DNA of 64,000 nucleotides, taken from positions 1 to 64,000 of the IMG/VR virus record IMGVR_UViG_3300030333_002570; one strand, written 5' to 3'. The notes beneath the pieces are model-generated. The model made no database searches. It worked only from the letters and a program-made list of their open reading frames with translations, and had not been told where the DNA came from. Every line of letters begins with the position of its first letter. Within the stretch, counting starts at the first letter, position 1. The translations under genes and the position numbers were made by a program. Origin of the DNA: a virus. Positions 1 to 64,000 of this stretch are shown here, in pieces.

Positions 1-378
1 TATGGTTATAAATTTGGTCAAGAAGAAGAGACCTACAACATCGTTGCTGCTCATGGATACTTCGGTAGATTAATCTTCCAGTATGCATCATTCAACAACT
101 CTCGTTCACTTCACTTCTTCCTAGCAACATTCCCTGTAGTCTGTGTATGGTTAACCTCAATGGGTATCTGTACAATGGCATTCAACTTGAATGGATTCAA
201 CTTCAACCAGTCAGTCGTTGACTCTGGTGGTAAGGTTGTTCCTACTTGGGGTGACGTTCTTAACAGAGCAAACTTAGGTATGGAAGTTATGCATGAAAGA
301 AATGCACACAACTTCCCACTTGATCTTGCTGCTGCTGAGGTTAGTGAGGTTGCACTTGTTGCTCCTGCAATAGGTTAA
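1..378 (+). CDS. psbA: Photosystem II D1 protein, 3' part (5' end outside window)
   Basis: Frame 1 from base 1 reads [41 protein letters not shown]...[17 protein letters not shown] plus a C-terminal extension; stop TAA at 376-378. Confidence 0.99.
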
Positions 379-404
379 AACCAAAATCACTTTTTGATTT
401 CATT

Positions 405-437
405 ATACCCCGAAAAAAAATTCGGGGTATTTTTTTG
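405..437 (+). terminator. Rho-independent terminator after psbA
   Basis: ATACCCCGAA-aaaaaa-TTCGGGGTAT perfect 10-bp stem followed by a T run. Confidence 0.85.
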
Positions 438-464
438 TCTATAAGATTTTTCATAAATAGTTAC

Positions 465-713
465 ATGAAATTACCTAAGATCCCCAATAGTCAGTTGACC
501 TCAGAGTTAAAGGAACTACTTGGTGATAGTGATTTAGAGTTTGATTCTATTGTCTCTTCTTCAGATATATTTGACATCGGATTTGACCCTGAAGCACTTC
601 ACAGGGAGCGAATACTTATTGGGAAGGAAATAATAGAGTCAAGAAAAAAACAAGAACAATATGGAAGAGTCTCAAAGGAAAGACATTCGCAAGACAGCAA
701 AGAGATTAATTAA
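465..713 (+). CDS. Hypothetical protein
   Basis: ORF 435..713; ATG at 465 follows a late-promoter-like CATAAATA (452-459). Confidence 0.55.
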   Translation: MKLPKIPNSQLTSELKELLGDSDLEFDSIVSSSDIFDIGFDPEALHRERILIGKEIIESRKKQEQYGRVSKERHSQDSKEIN

Positions 714-822
714 AGTTGCTAAAAAACATCCAGAATGGTACACTGAACAGGATGTTTTCTATGCAAAGCAGATCAGAAAAGAACTAAAACGCAAGAAGGA
801 CAGTTCGGTAGACACTAATTAA
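661..822 (+). CDS. Small basic hypothetical protein (53 aa, not in ORF track)
   Basis: ATG 661 to TAA 822: MEESQRKDIRKTAKRLIKVAKKHPEWYTEQDVFYAKQIRKELKRKKDSSVDTN; resembles a common cyanophage small protein. Confidence 0.7.
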   Translation: MEESQRKDIRKTAKRLIKVAKKHPEWYTEQDVFYAKQIRKELKRKKDSSVDTN

Positions 823-832
823 ACTGGCACAC

Positions 833-866
833 TTGACAAGAATATAAGGATATGTTATTATAAATA
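833..866 (+). promoter_or_regulatory. Composite sigma70-type plus T4 late promoter
   Basis: TTGACA (833-838)-N17-TATTAT (856-861), overlapped by TATAAATA (859-866). Confidence 0.8.
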
Positions 867-879
867 CTTCTTAACATAA

Positions 880-985
880 CTAAACAGGACTCGAAAGAAT
901 CGTAACCCTGCGTTAAGATGTTAGAAAAAGATCCCCATGTCGGGGGAATCTATCATCCGCAGGGATTTTTCTTGCGAGATACTTA
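880..985 (+). ncRNA. Structured cis-regulatory RNA leader, probably the manA RNA motif
   Basis: GAcUC-GAAA-GAaUC hairpin; CCCTGCG (906-912) pairs with CGCAGGG (958-964), enclosing GATG/CATC and GATCCCC/GGGGgaATC stems; 3' CTTGCGAGATAC. It lies between a promoter and an ATG. The family name is from memory of the cyanophage manA motif. Confidence 0.65.
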
Positions 986-995
986 AAACAAAAAC

Positions 996-1388
996 ATGTC
1001 TATCAAATCAACAATCGCTGCAGTAGCAGCATCTCCATTCCTTCTCGCTGGTGCAGCTTTTGCTGGTCCATATGTGAATGTCGAGAGCAACCTTTCATAT
1101 CCTGATGGAGACTACAGCTCTGCTGCTACAGATCTTCACATTGGTTACGAAGGAACTGTTAGCGAAGGTAAGATCGCTTACTACGTTCAAGGTGGTCCTT
1201 CACTAAATCATGCTGAGTCTACTGACGATACAGAAACAGAACTTTCTGGTAAGTTCGGTGCTTCTTATGCTGCTACTGAAGACCTAGCTCTTTACGGAGA
1301 GATCTCTGGTGCTTCTAATGGTGAAGACGCTTCTGGCGACAACATCATTGACTGGGGTGCTAAAGTAGGTGCTAAGTTCGTATTCTAA
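996..1388 (+). CDS. Host-like small outer-membrane beta-barrel protein with signal peptide
   Basis: Signal peptide ending AGAAFA|G, alternating amphipathic beta strands, C-terminal Phe (GAKFVF) typical of BAM-inserted proteins. Confidence 0.7.
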   Translation: MSIKSTIAAVAASPFLLAGAAFAGPYVNVESNLSYPDGDYSSAATDLHIGYEGTVSEGKIAYYVQGGPSLNHAESTDDTETELSGKFGASYAATEDLALYGEISGASNGEDASGDNIIDWGAKVGAKFVF

Positions 1389-1409
1389 GAGTACGATTTA
1401 TATCTAAAT

Positions 1410-1437
1410 AAAGGGTGACTTCGGTCACCCTTTTTTA
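1410..1437 (+). terminator. Rho-independent terminator with cUUCGg tetraloop
   Basis: AAAGGGTGAC-TTCG-GTCACCCTTT plus T tail. Confidence 0.9.
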
Positions 1438-1451
1438 TTTCCAATACAAAT

Positions 1452-1688
1452 ATGAATTTTACGGTCTACTCCAAGAATGGTTGTCCCTACTGTGAAACCA
1501 TTAAAAAAGTCCTTGATGGAAAAGGATACAATTATGCAGAATATAAATTGGGGGTTGACTTTGAGAAGAAAGCATTCTATGATCAATTCGGAGAAGGTTC
1601 AACCTTTCCACAAGTAGTACTCGGTAGCGAAAATTTAGGTGGATGCACCGATGCTGTTAAATACCTTCGCGATAAACAATTAATTTGA
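1452..1688 (+). CDS. nrdC: Glutaredoxin
   Basis: CPYC active site, TFPQV cis-Pro motif, LGGCTD. Confidence 0.92.
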   Translation: MNFTVYSKNGCPYCETIKKVLDGKGYNYAEYKLGVDFEKKAFYDQFGEGSTFPQVVLGSENLGGCTDAVKYLRDKQLI

Positions 1689-2038
1689 TCATGGATGACC
1701 TTTATGATTTAGTTGAAAGGGCAATCGATTGTGCTTTCATAGATGACAAATATCTATTTAAGTGCTATAATTACTTGCAGTCAACCAAAGCAACTCGTTC
1801 TTATACTAGAAAGTTCATAGAATCTTCTACTGCAGGAAACATTGCTTTGACTATAGCAGACCTAGATGCTTACATAAAAGGAGGATCCGATAACGAACAT
1901 AAGATTCTAAGAGAAGCTTATGGACATCTTGGTAAACCAAGAGCAAGAAAAATAAGGGCATATCTTTACAGTATCTTACACGATGCATGGCAATACGAAT
2001 TAGATCGTAAACCTGGTCGTAAGAAACGCTCTAAATAA
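1685..2038 (+). CDS. Conserved cyanophage hypothetical protein
   Basis: 117-aa ORF translationally coupled to its neighbours. Confidence 0.7.
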   Translation: MIMDDLYDLVERAIDCAFIDDKYLFKCYNYLQSTKATRSYTRKFIESSTAGNIALTIADLDAYIKGGSDNEHKILREAYGHLGKPRARKIRAYLYSILHDAWQYELDRKPGRKKRSK

Positions 2039-2069
2039 ACTTAGAGTTCAGATAAGTGGAGAAAACCAT

Positions 2070-2303
2070 ATGGAAATTGCACTTGTTGTACTTATTGTTA
2101 TTGGTGCTTTTATTCTAGGAATAACTGTATCATGGTTAGTAAAAGGATACGTTGAAGATTACATCGAAAACGCTGCTTATGCTAAGTCAGTTACACATCC
2201 AGAAATGCTGGATGAAAATGGAAACATTATTCACGATGAACTTATTTACATCCGACCACAAACAGTATGGGATGAACATGAAAGTGATGAAGATGAGGAT
2301 TAA
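2070..2303 (+). CDS. Membrane-anchored hypothetical protein (DUF2973-like)
   Basis: N-terminal TM helix, then HPEMLDENG...ELIYIR and an acidic tail. Confidence 0.6.
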   Translation: MEIALVVLIVIGAFILGITVSWLVKGYVEDYIENAAYAKSVTHPEMLDENGNIIHDELIYIRPQTVWDEHESDEDED

Positions 2304-2305
2304 TT

Positions 2306-2770
2306 ATGCCTAAAACTCTTGAAAATAGTAACTCTAGGTTACTTATTAGTGAGATCTTACGCAAGGTCTCTAATGCAAAAACTAAAGCAGAGAAGATTAA
2401 AATTCTCAGAGAAAATAATAGTGTTGCTTTAAGGCAACTTATGATTATTAATTTTGATGAGAGTATAGTCTCTGAGATACCTCCAGGAGAGGTTCCTTAC
2501 ACTCCTAATGATGCACCAGTAGGTACTGATCACAGTCGTTTGGAACAAGAGTATCGAGGATTGTATCGTTTCTTTAAAGGTGGTGATCCAAAGATCAAGG
2601 GATTGAAACGTGAGACTATGTTCATTCAATTACTTGAAGGATTATCTGCTGAAGAAGCTGAACTTCTATGTCTTGTTAAGGACAAGGATTTAAACAAGAA
2701 GTATAAGCGTATTACTAAAGCAGTTATCACTGAAGCATTTCCTTCTATTGAATGGGGTGGGAGGAGTTGA
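2306..2770 (+). CDS. Conserved T4-like hypothetical protein
   Basis: 154-aa ORF with LPxGxVPY..ND, L..E...LY.F and RETMFIQLLEGL motifs common in T4-like cyanophages. Confidence 0.75.
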   Translation: MPKTLENSNSRLLISEILRKVSNAKTKAEKIKILRENNSVALRQLMIINFDESIVSEIPPGEVPYTPNDAPVGTDHSRLEQEYRGLYRFFKGGDPKIKGLKRETMFIQLLEGLSAEEAELLCLVKDKDLNKKYKRITKAVITEAFPSIEWGGRS

Positions 2771-2772
2771 GC

Positions 2773-3036
2773 GTGCAAGTTCTTAAAGAGAATTGTAAAC
2801 CTGAAGAGGGGAATGATCCCAAGCTCCCTTATACATGTTATATTGTAACGTATAAGGTTGATGGTGAAGATCGATATGATCTATCCGTTGCTCAAAAGGC
2901 AGCAGATCTTTTTGATTATTATTATGATCTATATAAAAAAGATTTCGTTACCTTTAAGCAGTCTGGTGGGTTGCAGAATCCAAAACTATGGAACTATCAA
3001 TCCAAACAAACTAATACAAAAGGTAAAAAGAAATGA
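2773..3036 (+). CDS. Hypothetical protein
   Basis: GTG at 2773 preceded by SD GAGGAG (2761-2766). Confidence 0.65.
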   Translation: MQVLKENCKPEEGNDPKLPYTCYIVTYKVDGEDRYDLSVAQKAADLFDYYYDLYKKDFVTFKQSGGLQNPKLWNYQSKQTNTKGKKK

Positions 3037-3278
3037 CTAGTATTTACAAGGGGTATAAGAATCCAAAAGATTTAACTCCAGAAGAGGCAAATCAACAGGC
3101 ATTGAGAGGGTTAGGTGCTATCATCACCTTCTTTGTTAAACCTGTTATTGTTAGATGGTTGTGGAATTGGTTAGGTATTACAGCACTAGGACTTAGTTCT
3201 CTTACATACCTACAAGCACTAGCTTTATGCTGGTTGATCTCATTATTGTTTAGTACACAAAAGGATGAAAGTAACTAA
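3033..3278 (+). CDS. Hypothetical membrane protein
   Basis: Two hydrophobic segments; overlaps both neighbours. Confidence 0.65.
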   Translation: MTSIYKGYKNPKDLTPEEANQQALRGLGAIITFFVKPVIVRWLWNWLGITALGLSSLTYLQALALCWLISLLFSTQKDESN

Positions 3279-3897
3279 AGTATCTGTTACCCCTGACGCT
3301 GAAAAAACTATAGGATACATCGCAAGAGTATCAAACCCTAAGAACCAAGAGAACCCAAAGGTCTCTGGTCTTTTGTCATATTGTATTAAACATCAGCATT
3401 GGTCAGTATTTGAACAGGCATTCATGACCCTAGAGATTGAAACTACTAGGGGATTAGCAGCACAGATCTTAAGACATAGATCATTTACGTTTCAAGAATT
3501 TTCTCAGAGATATGCTGATACTAATCTATTAGCAGATGAGATTCCTATGTTTGATCTCAGGCATCAGGACACTAAGAATAGACAGAACAGTACCGATGAC
3601 GTACCGAAGAATAAAAAGGCAGATCTCCAGGCGAGGATCGCAGAATACTTTGTTGACTCGATGGATCTCTACAATGAACTCCTCGCTAATGGCATTGCGA
3701 AGGAGTGTGCGAGATTTGTTCTCCCTCTAGCAACACCAACAAGATTGTATATGACTGGTAGTATTCGTTCATGGATACACTACATAGATTTACGCTCTGC
3801 CCATGGTACTCAAAAGGAACACATGGATATAGCAGAAGAGTGTAGGAGTATATTTAAGGAAGAGTTTCCTATTATATCAGAGGCATTACAATGGTAG
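3265..3897 (+). CDS. thyX: FAD-dependent thymidylate synthase
   Basis: ThyX signature RHRSFTFQEFSQRY, plus H.SVFE and ARFVLP. Confidence 0.97.
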   Translation: MKVTKVSVTPDAEKTIGYIARVSNPKNQENPKVSGLLSYCIKHQHWSVFEQAFMTLEIETTRGLAAQILRHRSFTFQEFSQRYADTNLLADEIPMFDLRHQDTKNRQNSTDDVPKNKKADLQARIAEYFVDSMDLYNELLANGIAKECARFVLPLATPTRLYMTGSIRSWIHYIDLRSAHGTQKEHMDIAEECRSIFKEEFPIISEALQW

Positions 3898-4577
3898 AAC
3901 AATTTTCAAAACAATTAAAAGAAGGAACTAAGAAGTCACATTCAGCAGCAGAGAATACAAAGTTTGTTGCTGGATTTCTTCGTGGTGTTCTTGACAAAGA
4001 ACAATACCGTCAACTCCTTACTAACTTCTATTATGTCTATGACACAATGGAACAGCGTATCAGAGAGTCTACAGATAATTTAGTATCAATGGTATGTTAT
4101 CCAGAATTGGAACGTGTTAACGCTCTTGAAAGGGATCTTAGATACTATTATGGTCCTATGTGGAGAGATAAACAGATACCTTCTGAAGCATGTAATACAT
4201 ACTGCTACAGGATTAATGAAATAGCAGAGAAGGATCCGTATCTATTGATAGCACATCATTATACTAGGTACATTGGTGATCTATCTGGTGGACAGATACT
4301 TAAAGGTATTGCATCAAAGGCATTAGATAATCCAGTAGGTGAAGGTTTACATTTTTATGATTTCCCTCAGATCGAAGATGCTAAGGCATGGAAAGACGGA
4401 TATAGATTATGCCTAGATAATATGGACTTGAATGAACAGCAAAAGAATGCTATAATAGTCGAAGCAAATTATGCCTTCAGATTAAACATGTATATCTTTG
4501 ATGAGATACAAGGAAGTGCCACCAAAGGTTTCTGGAAAGTTCTATTAGCCACTATGTTTCCCAAAAGAGGTAAGTAA
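3891..4577 (+). CDS. ho1: Ferredoxin-dependent heme oxygenase
   Basis: LKEGTKKSHSAAEN (proximal His), LIAHHYTRYIGDLSGGQIL, EANYAFRLN. Confidence 0.96.
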   Translation: MVEQFSKQLKEGTKKSHSAAENTKFVAGFLRGVLDKEQYRQLLTNFYYVYDTMEQRIRESTDNLVSMVCYPELERVNALERDLRYYYGPMWRDKQIPSEACNTYCYRINEIAEKDPYLLIAHHYTRYIGDLSGGQILKGIASKALDNPVGEGLHFYDFPQIEDAKAWKDGYRLCLDNMDLNEQQKNAIIVEANYAFRLNMYIFDEIQGSATKGFWKVLLATMFPKRGK

Positions 4578-4807
4578 TGCCCACATATCCTGTAATAAAT
4601 AAAAATACTCAAGAGAAAAAAGAACTCAACATGAGTATGAAAGATTATGATCAGTGGAGAAAGGATAATCCCGACTGGGATAAAGACTGGTCTCAAGGGA
4701 CTGGAGGTGTTACATATGGCAAACCTAAAGTTGAAGATGGATTCAAAGAGGTGATGTCAAAAGTACAACAGCATCATCCTACTGCTAATCTAAGTCGTTT
4801 CACTTAA
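4577..4807 (+). CDS. Conserved hypothetical protein upstream of phoH
   Basis: MPTYP start, in a position often seen in T4-like phages. Confidence 0.7.
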   Translation: MPTYPVINKNTQEKKELNMSMKDYDQWRKDNPDWDKDWSQGTGGVTYGKPKVEDGFKEVMSKVQQHHPTANLSRFT

Positions 4808-4812
4808 ACATT

Positions 4813-5577
4813 ATGGCAAGAGCGAGAAAAAAGAACAACGGTAATGGTTCTCCTACTAATGGTATGAGTAATAAAAAACTTAAAAGAAAGAAACCTATTG
4901 ATCAGTCTTATATGTCAGAGATTAAACCTCTGACTGACAATCAAACAATGGTGTTTGATGCCTATAAAGAAGGTAAGAATATTTTATTGCATGGTGCAGC
5001 AGGAACTGGTAAGACATTTATCACATTATATCTCGCTCTTAAAGAAGTACTTGACATTACAACACCCTATGATAAAATAGTTATTGTAAGGTCATTAGTA
5101 CCTACAAGAGAGATTGGTTTCCTACCAGGTGACCATGAGGACAAGTCCTATCTCTATCAGATTCCATACAAGAATATGGTCAGGTATATGTTTAGTATGC
5201 CAGATGATAATTCTTTTGAAATGTTATATGACAACCTCAGAGCACAGGACACTATTGATTTCTGGTCTACGTCTTTTATTAGGGGTGTTACCCTTGATAA
5301 TACTATTGTTATTGTAGATGAGTTTAGTAACCTGAATTTCCATGAACTTGATTCAATGATTACTCGCATAGGTGAGGACTCTAAGATCATGTTCTGTGGT
5401 GACATCACTCAAACTGATCTCACTAGAGAGAAAGAGACTGCAGGTATTTCAGATTTCATTAAAATCTTACAGGCAATGGATAAAGATTTTACATGTGTTG
5501 AATTTGGTATAGAAGATATAGTTCGTTCTGGTCTTGTAAGATCTTATTTAATATCAAAATATAATTTAGGTTTCTAA
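4813..5577 (+). CDS. phoH: PhoH family ATPase
   Basis: GAAGTGKT Walker A, IGFLPGD, TSFIRGVT, IVDEFSN, GDITQTDL. Confidence 0.96.
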   Translation: MARARKKNNGNGSPTNGMSNKKLKRKKPIDQSYMSEIKPLTDNQTMVFDAYKEGKNILLHGAAGTGKTFITLYLALKEVLDITTPYDKIVIVRSLVPTREIGFLPGDHEDKSYLYQIPYKNMVRYMFSMPDDNSFEMLYDNLRAQDTIDFWSTSFIRGVTLDNTIVIVDEFSNLNFHELDSMITRIGEDSKIMFCGDITQTDLTREKETAGISDFIKILQAMDKDFTCVEFGIEDIVRSGLVRSYLISKYNLGF

Positions 5578-6261
5578 ATGACTTTTACTTTCGTTGATGT
5601 TGACCTCAAAGTTCCAGAGGTTGAACCTGTGAATCAAGATGGTATTAGGTTTTATCCTATACCTGGAGCAGATAAATATTATCCGAGCGTTACCTCAATC
5701 ACATCGTTCCAGAACGCAAAGTTCTTCAAAGAATGGAGAACTAAAGTAGGTGAAGACGAGGCGAATCGTATTACTGCTAGAGCAACTCAACGTGGTACTG
5801 CATTTCATAGTATCACTGAAGATTATGTCAAAGGTGAACTAAATCTTGACAGGTACTTGGAAAATAATCCATTATCTGTTAGAATGTTTCAATCAGCAAA
5901 GTCAACACTCAATCGTATCGATAAGATACATTGTTTAGAGACTTTCCTTTACTCACATTATCTTGGTCTCGCTGGTCGAGTGGACTGTATAGGTGAGTTT
6001 GATGGTGAGTTAGCAGTGATCGATTTTAAAACTTCAACCAAGGAAAAACAAGAGAACTATATTGAACATTATTTTGTTCAAGAAACTGCATACGCAGCGA
6101 TGTTCCTTGAGCGTTCAGGAATAGAGGTAAAGAAAATTGTCACACTCATTGCCACTGAAGAAGGATCTGTTCAAGTATTTCAGAAGTACAATCTTGATGA
6201 CTATTTACAATTACTCAAGTCCTACATTGAAGAATTTGTTAGGGGAAGAAATAATGCCTAA
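5578..6261 (+). CDS. PD-(D/E)XK exonuclease (Cas4/RecB-like)
   Basis: YPSVTSI, RGTAFH, AGRVDCI, IDFKTS and Q..AYA motifs; usual position between phoH and g33. Confidence 0.9.
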   Translation: MTFTFVDVDLKVPEVEPVNQDGIRFYPIPGADKYYPSVTSITSFQNAKFFKEWRTKVGEDEANRITARATQRGTAFHSITEDYVKGELNLDRYLENNPLSVRMFQSAKSTLNRIDKIHCLETFLYSHYLGLAGRVDCIGEFDGELAVIDFKTSTKEKQENYIEHYFVQETAYAAMFLERSGIEVKKIVTLIATEEGSVQVFQKYNLDDYLQLLKSYIEEFVRGRNNA

Positions 6262-6508
6262 AGATAAAGCATTAGATGAAAATTTTTTAACCCCTACGAA
6301 GTTCTCGCAAGAGATCGAAAGGTTAGTTAAAAAAAGCAACGGTCTTATCTCATACATCGAAGCAGTAGTAACTTACTGTCAGGAGAATGAAGTAGAGATA
6401 GAAACTGTTCCAAAGTTATTAAACAAACCATTAAAGGAACGACTGCGACATGAGGCACAACGTTTAAATTATATGAAAGTCTCGTCTAAAGGAGTCTTGC
6501 CATTGTGA
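6254..6508 (+). CDS. g33: Late transcription co-activator gp33
   Basis: ATG 6254; FSQEIE, YIEAVVTYC, LKERLRHEAQRLNY; synteny. Confidence 0.88.
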   Translation: MPKDKALDENFLTPTKFSQEIERLVKKSNGLISYIEAVVTYCQENEVEIETVPKLLNKPLKERLRHEAQRLNYMKVSSKGVLPL

Positions 6509-7104
6509 CTGGGTTTGAAGTGTATAAAACTTATCTTGCTCTCAAACAACACTTCACTAAACAAAATTATGATTACATAAAGTATAACGGTAAAGTCCGA
6601 GCAAATGAAAAATCATTTGAAGAAAGACGAGACCGTTATTTTTTTAAGAAGTTGGCAGTAAAGTATCCTGATGATGAGATCTTAAATTATTTTGTGTCTA
6701 ATTTTATATCCAATCCAAAAGGATATTTAAGATCATTCAGTGATGATATCTACACTCAATGGAAGATACATCAAGAATCATTTTCATATAAATTCAAACA
6801 GGATGTTCACTTGCTGTTGGATGATTACACAGCACCTTATCAATTAGCATTTGATGATATCTTTACAGTAAAGGATGGACAACATCCTAAACTATTAAGA
6901 CACTATCTTGCTGATGAGATATCATTAGAAACTCTTGTTGTTTTTGAAGCATGTCTTGACTTTGTTTCAGATTTTGATAAGGTATTAACAGATCCTATCT
7001 GGAAAGATATTAGAATGAAAATCATTAAGTATCTTCCATTCATTAAATTAGATTGTGATGTTTATAGGAATAGCATATTAAGTACAATAGGTAATAAACT
7101 ATGA
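6505..7104 (+). CDS. g59: Helicase loader gp59
   Basis: YLALKQHFT..YDY.KY.GK, F..RRDRYFF, ISLETL motifs; sits between g33 and g32. Confidence 0.9.
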   Translation: MTGFEVYKTYLALKQHFTKQNYDYIKYNGKVRANEKSFEERRDRYFFKKLAVKYPDDEILNYFVSNFISNPKGYLRSFSDDIYTQWKIHQESFSYKFKQDVHLLLDDYTAPYQLAFDDIFTVKDGQHPKLLRHYLADEISLETLVVFEACLDFVSDFDKVLTDPIWKDIRMKIIKYLPFIKLDCDVYRNSILSTIGNKL

Positions 7105-7421
7105 GTTTTTTCCAATCGGAACAAGTACAAGAAAACTTACAAGATATTTTTCAAACCTATCATGAGATAGCATCTGTAACTTCTCAACTGTCTGCTATGG
7201 ATAGAGAGACACGATTAGATCACATTGATAGGTGTAAAGGGTTAGTGGATAAACAGAAGACTTTTTTCTTTAGATTATGTCTTGCAGCTAAGGAGGATGC
7301 TGAGGCAGCAGACATGAAGATGAGGATCAATGCCATGTCACAGGCATTTGGATTTGCTGACCTTACAGCATGTATGGATGCCATGATAAAGACCTTAGAG
7401 AACGCAGAACGTTCTGCTTGA
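7101..7421 (+). CDS. DUF1825-like protein
   Basis: MSFFQSEQVQ start, helical; standard position before g32 in cyanophages. Confidence 0.7.
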   Translation: MSFFQSEQVQENLQDIFQTYHEIASVTSQLSAMDRETRLDHIDRCKGLVDKQKTFFFRLCLAAKEDAEAADMKMRINAMSQAFGFADLTACMDAMIKTLENAERSA

Positions 7422-7446
7422 CATCTTATAAATAGTATGCTACGAT
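7418..7446 (+). promoter_or_regulatory. Composite sigma70 plus late promoter of g32
   Basis: TTGACA (7418-7423)-N17-TACGAT (7441-7446) with TATAAATA (7427-7434) inside the spacer. Confidence 0.8.
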
Positions 7447-7487
7447 TACACAGTAGCATTAATACACTCAATACGGAGAATACGATT

Positions 7488-8396
7488 ATGTCTTTTGCTT
7501 CTTTAAAGAAGGCTAGTGGTGGTAACTCACTTGCTAGACTAACACAAGAGATAGAAAAATTAAATCAACCTCAACAGACAGGTGCTGATGAGCGTTTATG
7601 GAAACCAGAACTTGATAAATCAGGTAATGGTTTTGCTGTTATTAGGTTCCTACCAGCACCCGATGGCGAAGAAATGCCTTGGGCAAAGGTCTGGAGTCAT
7701 GCCTTTAAAGGGCCAGGAGGTCAGTGGTACATCGAGAACTCTCTTACTACATTAGGTAAGGATGATCCCGTTGGAGAACTGAACAGAGAACTCTGGAACA
7801 GTGGTAGAGATGAGGACAAGTCAGTTGCTAGAGCACAGAAGCGTAAGCTTTCTTACTACTCTAACATCTATGTTGTGTCTGATCCTGCACACCCAGAGAA
7901 CGAAGGAAGAGTCTTCTTATATAAGTATGGTAAAAAGATCTTTGACAAACTTGTTGAAGCTATGCAACCTGCTTTTGCTGACGAGACTCCCATCGATCCA
8001 TTCGACCTATGGAAGGGTGCAGATTTTAAACTTAAGATCCGCAAACTAGACGGTTACTGGAACTATGATAAGTCTGAGTTTGCTGGTACCAGCACTCTAG
8101 GTGGATTTGATGATGATAAATTAGAGTCCATATGGAAAGGATGTTATTCACTCGCTGAGTTTGAAGCTGCTAAGAACTTTAAGTCTTACGAGCAATTAAA
8201 AGCACGTTTGACACTTGTTCTTGGAAGACCCTCTGCACCAACACCAGTTGATCCAGAGTTAGAAGATGAGAGTGAAGGAAGAGGAAATTGGGGACAAGAA
8301 GTCTCTGAGTTCCGTCAAAAAGCAGTCGCTGCTTCTCCTGTAGAATCTGAAGAAGATACTCTGTCCTACTTCGCTAAACTAGCAGAAGAGGACTGA
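7488..8396 (+). CDS. g32: Single-stranded DNA-binding protein gp32
   Basis: ATG 7488 with SD GGAG; DERLWKP, AVIRFLP, WYIENSLTT, NYDKSEF, acidic tail LSYFAKLAEED. Confidence 0.97.
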   Translation: MSFASLKKASGGNSLARLTQEIEKLNQPQQTGADERLWKPELDKSGNGFAVIRFLPAPDGEEMPWAKVWSHAFKGPGGQWYIENSLTTLGKDDPVGELNRELWNSGRDEDKSVARAQKRKLSYYSNIYVVSDPAHPENEGRVFLYKYGKKIFDKLVEAMQPAFADETPIDPFDLWKGADFKLKIRKLDGYWNYDKSEFAGTSTLGGFDDDKLESIWKGCYSLAEFEAAKNFKSYEQLKARLTLVLGRPSAPTPVDPELEDESEGRGNWGQEVSEFRQKAVAASPVESEEDTLSYFAKLAEED

Positions 8397-8403
8397 TTAT
8401 AAA

Positions 8404-8447
8404 CTGTCACAAGGGGAGGTTGCAAGACTTCCCCTTTGTGCTATAAT
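8404..8447 (+). promoter_or_regulatory. Terminator hairpin whose loop holds a -35-like hexamer, followed by an extended -10
   Basis: AAGGGGAGG/CTTCCCCTT stem, loop TTGCAAGA, TGc-TATAAT at 8439-8447. Confidence 0.65.
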
Positions 8448-8470
8448 ATAAACATATCAAAAGGAGATTC

Positions 8471-8872
8471 ATGAAAGTTGCACTCGCTGCTGCATTATTA
8501 TTAGGTTCACTTCCAGTGAACGCAGATGAGTATCAACCAGGATACTCTTCCACTAGAACCTGTGTTAAGACTGAGTACAGAGAAGAATATGTACCAGGCA
8601 CACAAGATAATCCTGGTTACGTTAAGAGTTGGTCTGAACAGATTGAAGTGCCATGTGAGCCTTGGCAAAGAAGAACTTCTGATAGACCAACATACCGCAG
8701 ACAAGTTACTGTTGTAGAAGATACTAATGATTGCTCAGATGGAGCAGTTCTTGGTGGAATTGCTGGAGCAGGTGCTGGTGCTGCATTATCAAGAGGAGAT
8801 GGAAGATGGTGGGCAATCCCTCTAGGAATTGTAACTGGATCCGTTATTGGATGCGATCTTGATGGTGGATAA
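8471..8872 (+). CDS. Secreted or membrane protein with glycine-zipper hairpin
   Basis: Signal peptide; C-terminal GAVLGGIAGAGAGAALS...AIPLGIVTGSVIG. Confidence 0.75.
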   Translation: MKVALAAALLLGSLPVNADEYQPGYSSTRTCVKTEYREEYVPGTQDNPGYVKSWSEQIEVPCEPWQRRTSDRPTYRRQVTVVEDTNDCSDGAVLGGIAGAGAGAALSRGDGRWWAIPLGIVTGSVIGCDLDGG

Positions 8873-8874
8873 TC

Positions 8875-9183
8875 ATGGACAAGCATGACATTCCCATCTT
8901 AGGAGATTTTTATACAAAGAAAGAAGTAGATGTTATGATTGCTGATGCTCTCGCTGAGGCACGTGCAATCGATGAAGAATCTATGAGAAAACATAACCGA
9001 GATGCTACTATCATTAGTATGATTCTCGGTTTTACTTGTCTTGCTTTGTTCCTTGATGGTCTTCTTAGAATACTAGGAATTATCCCACCATTTATGGATC
9101 TTGATGTTAATGTTGTTGATGATATTATAGATAAGGTTGAGTCAGATATTTTACCTTTAGTAAACAAAATTCCCCGAATTTAA
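8875..9183 (+). CDS. Hypothetical membrane protein
   Basis: 102 aa with one TM segment. Confidence 0.7.
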   Translation: MDKHDIPILGDFYTKKEVDVMIADALAEARAIDEESMRKHNRDATIISMILGFTCLALFLDGLLRILGIIPPFMDLDVNVVDDIIDKVESDILPLVNKIPRI

Positions 9184-9185
9184 TT

Positions 9186-9272
9186 ATGCATTTAGTATTA
9201 CCGATCATTTGTATCGCTTTGATATGTTTAGTAATAGTTTATTCTGTCATTCAAAAATACAATCCCCATTAA
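9186..9272 (+). CDS. 28-aa single-TM peptide (not in ORF track)
   Basis: MHLVLPIICIALICLVIVYSVIQKYNPH fills the gap between the flanking ORFs. Confidence 0.5.
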   Translation: MHLVLPIICIALICLVIVYSVIQKYNPH

Positions 9273-9273
9273 T

Positions 9274-9639
9274 ATGGCATTTCTCTACGTGTTATTACCT
9301 GTTTTAATGCTTGTACTTGGTGGGACTGCTGTTACATTAATTGTTAGAAATCTCATTGAGATTAATAAGATAATGAGTAAACCAGTCCCAAGAAGAAGGC
9401 AAACTATTCATCCAGAATTGGATGAGGTTAAAGATGGTGATGAATTACTCGTAGTAAAGTTTAAACCAGAAATTGATGAAGCAGGAACAGTGGATATTAA
9501 ATTCACTCCTGATGATAAGTTTACTGATAGACTATTAGATAAGGCTTTAAGAAAAAGGATACAAGAACTTAGTCCTGATCCTTGGGATGATGATGAAGAT
9601 GATGGTGATGGTGATGTACCTGCTGTTGTAAGAAGGTAG
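9274..9639 (+). CDS. DUF2973-like membrane protein
   Basis: TM helix, then HPEL....DELLVVKF and an acidic tail. Confidence 0.65.
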   Translation: MAFLYVLLPVLMLVLGGTAVTLIVRNLIEINKIMSKPVPRRRQTIHPELDEVKDGDELLVVKFKPEIDEAGTVDIKFTPDDKFTDRLLDKALRKRIQELSPDPWDDDEDDGDGDVPAVVRR

Positions 9640-9659
9640 ACCCATATATAATTCGACTT

Positions 9660-9716
9660 TTTATTCCCAGGAAACCGCCAAAAAAACTCGGCAAATTTTT
9701 TGCCCCTTTAGATTTT
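9660..9716. terminator. Possible bidirectional terminator at a convergent junction
   Basis: GGCAAA-ttt-TTTGCC and GCC/GGC hairpins with A/T tracts between convergent genes. Confidence 0.4.
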
Positions 9717-10463
9717 TTAAGTTACTGTAGTAGTTTGAGATCCAGGTCCGTTATCATATGAAGTCACTGTTCCTACATTGTCTGTGACTACAACACTACC
9801 TGTAGCAGATCCAGAACTATCTAAGAATCTAGCACTACTATTAAGTAGTGTTTTTTTATTGCCTTCACGATCTATCTCATTATTTGTTTCGTACGCGACT
9901 AACTCTTCAAATTCATTATCGATCATTTCCACTATTGGTGGAGTTGGTAGTTTTATCTGTCTTTTCAATTCATTTTCATAATCTTCATATTCGTAATTTG
10001 TCACTGGATAGACAGATTCTTCTGATGACTTAGTTGTTCCATCTGGCAAAATTGCGTTAAAATTGCTATTTACTTGAATTCCCTTTTGGATGAAAATTTC
10101 GTCATTATATAAAATTTCATTTGTTTCATAATGGTGAATACCATCAGGATTATCGTAATTTGCTGCGACAAAGGACTGTAGTTCATTTACGTTTTTTGGC
10201 CATTGACTGTAAACATCAGTAATATTGTTAGTTAGTAAAATAATCCAATCTAGGTTAATATCACCATACATTGCATGAGCGATTAATGGAGGAGTTTCAT
10301 GATCACCTATATGATATGGTTCTAACAAGGTAATGTACTTATCCATATCTACCCTTGTTATAGTTCTTCTGAATAAGTTCTTTACAAGACGATATTTGAA
10401 AGATTCATCATCTGTAATTCCTTCTCCAACGTAAATATTTGGTAATTGTGAAAAATATGCCAT
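9717..10463 (-). CDS. g53: Baseplate wedge subunit gp53
   Basis: MAYFSQLPNI, P..IA...YGD..LDWIILLTNNI.D...QWP, GIHHYET, VTNYEYE. Confidence 0.92.
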   Translation of the reverse strand: MAYFSQLPNIYVGEGITDDESFKYRLVKNLFRRTITRVDMDKYITLLEPYHIGDHETPPLIAHAMYGDINLDWIILLTNNITDVYSQWPKNVNELQSFVAANYDNPDGIHHYETNEILYNDEIFIQKGIQVNSNFNAILPDGTTKSSEESVYPVTNYEYEDYENELKRQIKLPTPPIVEMIDNEFEELVAYETNNEIDREGNKKTLLNSSARFLDSSGSATGSVVVTDNVGTVTSYDNGPGSQTTTVT

Positions 10464-11527
10464 TAGTAACCTGCTGCTGCGTCTGATTGAGTTATCAGTC
10501 TAGTTTCAGTAAATGTAACTGTCATAACAATAGCTGGATTATCAATACCAGCATTTGGTAAGTATTTAAATGCTTGATATTGGTTATCGGGTGTATAGTT
10601 AATATTAATACCTGTACAAACAGATGGATATATCTTAAACATTAAATCCCTTCTGCTAGTTTCGTTTATATTACCAGAACCTGATGCAGTATCATTATTA
10701 GTACCAAAACGGACAAAACGTAATTGGAATCTATCGGGAACCTCGAAGAATCTGTTTGATCCTGCATAATTAGTAGTTCCCTTCATACCTTTGAAGAAAT
10801 CTTTGTCCCATATATTCTTATGTTTCTTTTCTCTATCCTTTTCACCACCAGGAACTTTGAATTTTTGCTTATCGTTGATATATTTGGTTACAAACTCACC
10901 ACTTCTAATTCTAGGTAATGAACCAATTTTAATATAATTGATTATATTCCATATTTCATTTGATTCACTTAAATTCTTAGCATAGAACTTAAATGCAAAG
11001 TTATGTGTTCTAAAACTCATACCTTGGAACATTTGTTCTGAATATGGGTTAAAAACCTGACCACTTTGTAATTGTCTAACTGTATTAATATCTAATTGTC
11101 CTTGTAATCCAACGAATTGGTTAAATCCATTGATCATTTGCAAAACTGCAGATGTTGAGAATTCGGGTAATGCTGAATGTGCTGCATCTTGCAATTTTTC
11201 AGACATTTCACCGAAATCTGCTGATTTCATCATTCCTAGTGCAGCAATACCACCTACACCAATATCTGCTCTTCTATATGCAGGACTATATTGTGTTGCA
11301 ATTTGTGGAGGTACTGCAATATAGCATCTATCTGGATGTTGTAAAACTTTTTGTTGGTTACCTGGACTATTTCTTTTGTAGAAATTAGGAACATCCTTAT
11401 CATTATATGAAAATCTCTCACGACGAAGCATTAGGTAATCGGTAGCTTCTGTTGGGGAATCTGCTATTCGAGTACCTGCTTGCGACCTTGATGCTGGTGG
11501 TCGTAATGGGTATTTAAAGATTGACAA
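10463..11527 (-). CDS. g48: Baseplate tail-tube cap gp48
   Basis: NPYSEQMFQGMSFRTHNFAFKF, VCTGININYTP, TFTETRLIT. Confidence 0.88.
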   Translation of the reverse strand: MSIFKYPLRPPASRSQAGTRIADSPTEATDYLMLRRERFSYNDKDVPNFYKRNSPGNQQKVLQHPDRCYIAVPPQIATQYSPAYRRADIGVGGIAALGMMKSADFGEMSEKLQDAAHSALPEFSTSAVLQMINGFNQFVGLQGQLDINTVRQLQSGQVFNPYSEQMFQGMSFRTHNFAFKFYAKNLSESNEIWNIINYIKIGSLPRIRSGEFVTKYINDKQKFKVPGGEKDREKKHKNIWDKDFFKGMKGTTNYAGSNRFFEVPDRFQLRFVRFGTNNDTASGSGNINETSRRDLMFKIYPSVCTGININYTPDNQYQAFKYLPNAGIDNPAIVMTVTFTETRLITQSDAAAGY

Positions 11528-11533
11528 TTTCTA

Positions 11534-11566
11534 CCTAAATAATATCGTGATCTCTATGTATTTATG
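11534..11566. promoter_or_regulatory. Face-to-face pair of late promoters
   Basis: Plus-strand CCTAAATA (11534-11541) and minus-strand CATAAATA (11559-11566). Confidence 0.55.
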
Positions 11567-11986
11567 CGTTATAAGCAAGGAAAATATATTCCGAGGCTTC
11601 CAAAGAAGTATAAAGGTGATTATCGGAACATAGTTTACCGATCATCTTGGGAATATAAATTCATGCAGTGGTGTGATAATACCCCTTCAGTCGTTGAATG
11701 GGGAAGTGAAGAGATTGCTATACCTTATATATCCCCTGTTGATGGGAAACGCCATAAGTATTATCCAGACTTTTATGTAAAAGTTGGTAATAAAAAATAT
11801 ATGGTTGAAGTGAAACCTACTAGACAAACAAAAGAACCTAGAACTCAGAAGAAAATAACTAAGCGTTATGTTACTGAGGTTGTTACCTATAGTGTAAATA
11901 AAGCTAAATGGAAAGCAGCAGAGGAATTTTGTAAAGATTATGGATGGGAGTTTATGTTAATCACGGAAAAGGAACTTAAAGTATAA
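11564..11986 (+). CDS. g4: Head completion nuclease gp4
   Basis: YRSSWEYKFM.WCD, WGSEE..IPY.SP.DGK.H.YYPDF, EVKP, NKAKWKAA. Confidence 0.93.
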   Translation: MRYKQGKYIPRLPKKYKGDYRNIVYRSSWEYKFMQWCDNTPSVVEWGSEEIAIPYISPVDGKRHKYYPDFYVKVGNKKYMVEVKPTRQTKEPRTQKKITKRYVTEVVTYSVNKAKWKAAEEFCKDYGWEFMLITEKELKV

Positions 11987-12846
11987 TGTTTGCAAGTATT
12001 TTCTCAGCAATAAATCAAATTGTTGGTGCTGTTTATGGCAATTCAACACCTGATCCTGGTGTACCTAATTGGGGTGAAGGTCGTCATTCATCATTACAAG
12101 AGTTTTCGTCATTTTTTAGAAAGCAAGCAAATTCTCCTGCATTAACAAATCTTTATTCTATTCACTTTACTACTCCTACAAGATTTAATCAACTTCCAAA
12201 CTGGGGGTTTGGTAATCAGCAAAGATATACTAACCTATTATTAGATTATTATTGTGATACTGTAAACCTACCAAGTAAACAAGTATCTACAGGACAGATT
12301 GTTACTCAGGGTGCATCTTATAAGTATCCAACTGGAAGTGCATTTAGTCAGATTAATATGACTTTTAAAATGCCACAGAATCAATATACACGAATGTTAT
12401 TTGAAAGATGGATAGCATTGATGAGAAATGATGCAGATCAATATACAGATTATTATGATGATATTGTTGCACCATATGTAAGAATTATAAAATGGGAACG
12501 AGGTGGTGGAAATAGTGTTCATCAATATAATGATAATGGTGCTCTTAGCCAGCAAGATACTAATGCTAGAGTAACTCCAGATAATTATAGAAAGCATCGT
12601 GTAACAGCTTGTTGGGAATTAAGAGAGGTTTTTCCATATAATATTGGATCGGTACAGTTGAATAATATGGAATCGAGAGTAATGACTGTTACAGTTGGTT
12701 TTTATTACTCTAGGTATAGATTTTATGGTAAAAATGAGCTAGATATACAAGATGGAAATGTTGGAACCCTTGTTCCTACTAATCCAGATAGGAGGACTAC
12801 GTTGAATCTGTTAGAACCAGATTCTCGATATATCTCTTACGGATAG
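11986..12846 (+). CDS. Tail-tube-like baseplate protein (gp54/gp19 fold)
   Basis: CDTVNLPSK, LREVFPYNIGSVQL and TVGFYY tube-fold motifs; synteny before g26. Confidence 0.7.
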   Translation: MFASIFSAINQIVGAVYGNSTPDPGVPNWGEGRHSSLQEFSSFFRKQANSPALTNLYSIHFTTPTRFNQLPNWGFGNQQRYTNLLLDYYCDTVNLPSKQVSTGQIVTQGASYKYPTGSAFSQINMTFKMPQNQYTRMLFERWIALMRNDADQYTDYYDDIVAPYVRIIKWERGGGNSVHQYNDNGALSQQDTNARVTPDNYRKHRVTACWELREVFPYNIGSVQLNNMESRVMTVTVGFYYSRYRFYGKNELDIQDGNVGTLVPTNPDRRTTLNLLEPDSRYISYG

Positions 12847-12878
12847 ACCATAAATATTAATACTGAATTGAATGTACT

Positions 12879-13592
12879 ATGGTATTACCTACATTAAACA
12901 CACCGAAATTTAAGACGAAACTGCCTTCTGATGGCAGAACAGTCAATTTCAGACCGTTTCTAGTAAAAGAAGAAAAAATTCTTCTAGTTGCAACAGAAAC
13001 TGGAGACCAAAATAGTATGGTTTCTGCGATTAAGGATATTATTAGTGCTTGTACTGATATACAAGACTCTGAAAATCTTTCGACATTTGACATTGAATTT
13101 ATTTTCCTACAAATCCGCACGAAATCCGTTGGTGAATCTGTAGATGTTACGGTGCTTTGTCCTGATGATGAAGAAACTGAGACAAATGTGAAGATTCCTT
13201 TGAATACTATTAAAATTAAGAGAACCAAAGGACATACTAATGAAATTAAAATTAGTGATGAAGTAGTTCTTACAATGAACTATCCTACTTTAGAAACCTT
13301 TGTAAAGATGAACTTTGTTCCTGATGAAACACCTGGTGTTGATCAGGTATTTGATATGGCAGCTAGTTGTATAGCATCTATTGCTGATCCAGAACAAGTT
13401 TATGATGCACAGGATTTACCAAAACAGGAAATACTTGATTTCTTAGATCAGATGACTTCTGAGCAATTTAAGAAAATTCAGGATTTCTTTGAAACTATGC
13501 CTAAACTTCAGCATACAGTTAAGGTAACTAATCCTAAAACTAAAGTAGAGTCTGATGTTGTTCTTGAAGGATTAGCGGCTTTTTTCGGATAG
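12879..13592 (+). CDS. g26: Baseplate hub assembly protein gp26
   Basis: RPFLVKEEKILL, FDIEFIFLQIRTKSVGE, FFETMPKL, LEGLAAFF. Confidence 0.93.
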   Translation: MVLPTLNTPKFKTKLPSDGRTVNFRPFLVKEEKILLVATETGDQNSMVSAIKDIISACTDIQDSENLSTFDIEFIFLQIRTKSVGESVDVTVLCPDDEETETNVKIPLNTIKIKRTKGHTNEIKISDEVVLTMNYPTLETFVKMNFVPDETPGVDQVFDMAASCIASIADPEQVYDAQDLPKQEILDFLDQMTSEQFKKIQDFFETMPKLQHTVKVTNPKTKVESDVVLEGLAAFFG

Positions 13593-13780
13593 CCCTTCTT
13601 CATAACACCTTGAAGAATTATTATGATACTAATTTTGCTTTGATACATCATCATAAGTGGAATATTGAGTACATCGATAATCTTATGCCTTGGGAAAAAG
13701 AGGTTTATATTAATCTCTTAACCGAATTTCTTAAGGAAGAGGAGCGTAGAATGAAGGAGCAGAACGCGGCTAATGGCTAA
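13586..13780 (+). CDS. g51: Baseplate hub assembly catalyst gp51-like ORF in the -1 frame, without a good start; probably reached by frameshift from g26
   Basis: -1 frame reads RIALLHNTLKNYYDTNFALIHHHKWNIEYIDNLMPWEKEVYINLL...; the only ATG (13685) is downstream of the conserved NFAL..HHK motif; T TTT TTC at 13580-13586. Confidence 0.85.
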   Translation, partial: RIALLHNTLKNYYDTNFALIHHHKWNIEYIDNLMPWEKEVYINLLTEFLKEEERRMKEQNAANG

Positions 13781-16700
13781 ATTGCAGCTGTATAAATTTA
13801 TTAATCCAGGAGGTGCAGGCACTAGTAAGGGTCTGAAGCACAATGCTGGACGCACAGCAATTTTAGGCATTAACCGTTTAGGTAGTACTCTTAATGGTAT
13901 TACTCAGATTGTTGGTGATATGGGATCTATTGCTAAGGCAACAGATCGAGTTGAAAGATTACAAGAAAAAGCAGAACGCAGAAGGTTAAAGAGAGAACAA
14001 GACCAAGCTGCTGAGGATGAATTAGAACGTAAAAATGCCCTGATGGGAAAGGGCATAAAGTGGAAAGGGGCGGTAAAAAAACAAAAGAAGGGGTTTGCTG
14101 AACAGTTCTTTGATAAGATAATTACTCCTTTTGCAAGTTTCCTTAAGATAGTAGGATCCTGGTTAATTGGACTGGGTGGTAAACTTGCTATGTACGAGGG
14201 TCTGAAATGGTTAGCAGACCCTGCTAATAAAGATAAAGTAGAATTATTTTTACATAAACTCCATGTAGTCTGGTCAAAGATTAGTGGATTCTTCATGGGA
14301 AGAATTGGTAATATAATGGATGGGTTTGCCAATTTATTTGGAACTGGTAGTACTCTTGGAGAGAGATTAAAGGGTTTAGGAGAGCTTATACTTGGAATTG
14401 TTGGATTAGGGGCGTTATTAAATCCATTTGGATTAATGGATGCTATTCTAAGCTTATTAGGATGGGATTGGTATAGGGATAAACCACAGAGAGGAACAAA
14501 TAAAGGACCGAATCAAGGTAGAAACTCAAGACCAGGTAAAAATCCAAGGTGGACTAAGACTAGTAGTTCGATTAATCGAAGGTTTGGTAAGAACGGAAAT
14601 AGATTATTTGATCAATACCGACGTATGGGTATGTCGGAAAGTGAAGCACTTAAGAGAGTAACAAGAGCTGCACGTAAGAATCCCCAAGCATTTAAACCAC
14701 CTAAACCTACAAGTGGATTATCACCAAAAGGTGCTCCTAAAGGAAAGATAATAAAACCTGGTGCTAAACCTGGATTAGGGAAGATGCTTAAGAGAACTAA
14801 TCTTAAGTTCTTAGGACCTAAAGCATTAAAGGGTGTTAAGGGTGTATTTAAGAATGTATTTGGAAGAATACCGTTCTTTGGTGCTGCTTTAACTACTCTA
14901 TTCTCTCTAATGATGGGAGAACCATTAGATCAGGCATTATGGAAAGGTGGTGGTAGTGCTATTGGTGGTGCATTAGGAACTCTTATTCCTATACCAGGTG
15001 TAGGTAGTTTAGTTGGTATGCTCGTTGGTGAGTATGTCGGTGATTTGATGTACACCATGTTTAGTGGTGGTGGAATAAAAGCAGTTGGTGATAGATTAAA
15101 ACAAGATATTAAAAACGTATTTAATCAAGTTGGTAATTTAATTAACTGGGTTAAAAAAGGATTTGTCAGGTTATATGAGGGATTGCCTAAATGGAAGATT
15201 CCTGAACTTCCAAAATGGGTTCCGAGACGAGATTGGATAAGTAAATGGATGTTGATGGGTCTACCAGGAATGGAGATCCCAAATCCTATATGGTTAGCTA
15301 ATCCACTTAATATTTGGCCAAAAGCTAAGTTAATTGCATCTGCTTTCTTTGGTGATAGTGCTATTCCCAAAGGAAAGACTGAGACTGGTCAGAATGCCCC
15401 TAAAGAATTATCTGAGCAAGAGAAAGAGAAAATCAAAGGTGCTACTTCTGGTGTCAATGCTAGAAAACGAGCAGAACTTGAAGGTAAAACACCAATTTAT
15501 AATAAGCGTGGAAGAATTGTAGGTTGGAAAGATAATGAAACTGGTGAGGTTACAAAACAAGAAACTAAGTATGCAGCACCTGATCCTAATAAACGGCAGA
15601 TGGGTAGATCTGCTGCTAAAAAGAGGCAGGAGGCAAATAAAAGTAAAAGTAATATAATATCATCTATTACTCCTACTGAAGAACCTAAGAATCAGTGGTG
15701 GGATTTTCTAGATTGGTTCCCTAATAAGAAAAAAGAAGATGATAAACCTAAGCAACAGATGGGTAGATCTGCTGCTAAAAAGAGGCAGGAAGCAAAGAAA
15801 TCTGAAACTACACAGATAGGTCCTTGGGCTCCTGGTTCTGGTGGGTTTAAGACTTACGAAGATCATTTAAATAAACCTAAAAAAGAAGAATCAAAATCAA
15901 AATGGTGGAACCCATTTAGTTGGGGTAAGATGCGTGGAGGTAAGGTATTAGGTTATGGAGCCGTACCTCCTAGACTATTAAATAAGCAATATTTCTTTGG
16001 TAAGATCTTTAAAGGTATTAGTAGAGCAGTTAGTGGTGTAGTTAAAACTGTTACGAATGTAGTAAAAAGTGTTGCTTCATCCCCTATTTTAGGAGCGATA
16101 ATGCAAGTCGCACCTATTATATTCCCACCAGCAGCACCTTTCATATATGGTGCTCAGGCTGTTATGTCTCTGGCACAAGGAAATATAATGGGTGCTATAG
16201 CACCTGCTATGGGTGCATTAGGTGGATTCTTCCCAGGTACATTCGGACCAACATCTGCTATTGGTAAGTTCTTGGATGGTCCAATTGGTAAGATTGGAAT
16301 GGGATTCCTTGAAGGTGGTGTTGGTGGTGCATTAAGTGCTGGATTGGGTGCTCTTGGTGGTAGTGACATGTTCAAGGGCAGTAAGATAGGTAAATTCTTA
16401 CAAGGTAATATGGGTCAGATGATCGGAAGTGCTGCAGCAGCATTAATACCAGGTGTTGCTAACGTACCAGGATTGTCTCAATTATTTGGAATGGAATCCT
16501 TTATGCAACCACTGGATATGATGCAAACCCTTGCCGATGGAATGGGTATGGGTGGTATGTTTAAAGCCATATCAGGTATGATGGCTGGTGGAAACTTTAT
16601 GCAAGGTTTACGAGAACTTGCACCAGAGTTAGGTGTTGATCCTAGAGTTTTAGGTGTGTTTGATAAAAGTTCAAATATGTTTAGTGCTTCTTCAAGTGGT

Positions 16701-16859
16701 AGTAGACAGAGACAATTATCAAATGAATATGCGATGCAGACAGCAATAGAATTTGTTCCTGTACCAATGCTCATTGAGAAGTTAGTTGAAATTCCTAAGC
16801 CTATACCAATAAATAATCCTATACCAGTACCAGTCCCTCAGAAACAGCAACAGAAGTAA
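13773..16859 (+). CDS. Tape-measure-like / baseplate hub protein (gp29-like) I
   Basis: 1028 aa, coiled-coil N terminus, long Gly/hydrophobic amphipathic repeats; directly after g26/g51. Confidence 0.65.
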   Translation: MAKLQLYKFINPGGAGTSKGLKHNAGRTAILGINRLGSTLNGITQIVGDMGSIAKATDRVERLQEKAERRRLKREQDQAAEDELERKNALMGKGIKWKGAVKKQKKGFAEQFFDKIITPFASFLKIVGSWLIGLGGKLAMYEGLKWLADPANKDKVELFLHKLHVVWSKISGFFMGRIGNIMDGFANLFGTGSTLGERLKGLGELILGIVGLGALLNPFGLMDAILSLLGWDWYRDKPQRGTNKGPNQGRNSRPGKNPRWTKTSSSINRRFGKNGNRLFDQYRRMGMSESEALKRVTRAARKNPQAFKPPKPTSGLSPKGAPKGKIIKPGAKPGLGKMLKRTNLKFLGPKALKGVKGVFKNVFGRIPFFGAALTTLFSLMMGEPLDQALWKGGGSAIGGALGTLIPIPGVGSLVGMLVGEYVGDLMYTMFSGGGIKAVGDRLKQDIKNVFNQVGNLINWVKKGFVRLYEGLPKWKIPELPKWVPRRDWISKWMLMGLPGMEIPNPIWLANPLNIWPKAKLIASAFFGDSAIPKGKTETGQNAPKELSEQEKEKIKGATSGVNARKRAELEGKTPIYNKRGRIVGWKDNETGEVTKQETKYAAPDPNKRQMGRSAAKKRQEANKSKSNIISSITPTEEPKNQWWDFLDWFPNKKKEDDKPKQQMGRSAAKKRQEAKKSETTQIGPWAPGSGGFKTYEDHLNKPKKEESKSKWWNPFSWGKMRGGKVLGYGAVPPRLLNKQYFFGKIFKGISRAVSGVVKTVTNVVKSVASSPILGAIMQVAPIIFPPAAPFIYGAQAVMSLAQGNIMGAIAPAMGALGGFFPGTFGPTSAIGKFLDGPIGKIGMGFLEGGVGGALSAGLGALGGSDMFKGSKIGKFLQGNMGQMIGSAAAALIPGVANVPGLSQLFGMESFMQPLDMMQTLADGMGMGGMFKAISGMMAGGNFMQGLRELAPELGVDPRVLGVFDKSSNMFSASSSGSRQRQLSNEYAMQTAIEFVPVPMLIEKLVEIPKPIPINNPIPVPVPQKQQQK
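15597..15790 (+). repeat. 35-bp exact direct repeat (15597-15631 and 15756-15790) encoding QMGRSAAKKRQE
   Basis: CAGATGGGTAGATCTGCTGCTAAAAAGAGGCAGGA occurs twice in frame. Confidence 0.95.
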
Positions 16860-16862
16860 GTA

Positions 16863-19800
16863 ATGACATCTAGTTTTCCTAAAAGTAGAAAAATTAATAT
16901 GTATAAGTTCGTCTCACCAACGAAGGCGGCTGCTGGTGCAGAGGATCCTGGGATGGCAAAACTTGCTGGTCAAACTATACAGGCAATTAATAATTTAGGT
17001 AGTGTAGTAAACAGTATTGCTGGTCTTGCTAATGATCTTAGAAATATACAACTTGCTAATTTAGATGAATTAAAAAGGAAGAAAATATTTAAAGCAAAAT
17101 TTGATAAACCTGAAAAGGGTAAGTTTACTGGATTTGTTAATGATTTTATAGGAAGGGGAGCTCCTAAGTTCTGGGAAGCATTACTTAATATGTTCTCTGG
17201 TCTTCTTAAATTGATGATTATTCGACCAATATTAAAATGGTTGGCTAATCCAGAAAATCAAGAAAAGATAGAGAAGACTTTAAAGACTCTTGATACTGTA
17301 TTCAGGTTCCTTAAAGCATTTGTAGGGACAAATGTCACTAGAATACTTGATGGATTGTACGATCTGTTAAGAGATGATGCTACGTTGTGGCAGAGGATAG
17401 GTGGATTTGTTAAAGCTATGGTGGCTATGGGGGCATTATTAGCCCCATTAATGATCCTTAGAAATCCAAGAGGGACTATAATACTCTTAAGGAATTCTCT
17501 AAAATTATTCCAATCAGGTCTTCTTAAGTTCCATAAAGGACTTAAGCTGCGTAAGTTAGGTCGTCTTGGTAAGATAGCGACTGTTGCAACTGCTATTGGT
17601 GGAACTGCTTACGTTGCTAAGAAAGGTTGGGAGTATGGTCAGGATATTGCTGACAATATGGAACCATCTGCTTTTGGTGGTGGTAGAGGTGGTGATATAA
17701 CTCTTATGGAGTTTGAAGGCTCCTTTAGTATGGATGATATTAAAGGTGGCGGTCAAACTGTCATCGGTGAGATGACCAAACGACTTGGTAATCTTGAGAG
17801 AGCATTTGGTGGTTTAGTTCCAAAAGAAGAATATTATAAGACTTTACCACAGAGAGCAACAGGTGGATGGATTAATGGACCTGATTCTGGTTATCCTGTA
17901 TCATTAGGTCGTAAAGGTGGACAAGCAGACTTTATCGGTCACGGTTTAGAGTACGTAGCAAGGAATAACAAGGGTGAAGACTACGTTATTCCGATTAATA
18001 ACTTTGCAACTAGAGCAGTTCCTGGATTGGTATCTGCTAATATGAGGATGGCACATGCTCAGGGATTTGATATTCCTGGTGAACTACCAAGAGGTAAAGA
18101 TCATTTCTTCTGGGGTAGTATTAAAAAATGGGCAACGAATAAATTTACTGATAATCATGGTATAAGTTCTTTATGGAGTAAAAAACCTAAGAATCAGGGT
18201 GCTCCAGAGGGTTCTGGATGGTTTGGAAAAGCCATGAATTGGGGTAAAAACCTATTAGGTTTTGGTAAACCAGCAGAAGAGAAAAAACCAAGTATATGGC
18301 AGAATATTTTAAGTAATGCTGGCCAAATAGGTTCAATGTTTGGTGGTAAAGGTGGTGCTATTGGTGGTGCTATCCAAACTATCTTTGGTGGAGGAGGTTC
18401 TCTCGAAGGTGGTAAGGCTAGTGGATGGGATATTGCTCAAAGTCTTATGGGTGTTGCTGGATCATTTATGGATCCAGGTAGTAAAGCTGCTAATTGGTTA
18501 GGTAAAATTGGTGGTATTGGTAGTGCATTCTTCGGACCTGGTTCTGAAGGAATGACCTTTGGAGAGAAACTTGGTAGTGCTCTTGGAGTAATATCAGGTG
18601 GAGATGGAATGCTCGGACAAGTTGGTGATGCTCTTTCAGGTGGTCAAATTGGTGAACCTACAGGATGGGCTGATCAGGGATCCATGCGTGTTGGTGAAGG
18701 TGGAGCATCAGGTAGTGGAGGTGGACCTAAAGTTGGTCGTGATGGAGTTGCAAGATCTGCTAATGGTGGTATACAAGCAGCAATTAGAGCTGGTAGAACA
18801 GCGTTACAAAAAGGATTTACTGTATCTAATCACCCTAATTTTAGAAATAATAAGTGGAAAGGAGAAGGTGCTAATAGAAGAGGTGAGGATACTTCAGGTC
18901 GTCAACCAGTACGAGGAGGAAAACTTCATCAAAGAGGACTTGCTATTGATATTACAGATCATAGAAAGGGTCAAAATGCTCAGGCAAATCTTAGAGCATA
19001 TGCTGATGAATTATTTGGAAATAGAAAAGGTCAAGGTATTGCTGTAATAGCAAATAATAAATGGGGAACATGGCAAACTGGTGGTAGTAAGAAAGGACCA
19101 GGTTCTCACACTAAACCTAATACTACTACAGTTGGTTTTGCTGATAAACAAATTGCTGGCCAAGGTGGAGTAGGACTTGGTGAAAGTGATTTAAGGATGA
19201 TGAAAAAAGCTATTGTTTCTGAATCTGGTCAGACTGATACTACTACAGGAGCATTAATGGCTCGTAGTATTTTCAATCAAGCACAACAGATTGACAGTGG
19301 TTCAAGTTCTTCTATGTTTGGTGGTGCAAAAACACCTACTGAGATAATAGAGAATTTATTCCCTAAGAGTAATATTTGGGATAAACAATTATCTTCTGGA
19401 GAGAATAAGGCAGGAGAAAATATGCTTTCTTTGGCTTTTGATACTAAAACTTTATATAAGAAATTAAAAGATAAAGATTTAAGTGATGATTATGCTTCTG
19501 CCCTAATGGGAGCATCTTCCTTTGGTAAGGGTTCCATATATGGAGCAGGTAGTAAGGATACTACTCTTGCTTGGAGTGATATGAACTTCGCTACTTCTAA
19601 GGAAGGTTCAGATGATGCTCATCAAATATATGGAGATAAGAAGAAGGGAGGAAAATGGTTCCCTGGAGGACTGGGTGGATCAACAATGTTCCCTTCTCAA
19701 ATGAGCACAGCGAAACAAGATACTAATACAAATTATGGTGGTGGTACTGCTAAACAAACAGGTGGTTCAGGAGGTACTGGTAGTATTTTAAGTGGTCCTC

Positions 19801-20117
19801 AAGCAAAGCAGAAAGCAGGTGGAGATGGTAATGGTGCAGAGGATGGAAGAAATCAAAATATGATGAAGAAGATCACTGAGCAAAGGTCAAGAGCTCAAGA
19901 ACAAATGAGACAGAGCCAAGCTCAGATGGTTCAATCAGTGATAGAAAGTGTTTCTGCTAATAATCAAGCAGTTCGTTCTTCCGTTGCTGCTGCACAATCT
20001 GCCATAGCTAATTTGTTAGCTAAATCTAGAACTGGTTCTCCAGCTTCTAGAGCAGGTGCTATTAGAAATTCACAAGCACAAATACAAAATAGTAACTTTA
20101 ACTCATTTATAATTTAA
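16863..20117 (+). CDS. Tape-measure-like protein II with putative peptidoglycan-hydrolase-like domains
   Basis: 1084 aa; N terminus paralogous to the preceding gene (MYKFVSP vs LYKFINP, WLANPEN vs WLADPAN); internal LHQRGLAIDI and DLRMMKKAIVSES segments. Confidence 0.6.
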   Translation: MTSSFPKSRKINMYKFVSPTKAAAGAEDPGMAKLAGQTIQAINNLGSVVNSIAGLANDLRNIQLANLDELKRKKIFKAKFDKPEKGKFTGFVNDFIGRGAPKFWEALLNMFSGLLKLMIIRPILKWLANPENQEKIEKTLKTLDTVFRFLKAFVGTNVTRILDGLYDLLRDDATLWQRIGGFVKAMVAMGALLAPLMILRNPRGTIILLRNSLKLFQSGLLKFHKGLKLRKLGRLGKIATVATAIGGTAYVAKKGWEYGQDIADNMEPSAFGGGRGGDITLMEFEGSFSMDDIKGGGQTVIGEMTKRLGNLERAFGGLVPKEEYYKTLPQRATGGWINGPDSGYPVSLGRKGGQADFIGHGLEYVARNNKGEDYVIPINNFATRAVPGLVSANMRMAHAQGFDIPGELPRGKDHFFWGSIKKWATNKFTDNHGISSLWSKKPKNQGAPEGSGWFGKAMNWGKNLLGFGKPAEEKKPSIWQNILSNAGQIGSMFGGKGGAIGGAIQTIFGGGGSLEGGKASGWDIAQSLMGVAGSFMDPGSKAANWLGKIGGIGSAFFGPGSEGMTFGEKLGSALGVISGGDGMLGQVGDALSGGQIGEPTGWADQGSMRVGEGGASGSGGGPKVGRDGVARSANGGIQAAIRAGRTALQKGFTVSNHPNFRNNKWKGEGANRRGEDTSGRQPVRGGKLHQRGLAIDITDHRKGQNAQANLRAYADELFGNRKGQGIAVIANNKWGTWQTGGSKKGPGSHTKPNTTTVGFADKQIAGQGGVGLGESDLRMMKKAIVSESGQTDTTTGALMARSIFNQAQQIDSGSSSSMFGGAKTPTEIIENLFPKSNIWDKQLSSGENKAGENMLSLAFDTKTLYKKLKDKDLSDDYASALMGASSFGKGSIYGAGSKDTTLAWSDMNFATSKEGSDDAHQIYGDKKKGGKWFPGGLGGSTMFPSQMSTAKQDTNTNYGGGTAKQTGGSGGTGSILSGPQAKQKAGGDGNGAEDGRNQNMMKKITEQRSRAQEQMRQSQAQMVQSVIESVSANNQAVRSSVAAAQSAIANLLAKSRTGSPASRAGAIRNSQAQIQNSNFNSFII

Positions 20118-20118
20118 A

Positions 20119-21504
20119 ATGCCAAAATTAAGAAGAGATGTTGGTGAAATAGAATATCGTCTTACTATCCATAGAGATGGTAAGAGAATAGAGAATGATG
20201 GCAACTTTAATTTTAGGTCATTTTGCCAAGGATTTTCAATACAAGAGAGTTTTCAATTAGCAACAGTAGAAGCATCTTTTATATTTTCTGATGCTGCTGG
20301 TATGATTGCTGTACTGAGTGGTGCTGAAGAGATTAGATTACAAATAATTAGTTCTATTGTTGATAGGATCTATAAATTTAGGATTTATAGAGTTCATTCT
20401 CGCACTAGATCGTCACAAACAAGTGATGTCTTTATGGTTGATTGTGTTAGTGATGAGTATATGAGAAATGAAAGCACATCTGTTTTTGGTAATTCGGATA
20501 TTCTTTTTAAGAAGAAGAGAAAAGCAGAGAATATGATTGAGACCTTGGTTAAAGGAGGTAATTATCTTAACTCAAGTAAAAATCTTTATATAGAAGATAC
20601 TGTCAATAAACATTCATTTGTTGCAGTTAATTGGAGACCATTAGATACAATTTATTGGATTGCAAGACGTAGTATAAGAAAGTCTAAGTTAAGTGGAGCA
20701 TTACAAAATGCATTTTCCTTTTATGAGAATGGGTTAGGTTATCATTTTAAATCTATTGACAAAGTAATTGATGATATTAATAATCAACCAAAAGATGAGG
20801 ACACAAACTTTATCACTGGTGTACCTAGGATGTACACATATGCTATGAGTCCTAAACAAATGGATGATGAAGTCTTAGATGCCTTTACTTTTCAGGGTCT
20901 TGCTTTTCCTGAAGAAAAAAATATTTTAAGAAGTTTGAGAAATGGTACATGGTCTGGATATACAGTTGGGTTTGATCCAGTTAATATTACATCATCTAAG
21001 ATGGGATTGAGTAAAGATACAACAACTGATGATACTCGTTATACTATTGAGGGTATGTGGTCAAAGATGTCACATCTTAATGGTAAAATGACTGTTGATC
21101 CTATTACACAGATGGATGTTAGCGTTCAAAAACAAGTATTGAAACCTAGACGAGTTCGATATACAATGTTACCGAATCAAGTATTTGATCCTAAGTTTGT
21201 TGATAATGCTCAACCAAACTATCAGCAATTAGCTGACTTGGAAGCATATCAGTATATGAGGATGGAAACACTTACTAATATACAACTGCGTATTAATGTA
21301 CCTGGAAACCTAGACTTATATGCTGGTTCTGGTATTGAACTCAACATACCAGCAACTTTTAAAATTGGTCAAAAGACCCAGATGGATAAAAAATACAGTG
21401 GTAAATACCTTATTTCAACGGTAACTCATTCCACTGAAGCAGAAGGTAGTAAGTTTAGTACAACCCTGACATTACTCAAAGACTCGATTCTTAGAGATAA
21501 ATAG
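20119..21504 (+). CDS. Baseplate hub protein (gp27/VgrG-N-like)
   Basis: 461 aa, WRPLDTIYWIARRS, C-terminal VPGNLDLYAG...YSGKYLISTVTH; upstream of g5. Confidence 0.7.
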   Translation: MPKLRRDVGEIEYRLTIHRDGKRIENDGNFNFRSFCQGFSIQESFQLATVEASFIFSDAAGMIAVLSGAEEIRLQIISSIVDRIYKFRIYRVHSRTRSSQTSDVFMVDCVSDEYMRNESTSVFGNSDILFKKKRKAENMIETLVKGGNYLNSSKNLYIEDTVNKHSFVAVNWRPLDTIYWIARRSIRKSKLSGALQNAFSFYENGLGYHFKSIDKVIDDINNQPKDEDTNFITGVPRMYTYAMSPKQMDDEVLDAFTFQGLAFPEEKNILRSLRNGTWSGYTVGFDPVNITSSKMGLSKDTTTDDTRYTIEGMWSKMSHLNGKMTVDPITQMDVSVQKQVLKPRRVRYTMLPNQVFDPKFVDNAQPNYQQLADLEAYQYMRMETLTNIQLRINVPGNLDLYAGSGIELNIPATFKIGQKTQMDKKYSGKYLISTVTHSTEAEGSKFSTTLTLLKDSILRDK

Positions 21505-21537
21505 TATTGTTACCTATTAGTAACGGAGAGAAACATT

Positions 21538-21765
21538 ATGAAAACTATCGAAGACCATATTGCAGCAGACATAGCTATTATTGATGATCCTACAACTAAT
21601 GCTGCAGCTCGCAGACATTACAAAGAGGAGTTGCATGAATTAGAAGTTTATGCAGAGCATCATCATGATGAGATAGAAGCAGGAGATCACCATGATCCTA
21701 ATGCTATTGAATTATTCTGTGAGATGCATCCTGATGAGCCAGAATGTTTAATATATGACGATTGA
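21538..21765 (+). CDS. cp12: Calvin-cycle inhibitor CP12
   Basis: C-terminal ELFCEMHPDEPECLIYDD; late-type GATAAATA at 21496-21503. Confidence 0.93.
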   Translation: MKTIEDHIAADIAIIDDPTTNAAARRHYKEELHELEVYAEHHHDEIEAGDHHDPNAIELFCEMHPDEPECLIYDD

Positions 21766-22201
21766 TGACTATTTGTTAGGTCATTGGTCGAATAGACAAC
21801 AAGCACAATCCAATCCCCACTCTTTTGCCCAGACTGAGATTATATGGGAAAAAGAGGAGGATTGGTACAAATCAAAAAATTTTTATCGTGTAGATGGTCC
21901 TGAAAAACCTTATAGACAGAAAAGACATAAGATAAAGGTCTTTGAAGATAAGGTAATCATGGAGAACTATCGCTTAGACTTGACAAGGAATGAAGAATGT
22001 GATATGTTATTCCTCTTTGAGGATGGTTCTTGGCATGGAAAATTGGATAGTGAGAGATGTCGAGGGGATAGAGGAAACCGTATTGTTTCAGAAATTCATC
22101 TATATGGTGACAAACTTCATTGCAAAGATCAAGGATTTGACTCCAACAACAACGTTGTATGGGGGTCTCCTTATTTGTACCGTTTTGTTAGGCTAGGCTA
22201 A
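21755..22201 (+). CDS. cpeT: CpeT/CpcT-like phycobilin lyase
   Basis: LLGHWSNRQQAQSNP, PYRQ, CDMLF, D.G.D......WG. Confidence 0.88.
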   Translation: MTIDDYLLGHWSNRQQAQSNPHSFAQTEIIWEKEEDWYKSKNFYRVDGPEKPYRQKRHKIKVFEDKVIMENYRLDLTRNEECDMLFLFEDGSWHGKLDSERCRGDRGNRIVSEIHLYGDKLHCKDQGFDSNNNVVWGSPYLYRFVRLG

Positions 22202-22250
22202 GGAAATATAAGGACAACCTTTAGATATTGGTAAAAGTAGCTAGAAATAC

Positions 22251-22279
22251 TTGCTTTTCCTGACATTCTATTATAAAAT
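22251..22279 (+). promoter_or_regulatory. Sigma70-type promoter
   Basis: TTGCTT-N17-TAAAAT. Confidence 0.55.
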
Positions 22280-22303
22280 AGTCTGAAGCATCAAATCGAA
22301 TCA

Positions 22304-22483
22304 ATGACTTACAGACATCCTGAGAGAGTTGTGGAGAAACTCACTGATGAGGAATGGGTAGAAATGATTGCTATCAAACAAGCAATAGCAGAAAATCCTT
22401 CTTCAGTACATCCAAGAAAAATGGAATACTTTACCGAATTACTAGTTCGTTCGGATAGTATCTATTCGAGGAAAATGTCATGA
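22304..22483 (+). CDS. Hypothetical protein (59 aa, not in track)
   Basis: MTYRHPERVVEKLTDEEWVEMIAIKQAIAENPSSVHPRKMEYFTELLVRS... Confidence 0.7.
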   Translation: MTYRHPERVVEKLTDEEWVEMIAIKQAIAENPSSVHPRKMEYFTELLVRSDSIYSRKMS

Positions 22484-22644
22484 GTGGAGATACAGGTATA
22501 GAAGAACAACCATTGATCTTTTATTCTAGTGAAATGACTGCAGCTAAAAAAATCTTAATTAATAAGCATAAACTTTTAGTAAAACAAACAACTGGAGTAT
22601 ACGTTCAAGAAAGGTGGAGAACAGGCAGTCCTATGCAGGGATAA
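22480..22644 (+). CDS. Hypothetical protein (54 aa, not in track)
   Basis: ATGA overlap with the previous ORF; MSGDTGIEEQPLIFYSSEMT...WRTGSPMQG. Confidence 0.65.
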   Translation: MSGDTGIEEQPLIFYSSEMTAAKKILINKHKLLVKQTTGVYVQERWRTGSPMQG

Positions 22645-22666
22645 ATAATAAAAAAGCCTGAATTAG

Positions 22667-24985
22667 ATGGAACTGGTTGATGGTATAGTTAACGAGAATG
22701 GTACGTCCTTTGTCGGTAAGGATGGTTTTTTCTGGTGGGTTGGTGAAGTAGAGGATAATGAAGATCCAATGGAATTGGGTCGTGTAAAAGTTCGTGTTCT
22801 TGGATACTACACAAGCTTTGATGGTGGTACTGTTGCAGATCTTCCTACTGATGGATTACCTTGGGCAACAGTATTACAACATACATCCCAAGCAGGTAAT
22901 AATGGACAAGGAGAATCTACAGGACAGTTACAACCTGGAGCAATAGTTTTAGGATTTTTCTTAGATGGTGAGATGGCACAGATGCCTATGGTATTGGGTG
23001 TCATGCGTGTTAATAAGTCAGATCTTACTAAAACACAGTCTTCTTTTGCATTTACAGATCAGGATTTAGTTCCTGGAACTTCTGTTAATTCTTCTGCTGT
23101 TCATCCAGCAGAGAGAAATGTTGTTAATCCAACTGCACCATTAAGACAGTCTGGTAATAATACTGTTGCAATTCCTGGTTGTAAACTTACTAATACTGGT
23201 GGTAGTGGATCTCCTAAGAATATTGGATCAGAGAAAGGTATACTAGGTGGAACAACTAATCCTATTAAACCTTCAACTCCTACTAAACTTATTCCTGCTG
23301 CTCATGGTGTTGGTGGTCCTTGGAAGACATTAGAGTACAAAATGTCTTATCTAATAGAGGATCTTGCTAACACTTCAGCAAATCTTGTTAAGATAGACAA
23401 AGATACTTACTTAGATATTGTTATTGGTTCATATGTTAAGAAAGAAGATTTAACTAAGAAGATTGATGATTACTTAAATGTTATCTTTACACAAGTAATA
23501 TCTGCTATGCGTCAATCAGTTGCTAATTTGGCAACTAACCTTAAAGTAGAGAATATTCTTCAGAGTTCTACTGGGTTACCATTTACTTCTTATAATATTA
23601 TTCAGGCAGAAGTAACTAAGATATTAACGTCATTATGTGCTTTAGATGCTAATATTGCCACATATAAAGCAACACCTCTTGCAACGATCAATGCTTATCT
23701 TGATACCTTCTTAGCAGGTGTTGAGGATAAACCCACTTTAGTTAAGAAAACGGTTGATACTGTTGTTGCAGATATAGTTAAGGATGCTGCTAGTATTGTA
23801 ACTGGTGTTGGTGATATTACTAAGAGTGTTAAAACTACTGTTAGTGGCATTGGGGAAGCAACTAAGATTATTGATGAATGGGAGAAAGGCAGTGGTATAT
23901 ACGAACTAAACACAAACCTTTTTGAGACAGTAAACACTAATCTTACTGGATTAATGAAACTACTGACCAAATTTACAAGTAGTAACTGTAATAGGTCTTC
24001 AGGAACAACATCGTCCGTTGGATGGTATCCCTTGTATGGTATTACTAATACAGTAAAGGATGTGTATGGTACCATGTTTGATGAAGCAGATCCATATCTC
24101 ACCAGTAGTAAAAATTATTTGAATGGTTCATATGAACTATATCTTGGAACTCCTGGTCGTCAGGGTGAAGTTCACAAGAAATCAAATGGTACAACTCATA
24201 CATCAGTCTCATTTAATGATGCTCATCTTTATGAGAAGCAGATAAGAGATCAATTAAGAAGAGATTTGCCACCAGATAGGTATGAATCTCTTACTTCTGA
24301 GGAAATTGAGGCAACAGTAAAGGAATATGTAGATGAAAAAACTGGTAAAAAGGGTGATATTGGTGGGTTAGTAGCAGATCATATTTCATATGCAGGTGCT
24401 TTGACTCAAGAAGTTCATGGTGATGATTGTAAATTGGTCAATGGTGGTTATGTTAGGACTATTGATGGTGATTATCATTTAAAGGTAACTGGTAACTGTC
24501 ATATAGAAGTTGGTGGTGGGTTTTTCCTTAGTGCTGAAGGTGCTGGATCTACTGCACCACAGAAGAACACTATTAAGTTTGGATCTGATCTTGACATGAA
24601 TGTTGTTGGTGCTAAGTTTGAATTGCAAGGTGCAGAGTGTAATGTCGCATCTATTTCTACTAAGATAACAGGACATTTATTTGAGAATTCTTCTTATCAA
24701 CAGACTATGAGTGCTGTAGAACTATCATTTACTGCTGATAATTCAATTGAAATGGTGACACCACACCTATTACAACTGATAAATGTTGAAGAAAATTCAA
24801 CACCTAAGAAAATGACTGGGATACGTACAGTGGTTTCTGGTGGATGGGATACCCAAATTAATCCATCAGATGTTAAGGGATATAGAATTTCCTTGACTTC
24901 CACCCGATCTTCCTATAACCTGCCAGTGACGGACAATCTATTTTCTGTCACAGTGGCAGATGCGGTTCGCTTGACAACCGCATAG
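22667..24985 (+). CDS. g5: Baseplate hub / central spike gp5 (no lysozyme domain evident)
   Basis: FFWWVGEVEDNEDPMELGRVKVRVLGY, LPWATVL, VLGFFLDGEMAQMPMVLG OB-fold; C-terminal beta-helix-like repeats. Confidence 0.92.
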   Translation: MELVDGIVNENGTSFVGKDGFFWWVGEVEDNEDPMELGRVKVRVLGYYTSFDGGTVADLPTDGLPWATVLQHTSQAGNNGQGESTGQLQPGAIVLGFFLDGEMAQMPMVLGVMRVNKSDLTKTQSSFAFTDQDLVPGTSVNSSAVHPAERNVVNPTAPLRQSGNNTVAIPGCKLTNTGGSGSPKNIGSEKGILGGTTNPIKPSTPTKLIPAAHGVGGPWKTLEYKMSYLIEDLANTSANLVKIDKDTYLDIVIGSYVKKEDLTKKIDDYLNVIFTQVISAMRQSVANLATNLKVENILQSSTGLPFTSYNIIQAEVTKILTSLCALDANIATYKATPLATINAYLDTFLAGVEDKPTLVKKTVDTVVADIVKDAASIVTGVGDITKSVKTTVSGIGEATKIIDEWEKGSGIYELNTNLFETVNTNLTGLMKLLTKFTSSNCNRSSGTTSSVGWYPLYGITNTVKDVYGTMFDEADPYLTSSKNYLNGSYELYLGTPGRQGEVHKKSNGTTHTSVSFNDAHLYEKQIRDQLRRDLPPDRYESLTSEEIEATVKEYVDEKTGKKGDIGGLVADHISYAGALTQEVHGDDCKLVNGGYVRTIDGDYHLKVTGNCHIEVGGGFFLSAEGAGSTAPQKNTIKFGSDLDMNVVGAKFELQGAECNVASISTKITGHLFENSSYQQTMSAVELSFTADNSIEMVTPHLLQLINVEENSTPKKMTGIRTVVSGGWDTQINPSDVKGYRISLTSTRSSYNLPVTDNLFSVTVADAVRLTTA

Positions 24986-24999
24986 GACTCTGCTATACT
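24960..24999 (+). promoter_or_regulatory. Sigma70 promoter whose -35 lies within an 8-bp inverted repeat
   Basis: ATGCGGTT (24960-67)/AACCGCAT (24976-83); TTGACA 24971-76, N17, TGc-TATACT 24994-99. Confidence 0.8.
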
Positions 25000-25024
25000 A
25001 TGAAAGTAAACAACGAGGCATACC

Positions 25025-25231
25025 ATGTCTAACTCTACACAAGCACCATCTGACGTTCTTGAGCATGTATTCGTAAACCTATCAAAAAGACAGGTTACCT
25101 TGCTTGATGAAGAAGGTTACACACAAGATGTGAACTTCAAGTTTGACTCAGAGGGAACAGAAGGATTCGCAGAGGTTATTGCAATTCTCAGCGAAAACCT
25201 AAAAGAAGAAACACTTACCATATATGACTGA
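25025..25231 (+). CDS. Acidic hypothetical protein
   Basis: 68-aa ORF with SD GAGG. Confidence 0.7.
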   Translation: MSNSTQAPSDVLEHVFVNLSKRQVTLLDEEGYTQDVNFKFDSEGTEGFAEVIAILSENLKEETLTIYD

Positions 25232-25469
25232 TATTCAGGATATAACAGAAGAAGAGGCAGTTTCAAACCTGCCTTTTCTTCTGACAATGACAGAAAGAAA
25301 CCGTACCGTTTGGAGAATTAAAAGTCCAAATGGTGCGGTTGCTTTATTATCACCAGTTTTACAATCTGGTCCTCCTGTAGATCAGGAGATTTTAGATCAA
25401 GTAGAGGATTTCAGGAAGGGATTTATGGAAAATACTCCCGAAGAAGCACAAGTTGACACCTCAGCATAA
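25224..25469 (+). CDS. Phd/YefM-like protein (putative)
   Basis: ITEEEAVSNLPFLLTMTERNRTVWRIKSPNGAVALLSP follows the Phd N-terminal beta-alpha-beta-beta pattern. Confidence 0.5.
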   Translation: MTDIQDITEEEAVSNLPFLLTMTERNRTVWRIKSPNGAVALLSPVLQSGPPVDQEILDQVEDFRKGFMENTPEEAQVDTSA

Positions 25470-25481
25470 ATACCTTATAAT
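25453..25481 (+). promoter_or_regulatory. Composite sigma70 plus late promoter
   Basis: TTGACA-N17-TATAAT with CATAAATA (25465-72) in the spacer. Confidence 0.85.
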
Positions 25482-25504
25482 ACTCTGGTAAACGAGGCAG
25501 ACCA

Positions 25505-25639
25505 ATGCGTCTTAAAAGCCATGAAACTCCTAGAAAGCAAGGACGCAACTTCAAATCGAAGTTAGCGTCTGCTCGTTTGCGTCAACTCAAAAAACGCACC
25601 AAAACGTTAATTAAGAAACTCTATGAAAAAAACATTTGA
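25505..25639 (+). CDS. Very basic 44-aa protein (not in track)
   Basis: MRLKSHETPRKQGRNFKSKLASARLRQLKKRTKTLIKKLYEKNI, SD GAGG. Confidence 0.65.
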   Translation: MRLKSHETPRKQGRNFKSKLASARLRQLKKRTKTLIKKLYEKNI

Positions 25640-25772
25640 GACAGTTGACAAAAAAGGTCGTCTATCGACTTGGGAATGGGAGGAAACTCCTGAAGCTAAG
25701 GCAGCAATAGCAAGACTACATGCTGTCGAACGATTACACAATGACATTAAGGAGGCACATTCAAATGACTGA
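25623..25772 (+). CDS. Hypothetical protein (49 aa, not in track)
   Basis: MKKTFETVDKKGRLSTWEWEETPEAKAA... Confidence 0.6.
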   Translation: MKKTFETVDKKGRLSTWEWEETPEAKAAIARLHAVERLHNDIKEAHSND

Positions 25773-26013
25773 ATTGAGAGTAGTTCCTAATCTACCAATA
25801 GATCCTGTAGGAACTGATAGAAGAGAGCGTGTGTATGAAGTTATAGGTGATTATATTGGAGATAATAATGTTTCTCCTGGAGAAGCATATGAGGAGTTAT
25901 TATCAGAAGTTGAAGGTTGGATTAAGTACCATAGTGATTGTTTAGAAAAAGCAAGTGATTTGTATAACTTATTGTTGAATCAAGAGCAATCGAAAGTGCG
26001 TTTATCAGACTGA
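25765..26013 (+). CDS. Hypothetical protein
   Basis: ATG 25765 with strong SD AAGGAGG. Confidence 0.7.
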   Translation: MTELRVVPNLPIDPVGTDRRERVYEVIGDYIGDNNVSPGEAYEELLSEVEGWIKYHSDCLEKASDLYNLLLNQEQSKVRLSD

Positions 26014-26019
26014 TTTCGT

Positions 26020-26027
26020 TATAAATA
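26020..26027 (+). promoter_or_regulatory. T4 late promoter
   Basis: TATAAATA ahead of the structural operon. Confidence 0.8.
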
Positions 26028-26055
26028 GACAAGTAGCCAATAGTGTGATTATTCC

Positions 26056-27387
26056 GTGGGAACTAAAAAGATATCTCAGTTAGAGACAATATCAGATGCT
26101 AATTTATCTGGAGAAGCAATTCTTCCAGTGGTAGTTTCTGACCCATTGATTCCTAATAGAAAAGCAAAAGTAAATCAATTATTCAAAGGAGTGGCACAGG
26201 GAACCAAAGCGAACCCTGGTCTCTCCTTTGACCTTGATAGGGACAGTGGATTGTACCAATCAGCATACGATCAATTAGGTATTGCGTTTGGTGATGGTGG
26301 ATTTTATATGTCTAGAATTGTCAATAGTGCAACGAGTACATCTTTGTATATCGCTGCTGTTGATGATGTTGCTGATAATGCTGATATAGTATTCTCACCA
26401 AAAGGTTCGGGTTCTGTTAAAGTAACAGGGCAATTTGAAATTGATGACTCTGCTTTTGTTTTAACAGACGCACAAGGACCGAAAGCGAGATTTGAAGTAA
26501 GTAACGTAGGAACTGGAACGGCTACACGTATATTCACATTTCCTGCAATTACTTCTGGTAGTGGAACAACAATAGTTGGTTCTGATACTACACAAACATT
26601 AACCAATAAGACTATTCTTATTGATGAAGATAATTTTGTTATTACAGATAATACTGAGGAAGCAATATTCCAGATTAACTGGTCTATTACTTCAGGAGCA
26701 CGTAGATCATATTTCTTACCTGATGCTGGTACAGTAACTACAACTGCTGAACCAACTGCAACAGTATCTACATTACTTGATACTAAAGCAGAGCAAACTA
26801 CTTTAAATAAAACTTTAGTTAATCCAAAACTTGCTGCTACTGCGGATTCAACTTCTAAAGCAACATTTGATTCTTCTGCCTTAACAGCAAATAGAAATAT
26901 CACAGTTCCTGATACAAATATTACTTTAGTAGGAACTGATGCAACTCAGATTTTAGAAAATAAAACAGTTAAGAATTTGATTCTTGCTGATGATACAGAT
27001 ATAACTAAAAAATTAAATTTTGACTTATCTAATCTTAATACAGCAACTAATAGAAAGTTAGGATTCCCAGCAACGGATGACCTAAATACTACTGTTAGTG
27101 ATACTAACGTTATTGTTCTTGATAAGGCAACTCAAACTTTAGAGAATAAGTTTCTAGTAACTTCAGGTTTCCAAAAACCAGCAGCAGGTGGTGGACAACA
27201 ATCTAAAGTTACTATAGATACTAGTAACATAACTGCTGACAGGAACATTAAGTTTCCAGATGCAGATGCTACGCTCTTATCAACTCAAAACGTTGCTCTT
27301 GAAGATGTTACTTTTGGTGCAGGTATTGGAGCAAACAACTTAACGGGACAAACCCGACTACAACAATTCTTTTACGCAGGATTCTAA
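26056..27387 (+). CDS. Virion structural protein (fibre/baseplate-associated)
   Basis: KISQL start, repeated T.VGTD.TQTL.NKT units, Thr-rich. Confidence 0.75.
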   Translation: MGTKKISQLETISDANLSGEAILPVVVSDPLIPNRKAKVNQLFKGVAQGTKANPGLSFDLDRDSGLYQSAYDQLGIAFGDGGFYMSRIVNSATSTSLYIAAVDDVADNADIVFSPKGSGSVKVTGQFEIDDSAFVLTDAQGPKARFEVSNVGTGTATRIFTFPAITSGSGTTIVGSDTTQTLTNKTILIDEDNFVITDNTEEAIFQINWSITSGARRSYFLPDAGTVTTTAEPTATVSTLLDTKAEQTTLNKTLVNPKLAATADSTSKATFDSSALTANRNITVPDTNITLVGTDATQILENKTVKNLILADDTDITKKLNFDLSNLNTATNRKLGFPATDDLNTTVSDTNVIVLDKATQTLENKFLVTSGFQKPAAGGGQQSKVTIDTSNITADRNIKFPDADATLLSTQNVALEDVTFGAGIGANNLTGQTRLQQFFYAGF

Positions 27388-27396
27388 TTATTCAAA

Positions 27397-28881
27397 ATGG
27401 CAGACCAAGGACTTCTAGGACAATCGAAACCAGCAGCAACTACAAACACCATTTTGTATTCTGCACCGATTAATTCATCAGCTAGTGCAGTGTTAACTAT
27501 TGCAAATGATGGAACTGGAGCAGCATATGATGTTGCAATTAAAGATTACGATCAAGATTTAACACTCGATGCAGCGACGTATAAATTGCATCCAGGTGAC
27601 TTAATTACAGATTATAGAGTTACATTAAATACTCCATTACCTTTATCTGCTGATCTTTTTGCAGGTACTAAACTTACATCAACTGATGGTGAGAAAAGTT
27701 TTTATTTTGAATCATTTTATGTTCCACCAACTACTGAGATTGATGTTAAATCTATTGCTATTCGTCAGATAACTGTTGAATCTGTAACAGGAACTTTTGC
27801 TGTTGCTGAAACACTTACAAAAGGAACTGGTGGTGATACTTCTACAACTACAATTTACGGTGCTCTTATTGGACAGGGTAGTGTAGTTCTTTATGTTGGT
27901 CCTTCTACGATTAATGGATCTGGATCTGAATTTGCTGCAGGTGATAGTGTATCATCAACTGGTGGTGCTAGTGCAACTGTATCCAGTGGTGGTGTTGGAG
28001 CAGCATCTAATGATTTTGTTTTATCAACAAATGGTGGAACATCTTATAATATGTTTATTAATGATGGTGTTTCAGGTAGTGGTGGTGAAGATATTACTGT
28101 GTTTGGAGACAGAACTTATAAATTTGATGTTTCTGACGCATCAATGTCAGGTTTAGATTTTAGTCTATCTACTACTGTTAATGGTGAGTGGGGTCCTGAT
28201 GGTACTGCTGGTAACTCTGATGATGGAACAGAATACACTACTGGTAGAACAGCAAGTGGAACTCCTGGTCAAGCAGGTGCTCATGTCACATATGACTTTA
28301 CTGCTAACACAAGTTTACCAGGTCAGTTATACTTTTATGAAGGAACAACTGGAACTGCTGCTAACTCAGGTTACGGTGGAGCTAATCGTCTGTTGAATAC
28401 TTCTTCATCATACACTTATACTGAATTGTATATCTATGATAAAGAAGGAACATGGGTAAACTCTACTGATGGATTTACTTATGGTGGAACGACTTATACT
28501 GTGACTGCTCAAACTGCTGGTCCTTATGGTTATGTTCGTAGTTACAATAGTACTTCGCTTAAAGTGATTTTAGGAACTGGATCTGCTGCTTTTGCAGGAA
28601 CAGATACATTTAGAGATGTTCCTAAATCAAATACAGGAACTCGTACTACTGCAACAGTAAGTAGTGTTGCCGTAGCTCAAACTGCTTTAGCAGGAACAGA
28701 GTATATTGCTAAAGATGTTACTAATGGGAACAACGAAATTGATAGAATTACATCTATCGTTATTGGACCTGGTGAGAATCTCATAGTCGAAAGTGCAACT
28801 CAAAATAACGTCTTCAGTCTTGTTGGATTTGAAGATGCTTCTACTGCATTTACAACTAGAGTATTTGGTGCTACTTCATAA
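27397..28881 (+). CDS. Virion structural protein
   Basis: 494 aa, Thr/Gly/Ser-rich beta protein in a late operon. Confidence 0.75.
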   Translation: MADQGLLGQSKPAATTNTILYSAPINSSASAVLTIANDGTGAAYDVAIKDYDQDLTLDAATYKLHPGDLITDYRVTLNTPLPLSADLFAGTKLTSTDGEKSFYFESFYVPPTTEIDVKSIAIRQITVESVTGTFAVAETLTKGTGGDTSTTTIYGALIGQGSVVLYVGPSTINGSGSEFAAGDSVSSTGGASATVSSGGVGAASNDFVLSTNGGTSYNMFINDGVSGSGGEDITVFGDRTYKFDVSDASMSGLDFSLSTTVNGEWGPDGTAGNSDDGTEYTTGRTASGTPGQAGAHVTYDFTANTSLPGQLYFYEGTTGTAANSGYGGANRLLNTSSSYTYTELYIYDKEGTWVNSTDGFTYGGTTYTVTAQTAGPYGYVRSYNSTSLKVILGTGSAAFAGTDTFRDVPKSNTGTRTTATVSSVAVAQTALAGTEYIAKDVTNGNNEIDRITSIVIGPGENLIVESATQNNVFSLVGFEDASTAFTTRVFGATS

Positions 28882-28921
28882 AGCACAGAGATAAATAACC
28901 ATATAGGAATGCGAATAGGTA

Positions 28922-31900
28922 ATGTCACTAACTAGGCTAAAGAATATTATTACGTCCAGAACAGGACGTATTATCTATGTTAACCCTGACGATTTCGATG
29001 CTTCTGATGCTATTGATAACAGGGGTAACTCAGCATTGCGTCCTTTTAAGACATTGCAACGAGCATTTCTTGAGGTAGCAAGATTTTCATATAGAGTTGG
29101 ATTAGCAAACGACGAATTTGATGCCTTTAGCATCATGCTATATCCTGCTGAATATATTATTGACAACCGTCCTGGTGAAGTTCTTTATACTAATATTCCA
29201 CCTATAGATGCTAACTCTAACCTTGATTTAACATCTTCCAATAATGTATTATACAAATATAACTCAGTCGAAGGTGGTGTTATTGTACCTAGAGGTTGTT
29301 CTGTTGTTGGTACAGACCTTAGAAGAACTAAAATAATTCCAAAATATGTTCCATATCCTACTACCTTTACTCAAGGTGGTATTCTTAACGAAGCACAAGT
29401 CCCACCAAGATCAGCAATTTTCAAGGTAACTGGTGGTACTTACTTCTGGCAATTCTCATTCTTCGATGGTGCAGAAGAAGGAGTATATTTCAAACCTGAT
29501 TCTACTTCAACATTAGCACCTAAGTATTCACATCATAGACTTACATGTTTTGAGTTTGCTGATGGTTTAAATCCATTATCAACACTCATTTCTCAAGGTA
29601 ATGTTCCTAATGCAGATTATTCTGCTGTTGATGGTATTCTTACAAGAACTGACTTAGACATATATTATCAGAAGATATCTAAAGCATTCGCAACAATTCC
29701 TGATACATCTGGTGATCCATCTGCTGACCAAATTCAAGCAAGGGTTGAAGAAAACAGAATTGTTGGTCCGATTTCAGATGAATATAAAGTTTCTACTATT
29801 ATTAGAAATGGACAAACTGCTACAGCATATACTGTAGATGAGGCAGGTGGTGCAAGAGCACATGGATTCTCTGTTGGTGTTAATATTAATATTTCTGGTG
29901 TTACTGGTTCACAAGGTCCACAGTCTGAACTTGATGCTGGACTTTATAATGGTTCATTTACTGTTACATCTGCAACGAATAGCACATTCACGTATCAGAT
30001 GTCAGCAGAACCTTCTGGTACTGCTAGTGGTACTAATATAACAGTTAAGACTGAGATTGATACTGTTGACTCAGCATCACCATACGCATTTAACCTATCA
30101 CTAAGAAGTGTGTGGGGTATGAATGGTATGCACGCTGATGGTGCTAAGGCAACTGGTTTCAAATCAATGGTTGTGGCACAGTTTACTGGATTGTCACTAC
30201 AAAAAGATGATAGAGCATTTGTAAGATATAACGCATCAACTGGTAACTATGATGTAGCAACTGATGGAGATGGTGCTCACTTAGATGGATTTGCTGAGTA
30301 TAGAAAGGATTGGGGTCATAGACACATTATGGCATCTAATGATGCTTTCATTCAGGCAGTTTCTGTTTTCGCTGTTGGATTCCAAGGACACTTTACAGCA
30401 CTTAATGGTGCTGACATGTCAATTACTAACAGTAATAGTAACTTTGGTAGTATTGCACTTAGATCTGCTGGATTTAAGAAGAAAGCATTCTCTAAAGATA
30501 AGGCAGGTACATTAACTCATATCATACCACCTAAAGCACTTAATGTTATATCAACAACTGCTACAGGAACTAATGGTGCTAACTCAATTACACTTGCTAA
30601 TGATGGTAGTGTTAATGGTTTGATTGAGGGAATGATTGTTTCAGGAGCAGGTATTGCTGCTGGATCAACAGTTCAAAATATTAACGTAAATACAAGAGTT
30701 GTTACATTATCTACTGTTAACACTGCAACTGTTAATGGTAATGTTATCTTTGGTGAAGAAACTTCTGTTAACTGGGTTAACATTGATATTCAAAGAACTA
30801 GAACTATTAACCAACAGTTAGGACAGGTTGGTGGAACTCCTGGTACTAGATTATATCTCTATGGTTATACAGTTCAAGCATCACCACCAACTACAAGAGT
30901 TCAAGGTTATACAGTTGGTGCTAGACAAGATGGTACTGGAAATAGTGCAGTAGCAGATAAAATTAACTGTCTATTAATTCCATCTCAAGGTCAGGAGGCA
31001 GAAGTTAAATCTGCAAGTATTACACCTTATGGTCCTAGCGTATCTGGTGTTGCTGCTGGTACTGATGGTTCACCATTACAATATGATGAATCAACATATA
31101 CTATTGGTGGTGTTGCAGGAACAGTCGGTGGTTGGTATCTATCTGTTAGTGCAACTGACAATGGAATATATAATGTCCTTGATACTAACACAACAACTTA
31201 TGCGAATGTTAACTTTACACCTACTACATTCCTTAAGAGAATACCTGACCCAAGAGACTTACAAGATAGAACATATCGTGTTCGTTTAGAAATTGATAAG
31301 GATAAGACTAATCCATTACCAAGAGATCCTATCTCTGGTTATGTAATGCAACCTTTGAATAGTGATACAACATCATTTAATTTAAGTAAGTGTTTCTATG
31401 TGTATGATATAGAAGTAGTTCAAGTATGGGAAAGAGGTGTCAAGAATGGTATCTATTACATAACACTTCTTTGTGCATCTATTGCACCTTCAACTTCTAA
31501 CTTTAATGATAGGAAGTTCTCTCAGAATGTTAATGAAGTATATCCTACATTTGATAGAGATAATCCAGTAGCAGACCCAACTGAATCGGTATCTGTTGCT
31601 GATAATGAAGTTATTGGATTGGTTAATGCAACTGATGGTGCTACACCACCTAATAAAGATCCTAAGTTGTCCATAACTAAGGAAGCAACTAAGTTCTTAT
31701 TAAGTGATAGTGGATGGACAAATCCAGGTACTACTCCAAACTATGACTCTGTAAATAATAGATTATCTAGTGTAGAACTTACTGCAAGAGCAGGTGATGA
31801 GGAAGTTAGAAAGATTAATATAAGAGAGAATAATGATGGAACAGTTAATCCTATTGCTGTTGAGTTTAGACGACACTCAATTCTAAGATCTGGTAACCAT

Positions 31901-32902
31901 ACATTTGAATATCTCGGTTTTGGACCAGGTAACTATTCAACTGCATTCCCTCAAACTCAGGTTGAGACTCTTACACAGAACCAAGTTAGGTTCTCACAGA
32001 GTATTAAAGAAGAAGCAGGAGTTGCTTTCTATTCAGGATTGAACTCTAATGGTGACCTATTCATTGGTAACCAGGTTATTAACCCAGTTACAGGTCAGGT
32101 TACTTCAGAAGATATTGCACAGTTGAATGTTGTTGGTGAAGAAAATACCACTATTGAAACATTCTCTGAGGTTGTTCTTACTGATAAACTAACTGTTATT
32201 GGTGGAGCATCTAACCAGTTAGAATCTATCTTTGCTGGTCCTGTTACATTCCAAGGTCTAACAACCTTTACAAGTAACCTACAGTCTAAGAAGATTTCAT
32301 ACTTTAACCAAGATGGTACTGTTATTAAGCAGACATTACTTGCACCTAGACTTGCAAATGGTTTACCTGACTTCTCTAATATCACAGGGTATGATACTCC
32401 TGCTGATGGTGACTTAGTTTATGATATTAATTGGCAACCAGGTTTATCTCTTGGATGGATCTATTATGGTCAAGCATGGAAAGAATTTGGTTTAACTGAT
32501 ACTGGTAATATTAATATTGCTACAGATGGAACAGGTAATATTGGTTTAGGTGAAGCAGCACAATCAACAGAAAGAGTAAGAGTTAATGGTAATGTAAGAG
32601 TTGACGGTGACTTGGTTGTTACTGGTCGAGGTGGTGTTTCTGCTGATAAGTATGTTACTAGAACATATACTGGTGATGGAACAACTCTTAACTTTGCTAT
32701 TACTACTTACACAGGTGGTGTATCACATACAGCAAGTTCAGTATTAGTATTCTTAAATGGTGTTGCACAAATTGGTGGAACTACTGCTCAAGTTACTGGT
32801 GGAACTGCTAACTACTCATGTAGTGGTACAAACGTAACATTTGGATCAGGTGATGCTCCTCTAGCAGCAGACACTGTTCACATTGTCGAATTACCTATCT
32901 AA
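28922..32902 (+). CDS. Large virion structural / tail-fibre-like protein
   Basis: 1326 aa; MSLTRLKNII..G.IIYVNP.DFDA.D...NRGNS..RPFKTLQRA N terminus typical of cyanomyovirus structural proteins. Confidence 0.8.
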   Translation: MSLTRLKNIITSRTGRIIYVNPDDFDASDAIDNRGNSALRPFKTLQRAFLEVARFSYRVGLANDEFDAFSIMLYPAEYIIDNRPGEVLYTNIPPIDANSNLDLTSSNNVLYKYNSVEGGVIVPRGCSVVGTDLRRTKIIPKYVPYPTTFTQGGILNEAQVPPRSAIFKVTGGTYFWQFSFFDGAEEGVYFKPDSTSTLAPKYSHHRLTCFEFADGLNPLSTLISQGNVPNADYSAVDGILTRTDLDIYYQKISKAFATIPDTSGDPSADQIQARVEENRIVGPISDEYKVSTIIRNGQTATAYTVDEAGGARAHGFSVGVNINISGVTGSQGPQSELDAGLYNGSFTVTSATNSTFTYQMSAEPSGTASGTNITVKTEIDTVDSASPYAFNLSLRSVWGMNGMHADGAKATGFKSMVVAQFTGLSLQKDDRAFVRYNASTGNYDVATDGDGAHLDGFAEYRKDWGHRHIMASNDAFIQAVSVFAVGFQGHFTALNGADMSITNSNSNFGSIALRSAGFKKKAFSKDKAGTLTHIIPPKALNVISTTATGTNGANSITLANDGSVNGLIEGMIVSGAGIAAGSTVQNINVNTRVVTLSTVNTATVNGNVIFGEETSVNWVNIDIQRTRTINQQLGQVGGTPGTRLYLYGYTVQASPPTTRVQGYTVGARQDGTGNSAVADKINCLLIPSQGQEAEVKSASITPYGPSVSGVAAGTDGSPLQYDESTYTIGGVAGTVGGWYLSVSATDNGIYNVLDTNTTTYANVNFTPTTFLKRIPDPRDLQDRTYRVRLEIDKDKTNPLPRDPISGYVMQPLNSDTTSFNLSKCFYVYDIEVVQVWERGVKNGIYYITLLCASIAPSTSNFNDRKFSQNVNEVYPTFDRDNPVADPTESVSVADNEVIGLVNATDGATPPNKDPKLSITKEATKFLLSDSGWTNPGTTPNYDSVNNRLSSVELTARAGDEEVRKINIRENNDGTVNPIAVEFRRHSILRSGNHTFEYLGFGPGNYSTAFPQTQVETLTQNQVRFSQSIKEEAGVAFYSGLNSNGDLFIGNQVINPVTGQVTSEDIAQLNVVGEENTTIETFSEVVLTDKLTVIGGASNQLESIFAGPVTFQGLTTFTSNLQSKKISYFNQDGTVIKQTLLAPRLANGLPDFSNITGYDTPADGDLVYDINWQPGLSLGWIYYGQAWKEFGLTDTGNINIATDGTGNIGLGEAAQSTERVRVNGNVRVDGDLVVTGRGGVSADKYVTRTYTGDGTTLNFAITTYTGGVSHTASSVLVFLNGVAQIGGTTAQVTGGTANYSCSGTNVTFGSGDAPLAADTVHIVELPI

Positions 32903-32929
32903 ATATAAGCGAGGATCTTCTAATACGCT

Positions 32930-33352
32930 ATGGCAATATCTAGGATTAGTGGAAATCAGATCTCCACTTCAACAGCAGCAATTATAACAACTTTGAGTTT
33001 TCTAAACACTAATAGTGTTTTTAGGTTACCTGCAGGTACTACTGCTCAAAGACCAACAAGTGTTAGTGTAGGAACACTAAGATTTAATACTACATTAGAC
33101 GCTGCAGAAATTTATAAAGCAGATGATGGAACTGGAAGTGCAGGTTGGGCATCTGTATCTGGTGGTGGACCCGCTATAGGAACTGATAGTGTTGTTAGAA
33201 CAAATCCTAATACTATTGGAGAGAATCTTACTATTGGTCCTACAGCAAATAATGGTAGTGAATATGCTAACGGAATGACCGCAGGTCCGATAACGGTGAA
33301 CACAGGTTTCACGGTCACCGTAGAATCAGGAGCATCCTGGAGTATAGTATAA
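32930..33352 (+). CDS. Small virion protein with P.GTTAQRP adaptor domain
   Basis: LPAGTTAQRP....GTLRFNTT; C-terminal AGPITVNTGFTVTVESGASWSIV. Confidence 0.75.
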   Translation: MAISRISGNQISTSTAAIITTLSFLNTNSVFRLPAGTTAQRPTSVSVGTLRFNTTLDAAEIYKADDGTGSAGWASVSGGGPAIGTDSVVRTNPNTIGENLTIGPTANNGSEYANGMTAGPITVNTGFTVTVESGASWSIV

Positions 33353-34398
33353 TGGAATTAAAAGTAAACACTATTCGTGGTCTGTCTCCTGATTTCAGAA
33401 CCGACGTAGTGGATACTCTTGAGATGGGTGCTGAAGTAAAGTTACTCAATCAACAGTATCTTCCCGTACCTGCAGGTAGTGGATCAACTAGACCACCAGC
33501 AGCACAAGATGGTGCTATACGTTTTAATACCGATAGTGGTAAGATGGAATATTATGTTGGTAATGGATGGCAAATAGTAACAGATATTTCTGAAGAAGGT
33601 GGTGGTGGAAGTGCTGGTCCATATGTTGATGTTGATGCTCCTGCAAATAGAATAGAATGTTTCTGGGATGGTGCTCCTGCAAATGTTTCTGGAAATACAT
33701 GGTCATCATCAGCAGCACACCCCAATGTATCTAATGCTAACTGCATAATGCAGAACAGTCCATCATGGAACTCAGCGATTAGTGGTGGTGATGGAACTAT
33801 GGGATATTGGAACTTTAATGGATCTAACCAGTATGGTTACATTAGAGAACTTAACTATAGTCAAGGTGGACAACACGGACCTAGTAATAATGGTAGGTTA
33901 TCAGAATTTACTATGGGAACTTGGTTTAGAACTTCTTACGGTTCACCAGGTGGTAATACTTGGGACTCTGGAAACTGGTCATGGTTAGACTGGGATAGAT
34001 CAGAAGTTATATCATGGAACATTGGAACAACTGGAAAGGTACAGTTCTCTGGTTATAGTAACGCTGGTGGTTATTATGATATAACTGGTAATACATCATG
34101 TAATGATGGTCAATGGCACTTTGGTGCTTGCACTGTATCATCTGCTGATAGTCGAATAAGATTTTATGTTGATGGACAACCTGATGGTTCTCATAGTCAT
34201 AGTTTCTCATACTTTGGGGCAAGAACTAGACGTTGGGGATTCATTGGAGATGGTTCAGAAGCAGGTGGAGAAAATGGTTCTAGAAACAATGTTTACTATG
34301 ATGGTGATATAGCACAGCAATTCTTATTATCAATTAAATGGACTGATGCACAAGTATTAGATCATTATACTAAAACTAGAACAAGGGTAGGTGTATAA
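33352..34398 (+). CDS. Adaptor domain plus LamG/concanavalin-like lectin domain
   Basis: YWNFNGSNQY, FTMGTWF, NDGQWHFGACT, IRFYVDG, GDIAQ LamG-type motifs. Confidence 0.8.
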   Translation: MELKVNTIRGLSPDFRTDVVDTLEMGAEVKLLNQQYLPVPAGSGSTRPPAAQDGAIRFNTDSGKMEYYVGNGWQIVTDISEEGGGGSAGPYVDVDAPANRIECFWDGAPANVSGNTWSSSAAHPNVSNANCIMQNSPSWNSAISGGDGTMGYWNFNGSNQYGYIRELNYSQGGQHGPSNNGRLSEFTMGTWFRTSYGSPGGNTWDSGNWSWLDWDRSEVISWNIGTTGKVQFSGYSNAGGYYDITGNTSCNDGQWHFGACTVSSADSRIRFYVDGQPDGSHSHSFSYFGARTRRWGFIGDGSEAGGENGSRNNVYYDGDIAQQFLLSIKWTDAQVLDHYTKTRTRVGV

Positions 34399-34655
34399 TG
34401 AGTCAGATTAAACTTGGAAAATTACAGGGAACGGCAACAAATCTTAATCAGGTTACTATTGAACCTGGATATAAATTAAGAATAGCATCTGAAGGTACTA
34501 TAGATATGGTAGGGACTGGTGCATTCCAGTTACCTAGTGGTACTACTGCTCAACGTCCTGCTTCACCACAGGCAGGTTACATGCGTTGGAATACAACTAC
34601 TACTGAAGCAGAATTTTATAATGGAACTGAATGGAAGAATCTATCTGAAGAATGA
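34398..34655 (+). CDS. Adaptor-domain-only protein (85 aa)
   Basis: LPSGTTAQRP....GYMRWNTT...EFYNGTEW with no C-terminal head. Confidence 0.75.
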   Translation: MSQIKLGKLQGTATNLNQVTIEPGYKLRIASEGTIDMVGTGAFQLPSGTTAQRPASPQAGYMRWNTTTTEAEFYNGTEWKNLSEE

Positions 34656-35737
34656 GCACTATTAACGTCAACGAACTAAGAGGACACGAGACCACTGATT
34701 TCAGGGTTCAGATGCCTAGTGATGCTTATATTAATGTTAATGGCACACTTGAAGTTGAGTCTGGGTCATCACAATTTTGTTTACCAAAAGGAACTACTGG
34801 TCAAAGACCAACTAGTCCTACTGCTGGTATGATAAGATATAATACCGATTCATCTCAATTAGAATGGTATAATGGAACTGAATGGAAAGTAAAGGGTGGA
34901 CCTGTTGCTGATCCTAGTGGGGATGAAGGTGAGGGAGAACCAGAACCAGAACCACCATATACTGATCTTGATTCTGGGTCTGCTACTGTTGAATGTTTCT
35001 GGGATGGTGCTTCCGATCAAGTTAGTGGTAGTACATGGTTATCTAAAGAACAGCATCCTAATCTAAGTAATGCTAATTGTGAAATGGTTAATAGTCCTAC
35101 CTATACTTCATCAGTACCTGGTGGAGATGGATCTATTGGATATTGGAACTTTAATGGATCTAACCAGTATGGTTGGATTAGAGATTTGAATTATAGTCAA
35201 GGTGGATCACATGGTCCTAATAATAATGGTAGGTTATATAATTTTACAATGGGTATCTGGTTTAGAACTACATATGGAACACCAAATACAGGTGGTGGTT
35301 GGGACTCTGGAAACTGGTCATGGTTAGATTGGGATAGATCTGAAGTTATTTCTTGGAACATTGGTACTGCTGGTAAACTTCAGTTCTCTGGTTACAGTAA
35401 CAATGGTGGTTATTATGATATTACAGGTAATGCAACTTATAATGATGGGAACTGGCACTTTGGTGTTTGTACTGTATCAGCAGATAATAATCAGATAAAA
35501 TTTTATGGTGATGGTATAGCAGATGGTTCTCATAGTCATAGTTTTTCATACTTTGGAGCAAGAACTAGACGTTGGGGATTTATAGGGGATGGTTCTGAAG
35601 CAGGTAGTAATAATAGTAGTAGAAACAACGTTTATTATGAAGGTGATATAGCACAACTATTTTTAATTAATGAAGTTTGGTCTGAGTCAAAACAATTAGA
35701 ACATTATAATAAAACTAAAACTCGTTTCGGGCTATAA
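34652..35737 (+). CDS. Adaptor plus LamG-like domain, paralogue of 33352..34398
   Basis: Near-identical LamG motifs and exact DNA blocks shared with the paralogue. Confidence 0.8.
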   Translation: MSTINVNELRGHETTDFRVQMPSDAYINVNGTLEVESGSSQFCLPKGTTGQRPTSPTAGMIRYNTDSSQLEWYNGTEWKVKGGPVADPSGDEGEGEPEPEPPYTDLDSGSATVECFWDGASDQVSGSTWLSKEQHPNLSNANCEMVNSPTYTSSVPGGDGSIGYWNFNGSNQYGWIRDLNYSQGGSHGPNNNGRLYNFTMGIWFRTTYGTPNTGGGWDSGNWSWLDWDRSEVISWNIGTAGKLQFSGYSNNGGYYDITGNATYNDGNWHFGVCTVSADNNQIKFYGDGIADGSHSHSFSYFGARTRRWGFIGDGSEAGSNNSSRNNVYYEGDIAQLFLINEVWSESKQLEHYNKTKTRFGL

Positions 35738-35740
35738 ATA
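35733..35740 (+). promoter_or_regulatory. T4 late promoter
   Basis: TATAAATA. Confidence 0.75.
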
Positions 35741-35764
35741 TAAACATAGGAGTTATAGTATAAC

Positions 35765-36598
35765 ATGGCATCAGGTAAATTAACTATAGAAACCGCAAGT
35801 TCGAGTGTAGGTATTAATTTACCATTACATCCTGCTGAGAACTTACCTCAAGGAACAGTGGGTGATATTTGTTATGTTAAATCGTCTAACACTGCTGGTA
35901 GTTTGTATTTGTATACACCAAATGCTGATGGAAGTGCTAATAATTGGGTGAATACTGCACCTGGATCCTCTGAACCACCAGGTACTGCTTCTAACCCTGC
36001 TGCTTCTCCTAAAGCTATTAGAGATGCTGGTATAACTGCTGACGGGATATATTATATTGATACGGGTTCATTAGGAGTTCAACAAGTATATGTTAAGTTT
36101 GATTCGTTTGCTGGTGGTAGTATAGGTTCTACTAATGCTTGGGCATTAGTAAGTAGACATAACTCATATTCATATAGTAGTTACAATCAATATGGATACT
36201 TAGATTCTATTGAGACAACAACCTTTGGAACTAATAGTACAAGTGGTTGGTGGATAGATCAAAATGTATCTGGTAGAGGATGGTTGAATGATGTTAACTG
36301 GGTTTGTTATGAAGATACTAGTTTAGGACACTGGGCAACTGAAGCACAATCTGCTACACTATGGCAGACTTCGTTTATTCATACAACTTCATCTGGTTAT
36401 CCTTCAAATATAAGTTATACATTTAACTCATCATCTTGGGATGCTTCTGGTGGTGCTGTTGTATGTTGGTGTGAAGGTGTTGGATGCACAGAACACATAG
36501 AAGATAATAATGGTGGTGCATGTAGTGGAACGGATAGAATTAGAAATGATAATTATGGTGGAACTTCTCTTTTAAGGTATTGGGTAGCAGTAATATAA
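35765..36598 (+). CDS. Virion protein with fibrinogen-like (FReD-type) head
   Basis: PAASPKAI......DGIYYID......VYV.FD..GG.WALV. Confidence 0.6.
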   Translation: MASGKLTIETASSSVGINLPLHPAENLPQGTVGDICYVKSSNTAGSLYLYTPNADGSANNWVNTAPGSSEPPGTASNPAASPKAIRDAGITADGIYYIDTGSLGVQQVYVKFDSFAGGSIGSTNAWALVSRHNSYSYSSYNQYGYLDSIETTTFGTNSTSGWWIDQNVSGRGWLNDVNWVCYEDTSLGHWATEAQSATLWQTSFIHTTSSGYPSNISYTFNSSSWDASGGAVVCWCEGVGCTEHIEDNNGGACSGTDRIRNDNYGGTSLLRYWVAVI

Positions 36599-36602
36599 TG
36601 TA

Positions 36603-36986
36603 ATGGATTTTGCGAATTTATCTGAGGATATGCTACATTCTGGCATACCTATTGACTTAGTGGCAAAAGAAATCCGAATGCTTGCTTATAATCATATGAT
36701 AGATCAAGGTATTATGGAAATTAATGCTGAGGCATTTGCTGAGGATATGCGTCAGAGTGTTTATAAGTTACAGGAGAATAAACTCGAAAAAATTTCTCAA
36801 GGAAAAATTGACTCTTTAGAGTCTTCATATAAGGTTACTGATCTTGATATGAAGATGTCAATTTGTATGGATTGTGAGTTTCTTATGAAACCTGATAGCA
36901 TATATAAAAAATGTCAGAAATGCGGTTGTTTCATGGAACTCAAATGGAGAGTACCAGGAATGAAATGTCCTATAGGTCTATGGTAA
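36603..36986 (+). CDS. Hypothetical protein with C-terminal Cys cluster
   Basis: CMDC...CQKCGC...CPIGLW. Confidence 0.7.
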   Translation: MDFANLSEDMLHSGIPIDLVAKEIRMLAYNHMIDQGIMEINAEAFAEDMRQSVYKLQENKLEKISQGKIDSLESSYKVTDLDMKMSICMDCEFLMKPDSIYKKCQKCGCFMELKWRVPGMKCPIGLW

Positions 36987-37013
36987 TAAATAACTTTATA
37001 TTGGTAGAATAAA

Positions 37014-37214
37014 ATGCCCTATTTCGCTTATAAAAAATCAGGTGCTGCTGCAAATACTGATTCATCTGCTCCCGATCACGATGTCTTCTGTTGTGGTAAC
37101 GGAATCTGGAGTGATGTCTATGCTGATAGAAAATTACATGCCTATGCACACTCTGCTGAATTTGATGGTGGGGAAGGATGTATAGTTGTAGAAGACTCAT
37201 CATACACCCCATAA
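37014..37214 (+). CDS. Small hypothetical protein
   Basis: 66-aa ORF in the late operon. Confidence 0.55.
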   Translation: MPYFAYKKSGAAANTDSSAPDHDVFCCGNGIWSDVYADRKLHAYAHSAEFDGGEGCIVVEDSSYTP

Positions 37215-37218
37215 TCCT

Positions 37219-37226
37219 TATAAATA
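37219..37226 (+). promoter_or_regulatory. T4 late promoter
   Basis: TATAAATA. Confidence 0.75.
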
Positions 37227-37260
37227 CAACAGAACCAGAGAACCCATTTGATGCTTAACT

Positions 37261-38310
37261 ATGTCTACAGTAAATGCTGGAACGCTTAATGTCACAAGTA
37301 CGCTAAATCTCCCGTCTTATACAAAGACGCAAAGGGATGCACTATCGCCTACTGCTGGACAAATGATATACAATTCAACTGATGGATCAGTTGATGTTTG
37401 GGACGGAACTGACTGGAAATCTGCTGTTGGATCTTCAGAGTCATTTATTGTTGCAAGTGGTGGAACTGAATCTACAAGTGGAAATTATAAAATTCATACA
37501 TTTAATAATACCTCAACTTTTACGGTAACTGGTGCTGGTGATGAAACAAATGGTAAGGTTGATTACTTAGTCGTTGCTGGTGGAGGCGGTGGAGGTGGTT
37601 TTGCTTCTGGTGACTTCAACAACTTTGGATCTGGTGGAGGTGGTGGTGCTGGTGGTATGCTTGCTGCTGGTGGATATAATTATACTGTTAATGCTACATC
37701 ATATCCTGTAAGTGTTGGTGGTGGAGGAACTGGAGGAACTGGTAACTCTGCTGGACAACCTGGTGGAAATAGTACCTTTGGATCTTCTATCACTGCTACT
37801 GGCGGTGGAGGTGGAGGTCAACAGGATAAACCAGGACAACCTGGTGGATCTGGTGGTGGATCTGGAACTGATGGTGACGGATATAACCAACCTAGAGGAA
37901 CAGGAACTCCTGGACAAGGATATCCTGGTGGTAGAGGTGCATCTTCACAGAATGGAACTTCTGGAGGAGGTGGTGGAGCATCACAGGCAGGAGAAGATGG
38001 ATATAATAGACCAAACTCCAGACCTGCAAATGGAGGAAATGGAACTGCAAATTCAATTAGCGGTTCTTCGGTAACTTATGCAGGTGGTGGCGGTGGTGCT
38101 AATTATCCAGGTGGTCCTCATAACCCTAATGGTGGTTCAGGTGGTGGCGGTAATGGTGCTTTATCTCCTACTGAAAGTGGTTATGCAGGTACTGATGGAC
38201 TTGGAGGAGGTGGCGGAGGTGCTGCTGACCAAGATCCTCGTCAGTATCCAGAACCAAAAGGCGGTAATGGTGGTAAAGGTATCGTAATCATTAAGTATAA
38301 GTATCAGTAA
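37261..38310 (+). CDS. Adaptor domain plus glycine-rich beta domain protein
   Basis: LPSYTKTQRDALSPTAGQMIYN; YKIHTFN, YLVVAGGGGGG, GGKGIVIIKY. Confidence 0.8.
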   Translation: MSTVNAGTLNVTSTLNLPSYTKTQRDALSPTAGQMIYNSTDGSVDVWDGTDWKSAVGSSESFIVASGGTESTSGNYKIHTFNNTSTFTVTGAGDETNGKVDYLVVAGGGGGGGFASGDFNNFGSGGGGGAGGMLAAGGYNYTVNATSYPVSVGGGGTGGTGNSAGQPGGNSTFGSSITATGGGGGGQQDKPGQPGGSGGGSGTDGDGYNQPRGTGTPGQGYPGGRGASSQNGTSGGGGGASQAGEDGYNRPNSRPANGGNGTANSISGSSVTYAGGGGGANYPGGPHNPNGGSGGGGNGALSPTESGYAGTDGLGGGGGGAADQDPRQYPEPKGGNGGKGIVIIKYKYQ

Positions 38311-38315
38311 AAACT

Positions 38316-38882
38316 ATGGCACATTTTGCAAAAATCGAAAAAAGAACAGGCACAGTCGTAGATGTTGTTGCTGTTGCCGATAGTGACACACAAACTGCTG
38401 CAGGTGTAGAGAAGGAATACATTGGTATTGATTTCCTTAAGAAAGTATTTCCTGATACTGCTGCATTATATGATTGGAGACAAACATCATACAATGCTTA
38501 TAAAGGTAGGCATAGAAAAGAAGTTGATGGATCCCTTGTGTGGGATCAGAAACCATGTCTAAGAAAGAATTATGCTGCTATTGGTGGAAAATATGATTAT
38601 ATGAGAGATGCTTTTATTGCACCACCTAATAATCCTAACAATCAAGTCCTAAATGAGGATACTTGTCATTGGGATACCATAACACAAGCAAATCAAACTA
38701 CAACAAATGAGGGTGGACCTCTTGACTATACGGACACTTCCGACTATAGTGATAACTCTAAGATGACTCCTGCCACGTGGGAGTGGACTAATGAGACAAG
38801 AACTTATGTCTCTAAAACTGCTCAAGTTGTAAAACCAGCAGTATATCAGTACAATTCCTCTACTAATACTTGGGAAGCATGA
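38316..38882 (+). CDS. Hypothetical protein (MAHFAK family, partner of glycine-rich fibre genes)
   Basis: MAHFAKI, WRQTSYN, RKNYA.IG..YD..RDAFI.P. Confidence 0.75.
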   Translation: MAHFAKIEKRTGTVVDVVAVADSDTQTAAGVEKEYIGIDFLKKVFPDTAALYDWRQTSYNAYKGRHRKEVDGSLVWDQKPCLRKNYAAIGGKYDYMRDAFIAPPNNPNNQVLNEDTCHWDTITQANQTTTNEGGPLDYTDTSDYSDNSKMTPATWEWTNETRTYVSKTAQVVKPAVYQYNSSTNTWEA

Positions 38883-38896
38883 CCCTTTAAATTATT

Positions 38897-39409
38897 ATGA
38901 TTACATCATGGTTTGCGAAAGCGATCTACTTTGAACCGAATATACTTTTAGATAAATTACCTACTTATGAAACTAATATCAAGCAATCACTTGATAAAGT
39001 AGGAACTATTCGTACAGAGTTAGTCAATGTAGATTCTACATCTAATACAAGAAAGAACCTATTTGAGGTTGTTGAATTAGATGGTTTAAGAGAACAGTTA
39101 TATAAACATGCAATAGCATTTGCAAAGGAGATTGGATATAAAGAAGATATTACTTTTAATAATGTTTGGACTGAAATAGGTAAGAAAGGTGATTATGCTT
39201 TTCCCCGTAATTTTCCTAGATCTGTAGTATCTGGGGTTTTTTATGTCAAATCATCAATGGATGATAGTATTAAATTTTTTGAAGGTAGTAATTATCAAGC
39301 AATAAAATGTGTTCCTGGATCTATAGTTTTATTTCCTAGTGAAGTTATGTATGGCATGACATCACAATTAGCAGAAGAAAGTATTTCTATATCATTTACT
39401 TTAGGATGA
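38897..39409 (+). CDS. 2OG-Fe(II) oxygenase-fold protein (TIGR02466-like) lacking the metal-ligand His residues
   Basis: W......GDY..P...P.SVVSGVFYV and IVLFPS...ISISF scaffold; HxH replaced by RNF and the distal His by Tyr. Confidence 0.7.
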   Translation: MITSWFAKAIYFEPNILLDKLPTYETNIKQSLDKVGTIRTELVNVDSTSNTRKNLFEVVELDGLREQLYKHAIAFAKEIGYKEDITFNNVWTEIGKKGDYAFPRNFPRSVVSGVFYVKSSMDDSIKFFEGSNYQAIKCVPGSIVLFPSEVMYGMTSQLAEESISISFTLG

Positions 39410-40017
39410 AGGAGTATATAATACCATCTACTAATTTTATTGGAGCATGGTTTATTGATGATAAAGTATGTGATGGATTGATTTCGTACTTTGATGAGAG
39501 TCCAGACCAAGGACCAGGAGAGATTGGGCAAGGAGTAAATGAAGAATATAAAGTATCAACTGATGTAGCAGTTATACCAAGGGTTAAAGATGAAAGAATA
39601 CAAATATATCTTGACACATTAGGAAGAGTATGCGATAATTACATCGAACGTTATCCTTGGTGTTCTACTAATCATAGTGGTTGGGGTATAAACACTAATT
39701 TTAATATACAAAAATATAATCCTGGTGAGGGATTTTATGGTTGGCATACTGAAAGATCAACTTATAAAGATCTAGTAGGAACTAGACACTTGACATTTAT
39801 GACATATTTAAATAATGTCACAGATGGTGGTGAAACTGAATGGTATCATCAAGGTCTAAAGATACAACCACAAAAAGGATTAACTGTCATTTGGCCCTGT
39901 GATTGGACACATACACATAGAGGTGTACCATCACCAACCCAAGTTAAGTATATAACTACAGGGTGGTATACTTATAAGGTAGAAGGTTTTGATTACTCAG
40001 AGTTTAATGGAGGTTAG
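39406..40017 (+). CDS. 2OG-Fe(II) oxygenase (P4H-like)
   Basis: WHTE, LTFMTYLNNVTDGGET, WTHTHRG, KY. Confidence 0.88.
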   Translation: MKEYIIPSTNFIGAWFIDDKVCDGLISYFDESPDQGPGEIGQGVNEEYKVSTDVAVIPRVKDERIQIYLDTLGRVCDNYIERYPWCSTNHSGWGINTNFNIQKYNPGEGFYGWHTERSTYKDLVGTRHLTFMTYLNNVTDGGETEWYHQGLKIQPQKGLTVIWPCDWTHTHRGVPSPTQVKYITTGWYTYKVEGFDYSEFNGG

Positions 40018-40635
40018 ATGAACTTAAATTATACTTACTGGTATTTTCAGGGTGTTATTAAACCTGAGATATGTGATCGTATTATTAATATAGGTAAAGA
40101 TCTTAATATTAAACGAGGTGAAGTCAATAGGGAAGAGACTAAACGAATAGAAGAATATAGTGAAGAAGAAATGAATGATCTCTTAAAGTTTAGAGATTCA
40201 CATATTTCATGGATAGATGAACCTTGGGTTCATAATTTAATTAAACCACTCATTCAAAAAGCAAATGAGATGGCAGGTTGGAATTTTCAGTGGGATTGTA
40301 CTGAGATTATGCAGTTTACCATTTATAATGAGGGTCAATATTATGAATGGCATCCAGATCAACATCATTATGTGTATGGTGATGACCAACATGAAAGTAT
40401 GAGAGGAAAATATAGAAAACTATCATCTACATTACTATTAAATGATCCTAGTGAGTTTGAAGGTGGTGATCTTGAATTTCATTATAATAGAAAAGATCAA
40501 TGTGTTGCTAAAGAATTGAATAAACAAGGATCATTAGTTGTATTTCCATCATTTGTATATCATAGAGTACTACCTGTTACTAAAGGAACTAGGTATTCTC
40601 TTGTCAGTTGGAATTTAGGAGATCCATTCAAATGA
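40018..40635 (+). CDS. 2OG-Fe(II) oxygenase (PKHD-type)
   Basis: YEWHPD, RKLS..LLLND..EFEGGDL, YHRV.PVTKGTRYSLV.W. Confidence 0.92.
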   Translation: MNLNYTYWYFQGVIKPEICDRIINIGKDLNIKRGEVNREETKRIEEYSEEEMNDLLKFRDSHISWIDEPWVHNLIKPLIQKANEMAGWNFQWDCTEIMQFTIYNEGQYYEWHPDQHHYVYGDDQHESMRGKYRKLSSTLLLNDPSEFEGGDLEFHYNRKDQCVAKELNKQGSLVVFPSFVYHRVLPVTKGTRYSLVSWNLGDPFK

Positions 40636-41150
40636 TTTATATCTCACAAGTTCAAATACCATGCCAAGAAGAGATTATTCAGTTGTTTAAGGATAATTTT
40701 CTTAGCACCTATGTTTGGGATGAAACAAGAGTTCTCAGTATGGATAGAGGTGGTATTGGGGATAAAGTAAAATCTGATACTTATAAAAAAATATATGAAA
40801 TAGTAAAAGATGTTAAGAGGAGGGTATACCATGACAATAGATTTTCTGTATTACAGAATGTAGAGATAGTTAAGTATCCTTGTGGTGCATGTAAAGGATT
40901 TCATTATGATAGAGCAAGACCTACAACAACTGGTGCATCAATTACATATATTAATGATGATTATATTGGTGGACATACTATAGTTGAAGGTGTTGATGTA
41001 CAACCTTTATCTGGTAGAACAGTTTACTTTGATGGAATGGAATTTCGTCATGGTGTAAGTAATGTTGTAAAGAGGGATAGATATACTATATCAATGTGGT
41101 ATGGTAAAGATAAATCTATGCCACTTAATGATGAATTTCTGGAGATTTAA
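40632..41150 (+). CDS. 2OG-Fe(II) oxygenase
   Basis: ATG 40632; HYD, YINDDYIGG, RHGV..V...DRYTISMW. Confidence 0.88.
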   Translation: MIYISQVQIPCQEEIIQLFKDNFLSTYVWDETRVLSMDRGGIGDKVKSDTYKKIYEIVKDVKRRVYHDNRFSVLQNVEIVKYPCGACKGFHYDRARPTTTGASITYINDDYIGGHTIVEGVDVQPLSGRTVYFDGMEFRHGVSNVVKRDRYTISMWYGKDKSMPLNDEFLEI

Positions 41151-41152
41151 CT

Positions 41153-41629
41153 ATGAAATGTGTAAATGACTTCTTAGATGAGGGATTATTTAAGAAAATA
41201 CAAGATGATATATTTGATAAGGATTCAACTCCTTGGTTCTGTATACCAGATATATCTGGTGAAGGTAAAGAAAAGGATGCTTACTTCTGTCATATGCTTT
41301 ATGACCAAGAAAGACCATGCAGTAACAAATATTGGATTGCTGAAGCACTGAAGTTTGTTATAGATGCAAAAGCATTAATTAGAGTAAAGGTAAATCTATA
41401 CCCTAGAACAGATACTTTAGTTCATCATACACCACATACTGATTTTGATTTTGACCATAAAGCAGCAGTATTATCTTTGAATACATGTGATGGTCATACT
41501 AGTATTAAAGGTATGACAGTTCCTTCAAGAGCAAATAGAATAGTATTTTTTGACCCTCAAGAACCTCATAATAGTACTAATTGCACTGACCAACAATTTA
41601 GAGCAAATATTAATATCAATTATTTTTAA
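41153..41629 (+). CDS. 2OG-Fe(II) oxygenase
   Basis: HTD, LNTCDG.T, ANRIVFFD...PH.ST..TD...R.NININY. Confidence 0.85.
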   Translation: MKCVNDFLDEGLFKKIQDDIFDKDSTPWFCIPDISGEGKEKDAYFCHMLYDQERPCSNKYWIAEALKFVIDAKALIRVKVNLYPRTDTLVHHTPHTDFDFDHKAAVLSLNTCDGHTSIKGMTVPSRANRIVFFDPQEPHNSTNCTDQQFRANININYF

Positions 41630-41991
41630 TGCAATTACTTAATCCTAGAGAATTATATACATTTGAAGAGTTCTTTGATACTGATATTGAAAAGGTATCA
41701 TTGACAGATATGGCAGCACGTATTCAAGATGTATTAAAGGATGAGTTTGGGATTACATGTAACTTGGATCATGCAAGTGAAATATTTGATTGTGAGATAG
41801 AGGCACACAATGATTTTGTATCATGTGTATGTCAAGAGACAGGTAATCTATATCATTACTGTCTTGAAGTTGTTAATCGTGAAGGTAAATTTAAATTTGA
41901 TTTAAAACCAAAGAAGATGAGGTTCTTTAGAGCATACGTCTTTAGATGGTCTAATACTATGGAAATAGATAATGTCAAATATATTTTTTGA
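41629..41991 (+). CDS. Hypothetical protein
   Basis: 120-aa coupled ORF with no motif recognised. Confidence 0.6.
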   Translation: MQLLNPRELYTFEEFFDTDIEKVSLTDMAARIQDVLKDEFGITCNLDHASEIFDCEIEAHNDFVSCVCQETGNLYHYCLEVVNREGKFKFDLKPKKMRFFRAYVFRWSNTMEIDNVKYIF

Positions 41992-42580
41992 TACACCTTC
42001 TGGGTTACCAGTTATATTCATACGTGATTTCTATTCAAATATAGAATTGACTTCAATATTTAATGAGTTAAAATTTTTATCATCTATTGATAGGTTTAAA
42101 GATCCAACAGATCCAGATGGACCTGGTACTGCAATGTCAAATGGTGTAGTATTAAAATCTGGAAAAGGTATGCACTTAGATGTAGTATATAAGGATCGAT
42201 CTGAATCTGACATACTAAAAGTTAATCGTAAACTATTCAGTAAAGAGACTACTACTCTATTAGAGAGTTATCATTCTTTCTTTAGATATGTAAGAAGATC
42301 TAATGCAGACAATACTAAACTACATTATTATACTAACGGTGATTATTATAAATCACATGTTGATGATTGTGTAGTCACAGCAATTAGTTTCTTTAATATT
42401 GAACCAAAAGGATATAGAGGTGGTGATTTAGTATTAGAACATAGACTTAAAATACCTTGTCTAAATAATTCGCTAGTGGTCTTCCCTTCTATTATGTGGC
42501 ATGAAGTCACACCGATTGTAATGTATGACTTTAGTCCTAATATGGGTCGATATTCAATGACTCAGTTTTTGGAAATGTAA
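41972..42580 (+). CDS. 2OG-Fe(II) oxygenase
   Basis: YYKSHVD, GGDL, FPS.MWHEV, GRYSMTQF. Confidence 0.88.
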   Translation: MSNIFFDTPSGLPVIFIRDFYSNIELTSIFNELKFLSSIDRFKDPTDPDGPGTAMSNGVVLKSGKGMHLDVVYKDRSESDILKVNRKLFSKETTTLLESYHSFFRYVRRSNADNTKLHYYTNGDYYKSHVDDCVVTAISFFNIEPKGYRGGDLVLEHRLKIPCLNNSLVVFPSIMWHEVTPIVMYDFSPNMGRYSMTQFLEM

Positions 42581-42582
42581 TT

Positions 42583-43224
42583 ATGCAAATTATTCACTTT
42601 GAAAATGAACCACCAAAGACAAGGTTCGCACCTATATTTAATTTTCACATCTATGAGAATGATGTAGATGTAAGAGATATAAAGAATATAATATTATCTA
42701 AAGAGCAAGATATTATTAAGAGTAATCCATACACAAGTGATTGGAATACTGGATTAGGATCTAATAGTATGACATCAAGATCTAATTGTTATAATGTACT
42801 TAAATGGGATGAAGCATATTTTTTAAGAGAAATAATAAGATCATCACATGATAATTTTATAACAACTCTTGGATATGATTGGGAGGATAAAATATATGTT
42901 CAATGTTGGGCAAATGTTCTTAGAAAAGGTGAAAGGATAAAACAACATCAACATTGGACAAGTGAATACACATATATTGGTGGACATATACACTTAGATG
43001 ATTTACATACTAGTACTCATTATGTAAATCCATATAATCAGAAGTTATATTCATCAGAGAATAAGAAAGGTAAGGTAACATTATTTCCTAATTGGTTAGA
43101 ACATTATACTGACACATATAATGATAATGAATTTAGAGTATCAATAGCATTTGACATTATTACTGAGATAGTATATAATGAGGACATTTATGAGGATAGG
43201 AAAGAACACTGGGTTCAATTATGA
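42583..43224 (+). CDS. 2OG-Fe(II) oxygenase (TIGR02466-like)
   Basis: WANVLRKGE.I..HQH, LFPNWLEH, RVSIAFDI. Confidence 0.85.
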   Translation: MQIIHFENEPPKTRFAPIFNFHIYENDVDVRDIKNIILSKEQDIIKSNPYTSDWNTGLGSNSMTSRSNCYNVLKWDEAYFLREIIRSSHDNFITTLGYDWEDKIYVQCWANVLRKGERIKQHQHWTSEYTYIGGHIHLDDLHTSTHYVNPYNQKLYSSENKKGKVTLFPNWLEHYTDTYNDNEFRVSIAFDIITEIVYNEDIYEDRKEHWVQL

Positions 43225-43931
43225 AACTCGAACAGATTCGAGAAGTAATTGATAATGTAATTGGTGATATACCTTTCATGTATGATCTGTCAGTAACTAC
43301 ACCACCATCTGAGTTAGTTACACAAAGAGCACAAGATCATTTTAATAGAGGTAAACCAGAATCATTAAATCAGACTTATCAGTTAGATAATACTTGTAAG
43401 TCTGTTATTGTATGGAATGTTTTTAGTCGTGTTGCATATGATTACCACTATAAGAATAACTTCTTACCAGAGATCATTAGACGATTAAATACATTATACA
43501 ATTATAATTTTGGGTATGATGATTACCTATTAAATAGAAAACAGTTTGCTATTAGATCAGGTGCAGCAACATTAGCAAAAACATCATTAGCATTTCATAA
43601 AAGATTTGGAATGAATTATAAGATTGATCTAATCTTTACTAATGCTGAATTTGATGAGACTATTGTTATTGATGGTGAACCTCATTATAGTAATTGTATT
43701 GGGTGTGATGCACCTTGCGAATATAAATGTCCTATGGGATGTACAATGAACTTTGATCTTGTTGATTGGGAGAAGTGTTCTAATTTTGTAGATGTTCCTG
43801 AAGCATTTAAAGATCTTGATAGTATTTGTAGGATATGTCAAGACAGTTGCCCTTATTCACAGGAGTTGACTAAAAGAATCCTCGAAATTAATCCTCGTTA
43901 CGGAGAACGTATTCATGCCACATTTACATAG
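43221..43931 (+). CDS. QueG / reductive-dehalogenase-like two-[4Fe-4S] protein
   Basis: CIGCDAPCEYKCP...C...CRICQDSCP, preceded by RKQFAIRSGAATLAKTSLAFHKRFG..YKIDLIFTN (aligns with the QueG A..AGLG.IGKN.L.I...FG...FL..ILT segment). Confidence 0.7.
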   Translation: MKLEQIREVIDNVIGDIPFMYDLSVTTPPSELVTQRAQDHFNRGKPESLNQTYQLDNTCKSVIVWNVFSRVAYDYHYKNNFLPEIIRRLNTLYNYNFGYDDYLLNRKQFAIRSGAATLAKTSLAFHKRFGMNYKIDLIFTNAEFDETIVIDGEPHYSNCIGCDAPCEYKCPMGCTMNFDLVDWEKCSNFVDVPEAFKDLDSICRICQDSCPYSQELTKRILEINPRYGERIHATFT

Positions 43932-44568
43932 ATGGAATCAACCTAAAGGTAATAATCCATTTGCACCTGAATTTGATATATCTTTATGGGTTGATGATTT
44001 ACCTGAAGTATTAATTGATGAATTAATGGTACAAGTATTGTTGCACGAGGATGAAGGGTTATATGATAATGATAGATGGGAACACTATAATATATTTCAA
44101 TGGGAAGGTTTTGCTGTAAAAGAATTACAAGAGATGATATTAACATCTTATGAAGCATTTTGTAATTCTCTACATGTAGAGAAAGAAGAAAGAATATGGA
44201 TTAGAGGATGGGTATATCCTCAGAAACCAGAGATAAAAGTTAAACGAAGAATGAATATAGGTAGACACCAACACGCAATGCACGAGAACGCATTTCTAAG
44301 TGGTGTGTTAAATATGCAAGATCATTTTATTGGTACTGATTATGATATACCTTATGTTGGATGGACAGGTATAGGTAGTAAGAAAGGTAGATTAACACTT
44401 TCACCATCATCATTACCTCATGCAGTTAAAGCATTAAGATATGAAGATACTGATAGATATACTATTGCATTTGATCTAATAACACAGAAAGGAATGGATC
44501 ATTTCTGGTTCTCTAAGTTAGACAAAGATACATCAAAAGATCCTTTAAATTTAGCGATTGAATTGTGA
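43915..44568 (+). CDS. 2OG-Fe(II) oxygenase (TIGR02466-like)
   Basis: HQH, FLSGV, PS.LPH.V, RYTIAFD. Confidence 0.8.
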   Translation: MPHLHRWNQPKGNNPFAPEFDISLWVDDLPEVLIDELMVQVLLHEDEGLYDNDRWEHYNIFQWEGFAVKELQEMILTSYEAFCNSLHVEKEERIWIRGWVYPQKPEIKVKRRMNIGRHQHAMHENAFLSGVLNMQDHFIGTDYDIPYVGWTGIGSKKGRLTLSPSSLPHAVKALRYEDTDRYTIAFDLITQKGMDHFWFSKLDKDTSKDPLNLAIEL

Positions 44569-45185
44569 ACACACAGTTATTAGATAATGGATTCTTATTA
44601 GTTAAGAATTTTGTTCATGTTGACTTAGCAAATAGTTTGTATCGTGAGTTAGTTGATAATGGTCAGACTAAATTGCATTTCTTAGATAATGAATTTCATG
44701 GACCTTGTTATAACTATCAGTCACCAACAGCATCACAAGAGTTATTATTTTATATGTTGCATGATATGGTGGATATAGTTGGAGAATCATTATTTCCAAC
44801 TTATTCATACATGAGATTATATAAACATAATGCTTTTTTAAATCCTCATACAGATAGACCTGCATGTGAAGTATCATTAACTGTACATTTAGGATCAGAT
44901 AAAGAGTGGGAGTTTGGTATAAGAAACTATCGTAATAATAATGAGTTTAATGTAGTATTAGATCAAGGAGATGCACTGATATATTTGGGATGTGTAGCAC
45001 CACATTGGAGAAATGGTAAGTATAGTGGTGAGAATTTTGCACAGTGCTTCTTACATTATGTCAGAAGCAGAGGTCCAATGTCATGGTGTTTGAACGATAC
45101 TAATAGGTCATTACCAGAGGGTAATTGGGAGGATGAATTGAAGAAAGAGTATGACAGTATAATAGGTGTCACACAATCACCCTAA
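44565..45185 (+). CDS. 2OG-Fe(II) oxygenase
   Basis: YSYMRLY....L.PHTDRPACEVSLTVHL, GDA.IY.GC...HWR. Confidence 0.88.
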   Translation: MNTQLLDNGFLLVKNFVHVDLANSLYRELVDNGQTKLHFLDNEFHGPCYNYQSPTASQELLFYMLHDMVDIVGESLFPTYSYMRLYKHNAFLNPHTDRPACEVSLTVHLGSDKEWEFGIRNYRNNNEFNVVLDQGDALIYLGCVAPHWRNGKYSGENFAQCFLHYVRSRGPMSWCLNDTNRSLPEGNWEDELKKEYDSIIGVTQSP

Positions 45186-45207
45186 TCCAGAAAATACGTG
45201 ATAGACT
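45152..45207 (+). promoter_or_regulatory. Two-box early promoter, copy 1
   Basis: TGACAGT-N7-GTGTC-N31-TAGACT (with TGn). Confidence 0.65.
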
Positions 45208-45228
45208 ACATGGGTTGCAGTTATTATC

Positions 45229-45483
45229 ATGCCTACGTTTACACTCACATGCACAGATGAAGATTCTACAGTAACAACTAAAGAGTTTAAATCTGCCTAC
45301 CTACAAGATGTTGTAGAAAAAACAGGAGACTTTCTCAGGGGAGTCGGTTACTATTTTGATGATTTGACTATTGTTAAAGTAGAAGAAACCGAAGAAACTA
45401 TTGAGGATGACTCTTATGAAGAATATGATCCTATTACAGGTACAAATTCTATTATTGATCCTTCATACCTTAATAAAAACTAA
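45229..45483 (+). CDS. Acidic hypothetical protein
   Basis: 84-aa ORF after two-box promoter. Confidence 0.7.
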   Translation: MPTFTLTCTDEDSTVTTKEFKSAYLQDVVEKTGDFLRGVGYYFDDLTIVKVEETEETIEDDSYEEYDPITGTNSIIDPSYLNKN

Positions 45484-45490
45484 AGACTAT

Positions 45491-45531
45491 TAGGCAACTC
45501 ATTGACAATAATGGGTTGCCTATGTTAATAT
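45491..45531 (+). promoter_or_regulatory. Hairpin enclosing the -35 of a sigma70 promoter
   Basis: TAGGCAACTCATT/AATGGGTTGCCTA 13-bp stem; TTGACA 45503-08, N17, TAATAT 45526-31. Confidence 0.7.
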
Positions 45532-45567
45532 ATACAAATGTAGTTCAGAAAAACTGACAGATCACAG

Positions 45568-45759
45568 ATGGGTAAGACTTTTCGCCGAGGTGGTAACGAG
45601 CGAGGTTACTATTCTCCTGGAAAATCATTACGAGACAAACGCCAAAAAGGAACAAATCGAACATCTAAATGGGAGGAATCTTATGACCACAACCAACCCA
45701 AAGGACATAATCACCCTAAAAAAAGAGCAACCACCGAAGAGTTCGGAGGTGACCTATGA
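45568..45759 (+). CDS. Basic hypothetical protein
   Basis: 63-aa ORF after promoter. Confidence 0.6.
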   Translation: MGKTFRRGGNERGYYSPGKSLRDKRQKGTNRTSKWEESYDHNQPKGHNHPKKRATTEEFGGDL

Positions 45760-45843
45760 AGATGATGGTCTGGACTATGAAGACCTATATTATGATGATG
45801 CTTCATATGATGGAGTTGAAATAGATTACACAGTACAATACTA

Positions 45844-46044
45844 ATGCCAAGTAAAGATCAATTATCCGTAGATGATAACGAGACTAAAGACCAGAAATGG
45901 AATAGAGGTCTTGATATTTGTATAGAGTCATTTTATAAAGCAGACCACTCTTTGCGTGGATGTGCTCACAATCAACGGTGTTTCTATGAAATGATGGAAA
46001 TACGTGATAAAATAATAGAGTATGCAAAGACTCTAAGGAGATGA
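45844..46044 (+). CDS. Hypothetical protein
   Basis: QKWNRGLDI.IES...D..LRGCAHNQ.C..E.M, a cyanophage-type small protein. Confidence 0.7.
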   Translation: MPSKDQLSVDDNETKDQKWNRGLDICIESFYKADHSLRGCAHNQRCFYEMMEIRDKIIEYAKTLRR

Positions 46045-46244
46045 TCGGTCTTTACTCACAGTTACTCTCAAAGGATCAAAAAATGATCGTAAAAGATGCT
46101 CTAATCATGTATGTCTGTCAATTACAGAAACAATACTTTAGAGATAATGTTATTCCTATGGATGAATATCATCGTAGGATGGCAGATATTGATGAAATCA
46201 CTGAAAAATTACATTTAAAAGATTTGTATAAACATGACAGTTGA
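46041..46244 (+). CDS. Hypothetical protein
   Basis: 67-aa coupled ORF. Confidence 0.65.
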   Translation: MIGLYSQLLSKDQKMIVKDALIMYVCQLQKQYFRDNVIPMDEYHRRMADIDEITEKLHLKDLYKHDS

Positions 46245-46878
46245 AATGTTTACACCTCGTTGGTATTATAAGGGTAAAGTTCCCTTTGAAAACCAACAAG
46301 AGATTGAACGCACCTTTGAAGAGTTTATGGACTTGGAGAAGAACTTTATTAATCCTGATAATATTAATGGTGAACTATTAACATCTTATGGATTACCTAC
46401 TAATCAATCTGCACCTTGGGAAAGGTGGTTAGAGTTTATTAAACCTTGTCTATCTGAAATGGTAGATCAATTAAAACCTAAGAGGGATATAGAAGTAGTT
46501 CCTCAAGAGGCATGGGTTAATCGTTATCAGCAAGGACATTATCAAGAGTACCATTGTCATTCTGTTCAACATTGTAATCTTGCAGCAGTATATTTTTATA
46601 GATTAGAGGGTGGATGTACTAACTTTAAATTCTATAATAATCAACACGCAGCATATAAAGCATGTGGATTAGATGATATGTTTGAGATACCAACAGCAGC
46701 AACTATAACACCTAAAGTACAACAAGGTGATATAATTATATTTCCTGCACATTATCCTCATTTAGTATCACCTAATAAGAGTGACTTTGAACGTATAACA
46801 TTTAGTGCAAACTTTGATGTTGTGCCAGCAAGCAATCTGTCTACTACTAAGCATGGTAAGGACTTAGATCTGATATAA
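46234..46878 (+). CDS. 2OG-Fe(II) oxygenase (TIGR02466-like)
   Basis: AWVNRY..GHYQEYHCH, DIIIFPAHYPH.V, RITFSAN. Confidence 0.88.
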   Translation: MTVEMFTPRWYYKGKVPFENQQEIERTFEEFMDLEKNFINPDNINGELLTSYGLPTNQSAPWERWLEFIKPCLSEMVDQLKPKRDIEVVPQEAWVNRYQQGHYQEYHCHSVQHCNLAAVYFYRLEGGCTNFKFYNNQHAAYKACGLDDMFEIPTAATITPKVQQGDIIIFPAHYPHLVSPNKSDFERITFSANFDVVPASNLSTTKHGKDLDLI

Positions 46879-46901
46879 TAGGATTGAGTTCAAAGATAGT
46901 T

Positions 46902-47369
46902 ATGAAATTGCGACCAACCAAGCAAGATGTGATCTTGAATCATACTTACACTTTCAAGTGTGATGCTACATTCGGTACACTATCTAAGGAGAGAGTTTAT
47001 AAATTATTCACAGATGGTAGAAGGGCATCAGGATTCTTAGAACTACAGTTAGAAGATTGGTTTGAAGGTCTTGAATTTGTAGATGGTAAAGGATATGACC
47101 ACATCAATCATTTGGTGGAGGGTCAACTGTATGATGCTAAATGTTTTACTAGACATGGTGCTAAATTCTGTTCATCAAAATATTTGGGTGTGGGTAGATC
47201 ATTAGATGTTAAAGAGCATGAAGCACACGCAGAAAATATAATTTATATTTTTACAGATGTAGTATCATTTCCTGAAGTAAGAGTTAGATTTGTAAAAGGA
47301 TCAGATTTAATTCAAACTTATAAAAAAGGTTCGATTCCATTTTCTCATAGAGATGATTTATTTGAATGA
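46902..47369 (+). CDS. Putative PD-(D/E)XK restriction-endonuclease-like protein
   Basis: GYD...YDAKCFT motif; overlaps the methyltransferase; TGa-TATAAT at 46871-79 favours ATG 46902. Confidence 0.5.
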   Translation: MKLRPTKQDVILNHTYTFKCDATFGTLSKERVYKLFTDGRRASGFLELQLEDWFEGLEFVDGKGYDHINHLVEGQLYDAKCFTRHGAKFCSSKYLGVGRSLDVKEHEAHAENIIYIFTDVVSFPEVRVRFVKGSDLIQTYKKGSIPFSHRDDLFE

Positions 47370-48141
47370 TTGTATCGCAGGTATGCGACACTTAGATGAT
47401 GAATGTGTTGATGCTATTGTTACATCACCACCTTATAATCTAAACATTAAGTATAACAAATACAACGATAAAAAACCAAGAGATAAGTATATCTCATGGA
47501 TGAAAGATGTGTTTGTTGAATGTAAACGTGTACTGAAAGATGATGGTCATCTATTTGTTAATATGGGATACTCAAATGTAGATCCTACGATAGGGTTAGA
47601 GGTCATGTTTGCAATTAAAAATACATATAATTTGCAAAATAATATAGTTTGGGTTAAGTCTATTCATGTAAATAACAAGACAAGTGGACATTTTAAACCT
47701 ATTAATAGTAAACGCTATTTGTGTCCTACTTGGGAGAATTTGTTTCACTTTACCAAAGATGGTAATGTAGAAATAGATAGACTATCTGTTGGTGTTAAGT
47801 ATGAATATTATGAAGCAAATATTCGTGGTAATAATACGATTGAGAACAAACCTAATTTAAGAGATAAAGGTAATACTTGGTTCATACCATATGAGACTAT
47901 TAATAGTAAAGAATTGCGTGGTAAACATCCTGCTACTTTCCCAGTTAAATTAGCAGAGGATTGTATCAAATTAACAGGTATAGATCGTGGTGTAGTTCTT
48001 GATCCTTTTATGGGAACAGGTAGTACTGGAGTAGCAGCAAAGAATTTAGGTTGGAGATATATTGGATTTGAAATAGATGAAGATTATGTTAAATTTGCTG
48101 AAAATAGGATAAATGGGGGGTTGACTTCCATATTAAATTGA
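47353..48141 (+). CDS. DNA amino-methyltransferase (N4C/N6A, beta class)
   Basis: TSPPY catalytic motif, HPATFP, VLDPFMGTGST SAM-binding motif. Confidence 0.95.
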   Translation: MIYLNDCIAGMRHLDDECVDAIVTSPPYNLNIKYNKYNDKKPRDKYISWMKDVFVECKRVLKDDGHLFVNMGYSNVDPTIGLEVMFAIKNTYNLQNNIVWVKSIHVNNKTSGHFKPINSKRYLCPTWENLFHFTKDGNVEIDRLSVGVKYEYYEANIRGNNTIENKPNLRDKGNTWFIPYETINSKELRGKHPATFPVKLAEDCIKLTGIDRGVVLDPFMGTGSTGVAAKNLGWRYIGFEIDEDYVKFAENRINGGLTSILN

Positions 48142-48149
48142 TATATAAT
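48121..48149 (+). promoter_or_regulatory. Strong sigma70 promoter
   Basis: TTGACT-N17-TATAAT. Confidence 0.8.
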
Positions 48150-48227
48150 ACTGACAAAGAAATTCGTGGAAGATACACCAATCGGAAGCAATTTCAAAAG
48201 TTAAACTAAACTTATCGAGGACATATT

Positions 48228-49361
48228 ATGTCGAAAGCACTAGAGGTGGGACAATGGTATACTTTACCTGGAATCCCAGATGTAGAAATAGCGGTATTAA
48301 TTACCAAAGCATTTTTAAAGTATCCTGAGTGGATAACTCAGAGAGATACAGAGAACAGACTTAAGAAGAAAGGTGTTATAGATCACCTAAGAAAACTATT
48401 TCCTACTCATCATATTGTAGCAGTTGGAGAATTAACTGAACAGGATGATTGGGAAGATAAAGATGGTAATAAGGAAGTATATGAAGCAGGTCATACTTGG
48501 AGACTTGATGCTAACACAAGAGCAAAAGTATGGGAAAGAGGTTTAGTTGATGAACTTCCTAAAGGTGTACTAGCAGTTAAGTTTAAGGGTAAAACTTTAA
48601 AAGATATAAGGAATATTTACTGGGCATTTGATAACCCAACAGCAGCAGAGTTAGCAGCAGAAGTTATTACTGGATGTCTTAAATCTCTTGGTATAGAGTT
48701 ACTAACTAAGAAGTTTAGGGATGGACAATTTGTAACTGCATTATCATATTGTTGTAAATTTGATGCACCAGATGTATATGGTACTAAAGGATTATGGTCT
48801 GAACCTGATGATAATTCAGTAACTATATCTGAATACAAAAGAACTCAAACTTTACATGCAGTTAGAGATTATGCTGATACAATTAAGGCAGTTGATGAAC
48901 TATTATCTAAGACTGGAATTGTACCATCTTTCGATCAAACATTTATAACAGCACTATTCTTATTCCATAGAAAGTACGGTTGCTTTGATGATAATGTAAC
49001 TAACCTATGTTTAAACCTTACAGGTAGACTTAAGGATGAAGATGGTGAACAGTTATTAATAGCAACTGCACCAAATCCAAGTGCTAAGTTAAATGCTACT
49101 GCATGGATTGATAGGGAAAATAACAGATCATTCTCTAATTTTCAAGAGCAATGTGTTATTAAAGACAGATCTAAAATGGAAGGTTTCTATCAAGGAGTTC
49201 CATTCTTTACCTACTGGTTATCAATAGCATCACAAAATGGTCTTAAGCATAGACAAAATAAAGGTGCAAAAGGTGGTTATACCAACTGGTTTGAAAATAC
49301 ATTCCTTAAGATTAATAAAAGAGAAGTGGTTGAAAAACTAGAGAAATCACTGTCAATCTAG
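48228..49361 (+). CDS. Hypothetical protein (377 aa), possible ParB/Srx-like N-terminal domain
   Basis: SD GAGGA; RLDANTR resembles a degenerate ParB lDG.hR motif. Confidence 0.7.
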   Translation: MSKALEVGQWYTLPGIPDVEIAVLITKAFLKYPEWITQRDTENRLKKKGVIDHLRKLFPTHHIVAVGELTEQDDWEDKDGNKEVYEAGHTWRLDANTRAKVWERGLVDELPKGVLAVKFKGKTLKDIRNIYWAFDNPTAAELAAEVITGCLKSLGIELLTKKFRDGQFVTALSYCCKFDAPDVYGTKGLWSEPDDNSVTISEYKRTQTLHAVRDYADTIKAVDELLSKTGIVPSFDQTFITALFLFHRKYGCFDDNVTNLCLNLTGRLKDEDGEQLLIATAPNPSAKLNATAWIDRENNRSFSNFQEQCVIKDRSKMEGFYQGVPFFTYWLSIASQNGLKHRQNKGAKGGYTNWFENTFLKINKREVVEKLEKSLSI

Positions 49362-49407
49362 AAACTGTCCACTAAATGCCCCATTTCATCCTGATCTGGG
49401 GTATATT
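49351..49407 (+). promoter_or_regulatory. Two-box early promoter, copy 2
   Basis: TGTCAAT-N7-CTGTC-N32-TATATT. Confidence 0.65.
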
Positions 49408-49427
49408 AATATTGTTGAGAAATTCAA

Positions 49428-49613
49428 ATGAAATTCTTTTCTGCCAAGACACAAATCTATGGCATCAAAAAAGCACTCAAAGCGAGTGAACGTGATCCAT
49501 TTCTTTATAATGAAGAAGAGATCATCAAACTAAAAACTTCTCTTCGCAAATTACGTGAAGAGCAAGAACAAACCCGACAAATTCAAAACGGAGGATTTGG
49601 TTACGATGTCTAA
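49428..49613 (+). CDS. Hypothetical protein
   Basis: 61-aa ORF after promoter. Confidence 0.7.
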   Translation: MKFFSAKTQIYGIKKALKASERDPFLYNEEEIIKLKTSLRKLREEQEQTRQIQNGGFGYDV

Positions 49614-49746
49614 AAGACTATTTGTTCCAAAAGTTGAATACGATGAAAACTTTGACAACTGTCAAGAGGAAGAAGACAGTTGGGTATCCTCAGTTTTAGG
49701 AACTGAAGATGATGCAATCTATGACGTACTTTCGGAGATTCAGTAA
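49606..49746 (+). CDS. Acidic hypothetical protein
   Basis: ATG 49606 with SD GGAGG. Confidence 0.6.
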   Translation: MSKRLFVPKVEYDENFDNCQEEEDSWVSSVLGTEDDAIYDVLSEIQ

Positions 49747-49937
49747 TGACAATTCCAAAGAAATTGCAACTTCTACTTGATGCTTATGATGATGGAGTTC
49801 TTCCTGAAGATTTACAAGTAGAAATGTGTCAGTTTATGATAGATTGTGACCTACACAATGAGTTGACACAGTATCAACAACTCTGCGATTATTACATTGC
49901 AGAAGGTTTATGTTATGAAGTATGTTTTGATTCCTGA
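49746..49937 (+). CDS. Hypothetical protein
   Basis: 63-aa coupled ORF. Confidence 0.7.
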   Translation: MTIPKKLQLLLDAYDDGVLPEDLQVEMCQFMIDCDLHNELTQYQQLCDYYIAEGLCYEVCFDS

Positions 49938-50299
49938 TGAATACTTACGAAGTCTTATTACAACGTGACATTGGCATAAACAAGACAGTTTATGTACACG
50001 ATTGTTATTATGAAGATGAAGCAAGATTACTTGCTGAGTCTCAATATGGACTTCCAGTTTTAAGAGTATTATATAAGGGATCTTCTAATAATAATACTAT
50101 GAATGATGTTCCTGAACCCTATTATGGTGGCACTTGGTTATCAACAATAGGGTCAGGAAATAGTTCTATTACTAATATATTAGCATTGCCATTTGGTATC
50201 TTAATTATTATATTATTAATAGAATTTTGGTGGTGGTTTGTTGCTATAACTTGCATAGGAATTGGGTGGAGAACTTATCAGTATATCAAGGACGATTAG
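49937..50299 (+). CDS. Hypothetical membrane protein
   Basis: C-terminal TM helices. Confidence 0.6.
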   Translation: MNTYEVLLQRDIGINKTVYVHDCYYEDEARLLAESQYGLPVLRVLYKGSSNNNTMNDVPEPYYGGTWLSTIGSGNSSITNILALPFGILIIILLIEFWWWFVAITCIGIGWRTYQYIKDD

Positions 50300-50426
50300 G
50301 CATTTATTTTTGTTAATTAGATGTCGAAATTCTAACATTATTATACTAAATAGTGGTAGAATTAAGGATAGCAAGATGAACTGAAAACTCTCTTGGTTAT
50401 GATTCAAAAGTTAAAAGGAGTTGGAT

Positions 50427-50594
50427 ATGTCACACAATTTAATATCTTCAAATCATTTAGCACAATGGAAACATGGTGTAAACGAAATTCCTGAATATCA
50501 GGATCAATTACTGGACGATTACTTTGAGTGCTTAATTGATTGTGAAGACGATCAATCTAGTTGTAGGAGGGTATGTAAGGAAATTCTTATGTGA
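50427..50594 (+). CDS. 55-aa four-cysteine protein (not in track)
   Basis: SD AAGGAG; MSHNLISSNHLAQW...DDYFECLIDCEDDQSSCRRVCKEILM (CxxxC-x6-CxxxC). Confidence 0.75.
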   Translation: MSHNLISSNHLAQWKHGVNEIPEYQDQLLDDYFECLIDCEDDQSSCRRVCKEILM

Positions 50595-50613
50595 CTATCT
50601 TACTAAATTCTAT

Positions 50614-50652
50614 AAAAAGAGGGTTTACAAACCCTCTTTTTTATTGTATAAT
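50614..50652 (+). terminator. Terminator hairpin fused to a promoter
   Basis: AAAAAGAGGGTT/AACCCTCTTTTT stem; TTTACA spanning the loop, N18, TATAAT 50647-52. Confidence 0.75.
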
Positions 50653-50674
50653 ACTCTATGAATACATCATTAAT

Positions 50675-50746
50675 ATGTGGTACATTATTTTTTGGACAAG
50701 TCTTATTATGTTCATACTTGTTAAAGTAGGTGCATTTAAGAAATGA
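50675..50746 (+). CDS. 23-aa hydrophobic peptide (not in track)
   Basis: MWYIIFWTSLIMFILVKVGAFKK; stop overlaps the methylase ATG. Confidence 0.5.
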   Translation: MWYIIFWTSLIMFILVKVGAFKK

Positions 50747-51708
50747 AAGATACGATATTATATGGTGACTGTCGTCAAACATTACCAGCATTTATTGATA
50801 ACGCACAAATGTGTGTTACATCCCCACCTTATTATGGATTGAGAGATTACGGTGGTAAAAGTGAACAAATAGGACAAGAACAAACACCAGAAGAGTATAT
50901 TGAAGAAATGGTAAATGTCTTTAGGTTAGTGAGAGATAACCTTAAAGATGATGGTGTGTTATGGTTAAACATAGGTGACACATATTATAATTATCGAAGT
51001 GATGGTAATTATCCTAAGCAAACTGTTAGTAAGACTAATCAAGATTTACCCTCATTTTCTCCTGCTAGAGGTAACAAATTAGAGGGGTTAAAGAGTAAAG
51101 ATTTGATCGGTATTCCTTGGATGTTAGCATTTGCATTACGAGCAGATGGATGGTACTTAAGGCAAGATATTATATGGCATAAACCTAATCCAATGCCAGA
51201 AAGTGTAAAGGATAGATGCACTAAAGCACATGAATATATCTTCCTATTAAGTAAAAGTAAGAACTATTATTATGACAATGAAAGTATAAAAGAACCTGCT
51301 AAAGATTGGGGAACTAGAGATAGAACTAATGGCAAATATCATAATGAAGGAACAGGATTAACACCTCATTCTGGACTCACTAAATCATATCCAACAAAGA
51401 ATAAACGTAGTGTATGGAGTATAACAAACAAACCATATAAGGGATCACATTTTGCTACTTTCCCACCTGATCTAATTGAACCTTGTATATTAGCAGGTAG
51501 TAGAAAAGGTGATATAGTATTAGATCCATTTATGGGTAGTGGCACGACTGCTATGGTAGCAAAGCAACTAGGACGGTATTATATCGGATGTGAACTGAAC
51601 GAGGACTATCGAGAATTGATAGAAAAACGTGTGACAGTCAACAAAGTGGAGCAAAATGCTTCACATTCTGAAACAAATGGGTTGATTGACCTATTGGGTA
51701 CTGTATAA
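50743..51708 (+). CDS. DNA amino-methyltransferase (N4C/N6A, beta class)
   Basis: CVTSPPYYGLRDY, IIWHKPNPMPES, HFATFP, VLDPFMGSGTT. Confidence 0.96.
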   Translation: MKDTILYGDCRQTLPAFIDNAQMCVTSPPYYGLRDYGGKSEQIGQEQTPEEYIEEMVNVFRLVRDNLKDDGVLWLNIGDTYYNYRSDGNYPKQTVSKTNQDLPSFSPARGNKLEGLKSKDLIGIPWMLAFALRADGWYLRQDIIWHKPNPMPESVKDRCTKAHEYIFLLSKSKNYYYDNESIKEPAKDWGTRDRTNGKYHNEGTGLTPHSGLTKSYPTKNKRSVWSITNKPYKGSHFATFPPDLIEPCILAGSRKGDIVLDPFMGSGTTAMVAKQLGRYYIGCELNEDYRELIEKRVTVNKVEQNASHSETNGLIDLLGTV

Positions 51709-51709
51709 T
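51632..51709 (+). promoter_or_regulatory. Two-box motif copy 3 (atypical spacing) plus -10, inside the methylase 3' end
   Basis: TGACAGT-N7-GTGGA; TATAAT at 51704-09. Confidence 0.5.
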
Positions 51710-51735
51710 ATGGGGGTAGTCAACTTTCAGCACTT

Positions 51736-52107
51736 ATGCCAGTTAAGTCTCCAACAAGGAAAACCGCAGCAACAGCAGCAACTCCTCGTAAAAGACGCAC
51801 TCGTAAGACAACCGCTTCAACACCTAAAAAGGTTTCTATAAATAAGTCACAATCTGCAAAAGTTATTGTGACTGAAGAACCAAAAGTTGAAGTAAAAGTA
51901 GACACAAAACCTACTCAAATTGCACCACCAAAACCTAATCTTTCTCGTGAAGATTACATTGCTGATATAAAAGCAAGATGGGCAATTCATACCTATGAAG
52001 TTAATGCCCTCGGTGCAGATTTAGTTAAAGGTTATAATCTAGTAACACCATATCTTCAAAAAGGTGTTACTTATGTCAAAGACTCTTACAAGAGAGCATT
52101 TGCATAG
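51736..52107 (+). CDS. Hypothetical protein with Lys/Arg/Thr-rich N-terminal tail
   Basis: KSPTRKTAATAATPRKRRTRKTTASTPKK, then a helical domain. Confidence 0.75.
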   Translation: MPVKSPTRKTAATAATPRKRRTRKTTASTPKKVSINKSQSAKVIVTEEPKVEVKVDTKPTQIAPPKPNLSREDYIADIKARWAIHTYEVNALGADLVKGYNLVTPYLQKGVTYVKDSYKRAFA

Positions 52108-52163
52108 ACCAGATTACAAAGTGTCTACTAAGACCCCACAAGGGGTCTTTTTTATTGTATATT
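52107..52163 (+). promoter_or_regulatory. Two-box early promoter copy 4 with embedded terminator hairpin
   Basis: GACCAGA-N7-GTGTC-N32-TATATT; AAGACCCC-acaa-GGGGTCTT-TTTT within the spacer. Confidence 0.7.
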
Positions 52164-52167
52164 AAAA

Positions 52168-52233
52168 GAGTGGAAGGCAAGGGTGAGCGACCCCAGTGGA
52201 AAATGCTCTTTAAGTCGAACCTCTTCCACACTC
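52168..52233 (+). ncRNA. Unnamed structured 5' leader RNA of the helicase gene
   Basis: GTGGAAG (52170-76)/CTTCCAC (52223-29) closing helix; GGGT/ACCC hairpin; loop GAGC complementary to GCTC (52205-08). Confidence 0.55.
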
Positions 52234-52255
52234 AACATTATTAAGGAGATCGTCT

Positions 52256-53506
52256 TTGACAGACACATTACGACCTCATCAACAACGTGCTTATGATAAA
52301 ATGATTGAGCATGATTGTGGACAAATTGTTATACCTACTGGTGGTGGTAAAACATATATTATGATTGAAGATTGCAAGAGGTTAGTAACAACAACACCAC
52401 GCAATCCTCAGACTATTGTTGTAGTTGCACCACGTATATTACTTGCTAATCAGTTATCAGAAGAGTTTGAATCTGAGATTGATAATGTTAAGATAGCACA
52501 CGTACATTCTGGTGAAACTCATCATTTTAGCACCACAGATTGTAGGGATTTAACACATTGGAATAGCACTAATCCTCAGTATGATAAGTTAATCTTTACC
52601 ACTTATCATTCACTACATAGAGTATTAGATAGTATGGTAAATATTGATAGGATATATTTTGATGAAGCACATAATGGCACTGGTAAAAACTTCTTTAAGC
52701 AGATAAAGAGAGTTGCTAAGTTAAACATAGCAAGATACTTCTTTACTGCTACACCACGCATTTCACGCTCTAAGAATAACATTAGTGCGGAACGTGGTAT
52801 GAACAATGCGGAAATATGGGGTGATATATTAGAACAAACAGCAGCACAAGAGTTAATAGATAGTGGCACTATTTTATTCCCTAAAGTTATACCATTTGAG
52901 ACAGATAGAGAGAGGACTAAGTTAAATGCACATGAAGTAGATAGTGATAACTTAAAGGACATATTGACTAGCATAACTGATACAAACCCTAAGGTACTTG
53001 TGTCTGCTCCAACAACAAGAATACTATGGAATATGCTCTCACAAACTGATATTAAAGATTGGTTAATTGAGCGAGAGTATAACATTATGCACATCACATC
53101 TAAGCATGGTGCTATCATTAATGGTAAGAAAGTTGGTAGAGAAGAGTTCTTCAAGACACTAACATTGTGGGGTAAGGATGATACTAAGAAGATGATAATC
53201 TTCCATTATAGTATACTATCAGAAGGGATAAATGTTCCAGGTTTGACTCATTCAGTTATGCTAAGAAATCTACCTAATATTGAAATGGCACAAACAATAG
53301 GTAGAGTAATTAGAATACATCAAAAGGATGTAGATGATATGAATTCAGGTAAAATACCTGCTGGTGCTTATAACTTATACCATAAAAGTTTTGGTCAAAT
53401 ATGTGTGCCAATATCAGGCAAATATGGTAAAAGAATAGCAGATAGACTACAATCAGTCGTATCGTATATCTTTATAGAGGGTATTCCACCACTTTCATAT
53501 GTTTAG
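52256..53506 (+). CDS. SF2 DEAH helicase (ResIII-like), no nuclease domain evident
   Basis: PTGGGKT, FDEAH, FTATP, ILSEGINVP, QTIGRVIR; TTG start with SD AAGGAG. Confidence 0.92.
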   Translation: MTDTLRPHQQRAYDKMIEHDCGQIVIPTGGGKTYIMIEDCKRLVTTTPRNPQTIVVVAPRILLANQLSEEFESEIDNVKIAHVHSGETHHFSTTDCRDLTHWNSTNPQYDKLIFTTYHSLHRVLDSMVNIDRIYFDEAHNGTGKNFFKQIKRVAKLNIARYFFTATPRISRSKNNISAERGMNNAEIWGDILEQTAAQELIDSGTILFPKVIPFETDRERTKLNAHEVDSDNLKDILTSITDTNPKVLVSAPTTRILWNMLSQTDIKDWLIEREYNIMHITSKHGAIINGKKVGREEFFKTLTLWGKDDTKKMIIFHYSILSEGINVPGLTHSVMLRNLPNIEMAQTIGRVIRIHQKDVDDMNSGKIPAGAYNLYHKSFGQICVPISGKYGKRIADRLQSVVSYIFIEGIPPLSYV

Positions 53507-53508
53507 TG

Positions 53509-53564
53509 TGACAGTACAAGTAGTGTCTACTATTTTCCCCATTGTCCCTAAAATCGGTTATTAT
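53509..53564 (+). promoter_or_regulatory. Two-box early promoter, copy 5
   Basis: TGACAGT-N7-GTGTC-N31-TATTAT. Confidence 0.75.
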
Positions 53565-53593
53565 ATAAGAGTAAACAAATCACAAGGAGTTTA

Positions 53594-53713
53594 ATGAGCA
53601 CTCTATCACAGCAAATTTACGATCAGTTGGTTAATCCAACACCAGTGATAAAGTATTATTTCCTTACACCTTTTTACAAGCAAACTAACAACAAAAGGAG
53701 GAATTCTAAGTGA
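53594..53713 (+). CDS. 39-aa hypothetical protein (not in track)
   Basis: SD AAGGAG, first ORF after promoter. Confidence 0.55.
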   Translation: MSTLSQQIYDQLVNPTPVIKYYFLTPFYKQTNNKRRNSK

Positions 53714-53838
53714 GTACATTACATCATGAGAGCATACTTGAAACATTATTTGAAGAAGTATGCGAAGAGTATCCTCAATTTAGCGAGGAACAATGCGAGG
53801 TTATCGCACAACAACGTTTCGAGGATTTATGCCAATGA
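53710..53838 (+). CDS. 42-aa acidic hypothetical protein (not in track)
   Basis: GTG start, SD AGGAGG; MSTLHHESILETLFEEV...RFEDLCQ. Confidence 0.65.
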   Translation: MSTLHHESILETLFEEVCEEYPQFSEEQCEVIAQQRFEDLCQ

Positions 53839-54011
53839 ATAATCTTGATTGTCTATCTGAAGTATTAGAAGACTTCTGCACTAAGTATAACTTAGAGTTT
53901 ATGAGTGCAGATGATCTTTTATACGGTGATTCTGAAGGTAAATTAACAAATTACCAGAGAGATTGGTTAAGAAACTATATCTCTATCTGGGACATTATTG
54001 TAAACTACTAA
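53835..54011 (+). CDS. Hypothetical protein
   Basis: ATGA overlap; MNNLDCLSEVLEDFC... Confidence 0.65.
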   Translation: MNNLDCLSEVLEDFCTKYNLEFMSADDLLYGDSEGKLTNYQRDWLRNYISIWDIIVNY

Positions 54012-54021
54012 GGAGGATTTC

Positions 54022-54240
54022 ATGGCAAAAGTTAAAGAATTTACATACTCATTTCGCATCCTATGTGAACATGACGATGCACCAAATCCTGTTCATTTAT
54101 GTGAAGAAATACAGGCATATTTGAACTCTAATTTAGATTATTATAATGAAGAATTAGGTGAGCATGTTAATGCTGAAGTTACAGGATATAGGGTAGAGAT
54201 AGATAAAATGACACCCTATATTGCTCAAGATGAGTATTAA
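54022..54240 (+). CDS. Hypothetical protein
   Basis: SD AAGGAGG. Confidence 0.7.
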   Translation: MAKVKEFTYSFRILCEHDDAPNPVHLCEEIQAYLNSNLDYYNEELGEHVNAEVTGYRVEIDKMTPYIAQDEY

Positions 54241-54244
54241 TTAA

Positions 54245-54463
54245 ATGATAACATTACGCATACATGAGAATAACACAGGCACGATAGATTTCGAGTCCGA
54301 AGAACAATTAGAGGCATGGATTGATGCTCCTAATTATAAACAAGTACAGTGGGAATATACAGAGAAAGATGTATTTCATAGGACATATTTTGTAGAACGT
54401 AACACTAACTCTATTAACCCAACTTGCGAGGACATTAGTAATGCCATCTGGAACAAATCGTGA
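54245..54463 (+). CDS. Hypothetical protein
   Basis: 72-aa ORF. Confidence 0.55.
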   Translation: MITLRIHENNTGTIDFESEEQLEAWIDAPNYKQVQWEYTEKDVFHRTYFVERNTNSINPTCEDISNAIWNKS

Positions 54464-54692
54464 TGCTAATCTAATCATCACACCAAAGACTTCAGCATCT
54501 ATTGAATTAAGTTTTGATCAAATTAGCACTCTATTGTATATAATAGAGGGATATTGTCAAGGTGATGATTACAATCAAGACGATCAATTTGCTAGTGATT
54601 GTGATAACTTAATTGAGATATTAGAGCAAGCAAGTGAAACAATACCATTGGATGATGATCCTCTAATTGATGAATTGAATTACTACAAGTAA
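54441..54692 (+). CDS. Acidic hypothetical protein
   Basis: 83-aa ORF, SD GAGGA. Confidence 0.6.
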   Translation: MPSGTNRDANLIITPKTSASIELSFDQISTLLYIIEGYCQGDDYNQDDQFASDCDNLIEILEQASETIPLDDDPLIDELNYYK

Positions 54693-54697
54693 TAGTG

Positions 54698-54754
54698 TGA
54701 CAGTACGATTAGTGTCACACAATTTTCCTATAATGCCTATAAATCGGGTATTAT
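54698..54754 (+). promoter_or_regulatory. Two-box early promoter, copy 6 (perfect 8-bp inverted repeat)
   Basis: GTGTGACA-N10-TGTCACAC (54695-54720); GTGTC-N32-TATTAT. Confidence 0.8.
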
Positions 54755-54782
54755 AATAGTATAAACAAATTTAAAGGATTTT

Positions 54783-55262
54783 ATGACTGTTGCAACTGCT
54801 GAATTTAGACAAGAACTTCAAGAGAAGTTAGCAGACAATGTATTACTTTGGACTGAGCAGTTATGTGACAATCTTGAGAAGAATTACTTCAATTATCACA
54901 AGAGAATGATAACAAATAACTCTCAAAGATATACAGAGGGTGAGTTATCAGAGTATGCACAATCTCAGTTAGAAAGTATCAACAATGGCACTGCTAATCT
55001 AATGAAGTTTCGTATACAATCAGGTAAAAAGTACTATAAAATTATACAACAAGATTATGACACTTTCCAAGATAGAAATGAATATAGGGATGGAAGTGTT
55101 CACGCATTTGTTGATAAGAAAACAGGTGAAGTTTATAAACCTGCATCATGGAAATCTCCTGCAAAGCATGTAAGATATGATATGAGAATTATCAAACATC
55201 GTGAGTTTTTACATAACTCAGACAACGTAGATTGGGCAGGTGGTTATCTCTATATGAGATAA
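54783..55262 (+). CDS. Conserved phage early protein
   Basis: GKKYYKII, SVHAFVDKKTGEVYKPASWKSPAKHVRY, widespread in phages. Confidence 0.8.
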   Translation: MTVATAEFRQELQEKLADNVLLWTEQLCDNLEKNYFNYHKRMITNNSQRYTEGELSEYAQSQLESINNGTANLMKFRIQSGKKYYKIIQQDYDTFQDRNEYRDGSVHAFVDKKTGEVYKPASWKSPAKHVRYDMRIIKHREFLHNSDNVDWAGGYLYMR

Positions 55263-55302
55263 TCTTCTCTCACTAATTATTACTTTTCATTCCCTTATTA
55301 CA

Positions 55303-55680
55303 ATGGCAATTTATTCACAAAAAGCAAATCCTAACGCAACTAATAGTGAATTAGATGCTAAGGTTATTGTTAAACATCCCAACCTAACTTCACTTCAATT
55401 AGATGAAGTTAGAGACCAATATGCAGAGATAGTTCTTGATAGAATGGACTATAAAGATCTAGAGCAATATGTATATGATTCTCTATCAGATTACTACGGT
55501 AAAATGTCACAAACTGAACTAAGAGAACATATCATCGAAATGGAAAATAGTGGTGATCCCACTGATAACTTATTTGATGAATTAGCAGAGAATGTAACAA
55601 TTAGGGATTTGATGAAAGAGAAAGATAGTGACGAAGATAACACTTGTATGCAAACATTTATTCCAGGATTTCATGACTAA
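55303..55680 (+). CDS. Hypothetical protein
   Basis: 125-aa ORF. Confidence 0.7.
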   Translation: MAIYSQKANPNATNSELDAKVIVKHPNLTSLQLDEVRDQYAEIVLDRMDYKDLEQYVYDSLSDYYGKMSQTELREHIIEMENSGDPTDNLFDELAENVTIRDLMKEKDSDEDNTCMQTFIPGFHD

Positions 55681-55852
55681 TTTAATTCAACAATGGTCAC
55701 AAACTTACTTCACTGATTTAACACCAGAGAAGCATCAAACTAATAATAATTGGTTTGAACTTATGCTCTCTATGTTAACACCAGAGGGTGAATTGTATGT
55801 CCCTTGTTTAAACAAATCATTCAACAAATTAGGGGAAGAAATTAATGACTAA
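55673..55852 (+). CDS. Hypothetical protein
   Basis: ATG 55673 with SD AGGA. Confidence 0.6.
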   Translation: MTNLIQQWSQTYFTDLTPEKHQTNNNWFELMLSMLTPEGELYVPCLNKSFNKLGEEIND

Positions 55853-56006
55853 CGTCACAAAGTACACTCGTTCAGGTGTTAATGGGAAGTATATTACATG
55901 CCCTAAATGTCAACAATCAAACAAGGTATTTCACTTTAGTTGGAGTGCATTAACCTGTTTATGTTGCAGAGAAAGTATTAACAAACTCGATTGGATTATT
56001 ACCTAA
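55845..56006 (+). CDS. 53-aa zinc-ribbon-like protein (not in track)
   Basis: CPKC...CLCC; TRSGVNGKYITCPKC..VFHFSWSALTC. Confidence 0.7.
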   Translation: MTNVTKYTRSGVNGKYITCPKCQQSNKVFHFSWSALTCLCCRESINKLDWIIT

Positions 56007-56007
56007 A

Positions 56008-56157
56008 ATGACATACTACACAGTCGAAACTGATCTCTTTACTGTTGACTTTAAGGATCAAATTACCTACCTTGAATGTTTACGAACAGCAGCAGATTTA
56101 GGGGTTAATTTAGATCATTATCTTCTTGAATTTCAAATAGAAGATGAAGAGAATTAG
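56008..56157 (+). CDS. 49-aa acidic protein (not in track)
   Basis: Fills the gap up to the next two-box motif. Confidence 0.5.
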   Translation: MTYYTVETDLFTVDFKDQITYLECLRTAADLGVNLDHYLLEFQIEDEEN

Positions 56158-56159
56158 TG

Positions 56160-56217
56160 TGACAGTGGACAAAGAGGTACAAGGTCGCTTGATTTTTGCC
56201 CCATTTCATGCGATACT
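56160..56217 (+). promoter_or_regulatory. Two-box early promoter, copy 7 (degenerate box 2, with -35)
   Basis: TGACAGT-N7-GAGGT; TTGATT-N17-GATACT. Confidence 0.6.
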
Positions 56218-56250
56218 ATGTATATAATCAAGTTTTACGAATTTTTCAAT

Positions 56251-56553
56251 ATGTCAAAATCTCTTTTTTCACAGTCCATCAACCTTTGCGATGACTATCT
56301 AGGTTTCGAGTGGTCAAGAGGTGTAGTCACCTCAATGTTTGACACTTACCGCCGTCAAAACGATTTAGATCCAAATCTTTCAATCTACCACTATGGTAAT
56401 GATCGTTTTGAAGTCAAAACTATGGTTTACGATGATTCAAAAGGTTGCATCATCGGTGACGAGATACATATCGGCACTTTTGATAACATCTTCGATGCTG
56501 AAGATTGTGCTGAAACTTATCTCAAAGATCTACTATTAGACCTCGGTGTTTAA
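56251..56553 (+). CDS. Hypothetical protein
   Basis: ATG 56251 downstream of promoter. Confidence 0.7.
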   Translation: MSKSLFSQSINLCDDYLGFEWSRGVVTSMFDTYRRQNDLDPNLSIYHYGNDRFEVKTMVYDDSKGCIIGDEIHIGTFDNIFDAEDCAETYLKDLLLDLGV

Positions 56554-56595
56554 TATTAGATCTTTTTTCTTGCTCACTATTTTACATTATTTGTT

Positions 56596-56796
56596 ATGCC
56601 ATCTTTCACAGTTAACAACAAAGATTACTCTCACAAAGAGTTAAATAAGATTTACGATTTCTTCACTCAAGATCAATGGGATGTGATAGATCAGGCACTT
56701 GATTGTTATGCTCAATCTGAAAAATATGTTGGAGTTGTAAACGATACAGGCGAAATTAGAGATGCTATGTATCAACTATTAAGGACAGCATACTAA
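56596..56796 (+). CDS. Hypothetical protein
   Basis: 66-aa ORF ending at the next two-box motif. Confidence 0.65.
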   Translation: MPSFTVNNKDYSHKELNKIYDFFTQDQWDVIDQALDCYAQSEKYVGVVNDTGEIRDAMYQLLRTAY

Positions 56797-56799
56797 GTG

Positions 56800-56855
56800 T
56801 GACAGTACATTTAGTGTCCATATTTTTCCCCTAAGTATCAATTTTCCCTTATAAT
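56800..56855 (+). promoter_or_regulatory. Two-box early promoter, copy 8
   Basis: TGACAGT-N7-GTGTC-N31-TATAAT. Confidence 0.8.
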
Positions 56856-56881
56856 AAATGTATACCAAACAAAGAGGATTT

Positions 56882-57163
56882 ATGAACAAAACTTCTAAGA
56901 TCATGCAAAGAATCTTACAGGTTGAGAATTTCCAGAATGTAGCATGTGTATGTGCTAATTGGAAAGAATTCACAGAAGAATTAAGCGAGTGGGGTGTATA
57001 TGGGTGTGCTAAGATAGATTTTGATGATGAAGATCTTGACGTTTCATTATTAGATAGATTCATCAAATCTGAAAATGGATATGAAAGAACTGGTGACGAT
57101 TGGAACCTAATTTATAACAATGGTAAAAACCTAGTTAATAACTTTGGGGGTGTATTCGCATGA
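56882..57163 (+). CDS. Hypothetical protein
   Basis: ATG 56882 with SD GAGGA. Confidence 0.7.
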   Translation: MNKTSKIMQRILQVENFQNVACVCANWKEFTEELSEWGVYGCAKIDFDDEDLDVSLLDRFIKSENGYERTGDDWNLIYNNGKNLVNNFGGVFA

Positions 57164-57396
57164 ATAGTTTAAAAGAATTTGTTGACTATGTTTGGTCATT
57201 TTATAATACTGAAGATGGGTTATATCCTATCGATGGTATAACTAGGCAAGACATTTATGATGCCTTTTATGTGTACAAACACAGATTATTACATGCACAA
57301 AATGATAATTACACTTGGGGATATGGTGATAGTTTAGATAGAGAAAGGGTAAGAGATATAATGCTAGAAAATAACAATTTATCCTGGAGGATTTAA
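57160..57396 (+). CDS. Hypothetical protein
   Basis: FYN..DGLYPI...W..GDSLDRE.VRDI motif. Confidence 0.75.
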   Translation: MNSLKEFVDYVWSFYNTEDGLYPIDGITRQDIYDAFYVYKHRLLHAQNDNYTWGYGDSLDRERVRDIMLENNNLSWRI

Positions 57397-57397
57397 C

Positions 57398-57652
57398 ATG
57401 TTTAAAAGTGAAGAATTCGGACGTATTTTCTGGGTTGATGATAACTATGATCTGCAATCATGCCCACAAAATGTTGATGGAACAGGTGATTTTGACTGTT
57501 CTGATTATGTCGAAGACTGGACAGATTGGGAGGGGGTTAGTATAAAGAAATTGCTAGGAATTCACAAGGCATGTATACTTAATAAGAAAGATTACGCTGG
57601 TTCATTAACACTTACAGATGCCCATTTTTCAGGACTAAGTAACAATGAATAG
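57398..57652 (+). CDS. Hypothetical protein
   Basis: SD GGAGG; GRIFWVDD. Confidence 0.7.
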   Translation: MFKSEEFGRIFWVDDNYDLQSCPQNVDGTGDFDCSDYVEDWTDWEGVSIKKLLGIHKACILNKKDYAGSLTLTDAHFSGLSNNE

Positions 57653-57789
57653 ATATAATATGTCTCGCATTATTGTGGATCGCCGCCGATATTTTTCTTA
57701 CAATGAGTATACATTTCCAATTAATTCAATGGAACTTATTAACAACTACTTTCGATAGTTTACGTTATGAAGAGATAAACAAACCAACT

Positions 57790-57942
57790 ATGACTTACCT
57801 CGATTTGTTACAACAATTAAATGAACTTCCAAAAGAAAAGTTACAACAAACCGTCACAATTTACGACAAAGATTGTGAAGAATACATCCCCACAGATAGC
57901 ACACTATTTGTCAAGAATGACAAGGTACATTTACAAATCTAA
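57790..57942 (+). CDS. Hypothetical protein
   Basis: MTYLDLLQQLNELP.E.LQQTVTIYD. Confidence 0.6.
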   Translation: MTYLDLLQQLNELPKEKLQQTVTIYDKDCEEYIPTDSTLFVKNDKVHLQI

Positions 57943-57963
57943 TTGTTACTCAGGGGCGATAAT

Positions 57964-58221
57964 ATGAGCAAGAAATATGATTTTAAAAAAGGTGAACTTA
58001 TCAGCATAAAAGATGATAAAGGACGGATAAATTTCATAGGAAAAGAATATTTTACGCTTACAACTCATGAGTGGAAAGATGATAACAAACTACATGGAAT
58101 TGCACAGGTTAATGTATTAGTTTTTAGATCAGATTGGGATGATATTGTTTATCATGAACGAGAGAAATTAGAGGGCAATTTGTATAAGTCACAAGAGCAT
58201 AGATACGAGGATGTACAATGA
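57964..58221 (+). CDS. Hypothetical protein (SH3-like beta pattern)
   Basis: G.I.FIG.EY.TL motif; ATG 57964. Confidence 0.65.
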   Translation: MSKKYDFKKGELISIKDDKGRINFIGKEYFTLTTHEWKDDNKLHGIAQVNVLVFRSDWDDIVYHEREKLEGNLYKSQEHRYEDVQ

Positions 58222-58358
58222 AACAATTACCAGACGATTACATGCACAAAAATGTTACTCACGGAGAACAGATTAACTACGTCTGGATAACATTAAAGGA
58301 ACTCGTAATTATGCAATGGGAATATATACGAAAAAACAGATTATGGAGGAGTTATTAA
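58218..58358 (+). CDS. 46-aa hypothetical protein (not in track)
   Basis: ATGA overlap, SD GAGGA. Confidence 0.5.
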   Translation: MKQLPDDYMHKNVTHGEQINYVWITLKELVIMQWEYIRKNRLWRSY

Positions 58359-58530
58359 CAACTATGTGGAAAACTTCCGTTTAATTGTTGATAACTTTAA
58401 ATGGTTAATTAAATCTAGTTGTGTTTACTTTAGTGTGGAAAAACATGTGGAGAAAGTGTTGCCTTAGCACGTTAATTACCGACTTGTCAATAACATTTAA
58501 CAACATGCAATATTCGCCGAGTTACTAACA
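58352..58530. other. Cluster of DnaA-box-like 9-mers with an AT-rich segment (oriC-like or DnaA-titrating locus)
   Basis: TGTGGAAAA at 58365 and 58434; one-mismatch boxes at 58352, 58386, 58446 and 58485; 58395-58433 is 30/39 A+T; non-coding. Confidence 0.55.
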
Positions 58531-58575
58531 AGAATTGCCCAGAAATCAGTCAGGGGTTAGTATAAACAATTCATG

Positions 58576-58632
58576 TGCCAGTGAGGAAAGTGTCCACTAG
58601 TTACTGACAACTACCTGGAAATCATGTATTAT
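58576..58632 (+). promoter_or_regulatory. Two-box early promoter, copy 9
   Basis: TGCCAGT-N7-GTGTC-N32-TATTAT; the 23-nt GTATTATAATAGTATAAACAAAT is identical to copy 6. Confidence 0.8.
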
Positions 58633-58660
58633 AATAGTATAAACAAATTCAGGTTAATTT

Positions 58661-58978
58661 ATGAGAGTTATTGAAAAGAACATGTGCAGAGCGATTTCTA
58701 ACAAGAAACCCTTCTCATCTTCCAACACTTCAGTAACATTTTCCGCAGACAATTCTCAAGCATTTGTTTATCTTCACGGCAACCACATTGCAACGGTAAG
58801 TGATAACAATCTTCAAATATTTGATGGAGGTTGGCAATCAAATACCACGAAAAGTAGGTTGAACTCGTTATTAGAAACCTTCACAGGATTAGGCAGAGGT
58901 TTGTATCAACGAAACTGGCAATGGTTCGTACAAAGTAACAACAACCCCTTCTATTCTGGAATGATTTTTAATACTTGA
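58661..58978 (+). CDS. Conserved phage early protein
   Basis: VYLHGNHIA, GGWQSNTTKSRLN.LL, QRNWQWFV. Confidence 0.8.
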   Translation: MRVIEKNMCRAISNKKPFSSSNTSVTFSADNSQAFVYLHGNHIATVSDNNLQIFDGGWQSNTTKSRLNSLLETFTGLGRGLYQRNWQWFVQSNNNPFYSGMIFNT

Positions 58979-59030
58979 CAAGATAAACAGTTTCTGTTAT
59001 ACTAGAGGGGTAAATAACCCCTCTTTTTTA
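58975..59030 (+). promoter_or_regulatory. Consensus sigma70 promoter overlapping a terminator hairpin
   Basis: TTGACA-N17-(TGt)TATACT 58998-59003, then AGAGGGG-taaataa-CCCCTCT-TTTTT. Confidence 0.75.
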
Positions 59031-59230
59031 TGCCTAATTAACAAATAGTATGCCACTATCTATAAACATATACAGGGCAAATCGCAGTCCTGGTGGGGGT
59101 TCTTGGTCTTTTTTCCGGCCCTTATATTAAAAAAGCAAACTACCCTAACCTACAAAGGTTCCCCAGAGAGAGATATATTATGAAACATTTCTTGTCTCCT
59201 CTATATAAAAAAATCCTCCAGAAAAAAATT

Positions 59231-59443
59231 ATGTCCTTAGAGTTTTCACAAGCATTTCAAGATGAACGCACAAGAGTCTTAGAACATCTTGTACGTAGGG
59301 AAGGTCATTTAGATACTAGGATGTATGAATTCTCGCAAGATATCGCCGAGAAAGGAATATTTGAAGATGTCGAAGCACTATATACCTTGTGGGAGCAATG
59401 GAAGTCTAAGTTCCCAACCCCACAGATAATAAATCGCCTATAA
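59231..59443 (+). CDS. Hypothetical protein
   Basis: ATG 59231 preferred; the longer track ORF runs through low-complexity, probably non-coding sequence. Confidence 0.65.
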   Translation: MSLEFSQAFQDERTRVLEHLVRREGHLDTRMYEFSQDIAEKGIFEDVEALYTLWEQWKSKFPTPQIINRL

Positions 59444-59447
59444 GAGT

Positions 59448-59609
59448 ATGAGCAAACGATTCACAACTAAATTGGATGAAGACGATTACGGCGATCTTGT
59501 TCTTACGATTCCATACGATATTTGTGAAGAGTTAGGTTGGAATACAGAAACACCTCTTCAATATGATGTCAATGAAGATGGATTTCACTTGAAGAAACAA
59601 GAAGAGTAA
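59448..59609 (+). CDS. AbrB/MazE/SpoVT-like small DNA-binding protein (not in track)
   Basis: TTKLDEDDYGDLVLTIPYDICEELGWNTETPLQYDVNEDGFHLKK fits the swapped-hairpin pattern G.l.lP......lgw..g..l. Confidence 0.7.
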   Translation: MSKRFTTKLDEDDYGDLVLTIPYDICEELGWNTETPLQYDVNEDGFHLKKQEE

Positions 59610-59611
59610 TC

Positions 59612-59797
59612 ATGATTTACATACTATACAATGATGAGCATAAGATTGAAGGAGAGTTTTCCACAGTCGAGAAATTGGAGTCATATATGGATTCCATTCG
59701 AGAACATCGTAATGAGCGTTGGCCTAAGACACCAAGGATGACTTGTTTTGATTACATTAAGTCTATTGGATGGTTCTTTGATATAAAGGATGTATGA
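59612..59797 (+). CDS. Hypothetical protein
   Basis: 61-aa ORF. Confidence 0.65.
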   Translation: MIYILYNDEHKIEGEFSTVEKLESYMDSIREHRNERWPKTPRMTCFDYIKSIGWFFDIKDV

Positions 59798-60390
59798 ACC
59801 TTTTCCCTTCTATAGTACATTGTATCGATATTCCCGATTACAGTGAAATAAAAGGCAGCCTCATAGGTCAATTGCTCAAGGAGCGTGCCTTGGATCCACA
59901 AGGATTAAAGAAATCTAATTGTGGCGGGTGGCATTCGAGGACTAATCTACATCAAGACGATAATAGTATAGTAAAGGATACGATATTTGATAATGTCGCA
60001 TGGTATTTCTCTAGTAATAAGATTCTTAAGGAGAATTCTAGACTAGAGTTTACTGCTATGTGGACTATGATTAATGGTTTAAACAATTATAATGAGTACC
60101 ATATGCACTCTGGATCTGATATAGCAGGTGTATTTTGGATTAAGACACCAGAAGGTTGTGGAAATCTATATTTTAATTCTCCACATGCATATAATACTTT
60201 TGCTGAAGAGATGCATTATAGTGAAGAATATAAGAAAGAGAATAATTTTTATTCATCCTATTGGTTTCCTGCTACTGAAGGACGTATTATAATGTTTCCA
60301 TCATCTCTTTATCATTCGGTTAAACCTAATCAGTCTGGTTTAGAACGAATATCTGTATCTTTTAATATTACATTGTCAACTGATACATAA
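59794..60390 (+). CDS. 2OG-Fe(II) oxygenase (TIGR02466-like)
   Basis: W..IN...NYN.YHMH.GS.IAGVFWI, FPS.LYH.V.PN, RISVSFN. Confidence 0.92.
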
Positions 60391-60412
60391 TATGGTTACC
60401 TTATATACAACT

Positions 60413-60709
60413 ATGGCTACCTATAATGTTACATTGATCGACACCGAAGGCAACGAAACGACATTTGAATGTCCTGAAGATGCCTATATACTGGACCAAG
60501 CAGATGAGGAGGGTGTAGATGCACCTTATTCATGCCGAGCAGGTGCTTGTAGTACTTGTGCTGGTAAAATTCTAGAAGGTACAGTTAACCAAGAGGAGCA
60601 ATCATTCTTGGATGATGATCAAGTAGAAGAAGGTTTTGTGTTAACTTGCGTTGCATATCCTACTTCTGATGTTAAAATACGTTTAGGCGAGGAGGAAAAC
60701 ATTTACTAA
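60413..60709 (+). CDS. petF: Plant-type [2Fe-2S] ferredoxin
   Basis: [15 protein letters not shown]...EQSFLDDDQ...[13 protein letters not shown]. Confidence 0.98.
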
Positions 60710-60936
60710 TGGCTTTACACATGAGAGAACAACTATTGAGAGCAGTTTTAGCACATGCTCAAGGTGAAATTGAAAAACATAAGGTGAACGTTAACGTTTA
60801 TCTAGAAAATCCTGCAGGTATTGGAGAACATTCCGATATTACAGAGGCAATTCAGGTCGAATTAGATAAGATTGCTCGATATCATGATCAGATAGAGGTA
60901 ATCAACAAATATTTTAGGTCGCCTACAGAGAGATGA
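60709..60936 (+). CDS. Conserved cyanophage hypothetical protein
   Basis: H.VNV.VYL.NP.GIGEHSDI.EAI..ELD.IA.Y.D. Confidence 0.8.
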   Translation: MALHMREQLLRAVLAHAQGEIEKHKVNVNVYLENPAGIGEHSDITEAIQVELDKIARYHDQIEVINKYFRSPTER

Positions 60937-61029
60937 TCGTAGTTAATGGCGAGAATATTAGATTATTACTCGTCATGATACTAGGTGTTGTTTGGTTTTA
61001 CCTTTTAAATGAACAATTGAGGAAAAATA

Positions 61030-61197
61030 ATGAAGATTGATGGTATTTCCGACTGGGAAAAGGAATATCTTACTATGGATGTGACTATTTCTAAGAGAGA
61101 AAAGGAAATTCTTGAAGGTGCTGACATAAAATCCCATGAAGGGATGGTATATGGTAGAATGTATGCCGATTGGAAACGCAGAAAGGGGTATCCATGA
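61030..61197 (+). CDS. 55-aa hypothetical protein (not in track)
   Basis: MKIDGISDWEKEYL...SHEGMVYGRMYADWK. Confidence 0.65.
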   Translation: MKIDGISDWEKEYLTMDVTISKREKEILEGADIKSHEGMVYGRMYADWKRRKGYP

Positions 61198-61320
61198 GGT
61201 TTCCTTACTGTAAATCCCATATGCTCGTTGTAGGTGGCAAGGCAACTCGTTGGTTTCCACCTATAGACCTTAGTACTATTGAGGATAAGATCACAAATTT
61301 GAAACTTAGAGGTTATTGGA

Positions 61321-61497
61321 ATGACTTATGATGAAGACAAGTTCATGAAAATGGACAAAGGTGAGTTAATTAGTGAATTATTACAGATTAGTTCTTTACT
61401 AGGTGGTACAATGCAAAGAGTAGAGACACTTAACTCTATGGGTAGATCATCTAAGAAAATTATTATTGAATACGATGTCAAGCAAAGAAAAGATTGA
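61321..61497 (+). CDS. 58-aa hypothetical protein (not in track)
   Basis: MTYDEDKF...LNSMGRSSKKIIIEYD. Confidence 0.6.
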   Translation: MTYDEDKFMKMDKGELISELLQISSLLGGTMQRVETLNSMGRSSKKIIIEYDVKQRKD

Positions 61498-61714
61498 TAA
61501 GTGGCAAGATAATCAAGAAGCACATGAAGCAATCAACATGTGTCTTGAAGCAATTGCTGGTAGATTAGTAGAGATAGAAAAACGTCTCCAAGAGCTCCCT
61601 ACACCTGATAAAACCTACTATCAACCACCAGATGAGGACAAAGATCTCGATTTATTCCAAAATTTTACTAAAATTTACGAAAAACTGGACAAAATCGAGA
61701 AAAAAGTGCTATAA
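61475..61714 (+). CDS. Hypothetical protein
   Basis: ATG 61475; ELPTPDKTYYQP. Confidence 0.7.
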   Translation: MSSKEKIDKWQDNQEAHEAINMCLEAIAGRLVEIEKRLQELPTPDKTYYQPPDEDKDLDLFQNFTKIYEKLDKIEKKVL

Positions 61715-61766
61715 TTAGTGTATTCGCCGCGAGCGATCCACATTTTAACGCAAATTAAGGTATTTT

Positions 61767-61913
61767 ATGGCAAAATCCGTTGCTTGGGGCTCAAATACGA
61801 ACTATATTGAGCCTAAACCCAAGAAAACCCGTCAAGGACGTTCTGCAAGAACAAAACTTTCAGCGACCTCACGGAACCATGCAAAAAAGAAGTATAGAGG
61901 ACAAGGAACATGA
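61767..61913 (+). CDS. 48-aa basic protein typical of the region before g25 (not in track)
   Basis: PKKTRQG.S..TK.SATSRN..KKKYRGQG. Confidence 0.75.
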   Translation: MAKSVAWGSNTNYIEPKPKKTRQGRSARTKLSATSRNHAKKKYRGQGT

Positions 61914-62119
61914 TTCATTTTGCATCTGCTTCACTAAATCTTAACGAGGCATGGAACTTGTCTTGGTCAGAAGGCATCCAATTCATACTAGTACTTGCTT
62001 TTGTCTATTGGTTGAAGGTAAAAATTGATACACGAGCTGGTTTAGGTAAGAAAAAACTAAGACAGTTGAAGGGTGTTATAGTAGAGGCAATTAAAGAAGC
62101 CAACAATGAGGGCAAATAA
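61910..62119 (+). CDS. Small membrane protein
   Basis: One TM helix and a basic C terminus. Confidence 0.65.
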   Translation: MIHFASASLNLNEAWNLSWSEGIQFILVLAFVYWLKVKIDTRAGLGKKKLRQLKGVIVEAIKEANNEGK

Positions 62120-62732
62120 AACTGATTTTAACCTGTTTCCTACTCCAGTAACCCACTGGAGAGGATTATTGAAGACTATAGAGGTTCAACCTATAGTCGA
62201 TTTTTGTAAGAACTATAAATCAGGTCAACATAATATGTTAGAAGGGGACGCAGTATGCTCTAGTGGCAGTACTCGTCCTCTTTCTCATACAGACAGTATT
62301 TTAAGAGAGATAGATAAAACCCTTGGTTTAGACCTTTCTGAGGCGTTAGAGGACGTTTTAAACAGGTATGCGAAGCAATATGGCATACAACCAGTAACTT
62401 TGACTAATAGTTGGTTTAACCTCCAATCTGAAGGGAGTGTCTTGAGACAACATAATCACCCCTTTAGTGTAATATCTGCTGCATTATTTGTTAATGCACC
62501 TAAGAATTGTAGTAAATTATATTTTGAAAATCCAAATCCTCATATAGAGTTTAATTATAGGTTGGATGAAAAAGGAAGAAATGAGAGTTTATATGAATAT
62601 TGGCATTTTGAACCAGAATCAGGAGATTTAGTGATATTTCCATCATGGTTAAAGCATGGATCGATGTATGAAAAGAATAATAGTACTGATAGACTAGTCA
62701 TAAGCGTAAATGCAGTTAGGAAAACCGACTAA
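62106..62732 (+). CDS. 2OG-Fe(II) oxygenase (TIGR02466-like)
   Basis: SWFN......L..HNHPFS.IS..LFV, FPSWLKH, RLVISVN. Confidence 0.92.
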   Translation: MRANKTDFNLFPTPVTHWRGLLKTIEVQPIVDFCKNYKSGQHNMLEGDAVCSSGSTRPLSHTDSILREIDKTLGLDLSEALEDVLNRYAKQYGIQPVTLTNSWFNLQSEGSVLRQHNHPFSVISAALFVNAPKNCSKLYFENPNPHIEFNYRLDEKGRNESLYEYWHFEPESGDLVIFPSWLKHGSMYEKNNSTDRLVISVNAVRKTD

Positions 62733-62756
62733 ATATAATTAGTTGTTATGTATTAA

Positions 62757-63041
62757 GTGACATATCAGGCTTTACCAGATGGATTATTCATTAATTCTAG
62801 TCAAGTTGCTGGCCAAGGTATATTTACCAATAAAGCACTAGAGATAGGTACTGATCTAGGCATGTCACACCTTATAATTGGTGATGAGATCATTAGGACA
62901 CCGTTAGGAGGGTTTATAAACCACTCTGACACTCCAAATTGTGAAAAATATATGATAGATAACCGTTATTATGTTCGAGTGATTAGATCGATTGTTCCTA
63001 TGGAAGAATTGTTTCTTAAGTACACCTTTTATACTGTATAA
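62757..63041 (+). CDS. Minimal SET-domain protein
   Basis: AGQGIF (GxG), GFINHSDTPNC (NHS motif), EELFLKY (EEL...Y motif). Confidence 0.88.
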   Translation: MTYQALPDGLFINSSQVAGQGIFTNKALEIGTDLGMSHLIIGDEIIRTPLGGFINHSDTPNCEKYMIDNRYYVRVIRSIVPMEELFLKYTFYTV

Positions 63042-63460
63042 TGGCATTAAAAGAAGTTTCAGGAACTAATACTAATTTATCCCGTGCATTTAAAGATATT
63101 GCTATGGGATTTCGTCGTAATACAGTTACTAAGGATACTGGTATTGTTAAGAACGAAAATTCTATTAAGCAATCAATAAGGAATTTAATACTTACACAAA
63201 AAGGCGAGAGATTAATGCAACCTGATGTTGGGTGCGAAGTCTTTACCCTTTTATTTGAACCCTTAGACCCTATGACAGCTGACGCAGTTAGGGATGAGAT
63301 CATAAATACTATTAATCAATATGAGCCTAGAGTTAGTCTTATAGATGTTACTGTCAATACAGTTGAAATCTATAACAAATTCGATGTTACTGTAGAATAT
63401 CGCATTGTCGGACAACCTATTGTTGAAGAAGTCGATTTCGTATTAAAGAGACCTGAGTAA
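63041..63460 (+). CDS. g25: Baseplate wedge subunit gp25
   Basis: SIKQSIRNLILT.KGER..QP..G...LFEP.D, IN.YEPRV. Confidence 0.95.
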   Translation: MALKEVSGTNTNLSRAFKDIAMGFRRNTVTKDTGIVKNENSIKQSIRNLILTQKGERLMQPDVGCEVFTLLFEPLDPMTADAVRDEIINTINQYEPRVSLIDVTVNTVEIYNKFDVTVEYRIVGQPIVEEVDFVLKRPE

Positions 63461-64000
63461 TGCAACCAAATAATCTTACAGCATTAGATTTTACTGATGT
63501 AAAAGCTTCTATTAAGTCCTATTTACGGACCAGGGAGGAATTTACTGATTATGATTTTGATGGTGCAGCTTTATCATACTTAATAGATGTTTTAGCTTAT
63601 AATACGTACTATACCGCATTTAATGCCAATATGTCATTGAATGAGGCGTTTTTACCTTCCGCTACTGTTCGTGATAACGTAGTAAATATTGCAAAACTAC
63701 TAAATTATGTTCCACGTTCTATTATTGCATCACAAGCAACGGTAAATTTAACGATTCAAACTAAGCAAACGAGTAATTCTTATCCAAGTACTATTACTCT
63801 TGCGAAAGGACCAGTTCTTTCAGGTGGAAAATACTTCTTTAACGTTACTGCACCTACTACAGCATCTGTTGATTCTGTTACAGGAATAGCGAATTTAAAC
63901 AATCTTGTATGTAAGCAGGGATCTATTGTATCTTTCTCTTATATTGTCAATACTTTCCAACAACAAACTTATGTAATTCCTTCTCCTAACTGCGATATAA
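63460..64000 (+). CDS. g6: Baseplate wedge subunit gp6, 5' part (runs off window)
   Basis: LDFTDVK..IK.YL....EFTDYDFDG..LS.LIDVLAYNTYY.AFNANM..NE.FL.SATVRDNVV. Confidence 0.96.
   Translation, partial: MQPNNLTALDFTDVKASIKSYLRTREEFTDYDFDGAALSYLIDVLAYNTYYTAFNANMSLNEAFLPSATVRDNVVNIAKLLNYVPRSIIASQATVNLTIQTKQTSNSYPSTITLAKGPVLSGGKYFFNVTAPTTASVDSVTGIANLNNLVCKQGSIVSFSYIVNTFQQQTYVIPSPNCDI

Follow-up and report, generated by a model that had tools for sequence, protein, structure and literature searches.

A conserved −1 frameshift in the tail assembly chaperone genes of long-tailed phages was reportedly described by Xu, Hendrix, and Duda in 2004. The lambda G/GT pair arises from a −1 shift on an X XXY YYZ motif a few codons before the stop codon, which yields a short form and a C-terminally extended form. 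The gene for the lambda pair comes immediately after one with a tube fold, a strong stimulator is not apparent, and the products are assembly factors outside the virion. A 2016 recoding review (PMC5009743) states that this shift works at a few per cent. In HK97, gp13 is an annotated −1 frameshift pair with the major tail gene on one side and the tape measure gene on the other. In T4, gp26 (208 aa) and gp51 (249 aa) are hub assembly chaperones (Leiman et al. 2010, PMC3004832, Table 2). The gp51 proteins of cyanophages and marine vibriophages were described as being without the first ~200 residues of T4 gp51, and this was left unexplained (Sullivan et al. 2010, PMC3037559).

The window, that is, the whole 64,000-nucleotide stretch of viral DNA that we analyzed, belongs to a T4-like cyanomyovirus, the top GenBank matches of which are Kyanoviridae with about 71–73% DNA identity. 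Its gene 26 (12879–13592, plus strand) encodes a 237-residue product of the baseplate hub assembly chaperone family (PF12322, T4_baseplate, E 1e-74 over residues 9–236; phrog_150, labelled “baseplate hub”, E 7e-84). The gene ends with GCT TTT TTC GGA TAG, and this end contains, in X XXY YYZ phase, the slippery heptamer T TTT TTC (13580–13586, plus strand), from which two tRNA-Phe can re-pair on TTT TTT. The zero-frame stop codon TAG (13590–13592) stands one codon past the heptamer. The −1 frame is shut by a TGA (13565–13567), which bars any start of its own for the extension 5′ of the heptamer; it is open from 13568 to a TAA at 13778–13780 and offers 64 codons after the slip (13586–13780 including the stop codon, with C13586 read twice). 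Read from the slip site, the extension begins RIALLHNTLKNYYDTNFALIHHHKW... and continues through ...MPWEKEVY.... It matches phrog_634, labelled “baseplate hub assembly catalyst” (E 3e-31), and is by itself predicted to form three helices. A sequence-only reading that preceded our analysis had given the 3′ end of gene 26, the heptamer, and the limits of the −1 frame, and all of these coordinates were correct.

The same reading had proposed a programmed −1 ribosomal frameshift at T TTT TTC of gene 26, and on the evidence of sequence comparison we consider this explanation to be the probable one, with a probability of roughly 0.85. It is carried by the synonymous conservation of the heptamer, the coding selection on the −1 frame, the colinearity of the predicted fusion with T4 gp51, and the loss of the heptamer in phages with two genes. 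According to this explanation, most ribosomes would read GCT TTT TTC GGA and stop at TAG, generating the 237-residue gp26. In a minority of ribosomes, the two tRNA-Phe on TTT in the P site and TTC in the A site would slip back by one base and re-pair on TTT TTT, and reading would resume in the −1 frame for 64 more codons. The slip product would consist of gp26 residues 1–236 (12879–13586) and the “gp51” tail, with the junction ...GLAAFF-RIALLHNTLK; its predicted length of 300 residues (236 + 64) bears out the earlier expectation of a 237-aa gp26 and a fusion of about 300 aa. The long form would correspond to T4 gp51 and the short form to T4 gp26, both being hub assembly chaperones absent from the T4 virion. 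The slip would hold the long form at a fixed, low proportion of the short form, as in lambda G/GT. In T4, gp51 is needed only in small amounts, and a low shift rate would fit the “catalyst” label of gp51 in database annotations. Our analysis shows the slip signal, its conservation, the coding character of the −1 frame, and the colinearity with T4 gp51, and from these we infer the shift by ribosomes, its frequency, and the binding partner of the tail. The tryptic peptides predicted for the window are VESDVVLEGLAAFFR and IALLHNTLK for the shifted product and the C-terminal VESDVVLEGLAAFFG for the unshifted reading.

The heptamer was strictly conserved among relatives. We gathered four GenBank and 150-odd IMG/VR loci, and an alignment of the gene 26 3′ ends, which the sequence-only reading had put forward as a check, showed that TTTTTTC and the −1 overlap were kept in 124 of 124 distinct junction sequences with gp26 identities of 46–95%. 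The codon ahead of TTT TTC was TCT, AGT, GCT, GAT, or GGT, the last base always being T; the T run was never longer in these relatives, and the C at position 7 was fixed. Every one of them had a stop codon at the gene 26 end position (TAG in 111, TAA in 9, and TGA in 4), and the P-[WF]-E-[RK] motif was always present in the −1 ORF. When 69 distinct sequences of gene 26 were aligned by codon, the third position was invariant in 3 of the 242 columns, Met and Trp aside, and all three were heptamer codons. Nine other conserved Phe columns of this alignment varied between TTT and TTC, with five mixing freely and none fixed; the Phe codons of these genes comprised 539 TTT and 240 TTC. Since only the heptamer codons had a fixed third position, the constraint acts on the nucleotides and not on the protein, and these alignments indicate that the conservation of the heptamer is far beyond chance. 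The Phe-Phe dipeptide is itself a conserved protein motif, and therefore coding accounts for some of the T run. An independent metagenome DNA contig crossed the slip site without an indel. The motif U_UU.U_UU.C is a member of the H_HH.U_UU.Y class, one of the most efficient in E. coli; it shifts at >0.1% with no stimulator present, and IS elements make use of it (PMC4066793). These figures come from E. coli and may not be picocyanobacterial values.

The −1 frame bears the marks of a coding sequence from the slip site onward. Consistent with the first reading of the sequence, we found no usable start codon for the extension in the window: the candidates are TTG at 13610 and ATG at 13685, neither with a purine-rich SD upstream, and a start at the TTG would lose eight conserved-frame codons. 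None of the relatives had a −1-frame start upstream of the heptamer, where the frame is open for 2–21 codons. The positional entropy at codon positions 1, 2, and 3 was 0.87, 0.60, and 1.35 in codons 2–18 past the slip and 0.65, 0.36, and 1.26 in codons 19–47. The extension residues R0, L8, F16, and L18 were invariant, and H5, Y11, and N15 were nearly invariant. In 20 of the 54 distinct sequences, the first ATG, GTG, or TTG occurred at codon 18, 19, or 33; as this start is at least at codon 18, it lies past the invariant L8, F16, and L18. These codon patterns indicate that coding selection acts on the −1 frame as early as the slip site, ahead of every start codon.

This evidence also bears on the alternative that gp51 is a free small protein, made from an initiation event of its own or through termination-reinitiation immediately past the gene 26 stop codon, with the T run acting as a U-rich ribosome landing site and not as a slip site. 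Roughly one in two of the distinct relatives carries an ATG at codon +3 or +4, a few bases from the gene 26 stop codon (at codon +3 in 25 of 54, a group of roughly 50% identity), and these relatives might produce a free small gp51 as well; P-SSM4 is annotated from such an ATG, and GenBank records annotate a separate small gp51. However, the window and the 20 sequences mentioned above offer no ATG, GTG, or TTG ahead of the conserved residues, the first start being at +33 in some of them, and the group of the window has CTT or CTC where those relatives have the ATG. Free initiation would also leave unexplained why the T ahead of TTT is fixed and why TTT TTC is never TTC TTT, and T4 shows the tail joined to a gp26-like body. 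We therefore regard a free gp51 as improbable. The sequence-only reading had named relatives with an in-frame ATG and SD for gp51 and no heptamer as the finding that would speak against a frameshift; what the relatives have is the ATG at codon +3 in about half of them and the heptamer in all, so that this check does not speak against the shift.

Comparison with T4 provided a further line of evidence for the programmed frameshift. The window gp26 matched the PF12322 profile over the whole domain, and T4 gp26 and T4 gp51 matched this profile too. In T4 gp51, PF12322 covered residues 1–201 (E 4e-52), the phrog_150 match extended over 13–280 of 282 positions, and residues 147–246 matched phrog_634; T4 gp26 matched PF12322 only. 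Since PF12322 is common to both proteins and the phrog_634 tail is on gp51, T4 gp26 and gp51 are paralogues that represent a short and a long form. The extension of the window also matched the last 54 profile positions (228–281) of phrog_150, the gp26 profile, which gave the first hint that some family members carry the tail on a gp26 body. Virtual −1 fusions aligned by MAFFT ran colinear with T4 gp51, and the junction itself was ungapped; the window side of this alignment reads ...LAAFF up to the junction and RIALLHNTLKNYYDTNFALIHHHKWNIEYIDNLMPWEKEV... past it. The short form matches T4 gp26, and the predicted long form matches T4 gp51 over its full length, including the C-terminal tail. In contrast, T4 has two separate, divergently transcribed genes and no slippery site, whereas the window has one gene and a −1 ORF. 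The frameshift would supply from gp26 the ~200 residues that are absent in marine gp51 (Sullivan et al. 2010, PMC3037559). An internal product, 26′, is annotated in T4 (95 aa, the C-terminal part of gp26; 1803–2090 of the T4 record stretch, minus strand), and thus T4 gene 26 already gives two products by another route.

The distribution of the heptamer among T4-like phages followed the number of genes. A separate full-length gene 51 was found in seven phages (T4, Aes012, AB-Navy71, JY1, VR25, avDM9, and RB43), and T TTT TTC was absent from the end of gene 26 in all seven. The Phe-Phe dipeptide was kept in T4, JY1, and VR25, encoded within GAR TTC TTT, and was lost in the other four. The heptamer is thus retained only in phages whose long form requires it. 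Six distant T4-like phages had T TTT TTN at the same place, with the −1 frame entering gp51-like sequence. Their gene 26 ends are TCT TTT TTC GCG TAG in Synechococcus phage S-WAM1, GAT TTT TTC GTA TAA in Vibrio phage phi-pp2 (KVP40 species), GAT TTT TTC GCA TAC TTA TGA in Paraglaciecola GD virus 1, AAT TTT TTT ACT TTG TGA in Sinorhizobium phage phiM7, GAT TTT TTT CAC TAG in Pseudomonas phage pf16, and GAT TTT TTG CAC TGA in Rhizobium phage AF3. In RB43 (HE981739, 1001–2294), the full-length gene 51 and an ORF for a gp26-like protein of 185 residues form a tandem on the same strand, whereas the T4 pair is divergent; an in-phase T TTA AAG heptamer lies five codons ahead of the stop codon of this gp26-like ORF.

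The same fusion protein would result if RNA polymerase stuttered on the T run and added one U, giving an edited mRNA. The homopolymer of six T, or seven T in pf16 and phiM7, would lend itself to this, but the run never grows longer among the 124 relatives and position 7 is always C, as re-pairing of tRNAs predicts. Productive polymerase slippage is known from runs of about 8–9 T or more, and six or seven T is shorter than these runs; we consider polymerase stutter to be even less probable than a free gp51. RNA contigs of three public metatranscriptomes covered parts of 13000–14200, none of them bridging the slip site. The weakest alternative, in which no fusion is made from the −1 ORF and the run reflects gp26 protein and codon-usage constraint alone, is disfavored by the sequence comparisons to the point of being very improbable: T4 gp26 too retains Phe-Phe, and these genes use TTT more often than TTC for Phe, but other conserved Phe columns alternate between TTT and TTC, the wobble T ahead of the run stays the same with four different amino acids, purifying selection acts on the −1 ORF, and the heptamer is lost in phages that have no need of a shift.

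We also searched for elements that could stimulate the programmed frameshift. An SD-like purine run, GAAGGA (13566–13571, plus strand), is present, as the sequence-only reading had noted; it lies 8 nt ahead of the heptamer and is a possible frameshift stimulator. It encodes a conserved Glu-Gly, the wobble positions of which vary freely in the codon alignment, and T4 gp26 has Arg-Gly at the equivalent place. Because Glu, Arg, or Lys followed by Gly is conserved here, the SD-like run is inseparable from the amino-acid constraint; its position thus stands, and its proposed role is confounded with the protein sequence. Downstream, a small A/U-rich hairpin (13596–13618, plus strand) begins 9 nt past the heptamer, with a fold z-score of −0.89 that is not significant; this hairpin is not conserved, and RNAalifold analysis of 16 relatives gave no consensus pairs for a conserved downstream stimulatory structure.

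A search of the extension against a 5.8-billion-protein set returned two apparent in-frame fusions, P0004 (308 aa) and P0003 (141 aa), both from pilon-polished long-read ENA metagenome contigs. We rejected them as probable assembly errors, given their scrambled junctions or broken neighbouring genes. The fusions in these contigs, with a scrambled junction or a split gene 26, are probably due to homopolymer or indel errors.

By analogy, the gp26/gp51 pair appears to work like G/GT in its decoding logic: a −1 shift on X XXY YYZ a few codons before the stop codon would give one short product and one with a C-terminal extension, a strong stimulator is not apparent, a tube-fold gene stands directly upstream, and the corresponding T4 products are assembly factors outside the virion. 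The upstream neighbour (11986–12846, plus strand) encodes a gp54-like tail-tube initiator with a tube fold (Pfam Phage_TTP_2; phrog_45, the PHROG of T4 gp54). The gene order of gp54-like gene, gene 26, −1 tail, and two genes for paralogues of ~1000 residues resembles lambda V-G-T-H and HK97 12-13-16. In contrast to lambda-type chaperones, gp26 is about twice as long and has an extra C-terminal domain.

Structural comparison gave a match of middling score. The AlphaFold2 model of gp26 had a pLDDT of 85.7, and for residues 1–90 of this model the top three of 48,161 PDB chains were 2ob9, 3fgx, and 3klu. The best match, the HK97 chaperone gp13 (2ob9), had a Z score of 7.5 with an rmsd of 4.0 over 83 aligned residues, a Z below 8 being middling for this aligner. 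The scores of 3fgx and of YqbN (3klu), which we take to be an XkdN-type tail chaperone, were 6.6 and 6.4, and the first unrelated match had a score of 4.6. HK97 differs from the window phage in that it is a siphovirus and its first product, of 128 aa, belongs to a different sequence family. A Foldseek search of the gp26 model against the PDB gave nothing significant (E 2), and no solved structure was found by sequence. The HK97 chaperone family PF06222, represented by the gp13 alignment, showed no relation by hhalign (probability 0.6%), and the Pfam tail-chaperone families gave no match among 28 members. The sequence-only reading had described gp26 and gp51 as functional analogues of G and GT; this is a weaker part of that reading, tied to gene order, the T4 literature, and the middling fold match, and a sequence relation to the HK97 chaperone family was not found.

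A broader interpretation is that gp26 and gp51 are unrecognised tail assembly chaperones of T4-like phages and fold relatives of lambda G/GT, with the one-gene state being ancestral and the two-gene state of T-even phages being derived. We put this forward tentatively, at somewhat less than even odds. As chaperones, gp26 and gp51 would accompany either the tape measure or the hub protein and bring in the tube initiator. If the one-gene state is ancestral, the frameshift would span Kyanoviridae and the KVP40-like, rhizobial, and Pseudomonas T4-like phages, and the T-even state would be a hard-wired resolution by gene duplication. The tail-chaperone frameshift would then extend to the one large group of long-tailed phages thought to be without such a shift. 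A record of an Acinetobacter phage names gp51 “tape measure protein assembly chaperone”, and thus the chaperone idea is already present in annotation.

The probable frameshift in gene 26 belongs with the known conserved −1 frameshift of tail assembly genes. Our full-text search of the literature found no report of a gp26/gp51 frameshift, the PRFect paper does not mention baseplate genes, and neither does the accessible part of the 2016 recoding review (PMC5009743). For the study of recoding, a programmed shift at this site would mean that the known tail-assembly cases gain a large phage group that is ecologically dominant. It would also affect annotation, as hundreds of deposited genomes of cyanophages and other T4-like phages have a small gp51 with an arbitrary start or none annotated at all. 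The annotated gp51 starts differ among GenBank records, giving proteins of 31, 46, and 61 aa, and none of the 10 records of one-gene phages that we examined joins the two ORFs. A single join with ribosomal slippage would correct these gp51 annotations. Several cyanophage records (for example S-WAM1 NC_031944, ACG-2014d, S-CAM1, and S-CAM4) have no gp51 ORF annotated at the tblastn match, and gene 26 of S-WAM1 is annotated from a late start (196 aa).

The sequence-only reading had placed the pair immediately upstream of tape-measure-like genes. The downstream neighbour (13773–16859, plus strand) encodes a 1028-aa protein with no Pfam or NCBIfam match and a weak local match to T4 gp29 (E 0.003), and a second tandem gene (16863–20117) encodes a 1084-aa protein, also without a Pfam or NCBIfam family. 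The two proteins have their N-terminal ~220 residues in common (26% identity, E 8e-16), and their PHROGs families are labelled “endolysin” or unknown. Both genes occupy the place expected of a tape measure or gp29 equivalent. The adjacency to these genes was as described; their identity as tape measures is putative. NCBIfam searches of gp26, the extension, and the neighbours gave no matches, and a promoter and terminator scan revealed nothing relevant.

The ATG of the 1028-aa gene (13773) overlaps the end of the extension ORF and its stop codon TAA (13778–13780) in the string AATGGCTAA, and S-IOM18 has GTG in place of this ATG. The translation of the 1028-aa gene may be coupled to the region of the extension stop. 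Farther downstream, at 21755–22201, the window carries a gene for a CpeT-like antenna protein (phrog_488, E 8e-54) among the baseplate genes, a typical cyanophage auxiliary metabolic gene.

Follow-up and report, generated by a model that had tools for sequence, protein, structure and literature searches.

Consensus DnaA boxes as an optional module of a non-coding control cassette in T4-like cyanophages

Introduction

Textbooks present T4 and its relatives as phages that need no host initiator to replicate, and we know of no origin that has been mapped in any cyanomyovirus. The T4 origins oriF and oriG pair a promoter with a downstream unwinding element at which an R-loop forms, and oriE carries 12-nt iterons (PMC3016281). 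Other mobile replicons do engage the host protein. In phage lambda, host DnaA acts at box-like sites downstream of pO and controls transcription at ori-lambda, modulating transcription without itself opening the origin (PMC3985674); iteron plasmids and phage P1 carry accessory arrays of host DnaA boxes beside their origins (PMC4980987). Host DnaA boxes in the control regions of lambda, P1 and iteron plasmids are thus already known. Our literature search, mostly outside subscription journals, returned nothing on DnaA boxes in T4-like phages or cyanophages.

Bacterial origins provide the reference for what such boxes should look like. The basal unwinding system (BUS) of bacteria needs DnaA-trios on the 3' side of its boxes, and for cyanobacteria the BUS study works with TTTTCCACA as the species-specific box (PMC8287927 and its supplement). 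The origin of S. elongatus reads, in order, TTTTCCACA TTTTCCACA GCCC CTACTACTACTG, and degenerate oriC boxes are tabulated for Prochlorococcus and marine Synechococcus (PMC8287927).

An earlier note on the DNA of a T4-like marine cyanophage had pointed to a cluster of cyanobacterial-type DnaA boxes around an AT-rich segment and had offered three explanations: an origin, a DnaA sink or control of a neighboring promoter. Here we describe this locus, its relatives in other cyanophages, and how each explanation fares.

Results

A dense cluster of DnaA boxes in a non-coding gap

The window is a stretch of 64,000 nucleotides taken from a contig of 130,092 bp (36% G+C; completeness 74% by CheckV). 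The gap of about 300 bp that had been called non-coding is bounded by two open reading frames (Table 1), the second of which belongs to the Kyanoviridae Gp96 family and is followed by genes for a 2OG-Fe(II) oxygenase and then a ferredoxin. Each of the box-like words named in the earlier note was recovered where it had been placed, and two of the three perfect copies of TTTTCCACA in the contig lie in the gap; the third is at 59657, inside ORF 59612-59797. In 3000 dinucleotide shuffles of the gap the mean number of perfect boxes was 0.009 (2 observed) and the mean number of boxes with at most one mismatch from TTTTCCACA was 0.22 (3 observed). None of the 3000 shuffles reached either observed count, which bears out the suspicion that the cluster is unlikely by chance. 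The genome-wide density scan that had been proposed as a check gave a concordant result: TTATCCACA with up to one mismatch occurs 44 times in the contig, and the five matches within one 200-bp window at the gap are the contig maximum, making this the densest cluster in 130 kb.

The near matches were a mixed set. TGTGGAGAA at 58446-58454 is a good box, and TTATCAACA at 58386-58394 is probably a decayed real box, since the related contig L353 reads TGTGGAAAC there. The remaining three are not boxes: TTATTGACA (58485-58493) coincides with the invariant GTCAA/TTGACA element of the cassette core described below, TTATTAACA (58352-58360) overlaps the stop codon of the upstream ORF and TTACTAACA (58522-58530) is altered in a 99%-identical relative. 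The loose set as a whole (TTWTNCACA with at most one mismatch) is mildly enriched (5 observed against a mean of 1.6, with 58 of 3000 shuffles reaching 5), and we therefore count three good boxes and one decayed box, which share a single orientation. We also considered GTTAYYRACAA, present five times in both orientations between 58351 and 58610, and rejected it as a motif family because it is only partly kept in L353 and L354 and because two of the five coincide with the GTCAA of the core and with the −35 of the promoter.

Words within one mismatch of TTTTCCACA number 39 in the contig, and 13 of these fall within the 12-kb early region at 50000-62000, where about 3.6 would be expected. Also in the window, AGTGGAAAA and TCTTCCACA (52195-52230; 27 bp start to start, 18 nt between) lie upstream of a 416-aa helicase-like ORF at 52256-53506; they form the inverted repeat GTGGAA / TTCCAC and look like hairpin arms, not DnaA boxes.

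Table 1. Features of the gap and its borders (positions in the window)
Feature	Position	Strand	Remarks
Upstream ORF, 46 aa	58218..58358	+	Bounds the gap; weak match to phrog_17434
Non-coding gap	58359-58660		Between ORF 58218-58358 and Gp96-family gene 58661-58978
DnaA box 1, perfect	58365..58373	-	TTTTCCACA on minus, TGTGGAAAA on plus; unchanged in L352, L353 and L354
AT-rich patch	58379..58417		39 bp, 82% A+T; separates boxes 1-2 from the pair; includes cassette block AAATGGTTAATTAAAT
Degenerate box 2	58386..58394	-	TTATCAACA on minus, TGTTGATAA on plus; 21 bp from box 1
Tandem DnaA-box pair	58434..58454	-	TGTGGAAAA-aca-TGTGGAGAA on plus; 12-bp period; members 58434-58442 (0 mismatch) and 58446-58454 (1 mismatch), 3-bp spacer; variable slot of the cassette
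Invariant cassette core (candidate leftward promoter or two-part protein site)	58461..58490	-	TTGACA (58490-58485), 18-nt spacer, TAAGGC (58466-58461) preceded by TG; alignments A1 and A3
Upstream palindrome	58573..58598	+	ATGTGCCAGT-N6-AGTGTCCACT; one of a nine-copy promoter family
Sigma-70-like promoter	58604..58632	+	CTGACA-17-TATTAT; 10/12 matches; precedes the Gp96-family gene; conserved in L353
Downstream gene, Kyanoviridae Gp96 family	58661..58978	+	PF23790, E 1.9e-42; phrog_554

The boxes are retained while the gap diverges

The gap has diverged by 17-25% in two relatives. In L353, whose Gp96 is 98% identical, 52 of 302 gap columns are changed and 23 bp are inserted, and none of the 27 box positions differs (P 0.005). 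In L354, with a Gp96 of 73% identity, 74 of 302 columns are changed and one of the 27 box positions (P 0.004); the two tests share ancestry and are not independent of each other. The single change in L354 converts TGTGGAGAA into a perfect TGTGGAAAA, so that its pair reads TGTGGAAAAaggTGTGGAAAA, and the spacer of the L353 tandem is acc. Judged from these alignments, the boxes appear to be under constraint.

Coding capacity and structured RNA were also considered for the gap. ORF 58366-58467 was rejected as a gene because it contains stops in L353 and L354, and so was the minus-strand ORF 58405-58506, which lacks its start codon in L352 and L353 and is interrupted by a stop in L354. A third frame, ORF 58421-58528 (35 codons, GTG start), is open in the window, L353 and L354 and interrupted by a stop in L352; no ribosome-binding site was found for it, and it is therefore probably no gene. 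No Rfam family reached its gathering score anywhere in the window, and a tRNA search of the window, seven cassette loci and phage S-PM2 found none. We likewise set aside a non-coding RNA in the cassette, since 15 cassettes folded together yield a weak consensus structure on the plus strand (−9.4 kcal/mol, covariation term −0.51, one compensatory pair) and none on the minus strand (−0.16).

The gap is one version of a cassette common to many Kyanoviridae

By alignment, the gap is the form that a non-coding control cassette common to many Kyanoviridae takes in this phage. We define the cassette here by alignment (A1, 18 cassettes); it has no published family. Its parts follow one another in a constant order: a front slot with one to four DnaA boxes; CTAAATGGTTAAAAAAACATAGGTA; a variable slot; GTTGTTGGCTTAGCACG, nine variable bases and CGAAAGTCAA; a GTGNCAC...GTGNCAC palindrome; a sigma-70-like promoter; and usually a long A-tract/T-tract block. 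The fixed parts are the AT-rich block AAATGGTTAA, the invariant core and the palindrome-type early promoter. The core consensus is TTAGCNC-N9-(C)GA-N2-3-GTCAA, with TTAGCAC and CGA forms, which reads TTGACA-N17/18-TGCTAAG on the minus strand. In the window the AT block occupies 58398-58424 and the core consensus 58464-58490, followed by the palindrome and a −10 at 58627-58632. Compared with other cassettes, the window has its box pair in the variable slot, directly against the core. The A-tract/T-tract block between promoter and gene, present in S-PM2, S-RSM4, S-CAM1 and S-CAM3, is absent from the window and from the whole contig.

A blastn search with the gap of S-CAM1 matched 57 phage records, among them S-PM2, S-RSM4, Syn1, S-RIM32, S-RIM44, S-CAM4, several ACG-2014 phages, S-WAM2, S-H38 and Sf phages, and the conserved block begins exactly at the box pair. 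In S-CAM1 and S-CAM3 the tandem TGTGGAAAA-ACC-TGTGGAAAA, that is the 21-mer TGTGGAAAAACCTGTGGAAAA, lies in an unannotated gap of the equivalent early-gene region, and the same 21-mer is found in more than 118 IMG/VR contigs. Cassettes in phage records and IMG/VR contigs carry two to four boxes before the common core, with three in S-PM2. When loci were chosen by Gp96 and not by boxes, the core was found within 3 kb in 12 of 49, and in 10 of these 12 cassettes two or more perfect boxes precede it by 60-110 nt. Scanning IMG/VR with the pattern TTAGCACN{7,12}CGAN{2,3}GTCAA gave 116 matches, of which 13 were real cassettes; the pattern is too loose and was therefore used solely for box presence or absence.

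At the S-PM2 locus (L432; AJ630128, 18544-20089) the cassette contains TTTTCCACAacgtTGTGGAAAAagcTGTGGAAAA. The tRNA features of AJ630128 overlap both coding sequences and the cassette, and this annotation looks shifted, as ARAGORN detects none at these positions.

Cassettes with and without DnaA boxes

The expectation that the boxes would be conserved in relatives held for L353 and L354 and for many cassettes but not for S-RSM4, which keeps the cassette core in a genome of 194 kb that is free of perfect boxes; MbCM1 has a single one. In S-RSM4 and six IMG/VR cassettes, ATTGAGAATCAAT palindromes occupy the front slot in place of boxes. The boxes are thus an optional, exchangeable input module. 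The ATTGAGAATCAAT palindrome may be the site of a different regulator; it presumably resembles a Fur-type box. In the box-less cassettes of S-RSM4 (L003, 606-700), L258, L264, L265 and L330, two or three copies of ATTGAGAATCAAT, with TTCTCAATAAG inverted, were seen in the front slot.

Among eight phages, a small sample for any comparison by host genus, a tight pair or cluster of perfect boxes was found in all five from Synechococcus: S-RIM32 (five boxes, all in the cassette region), S-CAM1 (12; reversed control word 0), S-CAM3 (13; reversed control word 2), Syn9 (four, with an inverted pair 24 bp start to start) and S-SM1 (five, with an inverted pair 31 bp start to start). The three Prochlorococcus phages have no such pair or cluster, with four scattered boxes in P-SSM2, one in P-SSM4 and six scattered in P-HM1. 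S-CAM1 (HQ634177) and S-CAM3 (KU686197) carry most of their perfect boxes outside the cassette, as isolated, scattered copies. The early region of S-RIM32 (61859-61880), Syn9 (52565-52597) and S-SM1 (48835-48874) contains inverted pairs of perfect boxes at 13-31 bp start to start, the one in S-RIM32 being a second site 1 kb from its cassette.

Several other classes of viral contig in IMG/VR (L010, L041, L115, L013, L017, L074, L082 and others; 27-56% G+C) have three to six perfect boxes around TGTGGAAAAACCTGTGGAAAA with unrelated flanks, and DnaA-box arrays thus appear to occur in more virus groups than the cassette carriers.

Two promoter-like elements near the boxes

The earlier note had placed an early promoter at 58576. 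There is a promoter here, but 58576 falls in the upstream palindrome and the −10 lies at 58627-58632. The palindrome, homologous to TGTGACAC...AAAGTGGCACA of other cassettes, is the ninth and last of nine copies of GTGTGACAGT-N6-AGTGTCACAC spread over 45149-58598 in the early region, each with a −10-like box about 28-30 bp later. Because its palindrome is one of these nine copies, the rightward promoter of the gap is an ordinary member of a promoter family; the boxes and the core are a special addition at a single copy. The Gp96-family gene starts 29 bp after the rightward −10 with no A/T-tract block between, and the box pair is 150 bp from the rightward −35.

The second element is the core itself. 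In alignments A1 and A3, TTAGCNC and GTCAA are invariant and the spacing between them is fixed, while the spacer sequence varies freely, so that the core is a candidate leftward promoter or a two-part protein site. Other cassettes read TTGACT-N17-TAAGCC on the minus strand. The −10 of the leftward element, TAAGGC, is non-canonical in lacking the final T, and a leftward promoter is therefore something we only infer. If it is one, its predicted start at about 58454 is the edge of the box pair, which would occupy about +1 to +21, and the element (58490-58461) points into the 39-bp AT-rich patch.

The gap is not a bacterial-type origin

The proposed AT-rich segment is real but short. Its best 39-bp window is in the top 0.64% of genome windows, and its block AAATGGTTAATTAAAT aligns with AAATGGTTAAAAAAACATAGGT of other cassettes; at the 100-bp scale the A+T content of the gap is only in the top 7.8% of windows. 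A BUS comprises one or two tandem consensus boxes no more than 3 bp apart, a short GC-rich spacer and three or more DnaA-trios (3'-GAT-5', middle A), the trios lying no farther than about 16 bp 3' of TTTTCCACA. The pair at 58434-58454 has the tandem arrangement. On the 3' side of the boxes, the minus-strand sequence next to the pair is CTAAAGTAAACACAAC and that next to box 1 is TAGTTGTTAATAAC, and neither contains three N-T-N in a row; no trio run is found in the S-CAM1 cassette either, and the flank on this side of the boxes is unconserved in other cassettes. The GC-skew analysis that had been suggested shows no inflection at the gap: across the 130 kb the cumulative curve climbs monotonically, without changing direction at 58 kb. 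Because skew in T4-like phages largely tracks transcription, this is weak evidence, and we discarded skew as an origin marker. Taken together with the S-RSM4 cassette, whose genome has no box at all, the lack of trios, the 39-bp patch and the monotonic skew tell against the idea of an oriC mimic, and the gap is not a replication origin of the bacterial type.

The boxes match those of cyanobacterial oriC and would be read by host DnaA

Five filamentous cyanobacteria each have a single genomic copy of the relatives' 21-mer TGTGGAAAAACCTGTGGAAAA. Four of these copies are placed past the end of dnaA and 266-422 bp upstream of dnaN, and in the fifth genome dnaN is on another contig; the 21-mer is part of the layout box-acc-box-N13-box ... 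TTTTCCACAagTTTTCCACA. The same 21-mer is found in many other bacterial phyla. Among 401 cyanobacterial genomes, 40 contain the perfect tandem, all of at least 4.4 Mb, and none of the roughly 200 genomes of 1.5-3.0 Mb does. Counts of the perfect box do not exceed those of its reversed control in five small genomes, just one of which has a perfect box within 300 bp of dnaN. The small genomes are taken as picocyanobacteria, probably the host group, from size alone. Since the boxes tabulated for Prochlorococcus and marine Synechococcus are degenerate, the phage boxes are closer to consensus than those of the likely hosts.

We considered a phage-encoded DnaA-like binder and rejected it, as a search of the 74% complete contig for DnaA domain IV (PF08299) gave no match; without a gene for this DNA-binding domain in the contig, the binder would be host DnaA. 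There is good support for taking these words to be host-type DnaA boxes: their agreement with the cyanobacterial consensus is exact, they are kept under divergence and the relatives' tandem is identical to the dnaN-proximal pair. On these comparisons host DnaA probably binds the boxes, and such binding is the economical reading of them.

Discussion

What binding would accomplish is a separate question. We lean, with some reserve, towards the view that host DnaA docks at the gap as an optional, exchangeable regulatory input to the cassette promoters. Binding would be cooperative at the tandem pair with its 12-bp period. Leftward transcription would start at about 58454 and run through the box pair into the AT-rich patch and on to box 1, and bound DnaA would block or modulate its passage into the patch; alternatively, bound DnaA would loop to the rightward promoter 150 bp off. 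In either case docking would probably tie the activity of the cassette promoters to the amount or state of the host initiator. Of the three explanations offered earlier, the action of DnaA on the adjacent promoter fits the anatomy best, with the amendment that the pair abuts a second, leftward promoter-like element (58490-58461). Several points weigh against the docking reading. TAAGGC is a poor −10, and the leftward element may be a protein site instead of a promoter; 150 bp to the rightward −35 is far for simple activation or repression; and perfect boxes near dnaN are few in the sample of small cyanobacterial genomes.

It is possible, though we think it rather unlikely, that the cassette is an origin for the first round of replication, either through an R-loop in the adjacent AT-rich DNA, as at T4 oriF and oriG, or through DnaA-assisted opening of the AT patch before recombination-dependent replication takes over. 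The cassette is a single-copy, conserved, gene-free module with promoters, host-initiator sites and an AT patch flanked by boxes (58365-58454), and most relatives have a block of A-tracts and T-tracts after the rightward promoter that looks easily melted. T4 origins likewise combine promoter and unwinding element with no motif in common (PMC3016281), and host DnaA-box arrays stand beside the origins of P1 and iteron plasmids (PMC4980987). Against this, the A/T-tract block is missing from the 130-kb contig, where the gene begins 29 bp after the −10; no DnaA-trios adjoin the boxes; the patch is just 39 bp; the skew, weak evidence as it is, does not turn; and the counts in S-RSM4 (0), MbCM1 (1), P-SSM4 (1) and P-SSM2 (4, scattered) argue that boxes are not required in this virus family.

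That the boxes form a DnaA sink, with tandem sites multiplied on phage genomes drawing DnaA from the host oriC and stopping re-initiation, seems improbable to us. The E. coli datA locus and chromosomal titration sites set a precedent. The phage boxes surpass the oriC-proximal boxes of Prochlorococcus and marine Synechococcus in likeness to the consensus, the perfect tandem is absent from about 200 small cyanobacterial genomes, and S-CAM1 and S-CAM3 have 12-13 perfect boxes genome-wide against 0-2 of the reversed control. The genome described here, however, offers merely three to four sites; the boxes always stand at one fixed spot in a promoter cassette, which a sink would not need; and several relatives have none. 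T4-like cyanophages in any case shut off and degrade host DNA.

Equally improbable is that the words are not DnaA sites at all but sites of a phage or other host protein, part of a non-coding RNA or small gene, or a decaying remnant: the core and palindrome promoters are clearly read by some factor or factors and ORF 58421-58528 is open in three of four relatives, but the words match the DnaA consensus and the oriC tandem exactly, spacer included, they appear to be under constraint, no Rfam family or tRNA was found, the fold is weak and the gap ORFs have stops or lost start codons in close relatives.

An extension of the origin reading, which we regard as doubtful, is that the cassette is the first-round origin of T4-like cyanophages in general and its front slot a socket for interchangeable host-factor inputs. 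If so, the inputs would be DnaA boxes in many phages of Synechococcus and, in other phages, ATTGAGAATCAAT palindromes; the replication or physiological state of the host would gate origin firing or early transcription, and the host initiator would be used after all by T4-like phages, which are regarded as independent of it. Boxes that are optional, and replaced by another motif in some lineages, do point to a modular regulatory socket, which could help to account for the differing host ranges of cyanophages or for how far each depends on the physiology of its host. Consensus-perfect boxes at a fixed control region in the cultured phages S-PM2, Syn9, S-SM1 and S-CAM1 allow a cheap and concrete test of whether abundant ocean viruses read the replication state of their hosts.

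Among known systems, the cyanobacterial oriC arrays (PMC8287927) share with the gap the 9-mer TTTTCCACA and a tandem with a 3-bp spacer, and the relatives' TGTGGAAAAACCTGTGGAAAA is, letter for letter, the sequence found once at the oriC of Oscillatoriales, Microcoleus and Kamptonema. Unlike oriC, the phage array has no DnaA-trios, GC-rich spacer or second, inverted box pair, it does not adjoin dnaA or dnaN, and it numbers just three to four boxes. As for a datA-type sink, the three to four boxes per phage genome are consensus-perfect, and any sink effect would depend on phage copy number. The resemblance to the T4 origins is loose, consisting in a T4-like phage whose cassette promoters are joined to AT-rich DNA. 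The 12-bp period of the box pair recalls the oriE repeats, with two copies at this period here and at most three in relatives, fewer than an iteron set of the oriE type. T4, for its part, relies on MotA-dependent middle promoters and no host DnaA, and the window lacks the long unwinding element of oriF and oriG.

Iteron plasmids and P1 differ in that no Rep protein or iteron set was identified here and in that the boxes are dispensable across relatives; in common is a mobile replicon with a few consensus boxes beside its own control elements, although recruitment of host DnaA is putative in our case. Lambda, a temperate siphovirus, has an origin that is mapped and an O/P initiator of its own, whereas the phage described here is T4-like, with a gp59/gp41-type replisome and a leftward promoter that we infer. 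As at lambda pO/pR, however, putative host-DnaA sites lie just downstream of that leftward promoter in a phage control region.
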